Origin: Candidatus Cloacimonadales bacterium
Lineage (GTDB): Bacteria > Cloacimonadota > Cloacimonadia > Cloacimonadales > TCS61
Direction: 5' to 3'
Assembly (NCBI GenBank): GCA_046482725.1
Contig: JAWOEN010000052.1
Coordinates: 1-40,575 of the forward strand
DNA: 40,575 nucleotides
In this document: positions 1-40,575 of the stretch, one piece after another
Position numbering within the stretch: the stretch's first letter is position 1
How the letters are laid out: every line of letters starts with the position of its first letter
Translations under genes and position numbers: made by a program
The notes under the pieces: generated by a model
What the model saw: only the letters and a program-made list of their open reading frames with translations
What the model was told of the DNA's origin: nothing
The model's database searches: none

Positions 1-1080
1 TGGTAGAATAATAATTGCTTCAACCAAATCATTTTCAATTATTTTTTTTCTAATTTTGTATTCTTCACCACCACCTGAAAGAGCTCCATTTGCTAATAAA
101 AATCCGGCAACCCCATTGGCTGAAAGTTTGGAAACCATATTTAGAATCCAGCCATAATTTGCATTACTTTTGGGTGGAACTTCATAGCCGGCCCAACGCG
201 GATCATCAATGAGTTCATTGGCAGCTCTCCAATCTTTTTGGTTGAAAGGTGGATTTGCCATAATGTAATCAGCTTTCAGATCTTTGTGTTGATCGTTGGA
301 AAAAGTATTAGCTGCTACCTCTCCCAAATTGGCGGAAATCCCTCGAATTGCCAGATTCATTTTTGCCAGCTTGTAGGTAGTCTTGGTATATTCTTGTCCA
401 TAAATTGAAATCTCTTTTTTATTGCCGTGATGATTTTCGATAAATTTTATGGATTGGACAAACATTCCGCCGGAGCCGCAAGCAGGGTCATAAATTGTTC
501 CTTTGTATGGCTCCAGCATTTCAGCAATTAATTTTACAATAGATTTGGGAGTATAAAATTCTCCTTTTCCTTTGCCCTCAGCCAAGGCAAATTTCTTCAG
601 GAAATATTCGTAAACTCGACCCACAATATCTTGTTCTTTGTCTTGCAAAGTATCTATATCATTGATCACATCCAAAAGTGCAGAGAGTTTGCTTTGTTCA
701 AGCCCGAGTCTGGAAAAATAGTTATCGGGTAAAGCTCCTTTCAGAGCTTCATTTTTCTTTTCGATTGTATGCAGTGCAGTGTCGATTTTTAGTGAAATAT
801 CATCTTGTTTAGCATTTTTAATAATGTATGACCAACGAGAAATCTCGGGTAGATAAAATACATTTTTCATATTGTAGAATTCTTTCATTTCAAGGTATTT
901 TTCTTTGCCTTCGCCGATCAGTTCTTTTCTTCTGTACTCAAATTTATCACTTGCAAATTTAAGGAAGATCAAAGCTAAGACTACGTGTTTATATTCAGCC
1001 GGTTCTACCGAACCTCTTAGCTTATTGGCAGAATCCCAAAGTGTCTCTTCCATCGATTTTTGTTTTTTTTGCTTTGCCAT
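1..1080 (-). CDS. hsdM: Type I restriction-modification DNA methyltransferase subunit M (N6-adenine), N-terminal ~360 codons; the gene runs off the left edge of the window
   Basis: Absent from the ORF track because it is open at the window edge. My reverse-complement translation from the ATG at 1080..1078 gives MAKQKKQKSMEETLWDSANKLRGSVEPAEYKHVVLALIFLKFASDKFE, which fits the HsdM N-terminal domain pattern. DPACGSGG (SAM-binding motif, 489..466) and DYIMANPPFN (catalytic NPPF motif, 270..241) lie in the same frame. I saw no stop down to base 1. Confidence 0.85.
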   Translation of the reverse strand, partial: MAKQKKQKSMEETLWDSANKLRGSVEPAEYKHVVLALIFLKFASDKFEYRRKELIGEGKEKYLEMKEFYNMKNVFYLPEISRWSYIIKNAKQDDISLKIDTALHTIEKKNEALKGALPDNYFSRLGLEQSKLSALLDVINDIDTLQDKEQDIVGRVYEYFLKKFALAEGKGKGEFYTPKSIVKLIAEMLEPYKGTIYDPACGSGGMFVQSIKFIENHHGNKKEISIYGQEYTKTTYKLAKMNLAIRGISANLGEVAANTFSNDQHKDLKADYIMANPPFNQKDWRAANELIDDPRWAGYEVPPKSNANYGWILNMVSKLSANGVAGFLLANGALSGGGEEYKIRKKIIENDLVEAIIILP

Positions 1081-1326
1081 TTATTTACACAACTCCCAGT
1101 AATTTATTTTATGCAACGAATCAACTTTATTACTAAATTTGGTCAAGAAGATATCCTTGGTTCTTCCCAATCTTATGTCCATCGACTTTTCAGCCCTGTT
1201 TTTTTGTCTGAACAATTGCATTTCCAGATTTACATTGAAATAATACTGCCAACCCATATCCAAATGATTAATTTTAATCCCTACATTCATCCCTTCTACT
1301 TCAATAAAAAAACAAATTTTAGACCA
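1081..1326 (-). pseudogene. In-frame 3' continuation of the 1327..2124 gene: the remainder of a T9SS C-terminal sorting domain, cut off by a TGA codon
   Basis: Same frame as 1327..2124 (246 nt apart, divisible by 3). Translation after the TGA is WSKICFFIEVEGMNVGIKINHLDMG...KDIFLTKFSNKVDSLHKINYWELCK. It aligns without gaps to PTTTIKFSV...LTIYNLKGQ...GVYFYQLS...KMILMK of the intact C-terminal domains in this window. It ends at TAA 1083..1081, directly abutting the hsdM ATG. Confidence 0.6.
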
Positions 1327-2124
1327 TCAATTAAAAGGGTTTGGATAACAATTTCCCAGCTGAGTTTCTATTGGAATTAAATCATCACTGGCGACCTTTT
1401 GATTTTCTCTGAAATTGATTTGTTTCCTTTCTTCTGAGTTCCAAGTAAAATTGAGCTTGTTTTCTTTATTTTGGGCAACAAAACTTCCGATGCAATGAAA
1501 GCCATCTCTTTCGATTAACACATAAGTTGTATCAGAAAAATTGACGACATTATACGTTTCACCATATTCTGAGGTTAGAGCAATTTCACCCAAACTATAT
1601 AAATTCATAAATGGTTTCTTATCATGAAAACTAGCTTTTCCATTATAAAGAGTTGTATGCGAATTATAGATCGAAAGTAAATACATTTGCTTTTTATCAA
1701 AATAAACTACATCTCCATCATCGTCATATGTTTCCATAATGTAATAATATAGCCCATCTTCCATGATTTCTTCGTTGAAATTTCTTCCATTCCACCTTAC
1801 AGTATATGTTCCAGTAGATAAAACTGTATCATTCAATGTTTTAACAAAGGAGTTTTCAATATCTCTAATTTCAATTAATGTCTTAACACTATTTTCTAAA
1901 GAAAAATTAATATTTACACTTGGTCTGCCCTTCCTAAACGGTATGTTATCAAGCATCGTTTTATTTGCAAAATTTACTTCTACATCATCAAGAAGATTGC
2001 CCTCTTGATCTTTTACAGTCAAGTTAACTGAAAACCTATTACCGGAATCGCTATCAAAAATGCAACTGATTAATAAAGTCCCGATTAGTACAAAAAATAA
2101 AAAAATCTTCAATTTACGCTCCAT
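1327..2124 (-). CDS. Secreted lipoprotein of unknown function whose T9SS C-terminal domain is cut 4 residues into the NPFN motif (probable pseudogene or truncated allele)
   Basis: 265-aa ORF. The N-terminus MERKLKIFLFFVLIGTLLISC looks like a lipoprotein signal peptide. The C-terminus ends ...ETQLGNCYPNPFN followed by TGA at 1329..1327. The three large cargo genes in this window continue NPFNPxTTI at that point. Confidence 0.6.
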   Translation of the reverse strand: MERKLKIFLFFVLIGTLLISCIFDSDSGNRFSVNLTVKDQEGNLLDDVEVNFANKTMLDNIPFRKGRPSVNINFSLENSVKTLIEIRDIENSFVKTLNDTVLSTGTYTVRWNGRNFNEEIMEDGLYYYIMETYDDDGDVVYFDKKQMYLLSIYNSHTTLYNGKASFHDKKPFMNLYSLGEIALTSEYGETYNVVNFSDTTYVLIERDGFHCIGSFVAQNKENKLNFTWNSEERKQINFRENQKVASDDLIPIETQLGNCYPNPFN

Positions 2125-2400
2125 CTACTTTCTCCTTTATTTCCGCTAGTTTTGGGTGGAGAGTCATAACCATGTCTTCTCCTACTTCTTATTTCTCCGA
2201 CTTCTCAAAAACTAATGATAAACTTTATTTTACATTGCATATTGTCAAATATTTCATTTTTTTTATCCAATTGTGGTCTGTTGCGAAATCTATGATATTT
2301 AGCTGGAAGGCCGAGGATCGTGAGTCACTAAAAAAATTTCATTGACCAATAATCCGGCTGTTTTAGATAAAAATAGAAAATTAGAAGGAAGGTAGAAAAA

Positions 2401-3114
2401 ATGAAAGCAATAATATTAGCAGCCGGAATGGGCAGCAGGTTGGCGACAGTCTCGGAAGGCATTCCCAAGAGCATGATCAGGATTTGCGAAAAATCGATCA
2501 TTCATCATCAGATCGAGAGTTGCCAGCAGGTGGGCATCGAGAATTTTGTGATAGTTTTGGGCTACAAATATGATTTGATGCGCCAGCATATTTTGGAAGT
2601 TTTATCCGAGCAGCAGGTTACATTTGTCGAAAATCCGATTTTTGCTAGTACCAACACTTTATACTCTTTGTGGTTGGCCCGAGAATATTTTGATGATGAC
2701 TTTATCTATTTCAATGCGGATGTACTGTTTAAGAGTCATCTTTTGGAAAAGATAGCAGCGCCCTCGCAATATTCGCAATTGCTGCTCGAAACCAAATCTT
2801 GTCAGGAAGAAGAGGTGAAGATGGTGATCGATGAGCAAAATAGGATTTTGGAGATCTCAAAGCAATTGGAGATCGAGCGCTGTGCCGGAGAATTTATCGG
2901 CATCGGAAAATTTAATCATGATATTTTACCGCAATTTGCCAAGTATCTGCAATATGGAGTGGATAACGGGCAATCCAACAATTATTTTGAATACGCTGTG
3001 GGCTTGTTGGCGCAAGATGTGTTTTTGCAGGCAGTTCCCACAGATGATATCAAATGTATCGAGATAGATTTTCCCGAAGATCTGCAGCGGGCTATCGAGA
3101 TGTTCGAAAAGTGA
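2401..3114 (+). CDS. Nucleotidyltransferase (sugar-phosphate / phosphocholine cytidylyltransferase LicC-like, NTP_transferase fold)
   Basis: 237 aa. The N-terminal MKAIILAAGMGSRL...PK motif is the classic nucleotide-binding signature of this fold. The size matches LicC-like enzymes. The substrate cannot be assigned from sequence alone. Confidence 0.7.
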   Translation: MKAIILAAGMGSRLATVSEGIPKSMIRICEKSIIHHQIESCQQVGIENFVIVLGYKYDLMRQHILEVLSEQQVTFVENPIFASTNTLYSLWLAREYFDDDFIYFNADVLFKSHLLEKIAAPSQYSQLLLETKSCQEEEVKMVIDEQNRILEISKQLEIERCAGEFIGIGKFNHDILPQFAKYLQYGVDNGQSNNYFEYAVGLLAQDVFLQAVPTDDIKCIEIDFPEDLQRAIEMFEK

Positions 3115-3124
3115 TTTTTCTTTG

Positions 3125-4774
3125 ATGCGAAAATTATTGTTGGTCGGTATCAATTGCCGCTACACGCACAGTAATCTGGCGCTGCGCTATCTGCGCAATC
3201 ATTGGCAAAACCAGCAGGATCAGGTTGATTTGCTAGAGTTCAGTATCAATCAATCTGAGCGCGAGATTTTGCAAGCTATCTATCAGCAGCAACCTGATCT
3301 GCTGGCATTTTCGGTCTATATCTGGAACGCCGAGCTCATACAGCATCTCTTACCGGATCTGAAAAAGATCTTGCCCGCTGTAAAAATAATTTTGGGCGGG
3401 CCGGAGGTGAGCTTCGATTTCCAGCGCTGGCTGCGAGATTTTCCCGAGATTGATCAGATTATTTGCGGTAATGGCGAGGCTGCCAATCCGCTGAAGAGTA
3501 GCGAGCTTCAGCAATTGATCAAAGCTGATAATCTGCCATTTTCTTCAGTCGCATTTCCCTACTCTTCGCAAGATTTTCCACAGCTAGAGCATAAATATAT
3601 CTATTACGAAAGTAGTCGGGGCTGTCCTTTTCGGTGCAGCTATTGCCTTAGTTCACGGCGGGATCAGGTCTTGGATTTTCGAGATCTGAAGCAAGTATTA
3701 GCGGAGCTGCAATGGTTGGCAAAATTTCAGCCGCGGATCATCAAATTTGTCGATCGCACCTTCAATGCCCGCCCTTCGCATCATCGCCCTATTTGGCAAT
3801 TTCTGATCGCTGAGGCAGGAGTAACCAAATACCATTTCGAGCTGCATCCGGAATTTCTGACCGAGGAGGATTTTGAGATTTTGGCTACTGCTCCCCAAGA
3901 TCTATTTCAATTCGAGATCGGTATCCAATCAACCAATCCGCGCACTATTGCCGCGATCGATCGGCAGGATAATTGGCAAAAATCGCGAGCCAATATCAGC
4001 AGATTGCAGCAGATGGGAAAATTTCATCTGCACACAGATCTGATCGTGGGCTTACCTCATGAGGATTTAGCCAGTTTGGCCCGGAGCTTTGATGAAATTA
4101 TCAGTTTGGCAGCGCAGCATTTTCAGATGGGATTTTTGAAAGTGTTGCCCGGCACCAAAATGGCCGAGCAGGTAGAAGAGTATGAGATAATGCATACAGC
4201 CGCGCCGCCTTATGAAATCCTCAGCAATCGCTGGCTAGATTTTCAGCAGATCAATCAGCTTAAGGTTGTAGAGCAACTCTTGGATAAATTTTATGGCTCG
4301 CAAAAATTTCAGTTCACGATTGGTTATTGTCAGCAATTGTGGCAATCGCCTTTCCGCTTTTATTGGCAATTTGCCGAGTGGATTTTGCAGCAAGAGCAAG
4401 ATCTCAGGATCAAGGATTGGAGTAAGAATTGTGGCAGTTTGTTGGAATTTTTATTAGAAAATCATCCTAGTAAAAGAGAACTGTTTATCGATCTTCTGCG
4501 TTATGATTGGTGTAATAATTTTAGAGGTAAATTTCCTGCAATAATTGACAGCGCTGCCAACCGAGCTCGGCAAAAGCGAGCTCAGGAATATTTGAAAAGC
4601 TACAATCAAAGCGGAATCATCAAAATTGGCGAGCAAGAATTTTCGATGAAAGAGCTAAAGAATGCCAACTATTTCCAGGCAGAGAGCAAGGAATTTTGCA
4701 CTTTGCTAAATCAGAAGCCAGAAGAGATAGTTATGTTTTTGCAACAGAAACCATTCTTTATCTGGCAAGAGTAA
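3125..4774 (+). CDS. B12-binding-domain radical SAM protein with a DUF4080-type C-terminal extension
   Basis: The ORF track starts at TTG 3122; ATG at 3125 is the more likely start. It has an N-terminal LLVGINCRYTHSNLALRYL Rossmann-like B12-binding pattern. The CPFRCSYC motif is the CxxxCxxC radical-SAM cluster motif. A long C-terminal region follows, as in DUF4080 proteins (from memory). Confidence 0.7.
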   Translation: MRKLLLVGINCRYTHSNLALRYLRNHWQNQQDQVDLLEFSINQSEREILQAIYQQQPDLLAFSVYIWNAELIQHLLPDLKKILPAVKIILGGPEVSFDFQRWLRDFPEIDQIICGNGEAANPLKSSELQQLIKADNLPFSSVAFPYSSQDFPQLEHKYIYYESSRGCPFRCSYCLSSRRDQVLDFRDLKQVLAELQWLAKFQPRIIKFVDRTFNARPSHHRPIWQFLIAEAGVTKYHFELHPEFLTEEDFEILATAPQDLFQFEIGIQSTNPRTIAAIDRQDNWQKSRANISRLQQMGKFHLHTDLIVGLPHEDLASLARSFDEIISLAAQHFQMGFLKVLPGTKMAEQVEEYEIMHTAAPPYEILSNRWLDFQQINQLKVVEQLLDKFYGSQKFQFTIGYCQQLWQSPFRFYWQFAEWILQQEQDLRIKDWSKNCGSLLEFLLENHPSKRELFIDLLRYDWCNNFRGKFPAIIDSAANRARQKRAQEYLKSYNQSGIIKIGEQEFSMKELKNANYFQAESKEFCTLLNQKPEEIVMFLQQKPFFIWQE

Positions 4775-4794
4775 AGCCTGCACAAATTTTTTTA

Positions 4795-5511
4795 CTAATC
4801 TGACAAAAAATATCTGACTGTGGAGACGACTCGTACCTTTTTGATATGTTGAGCGGAAGCATCACGATCGTTGATAGAAAATTGACCTTGGGTAGCATTT
4901 TTGATTTTACCCAATTTACTGTTGGAATCTTTGGCAAATTTTTCCGCAGCTTGGCGAGCGTTTTTGGTCGCCTCTTCGATCATATCGGGTTTGATCGAGT
5001 TTAATTCTGTGAAGAGATATTGAGTCCGATATTGATAATCTTGCCCGGAAAGTGCGATGCCTTGCTTGCCCAATTCCACGATCTGACGTGAACTTGCTTG
5101 CACCAAATTTACCTGCTGAGAATAAACGGTGATCACACCGGTCGCTGTAAAACGATATTTGGCATTGCCTCCATCTCCATGAGATTGGGCTTGTTTATCG
5201 AAAATCGAGGGTTGCGATATGGTGATCTCATCTTCAGCAAAGCCATTGTCCTGCAAAAATTCCACGATGAGATTTGTCTTCTTTGCCAAGCTGGCATAAA
5301 GCTGGCTCAGATCGTTGCCTGCTTCATCAAATTTGATAGGCCAAATCGCTACATTGGCTTCCACTTCGCGCTCAGCCAATCCTTTCACGGTGACAATTCT
5401 ATCCATACTCTTCACTTTCAACGCTGCCTTAGAAATCAGAGCTGCGAATATTACCAACCCCAAAAAAATGAAAACTCCCAAAATGGCAGCTGCTCTGTTT
5501 TTTTCTAGCAT
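4795..5511 (-). CDS. SIMPL (DUF541, YggE-like) domain protein, N-terminally membrane anchored
   Basis: 238 aa with an N-terminal hydrophobic anchor, then RIVTVKGLAEREVEANVAIWPIKF and a C-terminal ...VRVVSTVRYFL pattern typical of SIMPL family proteins. An AGGAGG ribosome-binding site lies upstream of the ATG at 5511. Confidence 0.6.
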   Translation of the reverse strand: MLEKNRAAAILGVFIFLGLVIFAALISKAALKVKSMDRIVTVKGLAEREVEANVAIWPIKFDEAGNDLSQLYASLAKKTNLIVEFLQDNGFAEDEITISQPSIFDKQAQSHGDGGNAKYRFTATGVITVYSQQVNLVQASSRQIVELGKQGIALSGQDYQYRTQYLFTELNSIKPDMIEEATKNARQAAEKFAKDSNSKLGKIKNATQGQFSINDRDASAQHIKKVRVVSTVRYFLSD

Positions 5512-5529
5512 AATAACCTCCTGCTTTGC

Positions 5530-6009
5530 TTAGCTTTCCATCTGCGCTGACTGCTGGCGATACTTTTTCTGCAATCCCATAAAAAAATTACGCAAAACCT
5601 GATCCTGACAAATCCGATATTGGCGAGATCCTTTCTTGCGAAAGAAAGCGCTGAGCTCCGATTTTCCCAATTTGAAATTGGCCAAATCCAACACTTGCAA
5701 AACATCTTCTGCTTTCATATCAAGCGCAATCTTCAGCTTCTTAAAGATCAGATTGTTGGTAATCCGATCTTCCGGCTGAGGTTGTTCACCTTCGCGCTTG
5801 CCTCGGTTTTTGTTGATCAAGCCGTTGAGAAATGTTGCCAACATCCGATCACTGAGCTCTTGAAATTCCGGATCATCCTCTCGCTTCAGCCAATCGCTTA
5901 CTTCTGCTCTCTCCACTTTCTGCTCTGCTGCTGCAAAGATCTCTATCATCTGCTCATCGCTATAATCAAAGATATAGCGTACGCGTCTTAGTACATCATT
6001 ATTTTGCAT
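5530..6009 (-). CDS. DUF1456 family protein (YehS-like)
   Basis: 159 aa. The N-terminus MQNNDVLRRVRYIFDYSD closely resembles the duplicated DUF1456 repeat of E. coli YehS (from memory). A GAGGAG ribosome-binding site lies upstream. Confidence 0.6.
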   Translation of the reverse strand: MQNNDVLRRVRYIFDYSDEQMIEIFAAAEQKVERAEVSDWLKREDDPEFQELSDRMLATFLNGLINKNRGKREGEQPQPEDRITNNLIFKKLKIALDMKAEDVLQVLDLANFKLGKSELSAFFRKKGSRQYRICQDQVLRNFFMGLQKKYRQQSAQMES

Positions 6010-6061
6010 CTTTCTCCTCGTTTGTTGTCATTATCATCACATATAAAAATATCTGGCTTCT

Positions 6062-6098
6062 ATAAAAATGTACCCAACCGAAGTTTCGATCAGGTACA
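6062..6098 (-). terminator. Rho-independent terminator candidate ending the poly-gamma-glutamate operon
   Basis: On the minus strand, a TGTACC...GGTACA stem (plus-strand 6069-6074 / 6093-6098) is followed by TTTTTAT. It lies 25 nt after the stop of the 6123..7145 gene. Confidence 0.5.
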
Positions 6099-6122
6099 GA
6101 GTATTTCTAAAATTTTGGGCTA

Positions 6123-7145
6123 TTAAAGCTCAAATTCTAAGCCTAAACCAACCTGGTAAGCATCATAAGTTTTCTCATCTGCCACTTGTTGATAGATCGA
6201 ATCGGTAATCCGTTTCTGATATTTTCCCAAAAGCTTGATCTGCATATTTTCCAAAAGTGGATAACGCAGATAGCTGCTGAGCGAATAGCGCTCTGCTTCC
6301 CGCTGATAGTGGTAGGTATCGTCAGGATAGTCACTTTGGAAATAGCGCTTTTCATATAGCAAAAACGCGTAGAATCTCAGATCTTTTTCGGCAAGTTGAA
6401 GCAATGATGGAACGATCAAAGTAAAACGAAATTTATTGGAATCGTAGCTATTATCTTTGATCACACCACTATAATCCAAGCCTTCAAAAGCTTCTTCAGC
6501 TTGGGCAACAGAATATTTGTAACCGTAACCAAATCTGGTTTCAAAGTTCTGCCAACGCCAGATTAGACGCACTGCATTTTCCAGATCATCAGCATCATAT
6601 TCGACAAAATATTCGTTGTAATAGCGTTGAGTAAAATCCAGCTCGTAACGCAAGCTGATCTGTTTATTCAGGTTATGATTCAGCACAGCACCAAAATTGT
6701 TTTTGGAATATGTATATTGATGGCGCTGCTCGTCCCAGACACTGGTATAATTGTGCACATAAATCTCGGGATGATAGCTATAAGCGAGGCGCAGATCCCA
6801 ATAGCGATTGAAAAACTGTCTGCTTGAAAAACTCAAACTCACCTGATTGAAAACATCATTTTCGGTATAAAGATCATAATCTAGTGAAAGATTTGTGATA
6901 TTGGTATGACCCAAGATTTTTCTTCTAGCTTGCAGATTGATAGCGATACTATTGACAAAGTCATCAGCGGTCTTCACATCATAATAGCTACCGATCTCTC
7001 CATCCAGATAGCGTTGATACTGATCGTCGGATAAGCTGAGTAAATTACTGCTATAGACGCCTTCTACCGAGATCGATGGCTGCAGGTTCCAAGCTGCTAA
7101 TAATAGATAGCAACTACTGAAAATAAGCGTGATTATTTTTTTCAT
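6123..7145 (-). CDS. Predicted outer-membrane beta-barrel protein, last gene of the pgs operon
   Basis: 340 aa with signal peptide MKKIITLIFSSCYLLLAAW. The body is Tyr/aromatic-rich with alternating hydrophobic strand-like segments (e.g. LRLAYSY, ISLRYELDF, TRFGYGYKY, YQVGLGLEFEL). Its start overlaps the upstream gene stop as ATGA (7142-7145). I recognise no named family. Confidence 0.5.
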   Translation of the reverse strand: MKKIITLIFSSCYLLLAAWNLQPSISVEGVYSSNLLSLSDDQYQRYLDGEIGSYYDVKTADDFVNSIAINLQARRKILGHTNITNLSLDYDLYTENDVFNQVSLSFSSRQFFNRYWDLRLAYSYHPEIYVHNYTSVWDEQRHQYTYSKNNFGAVLNHNLNKQISLRYELDFTQRYYNEYFVEYDADDLENAVRLIWRWQNFETRFGYGYKYSVAQAEEAFEGLDYSGVIKDNSYDSNKFRFTLIVPSLLQLAEKDLRFYAFLLYEKRYFQSDYPDDTYHYQREAERYSLSSYLRYPLLENMQIKLLGKYQKRITDSIYQQVADEKTYDAYQVGLGLEFEL

Positions 7146-8056
7146 TCTTCCTCTATATCAATGGATGATTTACTGATAAAAAACCGAAAAATCACATCTA
7201 AATTGCTGTCACGATTTTCTACCGATAGATTATGAACACCTCTGGGTAATTTCAAAATATTGGAATCACCGGTCGAGAGCATTTTTTCTTCTTCATTGCG
7301 TAAATATGAGCTTGGGGATTTATGGGCAATCTCTTGATAATCTCCCAGTAAATTACCATTGCTATAGACTCGGTAGCCATACTGTTTGGAATTTACATAA
7401 TTGCGGGAAAAAACAAAGCGGCTCATGATTTTCAGCACTATAGGCCCTTCCAAAGTCAATTTGATAGAGCCATCTTTATCTTCGTAGTAGGTGTAGGTTT
7501 TTTTGCGTAACACCATCGTACGTTCATTGCCATATTCTTGAGGCGAATATTTGATGTAATCAATTACCCGATGCTCTGAAATAACGTTATTGGCAGAGAT
7601 CTTCACCAAGATATTGTAGCTGGAAGTATTGCTAACGCTGACGATAGTATTATCCGAGGGGATCTTTTTGACGAAAGTATTGTAAGCAGATATTTCGTCT
7701 CCATTCAAGCCACGCGTAATCCTGCTGGCTTTAGCAGATCTCTCTACTTTGTATTGGCGTCCATCGATATCTACCAAATAGTTATAATCAATATCTTTAT
7801 TGCCATTCATAATCAGGCGAGTGTAAATCTGCAAGCTATCTACCTCAAAAGTTTTCACCTGAATACTGGCTCCCGGTTGCAGTTGATAATAATTTATAAT
7901 CTTATTACTGCGTCGATTGAGTAGAGGAAAAACTTCCTTATCTGTTTGCAGCTCGATGTGCGAAGCAGATATAGAGCTGGATATAGCCAGAATCAGCAAC
8001 AGAAACAAAACTATTTTAGTAGGCCGAGTTGCCAGATCAAGCAGTTGATTCTTCAT
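7142..8056 (-). CDS. Secreted or periplasmic protein of unknown function in the pgs operon
   Basis: The track ORF extends to 8113 and would overlap the upstream gene by 38 nt. ATG at 8056 (MKNQLLDLATRPTKIVLFLLLILAISSSISA|S) gives a clean signal peptide and has AGGA about 9 nt upstream. ATG 8065 is an alternative start. I recognise no family. Confidence 0.5.
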   Translation of the reverse strand: MKNQLLDLATRPTKIVLFLLLILAISSSISASHIELQTDKEVFPLLNRRSNKIINYYQLQPGASIQVKTFEVDSLQIYTRLIMNGNKDIDYNYLVDIDGRQYKVERSAKASRITRGLNGDEISAYNTFVKKIPSDNTIVSVSNTSSYNILVKISANNVISEHRVIDYIKYSPQEYGNERTMVLRKKTYTYYEDKDGSIKLTLEGPIVLKIMSRFVFSRNYVNSKQYGYRVYSNGNLLGDYQEIAHKSPSSYLRNEEEKMLSTGDSNILKLPRGVHNLSVENRDSNLDVIFRFFISKSSIDIEEE

Positions 8057-8075
8057 AAAAACCATCCTAATTTGT

Positions 8076-9182
8076 TTAAACGTTAATCTCATCTTTTTTG
8101 ATTTTGAGCTCATGATGATCGAAAAAGATAACCATGGCGATCAGAATCAAGAGAATTACCAAAGAAATGATTGTGATTGAGATACTATATTTTTCTGCTT
8201 CAAACACCTTACCCATCCCAGCTTGCGGTAAAGGTTCCGGAGCTACCGGCATTTCATATTGATTAGAAATACCTACGATGTCAAGCAGGTGCAGCAGCTT
8301 AACACCACGTTCGGCGAAGAGAAACATCGTACCCTTGGTTGGGATATTTTTCAATTTTAGATAGCGATGCAAGCCGGGTGAAACCATTTGTCCATTCAAG
8401 GTGGTTCCCAGACTGGATAATCCACCTCCGATATTTACATAGAGTTTATACTCGTCGCCTGCGGCCAATTCGTCTAGGATAAACATCTTTTGTGCAATAT
8501 TATCTTCCAGGCTACTGCCATTAATCAGAGTAACATTGTTGCGCTCGATAGCATCCAAGATCAGCTCGCGTCCGCGTAGACTGAGGCCACGGCCCAAATC
8601 TCTGCCACCGCCGATAGAAGCTGCACTACTGTGATAGGGAAATACACCGCTGTCATTCAGCACTTTTTCCATATCCAGCCAAGTAAAATCGGGATCGGTA
8701 GCGCCGAACATACTGGCGCCCACAGATGAGACGATTTTTAGATCCAAATCCATAACTTTGGCAGCACTAAAAAGTGCCAGATTCATACCGGGAAAAGAGC
8801 CTGTGTAGCTGACCGCGACTTTATCTCCTGCTTTCAGTTCAGCATTTTTGAAAAAATCTACAACTACAGCAGCCATATTGGGATTGAGTGAGGTCAGTTT
8901 GGAAGTAAGATTGCCACGATCTGTAATAATCACAGATTCGCGATCTCCGACCAAAGCTGTTTTATTGGGGTCATTCAGATTGTCGATATAAGCTCCGCTG
9001 TCGATACGATTCTGCTTCAGTACCTTCGCGGCGTTTTGCATCTCTTGCGCTGCTTTCATCTTCAATTCGAAATGATCTTCTTTTACATAGTTGGTACTGC
9101 CTTCTACCCAGATAAAGAGTAGCAAGGCGATGAAAAATAGTAATATCAAACTGAGTTTGGATTTTGCACTTGGTATAAACAT
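8076..9182 (-). CDS. Poly-gamma-glutamate system protein (the family found in place of PgsA/CapA in some pgsBC loci; assignment from memory)
   Basis: 368 aa with N- and C-terminal transmembrane segments, located immediately downstream of pgsC (11-nt gap, GGGAGAG ribosome-binding site). Composition and position match what I recall of the 'poly-gamma-glutamate system protein' family. This needs an HMM check. Confidence 0.5.
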   Translation of the reverse strand: MFIPSAKSKLSLILLFFIALLLFIWVEGSTNYVKEDHFELKMKAAQEMQNAAKVLKQNRIDSGAYIDNLNDPNKTALVGDRESVIITDRGNLTSKLTSLNPNMAAVVVDFFKNAELKAGDKVAVSYTGSFPGMNLALFSAAKVMDLDLKIVSSVGASMFGATDPDFTWLDMEKVLNDSGVFPYHSSAASIGGGRDLGRGLSLRGRELILDAIERNNVTLINGSSLEDNIAQKMFILDELAAGDEYKLYVNIGGGLSSLGTTLNGQMVSPGLHRYLKLKNIPTKGTMFLFAERGVKLLHLLDIVGISNQYEMPVAPEPLPQAGMGKVFEAEKYSISITIISLVILLILIAMVIFFDHHELKIKKDEINV

Positions 9183-9193
9183 TTATCTCTCCC

Positions 9194-9643
9194 TTATCCT
9201 ATTATTTCTCCGCCAAAAATCAAGATCAAGATGAACCTGACCAAAACAGCTGCGATAGTCATGACCGAAAGCGTTTTGATGATTCCCTGTTTTTCCATGG
9301 CGTTGGCGATAAGACCCGGAATGATAAAACCAATCACATCGACTGAGTAATTTGAGGGTACAGTGGAAAAGATTCCATAAGTATCGGCATACCAGCCCAA
9401 AATGAAACCCAAAAGCACGGTTATCACCATTCTTCTGCGTCCATAGATGAACATTACTCTGCCCAATAATTTCACTATTCCAAAAACCACAAAACTTATT
9501 GTTAGTGTGGCAAATATTGTAAGCGGCTGATGCAAATACATTGCGATATAGCCAGAAACTACAATACCACCAGCTGCTGCTCCAAAAGTCTCTAAGAAAA
9601 AGAGACTAATTATTACACCTAAACCTATTGCTACTTCAAACAT
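9194..9643 (-). CDS. pgsC: Poly-gamma-glutamate biosynthesis membrane protein PgsC/CapC
   Basis: 149 aa, very hydrophobic. It aligns by eye along its length with B. subtilis PgsC (...GIVPAGLVVPGYL... / ...GIIVPGLIAN...): here GGIVVSGYIAMYL and GFIIPGLIANAMEKQG. It overlaps the pgsB stop by 8 nt. Confidence 0.85.
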   Translation of the reverse strand: MFEVAIGLGVIISLFFLETFGAAAGGIVVSGYIAMYLHQPLTIFATLTISFVVFGIVKLLGRVMFIYGRRRMVITVLLGFILGWYADTYGIFSTVPSNYSVDVIGFIIPGLIANAMEKQGIIKTLSVMTIAAVLVRFILILIFGGEIIG

Positions 9644-10805
9644 TTTTTCCGTTCCTCTCCCTAAAGTATTCTACGATTATACCGCCATTTCCACCAATAT
9701 TTCCTACTCCAAATAATAGAACTTCCTGCGCTGGCAATTTGCTGACTTCGGCGATCAATTCTTCTCCACTCACCCATCCACAATCGTGTACTTCTGCTTT
9801 GGAAATACCGTGTGAGATGGCATAAGAATGCATAGATTGAGTTTGCTGCCCGATCAGGAAAAGCTCATCGTGCTCAAATTCGCAGAGCATGTCGATCAGC
9901 TGCTTGGAACGATAGATTCTATCTTCGCGAGTATTTAGAACCAATGAAATGTTGTCGATATGTGAGTGGATTTTTTTTACATAATTAATTAAAAACTGGG
10001 TTGATTCCGGATCATTTGCCGCAAAAGAGTGAACGAAAAATATTTTCATCCCATTCCGCTTCACTTCAAAGATCTCGGCAGCTCCGATATCGGGTTTGGC
10101 TTTGTACATCTCTTGCAAAGCAACATCCCGCTCTACCTGACAATGTTCACAAACATCCAAACTGACTGCCACATTGTCTTTGTGCTCGATGTGTCGAAAT
10201 CCGCGCATCATCTCATCAGAGATTTTGTTACTATCAGAGTAAATCAATTTCGTACCCATCTTGTGGGCTTGTTTGCTTATCAAGGGAAACATTCTCCACT
10301 CTGCCGTATAAGCGATGCCATTACTGGGCAGTGAATTACACAGCGAGAGAGTACAGTTTCTCAGGCCGGGACCCATCACATCCAGATGATCCAAGCGACT
10401 GTTGGTGACTACTCCGATATCAGAATGCACCATCTCCTGCTCGGTAACCCACTGATATTCGGGAGTTACAGCCATGCATTCCAACACCAAAATATCGATG
10501 TCACGTTTAGCCACAAATTTTATGATCTTCAATTGCTCTTTGATGTTAGCTTCATAATGACGCACAATCGGGGTCTCAGAGCCATCTTCAAAAATTATTG
10601 CCGGGGCTGAACCTGTTGTTTTTGCCATCACTTTTTTGTTGCCGCCGCGTAAACCGGCTGCGATGAGCCTCACCACACTAGATTTTCCTCTAGTTCCATT
10701 TACATGAATGATTAGCGGAATCTTTTTCCGCCAAAATTGGTGATTATGAAATTCGATAATCCATAATACAATTAATAAAACAAAACCAAAAATTAATATA
10801 TACAT
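9636..10805 (-). CDS. pgsB: Poly-gamma-glutamate synthase PgsB/CapB (Mur-ligase-like amide ligase)
   Basis: 389 aa with an N-terminal transmembrane segment. Motifs are HVNGTRGKSS (P-loop), LVLECMAV.PEYQ, VVTN.RLDHLDVMGP, and FAANDPEST near the C-terminal third. All parallel B. subtilis PgsB (INGIRGKST, SECMAVNPDYQ, NVLEDHMDVMGP, FAANDASST) from memory. Confidence 0.9.
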   Translation of the reverse strand: MYILIFGFVLLIVLWIIEFHNHQFWRKKIPLIIHVNGTRGKSSVVRLIAAGLRGGNKKVMAKTTGSAPAIIFEDGSETPIVRHYEANIKEQLKIIKFVAKRDIDILVLECMAVTPEYQWVTEQEMVHSDIGVVTNSRLDHLDVMGPGLRNCTLSLCNSLPSNGIAYTAEWRMFPLISKQAHKMGTKLIYSDSNKISDEMMRGFRHIEHKDNVAVSLDVCEHCQVERDVALQEMYKAKPDIGAAEIFEVKRNGMKIFFVHSFAANDPESTQFLINYVKKIHSHIDNISLVLNTREDRIYRSKQLIDMLCEFEHDELFLIGQQTQSMHSYAISHGISKAEVHDCGWVSGEELIAEVSKLPAQEVLLFGVGNIGGNGGIIVEYFRERNGKNV

Positions 10806-10843
10806 TTTACCTCATAATAGATTGAGCTTTGCTAAATTTTATT

Positions 10844-10891
10844 AAAAAAAACCAAGCTTCTTCAGGAGCACCCAAAGCGGATACTCCTGAA
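10844..10891 (-). terminator. Rho-independent terminator candidate after the C25 peptidase gene, separating it from pgsB
   Basis: An 8-bp TTCAGGAG / CTCCTGAA stem (10861-10868 / 10884-10891). On the minus strand a T8 run (plus-strand A-run 10844-10851) follows about 9 nt after the stem. Confidence 0.55.
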
Positions 10892-10950
10892 ATAGCTAGC
10901 AGACTTTTTTTTACAAAACTCAAGTTTAACCAATATTTTCGATCATTAAC

Positions 10951-13900
10951 TTATTTCAGAAGCAGACATTTGCCACTGGAGATATTAGACTTTCCATCAG
11001 ATAGCTGATAGAAATAGACACCAGATGAAACAACATTGCCCTGATGATCATCACCGGCCCAAACTACAGAATGAGTACCGGCCGGCAAAGTTTCTGCCAC
11101 CAAAGTTTTCACTTTCTGTCCTTTGGTATTATAGATCTGCAATTCTGTATACTGCTCAGCTTGGCTGGTAGAGAAGCTGATAGTAGTGGTAGGATTGAAA
11201 GGATTGGGATAATTTCCCAAAAGCTGCAATTGCGGCTGAATCATCTCGTTTTCATCTGTACCTACATAATCATCAGGTGAATTTGTCGTAAACTTGATCG
11301 CCAAGCCAGCTGATAACGGTACTGCACTCGCAGCATAAAAATCTGAGTAGGAGTAGCAGATACCATCAGTTTGATGTCCATTTTCGATACCAACAGTAGA
11401 ATAATTATCATCTTCATCCGGATTATCTACAGTATGATAATTGAATTGGATAATACCGTCACCGGTAGCTGTTTGATGCATCGCAGGATCATAAAGCACA
11501 ACTTCAAATTTCTCGATTGAGCTGTCGTTGTGTCTGTTGACAGCGCCATTCCATTGAATCACAAATTTTCCCTCTTCCGGGAAATAATCGTAACCCAATC
11601 TGATGTGATAGTGCATGCCGGAACCATCATCAAAGGGAATACCGATCAAATCATCCCAATATGGTGCTACCATGGCATAAGGTCCCAAAGCTGCCGGAAT
11701 ATTCCAGTTGGTAAAATCATCCACATCTGTTTCATCAAAAGCTAACCAACCATTGGAGCTGACCGAGATCAGATCATGCGCTTCTCCATAGTATTGGAAG
11801 GTGAAAGGCAAATCTACTACTTCAGTTTGATCATCAGCCAGAGGAATAATTGTACCGTTGCCACCATCTTCCGGATCAACCACATGCCATTCATACTCGG
11901 GTGCTTCCTCATAGCCGACATCTGTATTGTCATAAGCATAATAGCCATAATTATCCGGTCCGGTCGGATCACTACTCTGCACTGTTCCGATCTGGGTGGT
12001 ATAGATGGCAGAGGTAGTTTGCTCTTCTGCATCTACAAAATCCAAATTGATCGAAACCAATCTTCCCACAAATGCATCAGCAGCCACTGAAATTCCCAGC
12101 TCAGCTGTGGCAGTTTCTCCTACCAAGAGATCACCGAATTCCAGCACTGTGTCAGAAACCAAGATCGCATCACTCATCTCGCTAGGTATAGCTGTCAGGT
12201 TTTCCACATCTATGCTTCCGATATTTTTGACAGTCAGATTTACTATAAGATCATCACCCGGATCCAAGACTCCATCCTCGGGAATCTCAAGTTCAGTGAT
12301 TTCAAAAAGAATACTATTATTGAGCAAGGCAAATTTAGCGATCGAGCCATCGGAAATTTCCAAGCTAAAAGCTAGGCTTTCTCCATTGGGAGATTCGGGA
12401 GCAATCGTCACAACGAAACTGGCATTAGCAGAGGCATTAGCTGCAATATCACCAAAGTCGGCAGTGCCGCTCTCGATTGTTACCATCTCATTATTGCTAA
12501 TCAGGTCGGCCGCAACAGCAGAGGCAGTTTCAGAGCCAAAATTGGTCAATTCCAGATCGATCGTTACTTCTGCTCCAGCAATCACTTCACTGCTTTGCAC
12601 TGAGCTTATTCCCAGATCAACCGAATGGCTGCTAACCTCAACAGTTTGGATATAAGGAATATGATTCGGTTTGGTCAGTGTCACTTCGATTTGTCCAGGT
12701 TCTTGTGGCTCAAAATATAAGGTGATCGCACCGTTTTCCATTGTGCCGCGAGCGATGATTTCGCCGTCTTTGACAGCGGAAACCAGAGCTCCGTCTGCCT
12801 CAGCAGCAACAATGTCCAGATAATTTGTGCCAGTATTGATCTCTGAGACAAATTCAGCAACTAAGGCATTGGGTACTCGGCTACGCATCATCAGCGAGGG
12901 GTCACCCAGGATATTGTAAACATGGAAATAAAATTCTACAGCTTCTTCCTGACCTACAGCTCTTTCGCGTGGGAAATTATCATAAAGCTCATATTTGGAG
13001 CGGAGTAAGGCGGTACTGAAAATAAAATTATCCTCATCCAAAAAACCGTGATAAAAGCCTGAAAAGAGCGAATTGTTGTATCTGGTGTTGGTGTGAAGAT
13101 CAGAAGGACCCACAAAGATCACCGCTCCCTTGGGAATACTAGGTGTTCCGGCTCGAACAAATTTCTCTCCAAAACTAGGATCGACAGCCTGATTGGCAAA
13201 ATCTCCGGTATTACAAACAAAAGAAGTTACTACCGGCAACATATAGCCATTATTTAATTCATCGATATGTTGTCTTTTAAATTCCGGATAGTGCCAACCA
13301 TTGGCATTGCCCCAACCGCGATAAGTTATCAGGTTCACACCACTGTTGATGCTATTGATAATATCGGTAGAGCCGGGATAGAGGGGTGGATAGTAAAATT
13401 CATCTACATTGGCATATCCGTAATAATCCAATTTCTCTTCCAACCATTTACTGGTATTGACCGGAGTAGTTGGCATAGGCGGGCTATCAGAATAATTTCC
13501 AGCCACCAAAGTGGCAGATTCTAGCCAGCTGGAATCTTCCATGTAAGGAGTTTTTTCATAGAATATGACTTTATTGATGATTGTCATCAGCTCCATTTCG
13601 CTATCGATAGAAAATCTTCCAGCCAAAATTTCGGGAAAATAATCATCACCCTCGATCATAGTGAAAGGCAAGTCTGTAACATTGTTGGCATCGCTAATAT
13701 AGAATGATGGTAATTCGAAAGAGCCGTTGACATCACCTACCAAAAGCAGGTAATCAGGTCTGGTTTCAAGGTTGTTGTATCTATCAGCGATAAAAGCTCT
13801 GATGTTCTCACTGCTGCCGCCAGCTTCTGTAATAGAAAAGATATCTGTCTCGATAGCGCTGGCTTGTTTCCAGTCGATAAAGGTCTGCATCGTGTTGAAC

Positions 13901-14424
13901 AGATTTTCCTTGGCAATAATCAGCATCCGAGTGGGAGCAATCTCGGTCATATAGAGATAAGATTCGGCGAAATTGCCGGTAACTGAACGGTAAACAGGCA
14001 GAAAAGCCGGAGAAACTTTTTGCGGAATCTCTACTCGCTTGGTTGGATTAACCGAGAATTCCAGACTGGTAAGCACAGCTCTACCTTCAGCTCTTTCGGG
14101 CTGCAGATTTAGCTCGACTGTATGAGCATAGAGTTCTCGCATCACAAAGCTGTCAGTAATTTTCACACTTGCTTGGTTGCGTTCTGTTTCATTACCGATA
14201 AAATTATCGTCAGCATCAAAAATAGCATAATTGCTGCTGATGATTTCCACTTCCACTGCGGTAGCGGGTATTGCCAAGACAGTCTCTACGGTAATATCTT
14301 GGGGGGCCAGATCATTATTCTGGTAGCTCACCACAAGATTTCCTCTCTCCTGCTGATAGCTAAAATCAGCCAGCAAACTGCTAGCGAAAATCAACAGCAA
14401 AATAAATATCATATGTTTTTTCAT
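10951..14424 (-). CDS. Peptidase C25 (gingipain/PorU-like) family protein with CARDB-like Ig domains and a T9SS C-terminal domain
   Basis: 1157 aa with a signal peptide. DYLLLVGDV...P, ITYRGWGNANGW and SFVCNTGDF...GDPSL align by eye with the RgpB region NYTGHGSETAW...DVACVNGDF...GDPSL. There are two ~95-aa segments resembling CARDB domains. The C-terminus is LLGNYPNPFNPTTTISF...SGVYFYQL...KCLLLK. Confidence 0.8.
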   Translation of the reverse strand: MKKHMIFILLLIFASSLLADFSYQQERGNLVVSYQNNDLAPQDITVETVLAIPATAVEVEIISSNYAIFDADDNFIGNETERNQASVKITDSFVMRELYAHTVELNLQPERAEGRAVLTSLEFSVNPTKRVEIPQKVSPAFLPVYRSVTGNFAESYLYMTEIAPTRMLIIAKENLFNTMQTFIDWKQASAIETDIFSITEAGGSSENIRAFIADRYNNLETRPDYLLLVGDVNGSFELPSFYISDANNVTDLPFTMIEGDDYFPEILAGRFSIDSEMELMTIINKVIFYEKTPYMEDSSWLESATLVAGNYSDSPPMPTTPVNTSKWLEEKLDYYGYANVDEFYYPPLYPGSTDIINSINSGVNLITYRGWGNANGWHYPEFKRQHIDELNNGYMLPVVTSFVCNTGDFANQAVDPSFGEKFVRAGTPSIPKGAVIFVGPSDLHTNTRYNNSLFSGFYHGFLDEDNFIFSTALLRSKYELYDNFPRERAVGQEEAVEFYFHVYNILGDPSLMMRSRVPNALVAEFVSEINTGTNYLDIVAAEADGALVSAVKDGEIIARGTMENGAITLYFEPQEPGQIEVTLTKPNHIPYIQTVEVSSHSVDLGISSVQSSEVIAGAEVTIDLELTNFGSETASAVAADLISNNEMVTIESGTADFGDIAANASANASFVVTIAPESPNGESLAFSLEISDGSIAKFALLNNSILFEITELEIPEDGVLDPGDDLIVNLTVKNIGSIDVENLTAIPSEMSDAILVSDTVLEFGDLLVGETATAELGISVAADAFVGRLVSINLDFVDAEEQTTSAIYTTQIGTVQSSDPTGPDNYGYYAYDNTDVGYEEAPEYEWHVVDPEDGGNGTIIPLADDQTEVVDLPFTFQYYGEAHDLISVSSNGWLAFDETDVDDFTNWNIPAALGPYAMVAPYWDDLIGIPFDDGSGMHYHIRLGYDYFPEEGKFVIQWNGAVNRHNDSSIEKFEVVLYDPAMHQTATGDGIIQFNYHTVDNPDEDDNYSTVGIENGHQTDGICYSYSDFYAASAVPLSAGLAIKFTTNSPDDYVGTDENEMIQPQLQLLGNYPNPFNPTTTISFSTSQAEQYTELQIYNTKGQKVKTLVAETLPAGTHSVVWAGDDHQGNVVSSGVYFYQLSDGKSNISSGKCLLLK

Positions 14425-14434
14425 CTATCCTCCA

Positions 14435-16765
14435 TTACTTTAGCAAGATCATCTTGCGCGAAGCTTGATAATCTGCAGTTGATAATTTATAAAAATATAC
14501 ACCACTTGCGACACTGCGATTGGCTTGATCTCTGCCGTCCCAGACTACGCTATTGCTAGCAGAAAGCTGAGTCGATTGCAGATCAAAACTTTTTATTTTC
14601 TGACCCCGAACATTATAAATCTCCAACTGCGCCTCAGCGTAATCTTGCTCTGCCAAATTAAAGCGGATCGTAGTTTCAGGATTAAAAGGGTTGGGGAAAT
14701 TTCCCCTCAGCTCTGTCTTGAGCTCGGGGATATTTTCTTCATTGGCATTGGACGCAAGTGAAGAAACTATCTTCAGATTGTCGATCCACCAACCGGGGTC
14801 TCTCTGAGTATCATCACTGACAAAGCGAAAACGCAGATGCAAATATGTATCTACATAATCTGCCAAAGAGAGCACAACATTGTCATTTGTCGGGCTCATC
14901 ACATCTTGCCAACCTTTACTAATGCCGGAATATTCAGCGATGGTCTGCCAGGTAGTGCCATTGGTACTCACTTCCACTTTCCCAAAATCTACGTCATGTT
15001 CGGTTCGATATTTATGATCAAAAGTCAAGACCACATCGTCAGCTACGCCTTGCAAACTTATATAGCCGCTGTACTGTGCAGAATCATCCATATTATTGGG
15101 ATAAAAATCGTGCATGCTGTTTTGGAAGAAATTGCGATGTACTACCAAACTCTGTGTATTCGAAACAGGATCTATCTCGGCAGCCCAGCTATATTCTGTC
15201 TCCCAATCAGGAATGCCAGCATCAAAATTATCTGCAAAAAGCACAACTTCCGGGGCAAGCTCTAGCTCCAGATCTGCATCTTGCAAATGCTCTGCCTGAT
15301 ATTGATAAGGTACAAAACCGTCAATTTTCACAATAAATTGCTGCTCTCCGGCAAAAGTATCCAGACTGAAATCTCCTCCGGAAAAGGGGATAACTTGATG
15401 ATATTCACCTAGGATTTCTACTACACCATCCAGCTCTGTGTTGGTGGAAACGTTTATATTAACCGGCTGCAAAGGCTGCAATTCCACATCTCTAATTGTC
15501 CAGGATGAGTTATTGACGGTAACACTCTGCAGATGATCTTGATAGCCTGCTTTACGCACTCGCAGGGTATATTGTCCCGGATTGAGTTGGCGCCAATATC
15601 TGCCAAAAGTATCGTCAGTCAGGCGCGGCGTGAAAAATGAAGCGTGATTTTCTTCGATAATAACTTCGGCAACGATTGGGGCGCCCGTTTCGGCGTCGGT
15701 AACGTGTCCGGTCAGCATGGCACCACTATCGGCCTGATATCCTAAAATGCGGCTGAATAACCAAAAAGCTCCACTCAGATTTCGTTCCACAGTATCCAGC
15801 ATGATAGCTTCGTTGGGCTGTAAATTCTGGGTACCACATTCGATCAAGAGCTGGGTTGTACCATGTTCTTGGTAAAACCACTCATGAGCAGAGCCTTTTC
15901 TACCGCGTGAGGGTGAAGGCTCGTAAAATCCGCTGCCTGTCTCTTTCTGTATGCGGCTAGCAACCTCTTCTCCAATATATTGATTATGCTCAAAATCGGG
16001 ACTTCGTTTGAGATCGTCCCATTCAAATGAGTAAAAAATTTGCTCTGATAAATTTCCTGTGCGGGAAGAGTGCCAAGCTACGGAATAGATAAAATGCTGC
16101 TCTGCTGCCAGGTTGGTAATAGCTTGGATGCCGCCTTCGGATATCGGGGCCGGACCGCGATAATAATCATACAATTCGTCGCCATCAGGGCAATACAATG
16201 TGTCTCCATGCACCCAATTAAATGAGAAATTTCTATTCATATCCACACCGTCGATATCTCTACCGACTCCCAGCTCTACATCCCACTCACCGTTTTCATT
16301 ATTATCACGCATATTCTTACGCCAGGAGACATGCTCTGTATCCATCACCACACCCAAGCCTTCCGGATTGTAGGTGGGAACTATCCAAATTTCCAGCTCA
16401 GAAATCCAGACATTGTAAGGAGTATAATTTCTGTTTTCCAAGATATCGTAGATCATATTCATGGTGATCTCTACGCCCAAAACTTCTTCAGCGTGAACTT
16501 GACCGATAAAAAGCAAAGCAGGTTCATCTTCATTTTCTTGCACATTATCGGAGATTTTCACACCCCAAATCGGCAACGGATCTTGAAAAGGAGAGCCCAA
16601 AGTTTCGCCGATCTGTTCCACTTTCATGATATCAGAATGCTGCTCTTGCAACTGAAATAATTCCTCTTCTATCTCTTCATTGGTATGATAGGCAGGATCC
16701 AGATAGAGCTGTGCCGAAAGTGCACCAACCAGCATCAACATTAAAAAGATTAGCATTTTTTTCAT
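14435..16765 (-). CDS. M14 family zinc carboxypeptidase with a CarboxypepD_reg-like domain and a T9SS C-terminal domain
   Basis: 776 aa with a signal peptide. M14 motifs present are GQVHAEEVLG (HxxE zinc ligands), NPEG, WRKN, VDMNRNF, VAWHS and LLIECG (catalytic Glu region). LTGHVTDAETGAPIVAEVII resembles the carboxypeptidase regulatory-like domain. The C-terminus is LRGNFPNPFNPETTIRF...SGVYFYKL...KMILLK. Its stop lies only 10 nt from the C25 ATG, which has a GGAGGA ribosome-binding site. Confidence 0.85.
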   Translation of the reverse strand: MKKMLIFLMLMLVGALSAQLYLDPAYHTNEEIEEELFQLQEQHSDIMKVEQIGETLGSPFQDPLPIWGVKISDNVQENEDEPALLFIGQVHAEEVLGVEITMNMIYDILENRNYTPYNVWISELEIWIVPTYNPEGLGVVMDTEHVSWRKNMRDNNENGEWDVELGVGRDIDGVDMNRNFSFNWVHGDTLYCPDGDELYDYYRGPAPISEGGIQAITNLAAEQHFIYSVAWHSSRTGNLSEQIFYSFEWDDLKRSPDFEHNQYIGEEVASRIQKETGSGFYEPSPSRGRKGSAHEWFYQEHGTTQLLIECGTQNLQPNEAIMLDTVERNLSGAFWLFSRILGYQADSGAMLTGHVTDAETGAPIVAEVIIEENHASFFTPRLTDDTFGRYWRQLNPGQYTLRVRKAGYQDHLQSVTVNNSSWTIRDVELQPLQPVNINVSTNTELDGVVEILGEYHQVIPFSGGDFSLDTFAGEQQFIVKIDGFVPYQYQAEHLQDADLELELAPEVVLFADNFDAGIPDWETEYSWAAEIDPVSNTQSLVVHRNFFQNSMHDFYPNNMDDSAQYSGYISLQGVADDVVLTFDHKYRTEHDVDFGKVEVSTNGTTWQTIAEYSGISKGWQDVMSPTNDNVVLSLADYVDTYLHLRFRFVSDDTQRDPGWWIDNLKIVSSLASNANEENIPELKTELRGNFPNPFNPETTIRFNLAEQDYAEAQLEIYNVRGQKIKSFDLQSTQLSASNSVVWDGRDQANRSVASGVYFYKLSTADYQASRKMILLK

Positions 16766-16792
16766 ATTTATCCTTCTTTAATAACAAAGAAA

Positions 16793-16820
16793 TTTTCCCC
16801 GACCCAAGGCCGGGGAAAAA
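16793..16820 (-). terminator. GC-rich hairpin (possible terminator or attenuator) between the repeat-protein gene and the M14 gene
   Basis: TTTTCCCCG acccaaggc CGGGGAAAA. On the minus strand it is followed by a T-rich tract (TTTCTTTGTTATT). Confidence 0.4.
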
Positions 16821-16825
16821 ATTAT

Positions 16826-19800
16826 CTATTTCATCAAAATCATTTTTCTGGTTTCAGTCTGCTGCGGATTAGAGAGCTGGTAAAAATATACGCCTGAGGC
16901 AACATTTTTCTGATTGCTGTCTTTGCCGTTCCAGGTAGCAGTATGCCTGCCAGCCGATAATTCAGCATCAACCAAAGTTTTTACTTTTTGTCCTTTCAGG
17001 TTATAGATGGTCAATTCTGTCGGCTGATTTTCAGTTGCTACAGAAAACTTGATAGTGGTGGTGGGATTGAAAGGATTGGGATAATTCTGCTGCAAAGATT
17101 GCTGCAGATTCAGCTCATTTTCATCACTGTTCAAGACTTCAAAAGCCACTTTCTGAGCGTAAATATTGTAGATATCATTCTTGCCTGAAGAGCGGGCATC
17201 TTCCCAGATAATAAAAGCAGAATCATCTCCGGCATAAGCCGAGATTGGTTTTTTCTGATCTTTGATCGCTGTCGTAAGTGCAAGACCTGCATTATCCCAC
17301 TGTTTCTCACCGGCAGCCGAGACCCATTGTGTGTGGATATCAGATTCGGCTACACCAGCCTCTCCACCACCAAAATAGTGTTCCCAAGATACCAAGAAGC
17401 TTTCGCCGTTGGATACTAAATCAGGAGTTTTTTGGTTTTGCTCTTCGGCAATAATCTCGATTCCGTTTCCTGCCCAATTTGTAGAAGCATCTGAATTGTA
17501 GCTCTGCATATAGACATCATAGATTCCACCTTCCAAGTCATCCCAAGCCAAGAATAAACCATCATTATATACAGGATTGGAAGCAATCTGATCATTTTCG
17601 GATGTTACCAGAGGTGCTCCGTTTTCTTCCCAAAGTATATTGCCATCAGCAGTAACTATCTGTCCGTAGATATCTGCGATTCCATCGTTACGCTTATCTG
17701 ACCAAATCAGCAACAAACCTTCATCGGTCATGATAGCTTGCGCTTTCTCCTGAATACCTGCAGCAGCAACAACTTCTAAGCCATCTTCCGGCCAGCCAGC
17801 TGCCATATTACCAGTTTCATCCAGCTTGGCTACGTGGATATTTATAGTATTCCAATTAACAGAAATTTTCCAGATAATGTAATCGTCTACCACTGTCATC
17901 AGCTCATCTTCACCTGCCAAGTCTGCGATTTCCACTCCTGCCGGATCAAGCTGAGCTTCACCGTTTTCATCAAATATCTGAGAGTAAATACCATAATCAA
18001 AATTGGCTCGGGTATCTTGCCAACTGATAAAATATTGCCCATCAACATAGGCTATCTTAGGATTTTTCTGAGCTACTTCATTGGGACAAACCACAGTTCC
18101 CTGCTCGCCCCACAATCTATTGCCATCAAAATCTAGCAGCTGAGCATAAGTATAATCAACTCCATCGATCCGACCTTCGGTCCAAACTACGGCAATTTTG
18201 TCTTCTCCCGGCACCAAAGTAGCATGCAGCTCTTGCTGATCAGAGCCTGTCATCTCGGTGATGGAAACACCATTTTTTTCCAATTGGAAACTAGCATCAG
18301 GATTAAGAATCTGATAATAGATCTGGCTTGCCAAATGAGAATCACGGCTATCTTCCCAAACTACGGCAGGATTTTCGCCATTTTCTAAAATTGTATAATC
18401 GGAAGCGTTGCCGATCATGCCGCCGAAGACAACTTTTCCATTTTCTGGTAAAATCTCTTCTCCAGCTTCATCCAGAATCTGCACCTGAATCGTTCTGGCT
18501 CCAGCTTCATTATTACCATTACCCCAAATCGTAAAAATTCTATCTCCACTTTTTTTGATCAGCGGAGAAAATTGTTCACTAAACTGCGAGCAAACTTGCA
18601 ATCCATCTGTTTCCAGCTGAATCTCACCAGCAGCATTGACCTGCTGAGCATAGATATCTACATTGGGAAAACCTCCATCTCGAGAATCATCCCAAATAAT
18701 CCAAATTCCGCCTGCATCATCAGAATCCAAGCGCGGATTTAATTGATCATATGCGGCAGTTACCACTGGTAAACCGTCGGCAGCCCATAATTTCTCGCCT
18801 GCCTGATTTATCTTCTGCACGTGAATATTTTTGTAAGTTATCTCTGCTGCGCCATCTTCCCAGGCTACTACAGCCGCATCATCAGAGGTGATCTGAATGC
18901 GAGGATTTCTCTGGATTCCAGCGCCTACTAAAATTTCCAATTCTTCTTCCCACAAAAAGTTGCCATCCAAATCGACTAACTGTCCATAAATATCACCGGA
19001 TGCTTCGTTACGCTTGTCTAGCCAAGCAAAGAAAAATTTATCGTCGGAAGTACGAGTTACTTTGGGACGAGATTGTGCATTGGCAGCGCCCACTAATAAA
19101 TTGCCATTTTCAGCCCAGAGCAAATCTCCATTGGCTGCGATTCTCTGCATATAGATATCAGATCCTCCGGGATTTCTGTCATCAGCCCAGGCTACCACAG
19201 CCCCGCCTTGTCCATCTTCCCAAAAAGTATGCTGACCTTGTGAATTTGATTCGACCACTATCGGGTTGCCATCTGCTTCCCAACCTTCGGCAATTGTGCC
19301 ATCGGCCAAAATATGTGTTCCATAAATATCAGGAGCAGATTGCAAGCGTTGATCGACCCAAATGATCAAAGCTCCGCCAGCTTCATTACTGACTATATTA
19401 AGCGAAATTTGTTCTTCTTCTGCCAGACAAAGTGGTACGCCAGCTTCATCCCAGAGGATATTTCCATCTTCATCCAATTTCTGAGCATAGATGTCGCCTT
19501 CCAGAGGATTATTGCGGTAATCTACCCAAGCCACAACTGTCTGCCCATCTCCGGTTTCGATAATCACCAGATCTTCCTGACGATCAGCTTCACCGTTGAT
19601 CATTACGCCTTCCTTCATGCCGGGATAAGCAGAGTTGCCACTCTCTTCGCCCCACAACATATTGCCGTCGCCATCTACTTTTTGGGCAAAAATGTCACGA
19701 TCACCATTTCTTACATCCGACCATACATAAACCACACTGCCATCGGGGATCGTAGCACTTGCTCTGGTCCATTCCACGTTTACGCTTTGACGCACAGGCA

Positions 19801-19888
19801 TAGATTTGTCCCATTGCAACTGGGCATTCAGCCCTACCACTAATGACAACAGTAAAACTATGATAAATTTTCTCATTTTTCTCTCCAT
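16826..19888 (-). CDS. Large secreted repeat protein (about 15-16 tandem ~57-aa units, probable beta-propeller array) with a T9SS C-terminal domain
   Basis: 1020 aa with a signal peptide (an alternative start MRKF lies 4 codons in). The recurring unit is (V/I)W.D.R....DIY.Q.(V/L)D..GN.LW...G..(V/L). Examples are DIFAQKVDGDGNMLW, DIYAQKLDEDGNILW, DIYMQRIAANGDLLW, DIYGQLVDLDGNFLW and DIYGQIVTADGNILW. The C-terminus is LQQNYPNPFNPTTTIKF...SGVYFYQL...KMILMK. Confidence 0.75.
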   Translation of the reverse strand: MERKMRKFIIVLLLSLVVGLNAQLQWDKSMPVRQSVNVEWTRASATIPDGSVVYVWSDVRNGDRDIFAQKVDGDGNMLWGEESGNSAYPGMKEGVMINGEADRQEDLVIIETGDGQTVVAWVDYRNNPLEGDIYAQKLDEDGNILWDEAGVPLCLAEEEQISLNIVSNEAGGALIIWVDQRLQSAPDIYGTHILADGTIAEGWEADGNPIVVESNSQGQHTFWEDGQGGAVVAWADDRNPGGSDIYMQRIAANGDLLWAENGNLLVGAANAQSRPKVTRTSDDKFFFAWLDKRNEASGDIYGQLVDLDGNFLWEEELEILVGAGIQRNPRIQITSDDAAVVAWEDGAAEITYKNIHVQKINQAGEKLWAADGLPVVTAAYDQLNPRLDSDDAGGIWIIWDDSRDGGFPNVDIYAQQVNAAGEIQLETDGLQVCSQFSEQFSPLIKKSGDRIFTIWGNGNNEAGARTIQVQILDEAGEEILPENGKVVFGGMIGNASDYTILENGENPAVVWEDSRDSHLASQIYYQILNPDASFQLEKNGVSITEMTGSDQQELHATLVPGEDKIAVVWTEGRIDGVDYTYAQLLDFDGNRLWGEQGTVVCPNEVAQKNPKIAYVDGQYFISWQDTRANFDYGIYSQIFDENGEAQLDPAGVEIADLAGEDELMTVVDDYIIWKISVNWNTINIHVAKLDETGNMAAGWPEDGLEVVAAAGIQEKAQAIMTDEGLLLIWSDKRNDGIADIYGQIVTADGNILWEENGAPLVTSENDQIASNPVYNDGLFLAWDDLEGGIYDVYMQSYNSDASTNWAGNGIEIIAEEQNQKTPDLVSNGESFLVSWEHYFGGGEAGVAESDIHTQWVSAAGEKQWDNAGLALTTAIKDQKKPISAYAGDDSAFIIWEDARSSGKNDIYNIYAQKVAFEVLNSDENELNLQQSLQQNYPNPFNPTTTIKFSVATENQPTELTIYNLKGQKVKTLVDAELSAGRHTATWNGKDSNQKNVASGVYFYQLSNPQQTETRKMILMK

Positions 19889-20078
19889 TTTTCTAGATTA
19901 TTATTAAAAATTATTTTAAGTCTCAACTTGTGTTTTTATCAAACAGATTGTTAAAAAAAAACACAGTTTTGCAATATTTCGGTTTAACATTTTCCAAACC
20001 TTGCTAAGCGCACGGCTCGGAAAAATTCTTTGCTCTTTATTAGCTACTATTTCCCATTTATTATCAGATTGAAACTTG

Positions 20079-21113
20079 TCAATCTTGAATCGAGATTTGT
20101 GATACTCCGATTCTGGAACCGGCAAAAACTTTGCCATCCTGGATATTTACGTTGTAGGTATAGCCAATCTCGCTATCGTCTATCCGCCCTATTCGGCGAG
20201 GGTTTACAGGATCTGAGATATCAAAAACATAGAGGCCGCCACCACCGGAAGCCAGTGCCAGATAATCACCTTCCACAGCTACATCTTGAGCATAGCCGGA
20301 AGTAGCCACTTCAGCAACTATCTGAGGATTATTGAGGTCACTGATATCAGCAATTACCAGCCCGTTTTGTCTGTCAGCTACGTAAACAAAATCGTCAACC
20401 ACCTTTACAGACAGTGGAATGCCCTTGGTATCAAAGCGACTGACAAAGGTTGGAGCAAATTCTCCACGCTGGTAGATGCTTATACCCAATTGCTCGGAAC
20501 AGATAAAAAAATGATTGTTGGCAAAATCAAATTTCCCGATCTCAAAATCAAATTCATAATCGGCAACTCCACCAGCCCATAGCCAGCTATTAAATTCTTC
20601 ATCAAAGGCTAAACTTCCACCTAACATAATTTTGTTAGTTCCGTTATCCAAGCTCCAAATTACCTCGATCCCATCATCGTGTCTGTAGGTTTTCATCTCA
20701 AACAAATCGGTTGTTTGCCCACTGATAGTGGCTACATTTTGCACATCTTCAGGATCTGAGATATCAAAAATGCGAATGCCGTTTAAGCCCCCATAAGGCA
20801 CATAAACCACCAAGAGCGAATCTTCTTCAACTGGCTGGATTAGTCTCATATTTTCATAATTTGACTCATAAAAATCGACTAATAAAGCATTTGTCTGATG
20901 GTTGAAAATAGAGAATCCGGCTTGATCTTCAGCAGCGTAAATTCTATCTGCAGTAACAGCTGCATCCAGAACATATCCGGTGGTTGGGTAAAAATGAACC
21001 ACATTTAAGCTTTCTACAGTTTCTGTAGCGAGTGGGTCATTGGGTTGAGCACAGCCCACAAAAGCCACTACAATTGATATTAACAAAATTTGAATAATTC
21101 TTTCTTTTTTCAT
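20079..21113 (-). CDS. LVIVD-repeat beta-propeller lipoprotein
   Basis: The track ORF runs to 21194. ATG at 21113 gives MKKERIIQILLISIVVAFVGC, a lipoprotein signal peptide. Repeats include GIRIFDISDPEDVQNV, GLVIADISDLNNPQIV and GLYVFDISDPVNPRRIG, matching the LVIVD repeat pattern. Confidence 0.7.
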   Translation of the reverse strand: MKKERIIQILLISIVVAFVGCAQPNDPLATETVESLNVVHFYPTTGYVLDAAVTADRIYAAEDQAGFSIFNHQTNALLVDFYESNYENMRLIQPVEEDSLLVVYVPYGGLNGIRIFDISDPEDVQNVATISGQTTDLFEMKTYRHDDGIEVIWSLDNGTNKIMLGGSLAFDEEFNSWLWAGGVADYEFDFEIGKFDFANNHFFICSEQLGISIYQRGEFAPTFVSRFDTKGIPLSVKVVDDFVYVADRQNGLVIADISDLNNPQIVAEVATSGYAQDVAVEGDYLALASGGGGLYVFDISDPVNPRRIGRIDDSEIGYTYNVNIQDGKVFAGSRIGVSQISIQD

Positions 21114-21348
21114 AAATCTTCCTTGTAAAAATTCATTTTTTTTCTTACTTATATTTGTGCATTTTTTATTCCAAAATTGTGTGACGATAAGCATTCGTCA
21201 TTTTAACTGCTCGGTAATAGTTTATTATCTTTTTTCCAGAGAGCAAATTAAATTATTGAAATAAGATTTTTTTGGTGAAAACACTTTACGGAGAACAGGA
21301 AAATTTATTTATTGACTTTCAAAATGATAAACGACCCGGAGGATACTA

Positions 21349-23583
21349 ATGAATAGATGCTTTATAGCAGTGTTAATACTACTCGCCAGTACTTTTTTGC
21401 TAGGCCAGAATAGCTTGATTTTGCAAGTGGATATAGAAGGTAACCAAAATATCGAAAGTGATCTGATCAGATCTTTAAATGTTTTGGAAGTGGGCAGTAA
21501 TATTTCCAGTGATAATGTCAGCAAAACCATCAAAAATCTTTATCAATTAGGCGTATTTAAAGATGTAAATATCAGCGCAGAAGAACTTGATCAGGGCTTG
21601 GTTCTCACCATTTTAGTGGAAGAATATCCCATCGTCAACCAACTGGAAATCAAAGGCAACGATAAAATCAAAACCAACAAGCTGACTGAGATAATTACCT
21701 TGAAGAAAGGAAATTATTGGTCCCCGTTTTTAAAAAGCGAAACCACGAAGCAGATAGCTCAGCAATATCAGGAAAAAGGCTATCACACTGCAGAAGTAAG
21801 CTACAGTGTCGACCAAGTTGGAGAAAATCTGGTAGATCTGATCCTCCAGATCGATGAAGGCGAAAAAGTAAAAGCCGAAAGCATCACCATTCATGGCAAC
21901 AAAGAGGTAAATACCAAAACCCTTCTGCGCAAGATGAAGACCAAGAAAAACAGCCTCTTCCGCTCGGGAAAATTCGAGCAAGAGCAATTTGATGAAGATC
22001 TGAATAAAATCATCGCCTACTATAATAAGGAAGGTTATGTTGATGCTCGCATCGTCTCATCAGATGTAAAACTGGTGAAAGGTGATTTTATGATAGATAT
22101 CTATCTTTATGAGGGTAATCAATATCTGTTTGGTGAAGTGATAATCTCGGGTAATGAACGCTTTACAGACGAGATCATTCAAGCTAATTTCAAATTTAAT
22201 GTCGATGACATTTTCGATCTCCAGAAATTTAATGAACAGTTGAATTCAGTAGCTTCCATGTATCATGAAGATGGCTATATTTATGCCGGCTTTGAGCATG
22301 ATCTAAAGAAGCAAGATGAGCGGATAAATGTAATCTTGACCATCAATGAAAACACCCGCGCCAAAGTACGAAAAATCCATATCAAGGGAAACCGCAAAAC
22401 CAAGGAAAAAGTTATCCGCCGCCAATTGGTGATCGCCCCGGGAGATTTTTTCCAGCAATCCAAAGTCCAGCGCTCTTTGGGCAATATTTACAATATGGGA
22501 TTTTTCGAAGCAGATCTTTATCCTGACTATAAACCGATCAACAACAATGGTGATATTGACTTGATAATTACCGTAAATGATAAAATTTCCGGTAGCGCCA
22601 ATGGTGGAGTTTCCATTAATAGTCAAGATGGAGTGGTGGGACAACTAGCAGTTTCGCACAATAATCTTTTTGGTAATTCTTGGCAATCCAGTGTGAAGTG
22701 GGAATTTGGCGGCTCGACTAATAATTTTACTTTCAATTTCACCAATCCTTACTTTATGGATACAAATATTTTGGCTGGTGTAGATCTATATCATACTACG
22801 CAAGAGCTGACAACCTACAAGCTCAGAAAAAACGGAGCAGCCATCAGGTTGGGTCGACCACTGAGTTTTTTGAACTACAGTAAGCTAATCTTGGGCTATT
22901 CTCTCTACTCCAAAAGATATTCTATTCTCTCAGGTAAAGAAGATCTGGCTACAGAGACCCTGATCGAATATAATGAATTAGGCTGGCAAAACACCAGCTC
23001 TGTTTCTGCCACCATCTCTCGCGATACCAGAGACAATGTCTTTTTCCCCACCAATGGTTCCAATTTTACAGTCTTTAATGAACTAGCCGGTGGACCACTA
23101 CAAGGTGACTTTAGCTATTTCAAACAGATCGCACAGGTGAGCTGGTATACCAAAACATTTTGGAAACTGGTCTTGCGCACCAAATGGCGATTGGGCTATG
23201 TGGAAAGCTACAACAATTCTATCGTACCTCCCGATGAGAGATTTTATCTGGGTGGTGTAGGCTCTGATGCTATCCGGGGCTATGCAGATCGCTCGATCGG
23301 ACCTCTGGATGAAAATGGCAACAATACCGGCGGCTATCGAGCTTTGATCTTCTCCAGCGAATATGCTGCTCCTTTGGCTGGTGATCAGATCGTAGGCTTG
23401 ATCTTCTTTGATGCCGGAGATGCTTACAACAAAATGGCAGAATTTAATCTTTGGAAATTGAAATCCGGGGCCGGCACAGGCATCAGAATTCAAAGTCCTT
23501 TTGGCTTGATCGGCTTTGATTATGCCTACAATTTTGATACCAAAAAATGGGAGCCTCATTTCCAATTTGGTACTACATTCTAG
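21349..23583 (+). CDS. bamA: Outer membrane protein assembly factor BamA (POTRA repeats plus Omp85 barrel)
   Basis: 744 aa with a signal peptide. Repeated ~75-aa POTRA-like units are visible (I..I.I.GN...). The barrel has RGY and GG.. motifs (LGGVGSDAIRGY) and a C-terminal ...HFQFGTTF aromatic terminus. A GGAGGA ribosome-binding site lies upstream. Confidence 0.9.
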   Translation: MNRCFIAVLILLASTFLLGQNSLILQVDIEGNQNIESDLIRSLNVLEVGSNISSDNVSKTIKNLYQLGVFKDVNISAEELDQGLVLTILVEEYPIVNQLEIKGNDKIKTNKLTEIITLKKGNYWSPFLKSETTKQIAQQYQEKGYHTAEVSYSVDQVGENLVDLILQIDEGEKVKAESITIHGNKEVNTKTLLRKMKTKKNSLFRSGKFEQEQFDEDLNKIIAYYNKEGYVDARIVSSDVKLVKGDFMIDIYLYEGNQYLFGEVIISGNERFTDEIIQANFKFNVDDIFDLQKFNEQLNSVASMYHEDGYIYAGFEHDLKKQDERINVILTINENTRAKVRKIHIKGNRKTKEKVIRRQLVIAPGDFFQQSKVQRSLGNIYNMGFFEADLYPDYKPINNNGDIDLIITVNDKISGSANGGVSINSQDGVVGQLAVSHNNLFGNSWQSSVKWEFGGSTNNFTFNFTNPYFMDTNILAGVDLYHTTQELTTYKLRKNGAAIRLGRPLSFLNYSKLILGYSLYSKRYSILSGKEDLATETLIEYNELGWQNTSSVSATISRDTRDNVFFPTNGSNFTVFNELAGGPLQGDFSYFKQIAQVSWYTKTFWKLVLRTKWRLGYVESYNNSIVPPDERFYLGGVGSDAIRGYADRSIGPLDENGNNTGGYRALIFSSEYAAPLAGDQIVGLIFFDAGDAYNKMAEFNLWKLKSGAGTGIRIQSPFGLIGFDYAYNFDTKKWEPHFQFGTTF

Positions 23584-23610
23584 CAAAGTGAAATCTGCCT
23601 AACCCGATCT

Positions 23611-23645
23611 CCCAGCTCTATTTTTTAGAGCTGGGCTTTTTTTAT
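23611..23645 (+). terminator. Rho-independent terminator of bamA
   Basis: A 9-bp CCCAGCTCT attttttt... AGAGCTGGG stem followed by CTTTTTTTT. Confidence 0.85.
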
Positions 23646-23730
23646 TGGCCACAAAAACATTTTTGCGGAAGCTAATTTTTTTGTTATCTGAAGCTTAGCA
23701 ATTATCGGATCAAAAGCGATTACTTTTTTC

Positions 23731-23759
23731 TTGACCACTGAAACCGCCCTCTATTTATT
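23731..23759 (+). promoter_or_regulatory. Sigma-70-type promoter candidate for the tRNA-Pro/Val/Val cluster
   Basis: TTGACC (23731-23736), a 17-nt spacer, then TTTATT (23754-23759). It ends 11 nt before the tRNA-Pro 5' end. The second tRNA cluster at 28425 has the same architecture. Confidence 0.5.
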
Positions 23760-23770
23760 GGCATCTCGAT

Positions 23771-23849
23771 CGGGATGTAGCCTAGTCCGGCTCAGGGCGC
23801 CGCATTTGGGATGCGGAGATCGGAGGTTCGAATCCTCTCATCCCGACCA
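23771..23849 (+). tRNA. tRNA-Pro (anticodon TGG), CCA encoded
   Basis: Hand-folded cloverleaf. Acceptor is CGGGATG/CATCCCG. The anticodon arm is CCGCA-TTTGGGA-TGCGG with G37. The T arm is GGAGG-TTCGAAT-CCTCT. The D loop is 11 nt. Confidence 0.85.
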
Positions 23850-23881
23850 GTTTTTCATAGACGTGACTTCAGATAGAATCT

Positions 23882-23957
23882 GGGCGTGTAGCTCAGTTGG
23901 GAGAGCGCCTGCCTTACAAGCAGGTGGTCGGGGGTTCAAGTCCCTCCGCGCCCACCA
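23882..23957 (+). tRNA. tRNA-Val (anticodon TAC), copy 1, CCA encoded
   Basis: GGGCGTGTAGCTCAGTTGGGAGAGCGCCTGCCTTACAAGCAGGTGGTCGGGGGTTCAAGTCCCTCCGCGCCCACCA. It forms a canonical cloverleaf with anticodon loop CTTACAA. Confidence 0.9.
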
Positions 23958-23989
23958 TTTTCTATCAAAAAACCTGAAATAAATTTTCA

Positions 23990-24065
23990 GGGCGTGTAGC
24001 TCAGTTGGGAGAGCGCCTGCCTTACAAGCAGGTGGTCGGGGGTTCAAGTCCCTCCGCGCCCACCA
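23990..24065 (+). tRNA. tRNA-Val (anticodon TAC), copy 2, identical to copy 1
   Basis: The 76-nt sequence is identical to 23882..23957, separated by a 32-nt AT-rich spacer. Confidence 0.9.
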
Positions 24066-24069
24066 TCTT

Positions 24070-24096
24070 GCCGATCTTTGGATCGGCATTTTTTTT
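24070..24096 (+). terminator. Rho-independent terminator of the tRNA cluster
   Basis: GCCGATC tttg GATCGGC followed by A and T8. Confidence 0.85.
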
Positions 24097-24349
24097 GTCC
24101 TGATTCTGAGATTTACCTACAAGAGCAGAGCAAAATTTGCTTCTGCATTATTTTTTTTCCAAACCGCCATCCACAATCTGTTAGCGGCCCACAACCCGAA
24201 CTTGGTTATTAAAGCTCCTTTTTTAGCAATCTCACCCAAGCGAGCTTCAGGATCTGCTTCTACTATTGTTACAGCGATTAAATCCTTGACTGAAAATCTC
24301 TGAAAAATATCTCTTCATCAAAATAAAAATTAGCTGGAACAATCATAAT

Positions 24350-25495
24350 ATGAGCTCAAAAAACGAAAAACTGGAAAATATAATTTATAGCTTATTACTA
24401 ATTCTATTTATAGTCTTAGTTATCTATCTTCATCATAATAAATTGACTGGCCAAAACAGTAATAAAGTGGAGATCCCGGTAGCCCGGATTGAGCACAAGG
24501 CTTCTGTTTTGGATGCTATCAACAAAGCTGCAGAACTTCTGAGTCTGCCAAGCGAGATGTTTTCTATCAACAATAGTGACGGTGCCATCTTTATTCGTCT
24601 TGGTCTGGATCGACAGCGGCTAGATCTGAACTATGCCAACGCAGTTATCACCAATCAGGTAGACCAGACCAAAGGCGAAGTGATCTCGGGTCGGGTGAGA
24701 TATCAAGGTTCACAGCAGCGGCTGGAAATCATTGATCAGCTCGATCAGCAAAAATATATTGTTACTCTCTATTATTCCCGAGACTACACAACTAACGTTC
24801 AAACCAAGCTAGCGATTGTCGTCGATGATTTTGGTGCAAGAAACAATCAATTGCTACACGATTTTTGTTCACTGGATCCGGCAGTGAGCTTTGCTATTTT
24901 GCCAGATCTGCGCTTTTCACAACGTGTGATGGAGATGGCCAACGAGACCGGGCATGAAACCCTGATTCACGTTCCGATGGAACCTATCAGCTATCCGCGC
25001 CATGATCCGGGTCCCAAAGCCATTTATGTTCATCTCAGCCCTCGGGAGATAGAGCAACGGATGAACTATTTTATCGAACAATTTCCACTGTCAGTGGGAG
25101 TAAACAATCACATGGGTTCGCTGGCGACTTCTGATCCTACGGTGATGAAAACAGTTTTAGGAGTATTGAAACAGCGCAATCTCTATTTTGTCGACAGCCG
25201 CACCAGCCAATCTTCGGTAGCCTACGACATGGCAAAAGAGATGATGATCCCCACAGCTGAAAACAAGCTTTTTTTGGATACGCCCTCTATCGATTCAGCC
25301 ACGATCAATGGAAAATTAAGGCAGCTGGAGTATCTGCGCAAAAGACACGATAAAATATTGGTGATCACGCACTGTTCGGATGAAGAGCGCTATCATTTCC
25401 TGAAAGAATTTATCAAAGAAGCAAAAAAGAGAAATTTCCAACTGGTTCCGGTATCGGATTTTTTCCAAAACGAATTACCAGATCTCATTTCATAA
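24350..25495 (+). CDS. Divergent polysaccharide deacetylase family protein (YibQ-like), membrane anchored
   Basis: 381 aa with an N-terminal transmembrane segment. The motifs AIVVDDFG, LIHVPMEP and NNHMGS match the YibQ/divergent polysaccharide deacetylase family as I recall it. Confidence 0.65.
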   Translation: MSSKNEKLENIIYSLLLILFIVLVIYLHHNKLTGQNSNKVEIPVARIEHKASVLDAINKAAELLSLPSEMFSINNSDGAIFIRLGLDRQRLDLNYANAVITNQVDQTKGEVISGRVRYQGSQQRLEIIDQLDQQKYIVTLYYSRDYTTNVQTKLAIVVDDFGARNNQLLHDFCSLDPAVSFAILPDLRFSQRVMEMANETGHETLIHVPMEPISYPRHDPGPKAIYVHLSPREIEQRMNYFIEQFPLSVGVNNHMGSLATSDPTVMKTVLGVLKQRNLYFVDSRTSQSSVAYDMAKEMMIPTAENKLFLDTPSIDSATINGKLRQLEYLRKRHDKILVITHCSDEERYHFLKEFIKEAKKRNFQLVPVSDFFQNELPDLIS

Positions 25496-25507
25496 AGAGG
25501 AGAAACT

Positions 25508-26326
25508 ATGCAAATATTAAAATCTATCATCATGGGAATCATTCAGGGCTTAACAGAATTTTTGCCAGTTTCTAGTTCGGGCCATTTGGTTTTGGCCAAA
25601 CATTATCTGGGAATCCAATTTTCCTCCAGCGTAGCTTTTGAAGTTTTTTTACATCTCGGCTCAGTTTTGGCTGTGCTGATCTACTATCGCAAAGATATCG
25701 CGCAGCTGCTAATATCGCTCTTCAAATTCAAAGACAATTCCAAAGAGCATCTGCACAATCGCAATACTATTTATTATTTGCTGGTTGCCACCTTTGTCAC
25801 GGGTCTAATCTACTTTTTCTTTGATGATAGAATTGAAGCTATTTTTGATACAACTAATCCCAATAATCTCTATTGGGTCAGCATCTTTTTGGCAATCACC
25901 GGTCTTATCGTTTTCTGCTCGGATAAGATTAGCGTCACTCAGCTCAATCAGCGCTTGGGCATAAAAAAATCCATCCTAATCGGAATCGCTCAGGCCTTTG
26001 CTCTATTGCCGGGAATTTCTCGTTCGGGATCAACTATTTCCATGGGAATCTTCGTTGGCATGAAACGAGAAGAAGCAGCCAGGTTCTCTTTTCTACTCTC
26101 ATTACCGGCTATTTTGGGAGCAAACATTATGAAGTTCGGCGAGCTCTCACAATTGAATAGTTCTGATCTTAGCGCTTTTCTGTTTGGGGCCTTAGCTGCC
26201 TTTATTTCAGGGCTATTAGTGATCTCGGCTCTGATCAAGCTGATCAAAGATAAAAAACTGAAGTATTTTGCTTATTACTGTTGGATCATTGCCACAATCT
26301 CTATCATTTTCTATACGGTCAGCTAA
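25508..26326 (+). CDS. uppP: Undecaprenyl-diphosphate phosphatase
   Basis: 272 aa, polytopic. The GIIQGLTEFLPVSSSGHL and PGISRSGSTI motifs are diagnostic of BacA/UppP. An AGAGGAG ribosome-binding site lies upstream. Confidence 0.9.
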   Translation: MQILKSIIMGIIQGLTEFLPVSSSGHLVLAKHYLGIQFSSSVAFEVFLHLGSVLAVLIYYRKDIAQLLISLFKFKDNSKEHLHNRNTIYYLLVATFVTGLIYFFFDDRIEAIFDTTNPNNLYWVSIFLAITGLIVFCSDKISVTQLNQRLGIKKSILIGIAQAFALLPGISRSGSTISMGIFVGMKREEAARFSFLLSLPAILGANIMKFGELSQLNSSDLSAFLFGALAAFISGLLVISALIKLIKDKKLKYFAYYCWIIATISIIFYTVS

Positions 26327-26332
26327 GATATT

Positions 26333-27352
26333 ATGCCAAGTTCCAAAAAAGTTTACAAGCATCATGAGTTTTTAGCTGCCTTCAAAAAGAGTAATCCGCA
26401 GCCGATCTATTTCATTCATGGCGAAGAGTATTTTTTGCGAGAAAAAACTCTGGCTCGCCTCAGCAAGGCATTTTCTACTCCCGGCACGGAAGATTTTGAT
26501 CTGATTATGCTTTACGCTGAGACAAATGCTGCAGCAGAAGCGGTTGAGCATCTGGAGATGAAGCCTTTTATGGCCAAACATAAGCTCGTGATAGTTCGGG
26601 ATTTTCATAAATTCAACACAGAATCAAAAAATCTATTGGCCGAATATTGCTCTGATCCGGCTGAACAATCTATCTTGATCTTGGTCGCTGAGAAGATCGA
26701 TCGACGCAAAAAAGCCGAGAAGCAGATTTTACAAAATGCTATCAGCATTGAATGCAAAAAACCCTATAACTCGCAAGATATCAAATATTGGCTAAGAACC
26801 GAGCTGCAGCAGCGTCAAAAGCAGATGTCTGCTTCCGCCATCGATCTTTTCTGCAATAGCCTGGATCCTGATTATATGCTGGCATCCAACGAATTGGAAA
26901 AGCTGATAATCTTCTCGCGTGATGCCAAAACTATTGATGAAGCAGCTGTGCTTACCTGCATTCACAATTCCAAGACCAACAAAATATTTGATCTGCAAAA
27001 TGCCCTCGGCAAAAAAGATCTTAACCAAAGCATCGTAATTTTGGAAAATATGCTGGAAAATAACGAAGCAGGCGTCTATGTCGTCATCATGCTGACGCGC
27101 TATTTCTGCACTTTATGGAAAATTCAAGCCTTGAAAAAACGCAGACTCAGCGAATCTGAAATTGCAGCCAAACACCTCAATGAAATCTTCTACAGCTTTC
27201 GCAGCGATTATCTGAGGCAAGCTAGAAATTTCAAAATCGGCCAGCTAAGAGAGATCTTTCAGCTACTTTTACAGGTCGATATTGACCTGAAATCTTTGAA
27301 CATCCAAGAGAAATATATCTTGGAAATACTCATCTATAAAATATGTAAGTAA
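26333..27352 (+). CDS. holA: DNA polymerase III subunit delta
   Basis: 339 aa. The N-terminal ...PIYFIHGEEYFL... pattern and overall size are typical of HolA. It is tightly packed, starting 6 nt after uppP. Confidence 0.7.
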   Translation: MPSSKKVYKHHEFLAAFKKSNPQPIYFIHGEEYFLREKTLARLSKAFSTPGTEDFDLIMLYAETNAAAEAVEHLEMKPFMAKHKLVIVRDFHKFNTESKNLLAEYCSDPAEQSILILVAEKIDRRKKAEKQILQNAISIECKKPYNSQDIKYWLRTELQQRQKQMSASAIDLFCNSLDPDYMLASNELEKLIIFSRDAKTIDEAAVLTCIHNSKTNKIFDLQNALGKKDLNQSIVILENMLENNEAGVYVVIMLTRYFCTLWKIQALKKRRLSESEIAAKHLNEIFYSFRSDYLRQARNFKIGQLREIFQLLLQVDIDLKSLNIQEKYILEILIYKICK

Positions 27353-27366
27353 AAAAAGGAAAACAA

Positions 27367-28248
27367 GTGGATATAAATTTTAAAAGCGGGTTTGTCTCAA
27401 TTGTGGGAAAACCCAACGTCGGAAAATCTACCTTTATGAACAAATTATTGGGCGAAAAGATCTCGATAATCTCACCCAAACCGCAAACTACGCGTCAACA
27501 AATCAAAGGTATCTTTACCGATGATGAAAAGCAGATCGTTTTTTTGGATACTCCCGGCTTTGTGGTGCCTCGCTACGAACTGCACGAAAAGATGTTGGAA
27601 TATATCAAAAATTCGCTGACTGACTCCGATCTGATTATTTTCATCAGCGATGCCAAAAAATTTCCCACTGATTATGATCTGCAGATGTGCAAATGGTTGG
27701 AAAAATTCAGAATCCCCAAAATTGCCCTGCTCAATAAGATCGATCTGGTCGAACAAGATGTAGTGCTGCAAAAACTAGCTCTGCTGGAAAAATATGAATT
27801 TGATGCCATTATCCCCATCTCGATTTTGGAAGCTGAGAATCTGGATCATATCCTGCAGAAGATCACCACCTATCTTCCGGTAAATCCACCTTATTATCAC
27901 CCTGATGAAATATCTGATCTACCCATGCGCTTCTTTGTGCAGGAGATTATTCGTGAAACTATCTTTTTGAACTTTCGCGACGAAATTCCCTACGCCTCGA
28001 CCGTGATGGTGGAACTGTATCAAGATTTTCCCAACAAGGCAATCATCGCTGCCAATATTTGGTTGGAAAGCAAATCACAGAAACCGATCTTACTGGGAAA
28101 AAATGGCAGCATGATCAAAAAGATTCGTTTGCAGGCGGAAAAAGAGATTCATCGGGCGATCCAAAAACGTGTAAAGCTGGATCTCTGGGTCAAGATCAAG
28201 CCGAATTGGCGGAAAAAGCCCAACGCGCTGAAAGAGTTTGGATATTGA
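27367..28248 (+). CDS. era: GTPase Era
   Basis: 293 aa with a GTG start and an AAGGAAA ribosome-binding site. Motifs are GFVSIVGKPNVGKST (G1), DTPG (G3), NKID (G4) and a C-terminal KH domain (...LWVKIK..WR). Confidence 0.9.
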   Translation: MDINFKSGFVSIVGKPNVGKSTFMNKLLGEKISIISPKPQTTRQQIKGIFTDDEKQIVFLDTPGFVVPRYELHEKMLEYIKNSLTDSDLIIFISDAKKFPTDYDLQMCKWLEKFRIPKIALLNKIDLVEQDVVLQKLALLEKYEFDAIIPISILEAENLDHILQKITTYLPVNPPYYHPDEISDLPMRFFVQEIIRETIFLNFRDEIPYASTVMVELYQDFPNKAIIAANIWLESKSQKPILLGKNGSMIKKIRLQAEKEIHRAIQKRVKLDLWVKIKPNWRKKPNALKEFGY

Positions 28249-28283
28249 TCTCTGCCAGCAAAGAGGATCTTTTTTCCCAAAAC

Positions 28284-28318
28284 GACAGTTTCTACAAAAA
28301 CTAAAACTGTCTGTTTTT
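28284..28318 (+). terminator. Rho-independent terminator candidate after era
   Basis: GACAGTT (28284-28290) pairs with AACTGTC (28305-28311) around a 14-nt loop, followed by TGTTTTT. Confidence 0.5.
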
Positions 28319-28424
28319 ACTAGTGAAGAGAGCTAATTTGCAGAAATTATTGAAGATAAGCTTTTGGAAACGAATCTGGCTACAAAACTTGCTGGGATCT
28401 TTGCCCGAATCGAAGAAAAATAAT

Positions 28425-28453
28425 TTGACAAGCAAACCGCGCTTTAATTATTT
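28425..28453 (+). promoter_or_regulatory. Sigma-70-type promoter candidate for the tRNA-Ser/Ser/Gln cluster
   Basis: TTGACA (28425-28430), a 17-nt spacer, then TTATTT (28448-28453). It lies about 18 nt upstream of the first tRNA. Confidence 0.5.
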
Positions 28454-28471
28454 GAGCCACACATACGGAAC

Positions 28472-28557
28472 GGAGGATTAGTTCTAATTGGTAAGACAGC
28501 GGTCTTGAAAACCGCCGCCCTTTGGGCTTGGGAGTTCGAGTCCCCCATCCTCCGCCA
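28472..28557 (+). tRNA. tRNA-Ser (anticodon TGA), CCA encoded
   Basis: Acceptor is GGAGGAT/ATCCTCC. The anticodon arm is GCGGT-CTTGAAA-ACCGC. It has a long variable arm (GCCCTTTGGGC) and a 3-bp D stem, as in class II Ser tRNAs. The T stem has one A-C mismatch in my hand fold. Confidence 0.8.
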
Positions 28558-28574
28558 TTATTTTTATCATCTCT

Positions 28575-28667
<93 letters not shown>

Positions 28668-28683
28668 GTTTTACCCTATTCGT

Positions 28684-28758
28684 AGGGGCGTCGTCAAGTG
28701 GTTAAGACACATGGTTTTGGTCCATGCATCGTGGGTTCGAATCCTGCCGCCCCTACCA
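28684..28758 (+). tRNA. tRNA-Gln (anticodon TTG), CCA encoded
   Basis: Acceptor is AGGGGCG/CGCCCCT. The anticodon arm is CATGG-TTTTGGT-CCATG. The T loop is TTCGAAT. It is followed by a T-run. Confidence 0.8.
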
Positions 28759-28909
28759 TTTTTTTTATTTTTTTCGATTCTCACTAAATACTTCATTCCA
28801 TTACCAATACACTTTATATTTTCCCATATTTAGCTCAGCAGTAAAATAATAATTGACCTAGCATAATAGATTCATTTTTTTTGATGCTAACGAAGCATGG
28901 AGGTTATTT

Positions 28910-31474
28910 GTGAATAATCAAAAAACGATTGTTATTGTAGAAGACGAAATAATCATAGCCGAAGATCTCAAAATTACTCTACGGAATCTTGATTATAATG
29001 TGATCGGACCCTATTCGGAAGGGCAATCACTAATCGATGAAATAGATTCTCTATCCCCCGACCTGATTCTGATGGATATCATGCTAAACGGAGAGCTTAG
29101 CGGTATCGAAACAGCTGAGATTATTCAGCGAAATCACAATATCCCCATTATTTATGTAACAGCTTATGCCAATTCCAAAATTTTGCAGCAGGTAAAGAAG
29201 ACCAATCCTTTTGGCTATATTGTAAAGCCATTTGAAGAACGCGAACTGCACGCCACTATCGAGCTGGCTTTTTCACGCAATAGCATAGAGATAGAAAAAG
29301 CACGCCAGGAAAGATATCAAAAATCTCTACTCAAATCTTCCAAAATTTTAAATAACTCTCTCGACTTCCGCTCGGTTTGTAGCTCGATAATTACCGAAGT
29401 AAGATCTTTGCTGCAAAGCACTTTTGCCGGCTTATATATCTACGATGCTTTGCAAAATAAATTCTCACTTTTTGATCTGAAAAATAACCTCAGCTCTAAA
29501 ATCAAAGAGAGTGCGCGCATCATTATGGAAGATACTATCTGCAACGAAAAAACGATCGTGCAAGCAGATGAGGAAAACAGTGAGTTCACAGCTTCGGCTC
29601 CACTGATCAAAGATGGTATTATTGAGGCCGTGCTGATCGTGCAACGCTACAACCAGCGCTTTGACGAATCGGAGATCACCCTGCTGAATACTTTTGCCAG
29701 TCATGCCAGTATCGTGCTGCACAATGCTCAAACTCATGAAGAGCTGAACAAGGAGATCGAGATTCGTAAACTAGCTCAGGCTGAAGTAAAACTGCAGCTG
29801 GAAAACGAACAAACTATCTCTGAAATTTCTGCCCAATTTGTGGTAGGCTCCGATCTAAAAAATTCGATTCGCTTCACTTTGAAAAAAATCAAACAACAAA
29901 TCGCTGCTGACCAAACCTATCTGGTTCAGTTTCAGCATGATACAAAAGCTCTGCAACCGGAACATCAATTTTTTTCCGTCCTGAGCACGAAAAAAGGCAC
30001 CACCCTACCAGATCTAAAAATGAAACAACTTAATCCTTGGATCATCCAAACCAAACTGGCTGAAAATATTGAAATTTCCCAAACTGATGAACTACCTTCT
30101 GCTGAGGCTGCTTTATTGGAATATTTTTCTGCTCAACATCTTTTTGCCTTTCCCTACACTATCAAAGGTGAAATTGATGGTTTTATTGTGCTGTGCTATC
30201 AAAATTCTGCCTTTGATTGGAATGAGAAAAACAATACTCTGCTGGTGCTGATTTCCGATATTTTGGGCAATGCTCTGGAAAAACATCAAATCGAAGCAGA
30301 AAAACTGGCAATTCAACAGCAGCTCTTCCAATCCCAAAAAATGGAAGTAGTGGGCAAACTAGCGGGTGGAATTGCTCATGATTTCAATAATTTGCTGACT
30401 GCCATCAATGGCTACAGCGAATTAGCCCTGAAAAAGCTGGATAAAGCAGATCCCGTTGCGGCCGATCTGGAAGTAATCTACGATTGTGGACAGAAAGCGG
30501 CTCACCTCACGCAAAAATTATTGGGCTTCTCGCGCAAACAGATAGCGATTCCCATTATCGTTGATCTCAATAGCGTAATCATAGATTTGAATAAAATGAT
30601 GGATAGATTAATCCCGGCCAAAATGGTTCTGCAGCAAAATTTAGCGGCTCAAAAGTGTTTGATCAAAGCTGATCCGGGTCAGATCGAGCAAATCATCGTC
30701 AATCTGGTGGTGAATGCTCGCGATGCGATGCAGAACGAAGGCGAGATCAAGATCAGTACCGAAATTATAAATTTAGAGAGAGAAAAGCCTATCTTTCAGG
30801 ATCTCATTGCTCCGGGCAGTTATGCAGTTTTGCAGGTGGAAGATGCCGGAACCGGGATCGATCCCAAAATATTACCAAATATTTTCGAGCCCTTCTTCAC
30901 CACCAAGAAAGTAAATGAAGGCACCGGATTGGGCCTTTCCACTCTTTACGGCATTTTGCAACAAAATAACGGACATATTGATGTGAAGACAGAATTGGGC
31001 AAAGGCACCACTTTCACTATCTACTTTCCCTACTCTGCCCAAAACCGCGATCATCTGGAAGTGACACAAACTGTCATGGAAGAGGATTTTATGCCCGAAG
31101 GTGATGAGACGATTCTCTTTATCGAGGATGAAGAAAATATCAGAGATTTTGTCGCTACCATTTTGGAAGATTTGGGCTATCAGGTTATCAGTGGTTCTGA
31201 TGGAGCAGATGGCTGGCAGAAAGCAGAAGCGGCAAATTTTGATTTTTCCCTGCTGCTGGCTGACGTCAGGATGCCCCAGATCAGTGGCCCGGCTTTGGCC
31301 AAGAAAATCATTCAGCACAATTCTCAACTGAAAATTCTCTTTATCTCGGGCTTTGATAACGAAGAGCTGAAAGATGAAGAACTGGACCATCTGAATTATC
31401 TCTTTCTGCAAAAGCCATTTACTGTTATTGCTTTGGCGCAAAAAGTGCGAGAGGCGCTTGATAACCAAAAATGA
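28910..31474 (+). CDS. Hybrid sensor histidine kinase: N-terminal receiver, GAF-like sensory regions, HisKA/HATPase_c, C-terminal receiver
   Basis: 854 aa with a GTG start and a GGAGG ribosome-binding site. The first receiver has IVIVEDE...DLILMDIML...KPF. The H-box is GGIAHDFNNLLTAINGY. The N/G boxes are NLVVNARDAM and GTGLGLS. The second receiver has ILFIEDEE...LLLADVRMP...KPF. Confidence 0.85.
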   Translation: MNNQKTIVIVEDEIIIAEDLKITLRNLDYNVIGPYSEGQSLIDEIDSLSPDLILMDIMLNGELSGIETAEIIQRNHNIPIIYVTAYANSKILQQVKKTNPFGYIVKPFEERELHATIELAFSRNSIEIEKARQERYQKSLLKSSKILNNSLDFRSVCSSIITEVRSLLQSTFAGLYIYDALQNKFSLFDLKNNLSSKIKESARIIMEDTICNEKTIVQADEENSEFTASAPLIKDGIIEAVLIVQRYNQRFDESEITLLNTFASHASIVLHNAQTHEELNKEIEIRKLAQAEVKLQLENEQTISEISAQFVVGSDLKNSIRFTLKKIKQQIAADQTYLVQFQHDTKALQPEHQFFSVLSTKKGTTLPDLKMKQLNPWIIQTKLAENIEISQTDELPSAEAALLEYFSAQHLFAFPYTIKGEIDGFIVLCYQNSAFDWNEKNNTLLVLISDILGNALEKHQIEAEKLAIQQQLFQSQKMEVVGKLAGGIAHDFNNLLTAINGYSELALKKLDKADPVAADLEVIYDCGQKAAHLTQKLLGFSRKQIAIPIIVDLNSVIIDLNKMMDRLIPAKMVLQQNLAAQKCLIKADPGQIEQIIVNLVVNARDAMQNEGEIKISTEIINLEREKPIFQDLIAPGSYAVLQVEDAGTGIDPKILPNIFEPFFTTKKVNEGTGLGLSTLYGILQQNNGHIDVKTELGKGTTFTIYFPYSAQNRDHLEVTQTVMEEDFMPEGDETILFIEDEENIRDFVATILEDLGYQVISGSDGADGWQKAEAANFDFSLLLADVRMPQISGPALAKKIIQHNSQLKILFISGFDNEELKDEELDHLNYLFLQKPFTVIALAQKVREALDNQK

Positions 31475-33534
31475 AACGTAAAAGATTGAAACTGCAGCAA
31501 CAAATATTTCTCTCTTTCTTTTTGGTTGTTGTCTCCTTGGTGATCATCCAGTTTTTCTTCACTTGGTATCTCTTTAGTTTTGGCATCAAGCAAACCGAAA
31601 ACGATGAGATCAACCAAAGCATCAGTAAAGTGGACGCTCAGCTTGAGCTTTGGCAAAATGCGCTCAGCCAAGAGCTGAATGATCTGATCTCAAAGCCAGA
31701 ATTTATCGCAGCTTTCCAAACTGCTGACCAAAACAAAATATCTCAAATTCTAGCCACAAAACCAGCTTATAAAAATTTGCTGCTTTTTGATAAGCAAGAA
31801 CAGCTCATTTATGGTTCAAACTGGAATCTTTCCCAAAAATATATCTCAGAAATTCAGCAACTGAATTCTCGCAACATTGATACCAAATTTTACGCTGAAC
31901 ACTCTTACAAGCTTTATCTGATGCTGGGAAATACTCTGCAAGATGCAGACTCGCTCTTTATCGGTTCTGCCCTCTATGTCACTCAGCTACGACAAGAGAT
32001 CTTTACGCCAGCAATCAATCTACCCAGCCAGATAGTCCCGGTAGATTCTCAACATTATAGTAGCGGAAAGCTTGAGCTTCCTGAAGCATTATTTCGAACT
32101 GAATTGCAAGAAATGTTGCAGCGCAACAGCTCGCGCAATATTTTGCGCCAGAACCGAGATAGTGCTTTCGGCTTTTATCTGCTAAATGATGTTTTCAATC
32201 AAGCTCAAGCTGTGGTGCTGCTAGGCTATCCGCGCGAGATGAATTCGTTCTTCAGCAGTGGAGTCATCTTTTTCGCGCTAATTATTTTGGCTTTTTCGCT
32301 GGTAATTGCCAGTTTTATGGGAATCTGGTTTAGCAAATCTATCATGCAGCCGGTCAAAGATATCTCTGCTAAGATGACAGAGATTTCGCAAAATCCTTCT
32401 CATATCAAACCTTTCCGAGATAAATTTTCCGGCGTTTTGGGCGATATCACCGATATCTACAGCGATATGAGCCGCTCCTTGATCGAAAGTCGCAAAATAT
32501 TATTGCAGTACAAAGCAATCACCGATCATATCAATGTTGGCATCTTTTTTATGAATGCCGAGCATGAAATAGTTATCTGCAATCCGGCCTTCCAAAAAAT
32601 CTTTGCCCTAGAAACTACAGAGAAGATCAATCTTAGTGAGCTCACCCAGATCTCTTCCCAAAAACTGCTGGAAATTGGAAATTCCCCTACCCACAATTAC
32701 TATTTCTCTCTGCAACGAAATGGACAAAAAAAATATTTGATTTTGGATCTGAATATCTCGCGGGAGGCAGATGAGCTGAAATATTTCGGCAGCATTACAG
32801 ATGAAACTACGATGGTAAAATCTCGCAAAGCGAAACAATCTTTGGAGCTGGAACTGATCAAATCAAACCGCTTGGCAAAGATCGGAAATCTGTTGGTAGG
32901 AGTGGTACACAACCTGAATTCTCCGCTCAATTCTATCATAGGTTATTCGCAATTTCTCAAAAAAGATTTTCCCGATAATACCGACATCGACCGTTTGCAT
33001 CAATCGGCCCAGCAAGTATCTACCATGGTGAAAGGATTGCTCAATAAGAACCGTAATGAAAACCGTTCAATGCCGCAAAATATTGATGTGAATGAGGTTA
33101 TCAATGCTGAGCTGGAGATGTGCGAGCACAATCTTTTTTTCAAACATTATGTCATAGTAAAAAAGCAGTTGAGTGAAAATCTCAAATTTACCAACGCAGT
33201 TTATAGTGACATCAGTCTTTGCCTGGCCAACCTGCTGAATAATGCGATCGATGCAATGCATGATAGTGATCTGAAAGAGCTGAATATAAAAAGCTTTATG
33301 CGGCAAAATTTGGTAGTGATAGAGATCTGTGATACAGGCTGTGGCATTGCCGAAGATAAATTGGAGGAGATTTTCGATATCAGTTACTCTTCCAAACTGG
33401 ATGACAAAAGTGGAGGCTACGGTTTGGGCTTGGCTCTCACCAAAGCGATCGTGGAAAAATGCCAAGGTAAGATCGAAGTAGAATCGAAATTGGATGTGGG
33501 AAGTTGCTTTCGCGTTAGCTTTCCCAAAATGTGA
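31471..33534 (+). CDS. Membrane sensor histidine kinase (periplasmic or extracytoplasmic domain between two transmembrane segments, PAS-like region, HisKA/HATPase_c)
   Basis: 687 aa. The start overlaps the upstream stop (ATGA at 31471-31474). Transmembrane segments lie near residues 12-35 and ~265-290. The H-box is GVVHNLNSPLNSIIGY. The N box is NLLNNAIDAM and the G box is GYGLGLA. Confidence 0.8.
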   Translation: MKRKRLKLQQQIFLSFFLVVVSLVIIQFFFTWYLFSFGIKQTENDEINQSISKVDAQLELWQNALSQELNDLISKPEFIAAFQTADQNKISQILATKPAYKNLLLFDKQEQLIYGSNWNLSQKYISEIQQLNSRNIDTKFYAEHSYKLYLMLGNTLQDADSLFIGSALYVTQLRQEIFTPAINLPSQIVPVDSQHYSSGKLELPEALFRTELQEMLQRNSSRNILRQNRDSAFGFYLLNDVFNQAQAVVLLGYPREMNSFFSSGVIFFALIILAFSLVIASFMGIWFSKSIMQPVKDISAKMTEISQNPSHIKPFRDKFSGVLGDITDIYSDMSRSLIESRKILLQYKAITDHINVGIFFMNAEHEIVICNPAFQKIFALETTEKINLSELTQISSQKLLEIGNSPTHNYYFSLQRNGQKKYLILDLNISREADELKYFGSITDETTMVKSRKAKQSLELELIKSNRLAKIGNLLVGVVHNLNSPLNSIIGYSQFLKKDFPDNTDIDRLHQSAQQVSTMVKGLLNKNRNENRSMPQNIDVNEVINAELEMCEHNLFFKHYVIVKKQLSENLKFTNAVYSDISLCLANLLNNAIDAMHDSDLKELNIKSFMRQNLVVIEICDTGCGIAEDKLEEIFDISYSSKLDDKSGGYGLGLALTKAIVEKCQGKIEVESKLDVGSCFRVSFPKM

Positions 33535-33554
33535 TAAAGAGGAAAAAATAGTTT

Positions 33555-34946
33555 ATGTATAATAGCGATAATGTAAGAATTCTGATAGTAGATGATGAAC
33601 AATTTACTCGTGAAATTTTTTGTCGGCAATTAGCTTCTCAGTATCAGGTGGACGAAGCGGAATCTGCGACTGCTGCTTTGCAGAAAATCGAACAGATCGG
33701 CTATCAGATTGTGATGACAGATTTGGTGATGCCGGGCGAAGATGGTATGGAATTGTTAAAAAAGATCAAAGCCAAGTGGCCGGAAATATCGGTGGTGATG
33801 ATCAGTGGTAAAGCTTCGATCGAAACTGCTGTGCAAGCGATGAAATTGGGCGCAGAAGAGCTGATCGAAAAACCATTGGAAGATCTGGAGCTGCTCAATA
33901 TCATCACCCAAAAAATCCTGAAAAGCAAATGGCAAGCTGATGAAATTTTGCGCTTGCGCCAAAAATTGGAAACCAATTTTGATCGCTCCCACATTATTGG
34001 CAACAATATCAAAGTTCAGAAAATCATGGAAAAGATCAAAATGGTGGCACCCCTCGACGCTACAGTGCTCTTAAATGGAGAAACCGGCGTGGGTAAAGAA
34101 GTGTTTGCCGAATTGATCTACAAAAATAGCGACCGCAAAGATAAAAAATTTGTGGCCTTCAACTGTGGCAGTTTGGCAGAAAACCTTTTGGAAAGCGCAC
34201 TTTTTGGTCATGCCAAAGGTTCCTTTACCAGCGCTGTAAAAGATAAAATCGGCTATTTCGAAGAAGCCAACGGCGGTACTCTTTTTTTGGATGAGATCAC
34301 CGATACTTCACCGGCTTTTCAGGTAAAACTTTTGCGCGCTCTGGAAAAAAACGTGATTCGCCGCGTGGGCGGAGATAAAGATATCAAAATCGATACCAGG
34401 ATTATTGCTGCCACCAACAAAGATCCGTTGCGCGAAGTGGAAGCGGGAAATTTTCGCGAAGATCTCTTTTATCGGCTCAATGTGATCAATATCACGATTC
34501 CGCCTCTGCGCGAACGAGTCGATGATATCAAATTGCTCTCACAAGAATTTTGTAAAAATTTCGCGGAAAAATATCATAAGCCGGAACTCTCCATTTCAGA
34601 TTCAGCTATGTCTATCCTGGCTTCTTCGCCTTGGAAAGGCAATGTACGCGAACTAAAAAATGCGATCGAGCACGCAGTGGCGATGGCGCAACATGATAAA
34701 ATCCTAGCCGAAGATCTACCCGATGCTCTGCGCCAAAATACAGGCCAAACAACCAATTCTCTGGGACAACTGCTGCATCTACCCTACGCCCAAGCCAAAA
34801 ATATCTTTGAAGAAAAATATCTGCAAAATCTGCTAGAATTGACCAAAGGCGAAATCACCAAAGCAGCCGAAATCTCCGGCATCAAACGCCAAAACCTCTA
34901 CAATAAAATGGGTAAATATCTCCTTGATCCGGAAAATTTCCGCTGA
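33555..34946 (+). CDS. Sigma-54-dependent Fis-family response regulator (NtrC-like enhancer-binding protein)
   Basis: 463 aa. The receiver has ILIVDDE...VMTDLVMP...KP. The AAA+ core has Walker A GETGVGKE, GSFTSA at the GAFTGA position (34218-34235), Walker B GGTLFLDEI, RVGG and FREDLFYRLNV. The C-terminal Fis-type helix-turn-helix is ITKAAEISGIKRQNLYNKM. Confidence 0.85.
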   Translation: MYNSDNVRILIVDDEQFTREIFCRQLASQYQVDEAESATAALQKIEQIGYQIVMTDLVMPGEDGMELLKKIKAKWPEISVVMISGKASIETAVQAMKLGAEELIEKPLEDLELLNIITQKILKSKWQADEILRLRQKLETNFDRSHIIGNNIKVQKIMEKIKMVAPLDATVLLNGETGVGKEVFAELIYKNSDRKDKKFVAFNCGSLAENLLESALFGHAKGSFTSAVKDKIGYFEEANGGTLFLDEITDTSPAFQVKLLRALEKNVIRRVGGDKDIKIDTRIIAATNKDPLREVEAGNFREDLFYRLNVINITIPPLRERVDDIKLLSQEFCKNFAEKYHKPELSISDSAMSILASSPWKGNVRELKNAIEHAVAMAQHDKILAEDLPDALRQNTGQTTNSLGQLLHLPYAQAKNIFEEKYLQNLLELTKGEITKAAEISGIKRQNLYNKMGKYLLDPENFR

Positions 34947-34995
34947 TTGAGCCAATTGGACATTTCAGGTAACTGTTGCTTTTCTCCACAGATTT

Positions 34996-35039
34996 TGTCA
35001 TCTTTTTATTACAGTTAAGCTGATCTGACATTTTTTTTT
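34996..35039 (+). terminator. Weak rho-independent terminator candidate for the sensory operon
   Basis: An imperfect stem, TGTCA (34996-35000) with TGACA (35026-35030) and a large loop, followed by a T9 run (35031-35039). Confidence 0.35.
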
Positions 35040-35228
35040 GACAACTGCCAGCTAGAATTTCTTCTTCTAGAAAAAAAATCTCATTTTTTTTTGCGCAATA
35101 TAAAAATCTGCTTCTGACTTTCCCGCTCACTTCCCAAAGATTTGTCATTACGAGCTCTCTTCTTGCCAGTCTGATACGTAGTAATCTCTCATTCACCGTA
35201 CTTGTCAGGTCGGCATCTCAAGATAGAG

Positions 35229-35289
35229 GTGAACCGTAAATTCTGCCCAGCCAGAATTAACTCGTTCACGCCAATTTCCAAAGGAAATT
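35229..35289. other. Two adjacent strong hairpins in the convergent-gene gap
   Basis: Hairpin 1: GTGAAC (35229-34) / GTTCAC (35264-69) encloses AATTCTG (35239-45) / CAGAATT (35252-58). Hairpin 2: AATTTCC aaa GGAAATT (35273-35289). The strand of any transcript is unknown. Confidence 0.5.
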
Positions 35290-35293
35290 GCAT

Positions 35294-35362
35294 ATCTGGA
35301 AGGGTTAGAAAAATAAGGGTTTTCTGAGTCTGTCGTATTCCGTATTCCTCTTTCTGTATTCT
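35294..35362. repeat. Direct repeat copy A (~70 nt; contains 2 tandem GTATTCC heptads)
   Basis: Sequence: ATCTGGAAGGG ttagaaaaataagggttttctgagtctgtc GTATTCCGTATTCCTCTTTCTG tATTCT. It aligns at roughly 75-80% identity (by eye) with 35724..35796. Confidence 0.75.
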
Positions 35363-35370
35363 GCTCGTTT

Positions 35371-35700
35371 ATGTCGCTACTACGTAGCTTTTAATTTCCG
35401 AGCTTGGGATACCAGCAGCTGACGCTGCTGGCTACAGAAATGTCGCTGCTAACGCAGCTAGTTCATCATTTTTCCCGCCTGAGAACGGCCTACCATTCCA
35501 CGGCGGGCAAGCTTTGTCTATGCCCACAAAAAACGAAGTTTACCCGCCAGGGCGGGCAAAAAGAAAAGGCACCCTGCAGATTAGACTTTTTATTTGTTAG
35601 CTGCAAAATATCTGGTGATGCCAAACTCGTAACCGTGCCTGCGGCAGCTTACTCAGACAGTGGCATCGCCGGGTGTCGCAAACTCCACCCCGATATTTTT
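35371..35700. ncRNA. Candidate structured non-coding RNA or small element: a GC-rich island of stem-loops between the two direct repeats (family unknown, strand unknown)
   Basis: Hand counts per 60-nt line give about 53-57% GC against a window background near 40%. Perfect stems seen:
- GCTAC/GTAGC (35376-88)
- CCAGCAGC/GCTGCTGG (35412-31)
- GCTGC/GCAGC (35445-58)
- CCCGCC/GGCGGG (35474-79 with 35502-07)
- GGGCA/TGCCC (35505-25)
- CCCGC/GCGGG (35543-56)
- GATGCCA/TGGCATC (35617-23 with 35661-67)
- GGGTG/CACCC (35671-90)
The flanking genes are convergent, so this is not a 5' leader. Confidence 0.3.
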
Positions 35701-35723
35701 ATCAGAACAAATGAAAAAAAGTC

Positions 35724-35796
35724 ATCTGGAAGGGACGGATAAAAAAAGGTCTTCTAAATCTGTATTCCGTATTCCGTATTCCTCTTTCTGAATTCT
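35724..35796. repeat. Direct repeat copy B (~73 nt; contains 3 tandem GTATTCC heptads)
   Basis: Sequence: ATCTGGAAGGG acggataaaaaaaggtcttctaaatct GTATTCCGTATTCCGTATTCCTCTTTCTG aATTCT. It has the same orientation as copy A, 430 nt downstream. Confidence 0.75.
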
Positions 35797-35825
35797 TCCC
35801 AGCTCAAGATCACCTCGCTCTAATT

Positions 35826-35866
35826 TAAACAAAAAGAGAGCTTCTCATTTATCTGAAAAGCTCTCT
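35826..35866 (-). terminator. Rho-independent terminator of the ECF sigma / anti-sigma / PDZ operon
   Basis: A 9-bp AGAGAGCTT (35835-43) / AAGCTCTCT (35858-66) stem. On the minus strand it is followed by TTTTTGTTT. Confidence 0.7.
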
Positions 35867-35922
35867 TGGGGAGTGTTCATTAATCTTAGCGGAGCGGGAA
35901 AACTCCGCAACTAAGGAGGATA

Positions 35923-36987
35923 TTAACGTTCACTATTATTTTCCAAGGGGGAAATATCTTCATCTTTACTACTCGCTTTTATCTCGATCTGATAACTTTT
36001 GGCACCTTGCAACTCTTGCTCGATCAATTTCTGCAATTTCACTCTCGTTATATCTTCTATCTTTTCGGGCAGATCCAAGATTTTGCCGTTAATCATAACC
36101 TCCAGCTCAGCCAAGTTTTCAAAATCGATACTGTCCAATTGCAAATCCAGTCTGTTTAATTGCAAAAATTCTTCAAATCCGGAGAAATGTTTGATCAGCT
36201 CTTCTAGGTCTGGTAATTCGATCTCCTCGCCATTGATAATGAAATCATATTGCCCGGGTTGCAAACTATCTTCGTCGCTATAACGATAGAGAAAGACATT
36301 GTTGGGTTGCTTCAAAAAATCGATGCCACTTCTCAAAAAATTCTGCTGGGGATGCAAACCCAATTGCAGCTCTGTTTTCTTTTCTTTATTCTCGGCAAAA
36401 TAGAGTAGCTCGATCTCTTGATCCACCTGATAATTTTTGATCAGAGCCAAGAGCTGCTCCATCGTGACCAACTTATGACCATCCAGTTTCATTAGGATAT
36501 CACCAGCGCGCAAACCTGCTTGATAAGCGGGTGATCCCTTGATCACGTTATTTAGGTACAAGCCATAGTTTTGCTCATAACCCAGCCTGTTTTTTTGTAG
36601 ATCAGAAATAGCAATTGGGAAAACTCCCAGATAGGGACGACCAGATTGGCGCCTATCAGCTGTCGATAATTTCAGGTTACGCTTTTTTCCAGCTCTTTGG
36701 TAGCGCAATTTTAGCCGCTCTCCCACTTCATAGAGCGAGAGCATCTTAAAATATTGATCCGTAGTATAAAGCTTTTCTCCATCCAATTGCAAAATGATAT
36801 CACCAACATCCAAAGCAGACTCAGCTGCGGGAGATTGGGGTTGGATTTGATAAATCTCCAAACCATAATCCAACTCTTGTTGCTGGGCGGGGCTAAGTGG
36901 GCGAGGAATAATTCCCAGCCAACTTTCTGCACTCAGCGCTAGCGCCAAGCTCAGGATAATCGATAAAAAAAGATATTTTTTTGCCAT
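35923..36987 (-). CDS. Secreted tandem-PDZ protein without a protease domain
   Basis: 354 aa with signal peptide MAKKYLFLSIILSLALALSA. There are two PDZ-like units (GLEIYQIQPQSPAAESALDVGDIILQLDG; GLYLNNVIKGSPAYQAGLRAGDILMKLDG) followed by an acidic ~130-aa tail. I found no Ser-protease (GNSGG) or metalloprotease (HExxH) motif. Confidence 0.7.
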   Translation of the reverse strand: MAKKYLFLSIILSLALALSAESWLGIIPRPLSPAQQQELDYGLEIYQIQPQSPAAESALDVGDIILQLDGEKLYTTDQYFKMLSLYEVGERLKLRYQRAGKKRNLKLSTADRRQSGRPYLGVFPIAISDLQKNRLGYEQNYGLYLNNVIKGSPAYQAGLRAGDILMKLDGHKLVTMEQLLALIKNYQVDQEIELLYFAENKEKKTELQLGLHPQQNFLRSGIDFLKQPNNVFLYRYSDEDSLQPGQYDFIINGEEIELPDLEELIKHFSGFEEFLQLNRLDLQLDSIDFENLAELEVMINGKILDLPEKIEDITRVKLQKLIEQELQGAKSYQIEIKASSKDEDISPLENNSER

Positions 36988-37009
36988 AATATCGCTCCTT
37001 CGGAAATTA

Positions 37010-37480
37010 TCAGATTCCTTGAGAAGAAGTTTGTTTGATCATCGAGCCGGGTTGATTTTGGTATTCCGAGACCACCATCACCGGCTTGTTGTTGCGAGAT
37101 CTATATTTTCTGATGATGTAAGCTTTTTCTTCCTCATATTCGCCGGCATCGATCTGCTGCATCAATTGGGGATTGTTGATCGTGGTGTATTGCAGATCAT
37201 TGCCAAATTGTTCCAGTTGCGGCTGCTGAAGCTTCTCTTGCTGAAAATTATTCCAGGTCAGCTCATTCAATTTCAGGGCAACTCGCGGATCTGCCACGGT
37301 GAGAACTGCAAAGAAAATCAGCAGACAGGCTGCTCCAAAAGCCAAACGGAATTGGGTTTGATAAGTCGGCTGGTCTTTCACATATTTATCTATTAGCTGG
37401 CGGCGCAATTGCTGCTGAAATTCGCCTGCTTCCGGTTTCTTTACTGCCATCTGCAGCAGTTTTTCTTCAAACTTATTCAA
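37010..37480 (-). CDS. Putative single-pass anti-sigma factor
   Basis: 156 aa with a short cytoplasmic N-terminus and one transmembrane segment (FRLAFGAACLLIFFAVLTV). It overlaps the upstream ECF sigma gene by 8 nt. There is no zinc-binding HxxxCxxC motif. The assignment rests on position and topology only. Confidence 0.5.
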   Translation of the reverse strand: MNKFEEKLLQMAVKKPEAGEFQQQLRRQLIDKYVKDQPTYQTQFRLAFGAACLLIFFAVLTVADPRVALKLNELTWNNFQQEKLQQPQLEQFGNDLQYTTINNPQLMQQIDAGEYEEEKAYIIRKYRSRNNKPVMVVSEYQNQPGSMIKQTSSQGI

Positions 37481-38012
37481 AATCTCCTCCTTCCAAGTTT
37501 TGGCGTAATCTATTTAATGCTCGGTGCAATCTCACTTTTACTGTTCCTTCCTTCTTATGCAAAATTTCTGCTATCTCCTGATGCTTCAATTTTTCGAAAA
37601 ATCTTAGTGCGATAATATTCTGATCATTTTCCGAAAGATTCTGCATTGCTTGCTTTACCTGCTCGTAGCTATAATCATAGCTAAAATCTTCTGTATTGGG
37701 CGTATCGTTGTGGCGCACCATACCGACGATTCTATCTTGTCGTTGCCGATTGCGAAAATATTGATTGATCTCACTAATGGCGATGCGGTAGAGCCAGGAT
37801 GAAAACGAACTTTTCCGTGAATCGAGAAACCGGAATGTTCCCAGCTTCCGCATCGCTTTATTAAAAATATTCGAGACAATATCATTGCGCTCGGCTTCGT
37901 TGGGAACCCGATGATATACAAAACTATTGATCCGTGGATAATATTTTGTATACAATCGATCAAATTCCCGTATGTCTTTTTTGGCTTTTATTACTATCTC
38001 TCTCTCGTTCAC
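37473..38012 (-). CDS. ECF-type RNA polymerase sigma-70 family factor
   Basis: 179 aa. The region 2 pattern is F..LY..Y...I..FVY..V....E..DIVS..F.KA...L..F plus SWLYRIA.NE. The region 4 pattern is ...IALRFFE.L.HQEIAEIL....GTVKVRLHRAL..LR. Confidence 0.85.
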   Translation of the reverse strand: MNEREIVIKAKKDIREFDRLYTKYYPRINSFVYHRVPNEAERNDIVSNIFNKAMRKLGTFRFLDSRKSSFSSWLYRIAISEINQYFRNRQRQDRIVGMVRHNDTPNTEDFSYDYSYEQVKQAMQNLSENDQNIIALRFFEKLKHQEIAEILHKKEGTVKVRLHRALNRLRQNLEGGDFE

Positions 38013-38203
38013 AGGTTTAATCCTTTTTCATTCGTTTTCATTTTGGCAAACGCCACACTTTCCAATCGGTTACATTTTTTTCATTTTTTTTCTATTCTTG
38101 ACAAGAAACCGCCAGATTACTGCTTTTCGTCAACAGAAAGATACGGCAACTACTTCAGAAGCAAAGCCCTTTCTGAATAATCTAAATTGGAGCAGATAAG
38201 ACG

Positions 38204-39160
38204 ATGGAAAGATATGTAAATAATCCCATCCTTACCCGAGCAGAAATCCCCGAGATTTCACCTGAGCTGGTCGATCCCAGTAGCGTGTTTAATCCCGCTG
38301 CCATCAAGATCGAGGACAAATACAAGCTAATTCTGCGCGTGCAAAACAGAGCTCGGGAAACCTATCTGCTGCTGGCTGAATCTGACGACGGCATCAATTT
38401 TCAGGTAGATAACAAACTGCTTAAGCTCAAGGGATTGGACCAAATAGATGAAAAAATCTATCATTGCTATGATCCCAGAATCACTCAAATCGGTGATACT
38501 TATTATCTGATGTTTGCCATCGATTTTGCCGATTGTTGCAAATTGGCTTTAGCTGCCAGCCCAGATTTCAAAGAATTTGAGTTTATGGGAATCGTCTCAG
38601 AAGAAGCCAATCGCAACGGCGTGCTCTTTTCAGAAACAATCGGGGGCAGATACTATCGTTTGGATCGTCCCAACAAATTGGCTTTGCCAGGCGGCCCTGT
38701 AACCGGCCGTGACATCTATCTTTCCAGCTCTTCAGATCTGCTAAATTGGCAAAGCGAAGCTCTGGTAATGGCAGGTCGTCCTCACTATTGGGATGAGATT
38801 ATCGGGGCAGGTCCACCCCCTGTGAAAACCCGCGCCGGCTGGCTGCTGATCTATCATGGCATTGCCCTGCACTATGCACCGATCTATCAAGCCGGAGTTG
38901 CTCTTTTGGATCTGCACGATCCCAGCAAAGTGATAGCTCGCTCTCGCTATAATATCTTGGAACCGCGCGAGCTCTATGAGATAGTCGGGCAAGTTCCCAA
39001 TGTAATTTTTCCCAGTGGCCTCACCGTCGATAATTATGATTCTGAAGGTTTTGCCCTGGCAGATAGCCCAGTCCACATCTATTACGGTGCAGCAGACACT
39101 GTGGTTGGTTTGGCTCGTTCAACTGTAGCAGAGTTGCTCGATAAATGTAAAAAGGAATAG
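38204..39160 (+). CDS. Glycoside hydrolase family 130 protein (beta-mannoside phosphorylase/hydrolase type)
   Basis: 318 aa. The N-terminal NPILT...VFNPAAI and C-terminal IYYGAADTVVGLA motifs match my memory of GH130 (formerly DUF377) five-bladed propeller enzymes. Confidence 0.6.
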   Translation: MERYVNNPILTRAEIPEISPELVDPSSVFNPAAIKIEDKYKLILRVQNRARETYLLLAESDDGINFQVDNKLLKLKGLDQIDEKIYHCYDPRITQIGDTYYLMFAIDFADCCKLALAASPDFKEFEFMGIVSEEANRNGVLFSETIGGRYYRLDRPNKLALPGGPVTGRDIYLSSSSDLLNWQSEALVMAGRPHYWDEIIGAGPPPVKTRAGWLLIYHGIALHYAPIYQAGVALLDLHDPSKVIARSRYNILEPRELYEIVGQVPNVIFPSGLTVDNYDSEGFALADSPVHIYYGAADTVVGLARSTVAELLDKCKKE

Positions 39161-39193
39161 GGAATTGAGTATATAACAAGTTAGAAGGAAATT

Positions 39194-40315
39194 ATGAAAA
39201 AGAAAAAGGTCTTAGTAATCAATTGTGGCAGCTCATCGCTCAAGTATGAAGTTTATGAAATGCCAAATGAACGCAGTCTAGGCAAGGGTTTAGTCGAACG
39301 TATCGGCGAAATCTTGGGTCATATCGAACAGAAAAGTCCAGCCGGAACTTATGATCAGGAATTACAAATTTCCGATCATAAACGAGCGATGGAGATAGTG
39401 GTAAAAGCTCTCACCGACGAAAATTTGGGTTTGATAAAATCGATCTCTGAAATTTCGGCCGTAGGGCACCGAGTAGTTCACGGAGGAGAGCGCTATGCCT
39501 CTTCTGTGCTGATCGATCAAGACGTACTAGATGCGATCGATGAAAACTCAGAATTGGCTCCTCTCCACAATCCGGCTAATCTGACCGGCATCAATGAAAC
39601 TCGCAGAATTTTGCCGGATGTACAGCAAGTAGCAGTCTTCGACACTGCCTTTCATCAAACTTTGCCGGCAGCATCATATCTCTACGGTTTACCCCGGGAA
39701 TTTTATGACAAATACAAAATTCGCCGCTACGGATTTCATGGCACCAGCCACCGTTTTGTAGCGTCCAAAGCTTTGGAAATGATTCATAGAGTGCCGGAAA
39801 ACACCAACGTAATCTCTTGCCACTTGGGCAATGGAGCCAGTGTAACAGCGATCGAAAATGGAAAATCTGTAGATACTTCGATGGGCTTTACTCCACTGGA
39901 AGGTCTGATCATGGGAACTCGCTGCGGCGATATAGATCCCTCAATTTTGCCATTTTTGGAAAGCAAAGGCTATACACCGGATGAGCTACTAAATATCATG
40001 AACAAAAAAAGCGGCTTGCTGGGCTTATCCGAAATTTCCAATGATCTCAGAGATTTGGAAAAAGCTGCTGAAGCCGGCAATCAAAAAGCGATCGAAGCCT
40101 TGGATGCTTACGCCTATCGCATCAGGAAATATATCGGAGCTTATGCGGCAAATCTGGTAAAGGTAAGTGCCCTGATTTTCACTGGCGGCATTGGTCAGCA
40201 CGGAGTAAAAATGCGCGAGCGCATTTGCGATCGTTTGCAAAATCTGGGTATTGTTTTGGATCATGAAAAAAACAGATTGAATGGTAACAAACCCGAAATC
40301 ATCTCGCAGGATTAA
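39194..40315 (+). CDS. ackA: Acetate kinase, prematurely terminated by an in-frame TAA about 33 codons before the normal C-terminus
   Basis: 373-aa ORF. Motifs are VLVINCGSSSLKY, VGHRVVHGG, LAPLHNPAN, VFDTAFHQT, RRYGFHGTSH and FTGGIGQH. The universally conserved C-terminal VVPTNEEL segment lies after the TAA at 40313-40315, in the same frame. Confidence 0.85.
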   Translation: MKKKKVLVINCGSSSLKYEVYEMPNERSLGKGLVERIGEILGHIEQKSPAGTYDQELQISDHKRAMEIVVKALTDENLGLIKSISEISAVGHRVVHGGERYASSVLIDQDVLDAIDENSELAPLHNPANLTGINETRRILPDVQQVAVFDTAFHQTLPAASYLYGLPREFYDKYKIRRYGFHGTSHRFVASKALEMIHRVPENTNVISCHLGNGASVTAIENGKSVDTSMGFTPLEGLIMGTRCGDIDPSILPFLESKGYTPDELLNIMNKKSGLLGLSEISNDLRDLEKAAEAGNQKAIEALDAYAYRIRKYIGAYAANLVKVSALIFTGGIGQHGVKMRERICDRLQNLGIVLDHEKNRLNGNKPEIISQD

Positions 40316-40417
40316 TCCAGAATCATCATCTTGGTAGTTCCTACCAATGAAGAGCTGCAGATAGCATTGGATACTTATCGTCTTACTTTTGGTGAAGAAA
40401 ATGATATTTTGATGTAA
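40316..40417 (+). pseudogene. ackA: In-frame 3' remnant of ackA downstream of the internal TAA
   Basis: Same-frame translation is SRIIILVVPTNEELQIALDTYRLTFGEENDILM followed by TAA (40415-40417). VVPTNEEL.IA.DT is the conserved AckA C-terminal motif. Confidence 0.75.
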
Positions 40418-40437
40418 GCAAATATCTTGCTTTTCTT

Positions 40438-40472
40438 AAGGTGGTGTTTTAATCCAAAATGCCACCTTTTAA
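40438..40472 (+). terminator. Weak terminator candidate after ackA
   Basis: AAGGTGG (40438-44) / CCACCTT (40462-68) stem followed by a short T-run (TTTT including the stem end). Confidence 0.35.
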
Positions 40473-40575
40473 GAATATCTCTTACTGTGAACTATTTTTA
40501 CAAATAAATGAATTTATGGACATAACACATTTTTTATTTATGATATTGAAATGAAAAAAATAATAATAATTTTAG

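Follow-up and report, generated by a model that had tools for sequence, protein, structure and literature searches.

Poly-gamma-glutamate (PGA) synthesis in Bacillus, encoded as PgsBCA(E) or CapBCADE, relies on PgsB and PgsC followed by a third, membrane-anchored protein whose extracytoplasmic domain is large. The locus described here shares equivalogs of PgsB and PgsC as well as this gene order. It differs in that PgsA/CapA (PF09587), PgsE/CapE and CapD/GGT are missing, PgsW occupies the third position, and two extra genes, here called g4 and g5, are present, which presumably serve the second membrane that Bacillus lacks.

For Cloacimonadota, a three-gene polyglutamate cluster was reported in 2026 to be near-universal, with no outer-membrane step given (PMC13082233). 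In the same study an extracellular matrix around enriched Cloacimonadota cells was stained by DAPI, which is indirect evidence for the product (PMC13082233). The cluster is thus already known as a set of three genes, and an outer-membrane step involving g4 and g5 is absent from that account. The same three-gene core, with the TIGR04332 protein PgsW third and in a diderm host, is found in Fusobacteriota (e.g. Cetobacterium somerae, RefSeq). These loci differ from ours by lacking g4 and g5 and by an M14-like 'succinylglutamate desuccinylase' gene just upstream of pgsB; the Cetobacterium locus also carries ggt. Given the Cloacimonadota cluster (PMC13082233) and the pgsB-pgsC-pgsW annotation in Fusobacteriota, the premise of a preliminary description of this DNA, that the PGA system is understood in monoderms only, is outdated.

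In its layout the locus further resembles the synthase-dependent exopolysaccharide systems PgaABCD, BcsABC, Alg8/44-AlgK-AlgE and PelA-G, in which an inner-membrane synthase, a periplasmic adaptor and an outer-membrane barrel are combined and a dedicated barrel is encoded together with the synthase, as is g5 (54/57 and 26/29 loci, see below). However, the synthase is of a different kind, a Mur-ligase-type PgsB plus PgsC that would make a polyamide, with no family-2 glycosyltransferase. The adaptor candidate g4 is a predicted tandem beta-sandwich instead of a TPR protein, and g5 has 14 predicted strands compared to 16-18, with no shared sequence family. The likeness is one of layout and not of the ancestry of the parts. 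Taken together, we consider it fairly probable that positions 6123-10805 form a single operon for a PGA system fitted to a two-membrane envelope, with g4 and g5 providing an export or retention step.

Layout and boundaries of the operon

The window, i.e. the whole 40,575-nucleotide stretch of Candidatus Cloacimonadales DNA that was analysed, carries on its minus strand five tightly packed ORFs (6123-10805) between two hairpin/U-run terminators. In the direction of transcription the features are:

10836-10900, minus strand: intrinsic terminator belonging to the C25 peptidase gene upstream, forming the 5' boundary of the operon (RNA fold)
9636-10805, minus strand: pgsB, 389 aa, TIGR04012, Mur_ligase_M domain, one N-terminal membrane anchor
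9194-9643, minus strand: pgsC, 149 aa, TIGR04011, Pfam Caps_synth_CapC (PF14102), synthase membrane subunit
8076-9182, minus strand: pgsW, 368 aa, TIGR04332 'poly-gamma-glutamate system protein'
7142-8056, minus strand: g4, 304 aa, signal peptide without lipobox, predicted all-beta
6123-7145, minus strand: g5, 340 aa, signal peptide, predicted 14-strand outer-membrane beta-barrel
6055-6105, minus strand: intrinsic terminator closing the operon (RNA fold and pattern scan)

The genes pgsB and pgsC overlap by 8 nt (9636-9643) and g4 and g5 by ATGA (7142-7145), while gaps of 11 nt and 19 nt separate pgsC from pgsW and pgsW from g4, respectively. The start of g4 is an ATG with AGGA 8 nt upstream and matches the 304-aa call of NCBI exactly. 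RNA folding gave -28.5 kcal/mol (z = -5.6) for the hairpin at 10836-10900, the stem of which runs directly into U8, and -17.1 kcal/mol (z = -4.9) for the hairpin at 6055-6105, which is followed by UUUUUAU. In a pattern scan the hairpin at 6098-6069 was the sole long-stem (13-pair) terminator-like site within 5400-11400. Inside the operon the same type of scan yielded weak matches that did not exceed shuffled sequence, neither for terminators (7 vs 4.4 +/- 2.0) nor for promoters (15 vs 15.9 +/- 3.8). The operon promoter would be expected in the 145-nt intergenic region 10806-10950. These results agree with the preliminary description, which had reported five minus-strand genes with such overlaps and gaps, terminators at 10844-10891 and 6062-6098 that both proved strong by fold energy and z, and what looks like a single transcription unit.

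PgsB, PgsC and PgsW

The identities proposed earlier for PgsB and PgsC hold, as both proteins score above the curated NCBIfam cut-offs. PgsB matches the equivalog TIGR04012 over its full length with 387 bits (cut-off 222.7) and contains a Pfam Mur_ligase_M domain and a hydrophobic segment at residues 1-22. PgsC reaches 123 bits against TIGR04011 (cut-off 96.45) and 2e-32 against Pfam Caps_synth_CapC (PF14102), and has at least three hydrophobic segments. Based on family membership and the work on Bacillus, PgsB as membrane-anchored ATP-dependent amide ligase and PgsC as polytopic membrane subunit together form the inner-membrane synthase.

The third protein was correctly assigned to the PGA-system family before: it scores 301 bits against TIGR04332 (cut-off 100) and has no Pfam family. 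However, it had been called bitopic, while its two hydrophobic segments (1-33 and 329-361) make it a two-pass protein, in which about 295 aa form a periplasmic domain. We use the gene symbol pgsW as in the RefSeq annotation of Cetobacterium; the pgsB-pgsC-pgsW arrangement occurs there and in 76 genome loci. A relationship to CapA was rejected, since hhalign of the PgsW profile against Bacillus CapA gave a probability of 0.13%. Judged by sequence and conservation, PgsW takes the place of PgsA/CapA as third membrane component without being homologous to CapA. Several Ser, Lys, Asp and Glu positions of its periplasmic domain do not vary across 99 diverse homologues, and PgsW may take up or process the nascent chain at the periplasmic face.

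The components that the preliminary description had listed as missing were indeed not found. Among 27 window ORFs scanned there was no Pfam match for PGA_cap (CapA/PgsA, PF09587) or for gamma-glutamyltransferase (CapD/GGT), and the gaps of the operon are too short for a small PgsE-like gene. This set comprised the window ORFs of at least 150 aa plus PgsC, minus four: 12005-12655, 23098-23586 and 30872-31468, which lie opposite annotated genes, and 19313-19843, which is nested in the 16826-19888 gene. A racemase gene is likewise missing from the window, and the locus contains neither a transpeptidase of the CapD/GGT type nor a PgdS-type hydrolase.

One might ask if the polymer is a free PGA capsule at all. 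The PgsBC-like ligase could instead make another gamma-linked product, or one that stays in the periplasm or on the envelope, and PgsW, g4 and g5 would then attach it to the envelope. The invariant residues of PgsW, which suggest an enzyme, would fit such a scenario, as would the absence of racemase, CapD and GGT genes from the window and the fact that the evidence for the Cloacimonadota polymer is DAPI staining and not chemistry (PMC13082233). Yet PgsB and PgsC lie well above their curated equivalog cut-offs, and we regard this scenario as improbable. The pgsB-pgsC-pgsW trio is furthermore shared with Fusobacteriota, in which Candela and colleagues reportedly showed PGA production in 2009.

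The secreted protein g4 and the predicted barrel g5

The fourth gene had been noted as a signal-peptide protein of about 305 aa from no recognised family, which fits the 304-aa product without Pfam or NCBIfam match. Its AlphaFold2 model is of moderate quality (pLDDT 72, pTM 0.46) and all-beta in two blocks; Foldseek returned weak matches to tandem CBM-type jelly rolls (TM about 0.2-0.27). Similarity to known solute-binding protein families was not detected. The C-terminal domain is homologous to a domain that is fused to g5 barrels elsewhere (hhalign probability 95.6%, E = 1.2e-8). We therefore propose g4 as a secreted protein with two predicted beta-sandwich domains and as putative periplasmic partner of the barrel. 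Since the same domain is covalently fused N-terminal to the barrel in other lineages, g4 may be a soluble protein that contacts g5 from the periplasm.

For g5, the Tyr-rich composition with alternating strands had led to the suggestion of a barrel, and both AlphaFold2 and Foldseek predict an outer-membrane barrel as well. The model (pLDDT 76.9, pTM 0.75) consists of 14 long strands and an N-terminal hydrophobic helix; the mature protein has 37 Tyr in 321 residues, and its strands alternate between hydrophobic faces toward the lipid and polar faces toward the lumen. Foldseek against the PDB gave 296 barrel matches at E <= 0.001, with OmpG as best (2e-9, TM 0.65-0.68 normalised to OmpG) and the PgaA barrel 4y25, CymA, FadL and PelBC among the other top matches, although hits to such diverse barrels establish the fold only. 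The 14-strand monomeric channels OmpG and CymA are thereby the best structural matches (E about 2e-9) and have the same strand number. However, they share only 8-10% identity with g5, which is longer, has long conserved loops and is encoded in a polymer-synthesis operon instead of a sugar-uptake context. With PgaA and PelB, g5 shares the barrel resemblance; furthermore, some g5 relatives possess N-terminal TPR repeats as do PgaA, BcsC and PelB. The g5 family comprises 473 clusters at 50% identity (E <= 0.001), and distant relatives match the generic outer-membrane barrel families OMP_b-brl, Porin_4 and BBP2_2 of Pfam. The C-terminal aromatic residue of the beta-signal is absent from g5, which ends in GLGLEFEL, i.e. 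in Leu with F at position -3; in its homologues the last residue is L, K or F.

The barrel might let a linear polyanion leave the periplasm or might hold PGA at the surface. Polysaccharide porins in solved structures have 16-18 strands; the predicted 14-strand g5 would be smaller, which counts against a conduit. The pore of AlgE is strongly electropositive. Mature g5 in contrast is acidic (net -14, pI 4.9) and the lumen face of its strands taken alone is slightly basic (+6), thus an AlgE-like pore is not evident.

One alternative is that g4 and g5 form a surface anchor that binds PGA as a capsule, comparable to the Wzi barrel that holds group 1 capsules at the surface, while the polymer crosses the outer membrane elsewhere. 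The conserved motifs of g5 lie mostly in predicted extracellular loops, as would fit a plug or a surface for binding, g4 weakly resembles carbohydrate-binding-type jelly rolls, and Cloacimonadota cells are reported to be embedded in a matrix (PMC13082233). On the other hand, the conserved cassette encodes no other candidate for an outer-membrane conduit, g4-type domains are fused to the barrel N-terminus, which faces the periplasm in the standard topology of such barrels, and the TPR-barrel relatives of g5 mimic export porins. That Foldseek placed open 14-strand channels (OmpG, CymA) and secretins high in its ranking points in the same direction, as far as the fold is concerned. A mere anchor is thus rather unlikely in our view, and g4 together with g5 would be the best candidate for the route of PGA to the cell surface, be it by export or by anchoring.

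Conserved gene order and the role of g4 and g5

The preliminary description had expected the distal genes to co-occur with pgsBC in other genomes, and searches in both directions bear this out. Starting from pgsW, g4 and then g5 were found directly downstream in 54 of 57 loci, all from GTDB species representatives with enough downstream DNA. The 54 loci belong to Cloacimonadota, Zixibacteria, Eisenbacteria, Ignavibacteriales and unclassified genomes; as the motifs for this genome scan were taken from Cloacimonadota PgsW, the taxonomic sampling is biased. Starting from divergent g5 barrels, pgsB-pgsC-pgsW-g4 lay upstream in 26 of 29 metagenome loci. Of the three exceptions, one (L154) lacks g4 and has g5 immediately after pgsB-pgsC-pgsW, and the other two (L115 and L119) are of the orphan-barrel type. 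Beyond the five-gene order, one or two g4-type domains are fused to the barrel N-terminus in other lineages, TPR-barrel fusions occur in a few distant g5 relatives (P0233, P0290), and single ORFs that span PgsW through g5 exist. Nevertheless, Fusobacteriota possess pgsB-pgsC-pgsW without the two distal genes and Auribacterota have g4 without an adjacent g5; the module is therefore not needed by every diderm with PgsW.

Neither g4 nor g5 has a characterised homologue, and they could in principle be general envelope proteins that share a transcript with the synthase but play no role for the polymer. We disfavour this as very improbable. Gene order and adjacency were kept across several phyla while the proteins diverged to 20-35% identity, and the fused PgsW-to-g5 ORFs argue against it as well. 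Orphan barrels, too, have CapA-domain proteins nearby: in one locus (L119) the barrel lies directly downstream of a secreted PGA_cap (CapA-type) protein, and in a close relative (L114) of another orphan-barrel locus (L115) an unassigned 556-aa ORF lies between the secreted PGA_cap protein and the downstream barrel. A function in the PGA system is thus the preferred reading for both genes.

The host is a diderm: a BamA (Omp85) with five POTRA domains is encoded at 21349-23583, which indicates that the BAM machinery is present. Type IX secretion cargo, which likewise points to a diderm, adjoins the operon, and in many Cloacimonadota type IX-secreted peptidases (C25, M14) are encoded directly upstream of it. 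This neighbourhood would be compatible with a function in uptake, with g5 as a porin that admits glutamate, peptides or PGA fragments and g4 as periplasmic binding protein; the two would feed or recycle substrate for the synthase instead of exporting polymer, and the closest structural matches of g5 do include the substrate-specific uptake channels CymA, chitoporin, FadL and OccK. However, the peptidases are linked to the operon in Cloacimonadota only, while in other phyla g4 and g5 remain next to pgsBCW. Since the conserved cassette also lacks an inner-membrane transporter and g4 does not resemble solute-binding proteins, we strongly doubt a role in uptake.

Of the envelope-spanning PGA secretion system that had been postulated, the barrel prediction is borne out and is joined by synteny and fusions, while export as such is a function that we infer. 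In its most far-reaching form, to which we give slightly less than an even chance, g4 and g5 would be the first outer-membrane translocon dedicated to a poly-amino-acid exopolymer, a 14-strand barrel with a beta-sandwich periplasmic adaptor that arose independently of the TPR-porin systems for polysaccharides. PgsW, with its conserved Ser, Lys and Asp, would then act in the periplasm as an enzyme or coupling factor and pass the chain from synthase to translocon. If this is true, the five-gene cassette would be the general means by which the diderms among Cloacimonadota, Zixibacteria, Eisenbacteria, Ignavibacteria and related lineages export PGA.

Operon structure and synthase core

The five genes are open reading frames on the minus strand, and only short distances separate them.

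Genes of the operon
9636-10805, minus strand: pgsB
9194-9643, minus strand: pgsC
8076-9182, minus strand: gene 3 (pgsW)
7142-8056, minus strand: gene 4 (g4)
6123-7145, minus strand: gene 5 (g5)

While pgsB and pgsC overlap by 8 nt, 11 nt lie between pgsC and gene 3, a gap of 19 nt with AGGA 8 nt 5' of the ATG at 8056 precedes gene 4, and genes 4 and 5 share an ATGA overlap. A hairpin with a U-run was found upstream (-28.5 kcal/mol, z = -5.6) and downstream of the operon (-17.1 kcal/mol, z = -4.9). The preliminary description had proposed such a tightly spaced operon between two hairpin/T-run terminators; since the ORF positions, overlaps and gaps as well as both strong folds were found, this observation is confirmed. 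The window covers a complete contig of 40,575 bp from a metagenome-assembled "Candidatus Cloacimonadales bacterium", and two NCBI proteins, P0020 and P0031, are identical to proteins of the window. Consensus scans for promoter-like and terminator-like sites within the operon gave no excess over shuffles. A promoter candidate inside the operon, at 7161-7132, agreed with the consensus at 10 of 12 positions; it was dropped, because its -10 element falls 3' of the start codon of g5 and such sites were not enriched over shuffled sequence. A single transcript for all five genes is predicted as the simplest reading.

The first three products were assigned with NCBIfam models. PgsB matches TIGR04012 with 387 bits (cut-off 222.7), PgsC matches TIGR04011 with 123 bits (cut-off 96.45) and the third protein, of 368 aa, matches TIGR04332, 'poly-gamma-glutamate system protein', with 301 bits (cut-off 100). 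All three curated cut-offs are exceeded by wide margins, and the family assignments made earlier are thereby substantiated. RefSeq now uses the symbol pgsW for TIGR04332 proteins, for example in Cetobacterium somerae, where an M14-like desuccinylase gene, pgsB, pgsC and pgsW follow each other in this order.

In PgsW, the hydrophobic segments 1-33 and 329-361 flank a domain of ~295 aa, which should face the periplasm because Lys residues precede the first helix. No Pfam family matched PgsW, weak Pfam hits pooled over 16 PgsW sequences gave no coherent consensus, and its sequence profile retrieved nothing significant among solved structures (best: ClpP, E = 0.13). A divergent CapA/PgsA was ruled out, as hhalign gave a probability of 0.13% against Bacillus thuringiensis CapA (from locus L164) and the CapA/PgsA-type domain PGA_cap was not matched either. 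Among 99 diverse homologues, including those of Fusobacteriota, at least 93% conservation was found for K41, D71, K95, N102, D120, S153, S157 and D170, and further for E172, D195, R205, N250, G252-G254 (a GGG motif) and S257. Such a pattern fits an enzyme or a specific binding site better than a passive scaffold, and the conserved Ser, Lys, Asp, Glu and Asn residues of the predicted periplasmic domain, together with the GGG motif, hint at catalysis.

PgsA/CapA, PgsE and CapD/GGT had been described as missing from the operon. For PgsA/CapA and CapD/GGT this is borne out: neither PGA_cap nor gamma-glutamyltransferase domains occur in the 27 window ORFs scanned, which are those of at least 150 aa plus PgsC, leaving aside three antisense to annotated genes and one nested in the gene at 16826-19888. 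Gene content marks the host as a diderm: the gene at 21349-23583 encodes BamA, which has five POTRA domains, and several type IX secretion cargo proteins are encoded nearby.

A poly-gamma-glutamate (PGA) cluster of Cloacimonadota has already been published (ISME J 2026, PMC13082233). According to that study, pgsB and pgsC occur in roughly 85-99% of Cloacimonadota genomes, depending on clade and annotation tool, enriched cells are surrounded by a DAPI-stained matrix, and the polymer is proposed to mediate syntrophic aggregation of Cloacimonadota in anaerobic digesters. The cluster is given there as three genes only, the third being called CapA-like, a label that the profile comparison (0.13%) does not support; the terms "outer membrane", "export", "secret" and "porin" are absent from the text. 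In the literature we found no functional study of TIGR04332, pgsW, PgsF, or PGA together with the outer membrane, nor, as far as it is searchable, any description of an outer-membrane component for PGA in diderms. Thus the three-gene core is what was already known. The cross-phylum conservation of the g4-g5 module and its fusion architectures are new, as are the two-gene distal module with the modelled fold of its proteins and a third gene that, by profile, does not appear CapA-like.

Predicted barrel and beta-sandwich proteins

Neither g5 nor g4 matched a Pfam or NCBIfam family, and their sequence profiles retrieved nothing significant among solved structures (best for g4: a 71-residue protein, E = 0.019). 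The g5 model, built from a 19-sequence alignment (mean pLDDT 76.9, pTM 0.75), combines a signal helix at the N-terminus with 14 long strands. Foldseek returned 296 PDB matches at E <= 0.001, essentially all of them outer-membrane barrels. The 14-stranded OmpG ranked first (E = 2e-9, TM 0.65-0.68 normalised to the target), and 4y25 (the secretin barrel of PgaA), CymA, FadL and the PelBC exopolysaccharide transporter also came near the top. Therefore, the earlier prediction of an outer-membrane barrel for this 340-aa protein is upheld at the level of the model. Its strands are hydrophobic/aromatic on one face and polar on the other, where the net charge is +6. In total, however, mature g5 has a net charge of -14 and a pI of 4.9, and is thus acidic; 37 of its residues are Tyr. 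Distant relatives of g5 match Pfam OMP_b-brl in 11 of 57 sequences (best 7e-8) and also Porin_4 and BBP2_2.

Overall, we lean towards g4 and g5 being a module that exports or anchors PGA, and within this reading a conduit role is favoured. However, the small size and overall acidity of the barrel are a weak point: known polysaccharide porins have 16-18 strands, whereas only 14 are predicted here. The main alternative, in which g5 would be a Wzi-like anchor, seems improbable to us, and a role in substrate uptake is less likely.

The signal peptide of g4 (304 aa) shows a site of the Ala-X-Ala type but lacks a lipobox; the earlier description of g4 as a signal-peptide protein of ~305 aa without a known family holds. 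Its model is all-beta, falls into two blocks and weakly resembles tandem CBM-type jelly rolls; the moderate quality of this model (pLDDT 72, pTM 0.46) also speaks against the export-or-anchor module. Two family hits of g4, GLPGLI with E = 0.007 and GH43 with E = 0.03, scored far below the cut-offs and were discarded.

Domain fusions connect both proteins. Many g5 relatives, ~460-530 aa in length, bear an N-terminal domain of ~150 aa, whose profile aligns to g4 residues 169-282 (hhalign probability 95.6%, E = 1.2e-8). In g4 proteins from outside the Cloacimonadota this profile matches both halves, and g4 is therefore a tandem duplication of the domain; for the g4 of the window, the match to the N-terminal half is weak, and so is the support for an internal duplication (hhalign E = 0.006, probability 6%). 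Some barrels carry two g4-type domains (P0195, P0289), and a separate g4 is retained at loci whose barrel already bears a fused domain. Since the N-terminus of outer-membrane barrels is periplasmic and the fusions are N-terminal, the g4 domain is placed at the periplasmic mouth of g5. In two further relatives (P0233, P0290), TPR repeats precede the barrel, as they do in PgaA, BcsC and PelB. Finally, P0259 (807 aa) and P0283 (910 aa) are single database ORFs that join PgsW, a g4-type domain and a barrel, and each contains, internally, a segment resembling a signal peptide. They may be read-through or frameshift artefacts of high-GC assemblies or else real fusions; even as artefacts they would show PgsW-g4-g5 adjacency in further lineages.

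Gene order and genomic neighbourhood

In a PgsW-seeded scan of one genome per GTDB species, which gave 76 loci, genes were called with local profiles for PgsW, g4 and g5, and by phmmer searches with PgsB and PgsC of the window. Of the 57 loci with at least 2.3 kb downstream of pgsW, 54 show the order pgsB-pgsC-pgsW-g4-g5. It occurs in Cloacimonadota (g5 identity down to about 32%), Eisenbacteria (L070, L078, L079), Zixibacteria (L072, L080), Ignavibacteriales (L074) and unclassified genomes. Two Auribacterota loci with g4 and no adjacent barrel, and one Fusobacteriaceae locus without g4 and g5, are the exceptions. As the scan was seeded with Cloacimonadota-derived motifs, its taxonomic sampling is biased. 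L022 and L025, two contigs binned as Armatimonadota, have a PgsW ~60% identical to that of the window and a full Cloacimonadota-type neighbourhood, and are probably mis-binned Cloacimonadota contigs; a 'Hyphomicrobiales' MAG locus (L081) may be mis-binned too.

For the g5 family itself, a full HMM search of 1.84 billion representatives gave 473 clusters with E <= 0.001, of which 267 reach E <= 1e-10. An alignment of its most divergent members, run against metagenome contigs, gave 80 loci; where at least 4.6 kb lay upstream of the barrel, pgsB, pgsC, pgsW and g4 preceded it in order (26 of 29). The co-occurrence of both distal genes with pgsBC elsewhere is thus borne out from either end of the operon. 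Of the three exceptions, L154 has pgsB-pgsC-pgsW directly followed by g5, without g4. In L119, the barrel lies directly downstream of a large secreted PGA_cap protein, and a divergently oriented pgsB-pgsC-pgsW lies ~5 kb away. The orphan barrel of L115 was scanned in its close relative L114, where it lies downstream of a large secreted PGA_cap protein with one unassigned 556-aa ORF between. Of these PGA_cap proteins (L114 119-2002, L119 4410-7529), one combines a CBM with a type IX sorting tail and the other contains PKD domains. CapA-like domains may therefore act outside the cell in such lineages.

In light of these counts, g4 and g5 being merely co-transcribed with the synthase is less likely. 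Against the export-or-anchor module, however, stands the absence of both genes from Fusobacteriota, although these possess PgsW. Their pgsB-pgsC-pgsW loci have an M14-like 'succinylglutamate desuccinylase'-type gene immediately 5' of pgsB and, in Cetobacterium, ggt nearby (L163 4779-5912 and 1023-2726; L082 1852-2523). The products of these M14-like and ggt genes are possible PGA-processing enzymes.

Features around the operon
10951-19888, minus strand: directly upstream of pgsB, three large proteins that bear type IX C-terminal sorting domains
4795-6009, minus strand: DUF1456 protein (159 aa, two repeats, E = 1e-52) and SIMPL/DUF541 protein (238 aa), directly after the operon terminator
2401-4774, plus strand: NTP-transferase and B12-binding radical SAM/DUF4080 genes, ~1.3 kb past the operon 3' end
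23771-24065: tRNA cluster Pro(tgg), Val(tac), Val(tac), the two Val genes with identical Rfam scores
28472-28758: tRNA cluster Ser(tga), Ser(gct), Gln(ttg)

The three large proteins have 1157 aa (a C25 peptidase of the gingipain family), 776 aa (an M14 zinc carboxypeptidase) and 1020 aa. In the 35 genome loci that extend at least 7 kb upstream, a C25 gene immediately precedes pgsB in 21, all Cloacimonadota, and the M14 gene is present in 11; the metagenome locus L165 has C25 upstream of pgsB too, and none of the six loci from other phyla does. Consequently, a functional link of the C25/M14 cargo peptidases with PGA was set aside and their position taken as lineage synteny, outside the PGA system, C25 being Cloacimonadota-bound among named loci. 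On a 2-Mb contig, the order is C25 peptidase, pgsB, pgsC, pgsW, g4, g5 and an LVIVD-repeat protein. Such LVIVD-repeat proteins recur beside the barrel in distant lineages (L165 9113-10126, L114 5267-7684, L119 9036-11513), and two of them are fusions with an FGE-sulfatase domain; that of the window (20079-21194) lies ~9 kb upstream of the operon. The NTP-transferase and radical SAM/DUF4080 pair is also found in the Cloacimonadota locus L001 (11487-13888), ~2.4 kb from a g5 that is 33% identical, so that neighbourhood synteny reaches past the operon. In the other loci inspected, g5 is followed by genes other than the DUF1456 and SIMPL/DUF541 pair.

A putative route for poly-gamma-glutamate

To our knowledge, the route by which PGA exits the cell is unresolved even in Bacillus. 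From family membership and work on PGA synthesis in Bacillus (summarised in PMC5751247), PgsB and PgsC would polymerise glutamate at the inner membrane, and a non-PGA product is less likely. PgsW, whose position in the operon is observed, would replace PgsA at the periplasmic face. The fusions suggest that g4 bridges to, or caps, g5, which in turn could give outer-membrane passage or an attachment point. Thus a known PGA pathway would be combined with the known logic of synthase, adaptor and outer-membrane barrel, here with two uncharacterised families and applied to a polyamide.

The analysis yields two new annotation families: an outer-membrane barrel, for which 50% identity clustering gives at least 473 clusters, and a beta-sandwich domain of ~120 aa, found on its own, in tandem or as a fusion with the barrel. 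PGA is made industrially, and a PGA export module for Gram-negative hosts could be relevant to production strains. The conserved and compact five-gene cassette makes the question of PGA export directly testable.

Follow-up and report, generated by a model that had tools for sequence, protein, structure and literature searches.

The window analysed here is a contig of 40,575 nucleotides from a Candidatus Cloacimonadales bacterium, and the region under study, at 34947-35922, is its largest gene-free gap. ORF calls and Pfam place convergent genes on either side of these 976 nt (Table 1): the left ORF ends at 34946 (+) and the coordinates of the PDZ ORF start at 35923 (-). The activator gene is the final gene of a hybrid-kinase / kinase / activator operon. 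On the opposite side, an intrinsic terminator located within the gap serves a PDZ / anti-sigma-like / ECF-sigma operon. The only other gaps longer than 300 nt measure 766 and 661 nt, both containing tRNA clusters, and the remaining ones are at most 276 nt long. Both the ~0.97-kb gap between convergent genes and its unusual length relative to other spacers, as given in the preliminary description of this DNA, are thereby confirmed. The gap is best explained as a break in conserved gene order that would comprise three parts. These are 34947-~35090, ~35090-35796, which is lineage-specific DNA centred on the 361-nt island with its flanking direct repeats of 69 and 73 nt, and 35797-35922, the 3' region of the PDZ gene including the terminator.

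Table 1. Features of the gap and its flanking genes, with coordinates in the window (a dot stands where no strand is assigned).
Feature	Position	Strand	Description
NtrC-type sigma-54 activator gene	33555..34946	+	REC, AAA+ sigma-54 interaction domain, Fis-type HTH (Pfam)
Orphaned enhancer-like upstream module	34960..35090	+	core 34996-35043, TGTCATCTTTTTATTACA ... TGACA-N8-TGACA; conserved in relatives
Two adjacent hairpins	35229..35290	.	35229-35270 and 35272-35290 (CAATTTCC AAA GGAAATTG); directly before repeat A; inverted repeat
Direct repeat, copy A	35294..35362	+	begins ATCTGGAAGGG, 2 GTATTCC heptads, ends TCTTTCTGTATTCT
Hairpin-rich island	35363..35723	.	361 nt between repeats, 50% GC
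Island hairpins, paralogous	35376-35388 (GCTAC/GTAGC), 35445-35458 (GCTGC/GCAGC)	.	differ by a compensated pair
Island hairpin	35411-35430	.	8 bp
Island hairpins CCCGCC/GGCGGG	35473-35510 and 35543-35558	.	folding, repeat analysis
39-nt segment missing from P0255	35476..35514	.	most of the long-loop CCCGCC...GGCGGG hairpin
Best-conserved island core	35530..35736	.	translated comparison with P0255, 61/69 residues identical (88%)
Island hairpin	35614-35670	.	10 bp, one U.G on +
Island hairpin	35671-35691	.	short hairpin
Direct repeat, copy B	35724..35796	+	3 GTATTCC heptads
Intrinsic terminator of PDZ operon	35834..35867	-	14-bp stem, then TTTTGTTT; kept in relative L001
Secreted double-PDZ protein gene	35923..36987	-	ORF call, Pfam

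The gene order Polysacc_deac_2, BacA, HolA, Era, kinase, kinase, activator is the same in the window and in two related loci (L029 and L031), and activator orthologues of Cloacimonadota share the upstream gene order of the window. Downstream of the activator, relatives carry an enhancer-like module, a sigma-54 promoter (10-11/12) and a gene starting MGTQQILLIVLS together with T2SSF and T2SSE; the module is reached either directly or past an inserted glycosyltransferase block. The promoter is the textbook TGGCAC-N5-TTGC, located ahead of the pilin-like gene, and both are present downstream of the regulator in L004, L006, L029 and L031. Alignment reveals that the module, with the pattern TGTCAT..ATTAC..TGACA-N8-TGACA, is conserved in these four loci and in L003. 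Local alignments of the window's module with those of relatives score 43-47, compared with a shuffle maximum of 39-44. Homology is gone past ~35090, and in L003 it reaches 35040, where the L003 contig ends. A scan of a genome collection with the activator retrieved one close relative only, identical to L006.

A sigma-54 promoter scan of the gap detected a single GG-N10-GC site on the + strand, scoring 7/12 versus 10-11/12 for the promoters in the four relatives. By tblastn, neither the gap nor the whole window yielded traces of pilin-cluster or glycosyltransferase genes. Kinases, activator and enhancer-like module are all that the window keeps; neither the gap nor any other part of the window contains the promoter or the pilin operon. 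Judging from gene order, the two-kinase/activator operon in other Cloacimonadota probably controls a sigma-54-dependent pilin-like/T2SSF/T2SSE operon. The segment 34947-~35090 is then best explained as a relic enhancer of the operon missing here, to which the activator would be expected to bind. The statement of the preliminary description that the gap cannot be a leader holds for both flanking genes, but its first ~100-140 nt are the conserved upstream region of a gene absent here.

On the PDZ side, homology with L001 and L002 extends from the PDZ gene to 35793-35804, which is the outer edge of repeat B. The island is not found downstream of PDZ in L001, the nearest available relative on this side. 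The distal part of the L001 gap has no similarity to the middle part of the window's gap, and the L001 gap has no match in Rfam. Contigs of three relatives stop 35-490 nt past the activator gene. The closest recovered homologues of the flanking genes are 81-90% identical as proteins and 76-81% identical as DNA.

Imperfect direct repeats of ~70 nt with two and three heptads had been described previously, and this organization was verified. Lying 420-430 nt apart, the copies match over 29 nt at 97% and over 40 nt at 78% identity (84% overall). The 29-nt core is nearly identical between them, including 22 identical nucleotides (GTATTCCGTATTCCTCTTTCTG), and the arms are less alike. Mismatches between A and B comprise all four bases. 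Neither repeat is structured when folded alone (z 0 to +1 versus shuffles), and no further copies of repeats or heptads are present in the rest of the 40-kb window. Written as a degenerate pattern, the heptad core reads (NNATTCC)2-3 TCTTTCTGWATT.

The island differs from the bulk of the contig in composition and folding. The stretch 35371-35700 has 50.3% GC versus 41.5% for the contig and ranks in the top 1.6% of 330-nt windows. The island is GC-rich and packed with stems (z about -4.6 on both strands), as had been proposed, but the earlier estimate of 53-57% GC was too high, 54% being reached only at 100-nt peaks. For the 361 nt enclosed by the repeats, folding z-scores are -4.76 (+ strand) and -4.45 (- strand). 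Windows of 200 nt taken from the island are among the most structured of the contig, level with tRNA clusters, a few coding windows being lower still. The two back-to-back hairpins at 35229-35289, recognized already by eye, are real as well (-21.5 kcal/mol, z -5.1 on + and -4.3 on -). The island contains an internal duplicate CCAC/GGGCGGGCAA (repeat family D8), and both the CCCGCC/GGCGGG boxes and the duplicated ATGTCGCT motif of the preliminary description were recovered (families D8 and D12). Since nearly all stems are perfect palindromes, folding separates neither RNA from DNA nor strand from strand.

Searching the whole window against Rfam 15 at gathering thresholds returned 6 tRNAs only. 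The gap, searched on both strands at E <= 10, gave chance matches of at most 20 bits, in agreement with the earlier failure to assign it to a known RNA family. No sigma-70-type promoter was recognised in the gap on either strand. Terminator-like sites are weak on both strands (+ at 35376-35388, - at 35560-35539), and the activator operon is without a convincing terminator before 35376. Several resemblances were noticed by eye and set aside for want of statistical support, namely those to the 16S rRNA 3'-end (TCGTAACCGTG..CCTGCGG and GATCACCTCGCTCTAA) and the anti-Shine-Dalgarno-like UUCCUCUUUCU in the repeats.

ORFs of 104 aa (-) and 112 aa (+) are located in the gap, neither with a Pfam match. 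A Shine-Dalgarno motif is absent at both possible starts of the 112-aa ORF and present in 21/27 real genes of the contig. Codon scores of the two ORFs are -0.07 and 0.02, compared with 0.32 +/- 0.10 for real genes, consistent with the earlier view that they lack a ribosome-binding site and are junk-like. The island ORF yields an AlphaFold2 pLDDT of 41.8 and is absent from the protein annotation of the record. Among 1.84 billion representative proteins, one real match was found: P0255, itself an orphan ORF of 118 aa, encoded on a 3,837-bp JGI metagenome contig. It is identical to the window ORF in 72/99 residues. Two other matches, P0256 and P0257, were rejected as island homologues; these are long tandem-repeat "proteins" whose scores are sums over 20-29 repeat stretches, a single P0256 unit giving 24 bits. 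Judged by codon usage, ribosome-binding site, frame conservation, family and fold, the ORF does not behave as a protein-coding gene.

P0255 tracks the window through repeat B only if a 39-nt indel and, within the A-run at ~35740, a frameshift are allowed, and its locus seems to share the flank right of repeat B. Because the 39-nt segment is absent from the only known homologue, it may be dispensable or a local duplication. The P0255 frame is open over the best-conserved core and the 39-nt indel is in frame, which would mildly agree with a small protein, although the search finds only loci with this frame open. The core holds a CCCGCC/GGCGGG hairpin, an A/U-rich linker, the hairpins at 35614-35670 and 35671-35691, and a T-run. 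Three positions, namely one U.G pair of the window and two changes in stems deduced from P0255, are compatible with pairing on the + strand alone (p ~0.125), and the + strand of the island is weakly favoured. A candidate promoter on the - strand (35722-35696) was discarded, since changes inferred from P0255 would destroy its -10 element.

Positions 35769-35794 of repeat B are an exact 26-nt match to a Moranbacteria genome (core GTATTCCGTATTCCTCTTTCTGAATT), which is also the one exact 22-mer match of the heptad core among 241 million metagenome records. In that genome, a terminator immediately precedes the core, which lies in an intergenic gap flanked by convergent genes and has unrelated GC-rich DNA on its other side. 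This gap differs between strains, and a relative has another small element in it. The locus contains one clear copy of the core only. Past the 26-mer, similarity between the island and the Moranbacteria GC-rich segment is not above shuffles; the segment is not significantly structured, and the Moranbacteria gap yielded nothing in Rfam. The Moranbacteria 26-mer was the only other copy detected in the window and in 541 kb of fetched loci. Phage, plasmid and viral collections (BLAST, viral contig scans) gave no match, and none of the window's 27 ORFs of at least 110 aa encodes a recombinase, integrase or transposase.

An unannotated structured RNA had been proposed for this region. That proposal stands insofar as the region is non-coding, unusually structured, without an Rfam family and conserved in at least one other assembly; with no promoter recognised, its RNA nature is still conjectural. 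We tentatively favour the view that the island, which has no counterpart among known RNA families, is a conserved and structured non-coding element, expressed most likely as RNA. Its transcription would proceed by read-through from the activator operon or from a promoter of unrecognised type, and the direct repeats may be duplicated junctions that arose by recombination of the segment into a heptad-bearing site. It is possible, if on the unlikely side, that the segment is instead a small integrated module without mobility genes of its own, i.e. GC-rich cargo recombined at the heptad-bearing core CGTATTCCGTATTCCTCTTTCTG, the repeats being comparable to attL/attR and any RNA structure being incidental or serving the element. 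Repeats with a nearly identical 29-nt core and less similar arms would suit such a module, as would cargo whose GC content is foreign to the contig, a limit of L001/L002 homology coinciding exactly with the outer edge of repeat B, and three relatives' contigs ending 35-490 nt after the activator gene. The exact recurrence of the 26-nt core in Moranbacteria, once among 241 million metagenome records, points the same way, and so does the strain-variable gap with another small element in a relative. Nevertheless, an integrase, transposase or recombinase is missing from the window, as are a second copy in 40 kb, a match in phage, plasmid and viral collections, and terminal inverted repeats or short target duplications. 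Only one clear core copy is present at the Moranbacteria locus, the available relatives include no clean empty site (L001 is without the island but not clean), and the P0255 locus seems to share the right flank of repeat B, which suggests vertical inheritance. The repeat-bounded non-autonomous element of the preliminary description finds backing in the homology of a relative ending at repeat B, in the lack of a recombinase and in the recurrence of the heptad core in an unrelated phylum. Unlikely, too, is a neutral relic, that is, filler or decayed DNA dating from a rearrangement in which the sigma-54 promoter and pilin operon were lost, with repeats produced by local duplication and microsatellite slippage. 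Its position exactly at the break in conserved gene order agrees with a relic, and so do the missing promoter and known family, the two versus three heptads, as from slippage, and the homologue without 39 nt of the island. What argues against decay is folding far past shuffled controls, duplicated hairpins that differ by a compensated pair, and a core 88% identical in translated comparison with P0255, set against 81-90% (protein) and 76-81% (DNA) for homologues of the flanking genes; moreover, the searches revealed no trace of a known gene.

The remaining explanations are considerably weaker. That the island is a sigma-54-dependent sRNA through which the adjacent kinase-kinase-activator operon would act, comparable to qrr/LuxO or glmY/GlrR, had been suggested in the preliminary description and is extremely improbable. 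The enhancer-like module at 34996-35043 is retained and the structured island follows 300-700 nt downstream on the same strand, but the promoter scan contradicts this idea with its 7/12 site, and the target in every relative examined is a pilin-like protein gene. A role of the island as sigma-54-driven output of the neighbouring two-component system is not supported by these sequence comparisons. We consider it very unlikely that the island is a gene for a small basic Cys-rich protein of ~100 aa (ATG at 35440 to 35742). Its frame stays open in the window as well as in P0255, with an in-frame indel and 72/99 identical residues; however, this comparison is biased to open frames, predicted ORFs alone being searchable. 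The frameshift relative to P0255 at ~35740 speaks against a protein as well, along with a codon score more than 4 SD under real genes, no Shine-Dalgarno motif, a pLDDT of 41.8, no protein family in Pfam or in the set of 1.84 billion representatives, and no call by the record's annotators. An assembly artefact, with the join a chimera of two unrelated contig ends, is hardly credible either. The contig is metagenome-assembled and relatives' contigs break in this region, yet ~700 nt of unique sequence lie between two homologous flanks, and an independent assembly, the one with P0255, has the island, repeat B and the flank beyond. Because the repeats are imperfect (84% identical overall), their collapse or mis-joining is not expected. 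Returning to the 26-nt core GTATTCCGTATTCCTCTTTCTGAATT, a bolder and quite improbable speculation is that it serves as a recombination or landing site of undescribed tiny non-coding modules. Such modules would lack mobility genes, carry GC-rich structured-RNA cargo, insert behind terminators between convergent genes and cross between Cloacimonadota and Patescibacteria (Moranbacteria); here, one event would have displaced the sigma-54/pilin promoter.

Comparison with described repeat elements reveals partial likeness only. Like MITEs and att-flanked cis-mobilisable elements, the segment is ~500 bp long, encodes no protein, is repeat-bounded and structured, lies between convergent genes and has foreign GC content. 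In contrast to MITEs, the bounding repeats are direct and ~70 nt long, the best inverted pair is internal (29 nt at 72%) and one copy is present in 40 kb; terminal inverted repeats with a short target-site duplication were not found, and a MITE was rejected. Att-flanked elements are resembled in that a 29-nt core at 97% identity is found at both junctions inside the 69/73-nt repeats, but there is no recombinase among the 27 ORFs and no clean empty site. As in REPs and BIMEs, short GC-rich palindromes are clustered downstream of convergent genes. Unlike REPs, none of them recurs elsewhere in the 40-kb window and no common REP consensus was seen; a REP assignment was set aside. Two ~70-nt direct repeats ~430 nt apart around a short promoterless segment also recall integron attC/cassette arrays without integrase. 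However, the repeats fold no better than shuffles (z 0 to +1) and form no bulged hairpin, RYYYAAC/GTTRRRY core sites were not found by eye, and an integrase is lacking, so that attC sites were rejected. A CRISPR array, defined by at least 3 repeats of ~23-50 nt with spacers of similar length, does not fit two 70-nt repeats with a 361-nt spacer, and the sole CRISPR-type Rfam match has 18 bits (E = 8.8). A diversity-generating retroelement (DGR) would have mismatches limited to adenines of one copy and a reverse transcriptase nearby; here, A/B mismatches involve all four bases and the window contains no reverse transcriptase.

Should the island be a genuine RNA, this would be a structured RNA not described before, ~200-350 nt long and confined to a single lineage of Cloacimonadota. 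To our knowledge, the phylum has no cultured members and next to no known regulatory RNAs. If the segment is a mobile module, the 26-nt core shared with Moranbacteria would point to an undescribed route for small non-coding DNA between very distant bacteria. With qrr/LuxO and glmY/GlrR the locus shares a structured non-coding region beside an NtrC-type activator gene; it differs from them in having neither a -24/-12 promoter nor an Rfam match, and in that the target in relatives is protein-coding.

In Pseudomonas and Myxococcus, the PilS/PilR two-component system controls a sigma-54-dependent pilin gene. The arrangement in L004, L006, L029 and L031 is alike, with kinase and NtrC-type activator genes beside an activator site, a -24/-12 promoter, a pilin-like gene and T2SSF/T2SSE. 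The window departs from it in possessing kinases, activator and module alone, the activator being presumed to bind the module. On this contig, neither the usual site nor any other part of the 40-kb window holds the target operon, and regulator and enhancer are orphaned. The Cloacimonadota-wide tie of the two-kinase/NtrC-type operon to an enhancer-like module, a sigma-54 promoter and a pilin-like/T2SSF/T2SSE operon is a solid by-product of this analysis.

The gene-free stretch between the NtrC-type activator gene and the double-PDZ protein gene is the largest gap in a greedy ORF map of the 40,575-bp MAG contig and the only tRNA-free one longer than 300 nt. Database entries named Candidatus Cloacimonadales bacterium, the label of this MAG, match the proteins on either side at 100% identity. 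All features ascribed to it in the preliminary description proved to be present, apart from a hand-counted GC content. Comparison with related loci revealed that conserved gene order breaks off at the gap, which has a relic enhancer at its left end and the PDZ terminator region at its right end. The DNA in between does not code for protein and is strongly structured; it is missing from the nearest relative on the PDZ side but conserved in a second assembly. The hairpin island located there is a real unclassified non-coding element and not the regulator-linked small RNA initially proposed.

Coordinates of features in the window and in related loci
Feature	Locus	Position	Strand	Remarks
NtrC-type sigma-54 activator gene	window	33555-34946	+	left flank of gap
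Gene-free gap	window	34947-35922		
Enhancer-like module	window	34996-35043		all that is left of the sigma-54/pilin-like unit
Sigma-54/pilin-like unit	L004	7472-7885		
Sigma-54/pilin-like unit	L006	2152-2995		
Sigma-54/pilin-like unit	L029	15985-16670		
Sigma-54/pilin-like unit	L031	20025-20700		
Sigma-54-like site TGGCAAGAAGAGAGCT	window	35153-35168	-	9/12
Hairpin pair	window	35229-35289		
Direct repeat copy A	window	35294-35362		GTATTCC heptad x2
Hairpin island	window	35363-35723		361 nt
Direct repeat copy B	window	35724-35796		GTATTCC heptad x3
PDZ gene terminator	window	35867-35834	-	
Double-PDZ protein gene	window	35923-36987	-	right flank of gap; last gene of ECF-sigma operon
26-nt heptad core	L034	7389-7414		also in L033, L035-L037
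Other heptads	L038	3914-3950		TAATTCC TACTTCC TAAGTCC TACAACC
Inverted-repeat element	L042	3853-4030		
tRNA cluster Pro(tgg)-Val(tac)-Val(tac)	window	23771-24065		both Val genes score identically
tRNA cluster Ser(tga)-Ser(gct)-Gln(ttg)	window	28472-28758		between Era gene and kinase operon

Activator orthologues are common in Cloacimonadota, and the gene order upstream of them is conserved (Polysacc_deac_2, BacA, HolA, Era, hybrid kinase, kinase, activator). Downstream, four relatives (L004, L006, L029 and L031) share a set of same-strand features: an enhancer-like module (TGTCAT..TTTT.ATTAC, ~15 nt, then TTGACAT..ATGACA), a textbook sigma-54 promoter (e.g. TTGGCACACCGTTTGCA), and a strong ribosome-binding site with a gene starting MGTQQILLIVLSVIIVG, followed by T2SSF and T2SSE genes. 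The MGTQQILLIVLSVIIVG gene encodes a pilin-like protein of ~140 aa and is linked to the hybrid-kinase/kinase/NtrC-type operon across Cloacimonadota; its N-terminus looks unlike a classical G/FTLIE prepilin leader. Small genes with hydrophobic N-termini also lie downstream in this unit. In L029 and L031, a minus-strand block of glycosyltransferase genes is inserted between activator and unit, which makes the spot just after the activator a recurrent rearrangement site.

Like its 90%-identical relative L003, the window retains the module directly 3' of the activator (alignment scores 43-47, shuffle maximum 39-44), and homology is lost after ~35090. No sigma-54 promoter was found in the gap, where the only plus-strand GG-N10-GC site scores 7/12 versus 10-11 of 12 in the four relatives, and no trace of the pilin cluster was detected in the gap or the rest of the window. 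Since the module is kept while promoter and pilin cluster are missing, the initial 100-140 nt of the gap represent an orphaned enhancer region. Of the sigma-54-like sites in the gap, the best is a minus-strand one, oriented back to the module and the activator 3' end. Contigs of three independent relatives (L003, L004, L005) end 35-490 nt past the activator gene, that of L003 at window position 35040, exactly within the T9 run of the module, which suggests strain variability or a hard-to-assemble spot.

To the right, there is a single close PDZ relative (L001/L002, 81% identity), and its homology extends from the PDZ gene across the terminator to 35793-35804, the outer edge of repeat B (35796). 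Beyond this edge, L001 carries unrelated A-rich DNA and a different neighbour gene. Because homology ends there and, on the left, after ~35090, the segment ~35090-35796 is lineage-specific.

The two direct repeats match over a 29-nt stretch (97% identical) and a 40-nt stretch (78%), and their heptad counts are as originally reported; the heptad is absent from the remainder of the 40 kb window. The repeats themselves are unstructured. The neighbouring hairpin pair is real (-21.5 kcal/mol, z = -5.1), and the DNA between the repeats folds with z = -4.8 on the plus and -4.5 on the minus strand. When the whole contig was scanned in 200-nt windows, those of the island ranked 3, 9 and 10 of 808, level with tRNA clusters, though a few coding windows fold more extremely. 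Coding-region windows 10701-10900 (-), 32001-32200 (+) and 14601-14800 (+) reach z of -6.3, -6.3 and -5.2, matching or exceeding the island. GC content of 35371-35700 exceeds that of the contig (50.3% versus 41.5%, top 1.6% of windows) but falls short of the earlier hand count. A compensated pair distinguishes two paralogous island hairpins, GCTAC-TAC-GTAGC and GCTGC-TAAC-GCAGC.

Several tests argue against protein-coding gap ORFs. No Shine-Dalgarno motif was found (21 of 27 contig genes have one), neither long ORF matches Pfam, and both are absent from proteins on record for this MAG. The 112-aa plus-strand ORF has a codon-usage score of -0.07 (-0.12 from its ATG), against 0.32 +/- 0.10 for real genes (5th percentile 0.14), and AlphaFold2 yields a mean pLDDT of 41.8.

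Exhaustive phmmer search with the 112-aa translation against 1.84 billion representative proteins retrieved one real match, P0255, an unnamed 118-aa ORF on a 3,837-bp JGI contig (72/99 residues match). Two further matches, P0256 and P0257, were rejected as artefacts of tandem-repeat proteins. Alignment of P0255 to the window needs a 39-nt deletion covering most of the long-loop CCCGCC...GGCGGG hairpin and a shift of frame within the A-run around 35740; past it, P0255 follows the window across repeat B and its heptads as far as 35806 at least. The match thus reflects homologous DNA in another assembly, with a frame not conserved end to end. Conservation is best at 35530-35736 (61/69 residues identical). 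Two changes in stems were deduced from amino-acid differences (C35543 to T, A35665 to G); with them the plus strand would form G.U pairs, the minus strand A.C mismatches. The existing T35616.G35668 pair behaves likewise. Together these weakly favour the plus strand.

We also looked at the heptads elsewhere. Among 241 million scanned metagenome records, GTATTCCGTATTCCTCTTTCTG had a single match, extending to 26 nt identical with repeat copy B, in Candidatus Moranbacteria GW2011_GWC2_37_8 (Patescibacteria), the same in four independent assemblies. By a rough estimate, which leaves real database composition unaccounted for, a chance origin is unlikely. The core lies directly behind the terminator of a phosphomannomutase gene, inside a 449-nt gap between convergent genes, and is followed by GC-rich DNA that is unrelated to the island and not significantly structured on folding. 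L036 differs from L034, L035 and L037 by a strain-level 105-nt deletion in this gap (alignment A2, columns 283-387). In the Moranbacteria relative L038, other heptads occupy the equivalent place right after a bidirectional terminator, reading UAG-N4-UAG-N4-UAG-N4-UAG on the opposite strand. In another, L042, this gap contains ~20-nt inverted repeats (GCAATACATGGTT...) on either side of a ~130-nt core that is GC-rich; the element looks like a MITE.

The likeliest reading, still a tentative one, is that the island acts as a structured RNA. Its main rival, rather unlikely, is a small integrated module lacking mobility genes of its own, with the direct repeats as junction duplicates. The window encodes neither a recombinase nor a transposase, and phage, plasmid and viral collections gave no match. 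Next comes a neutral relic, which we consider less probable still. A sigma-54-dependent sRNA, driven as output of the adjacent operon, is highly improbable given the promoter scores, and the same low probability applies to a small protein, in view of the coding tests, and to an assembly artefact. The value of the element hinges on follow-up with transcript data, the remainder of the MAG and the contig that carries the homologue.

At the position that the Ser-Ser-Gln tRNA cluster occupies in the window, L029 and L031 have a gap without called gene. Window region 9194-19888 comprises CapC-like and Mur-ligase-like genes (poly-gamma-glutamate type), then genes for three large proteins that are secreted and bear Por_Secre_tail sorting domains (type IX secretion), a C25 peptidase and an M14 carboxypeptidase among them.
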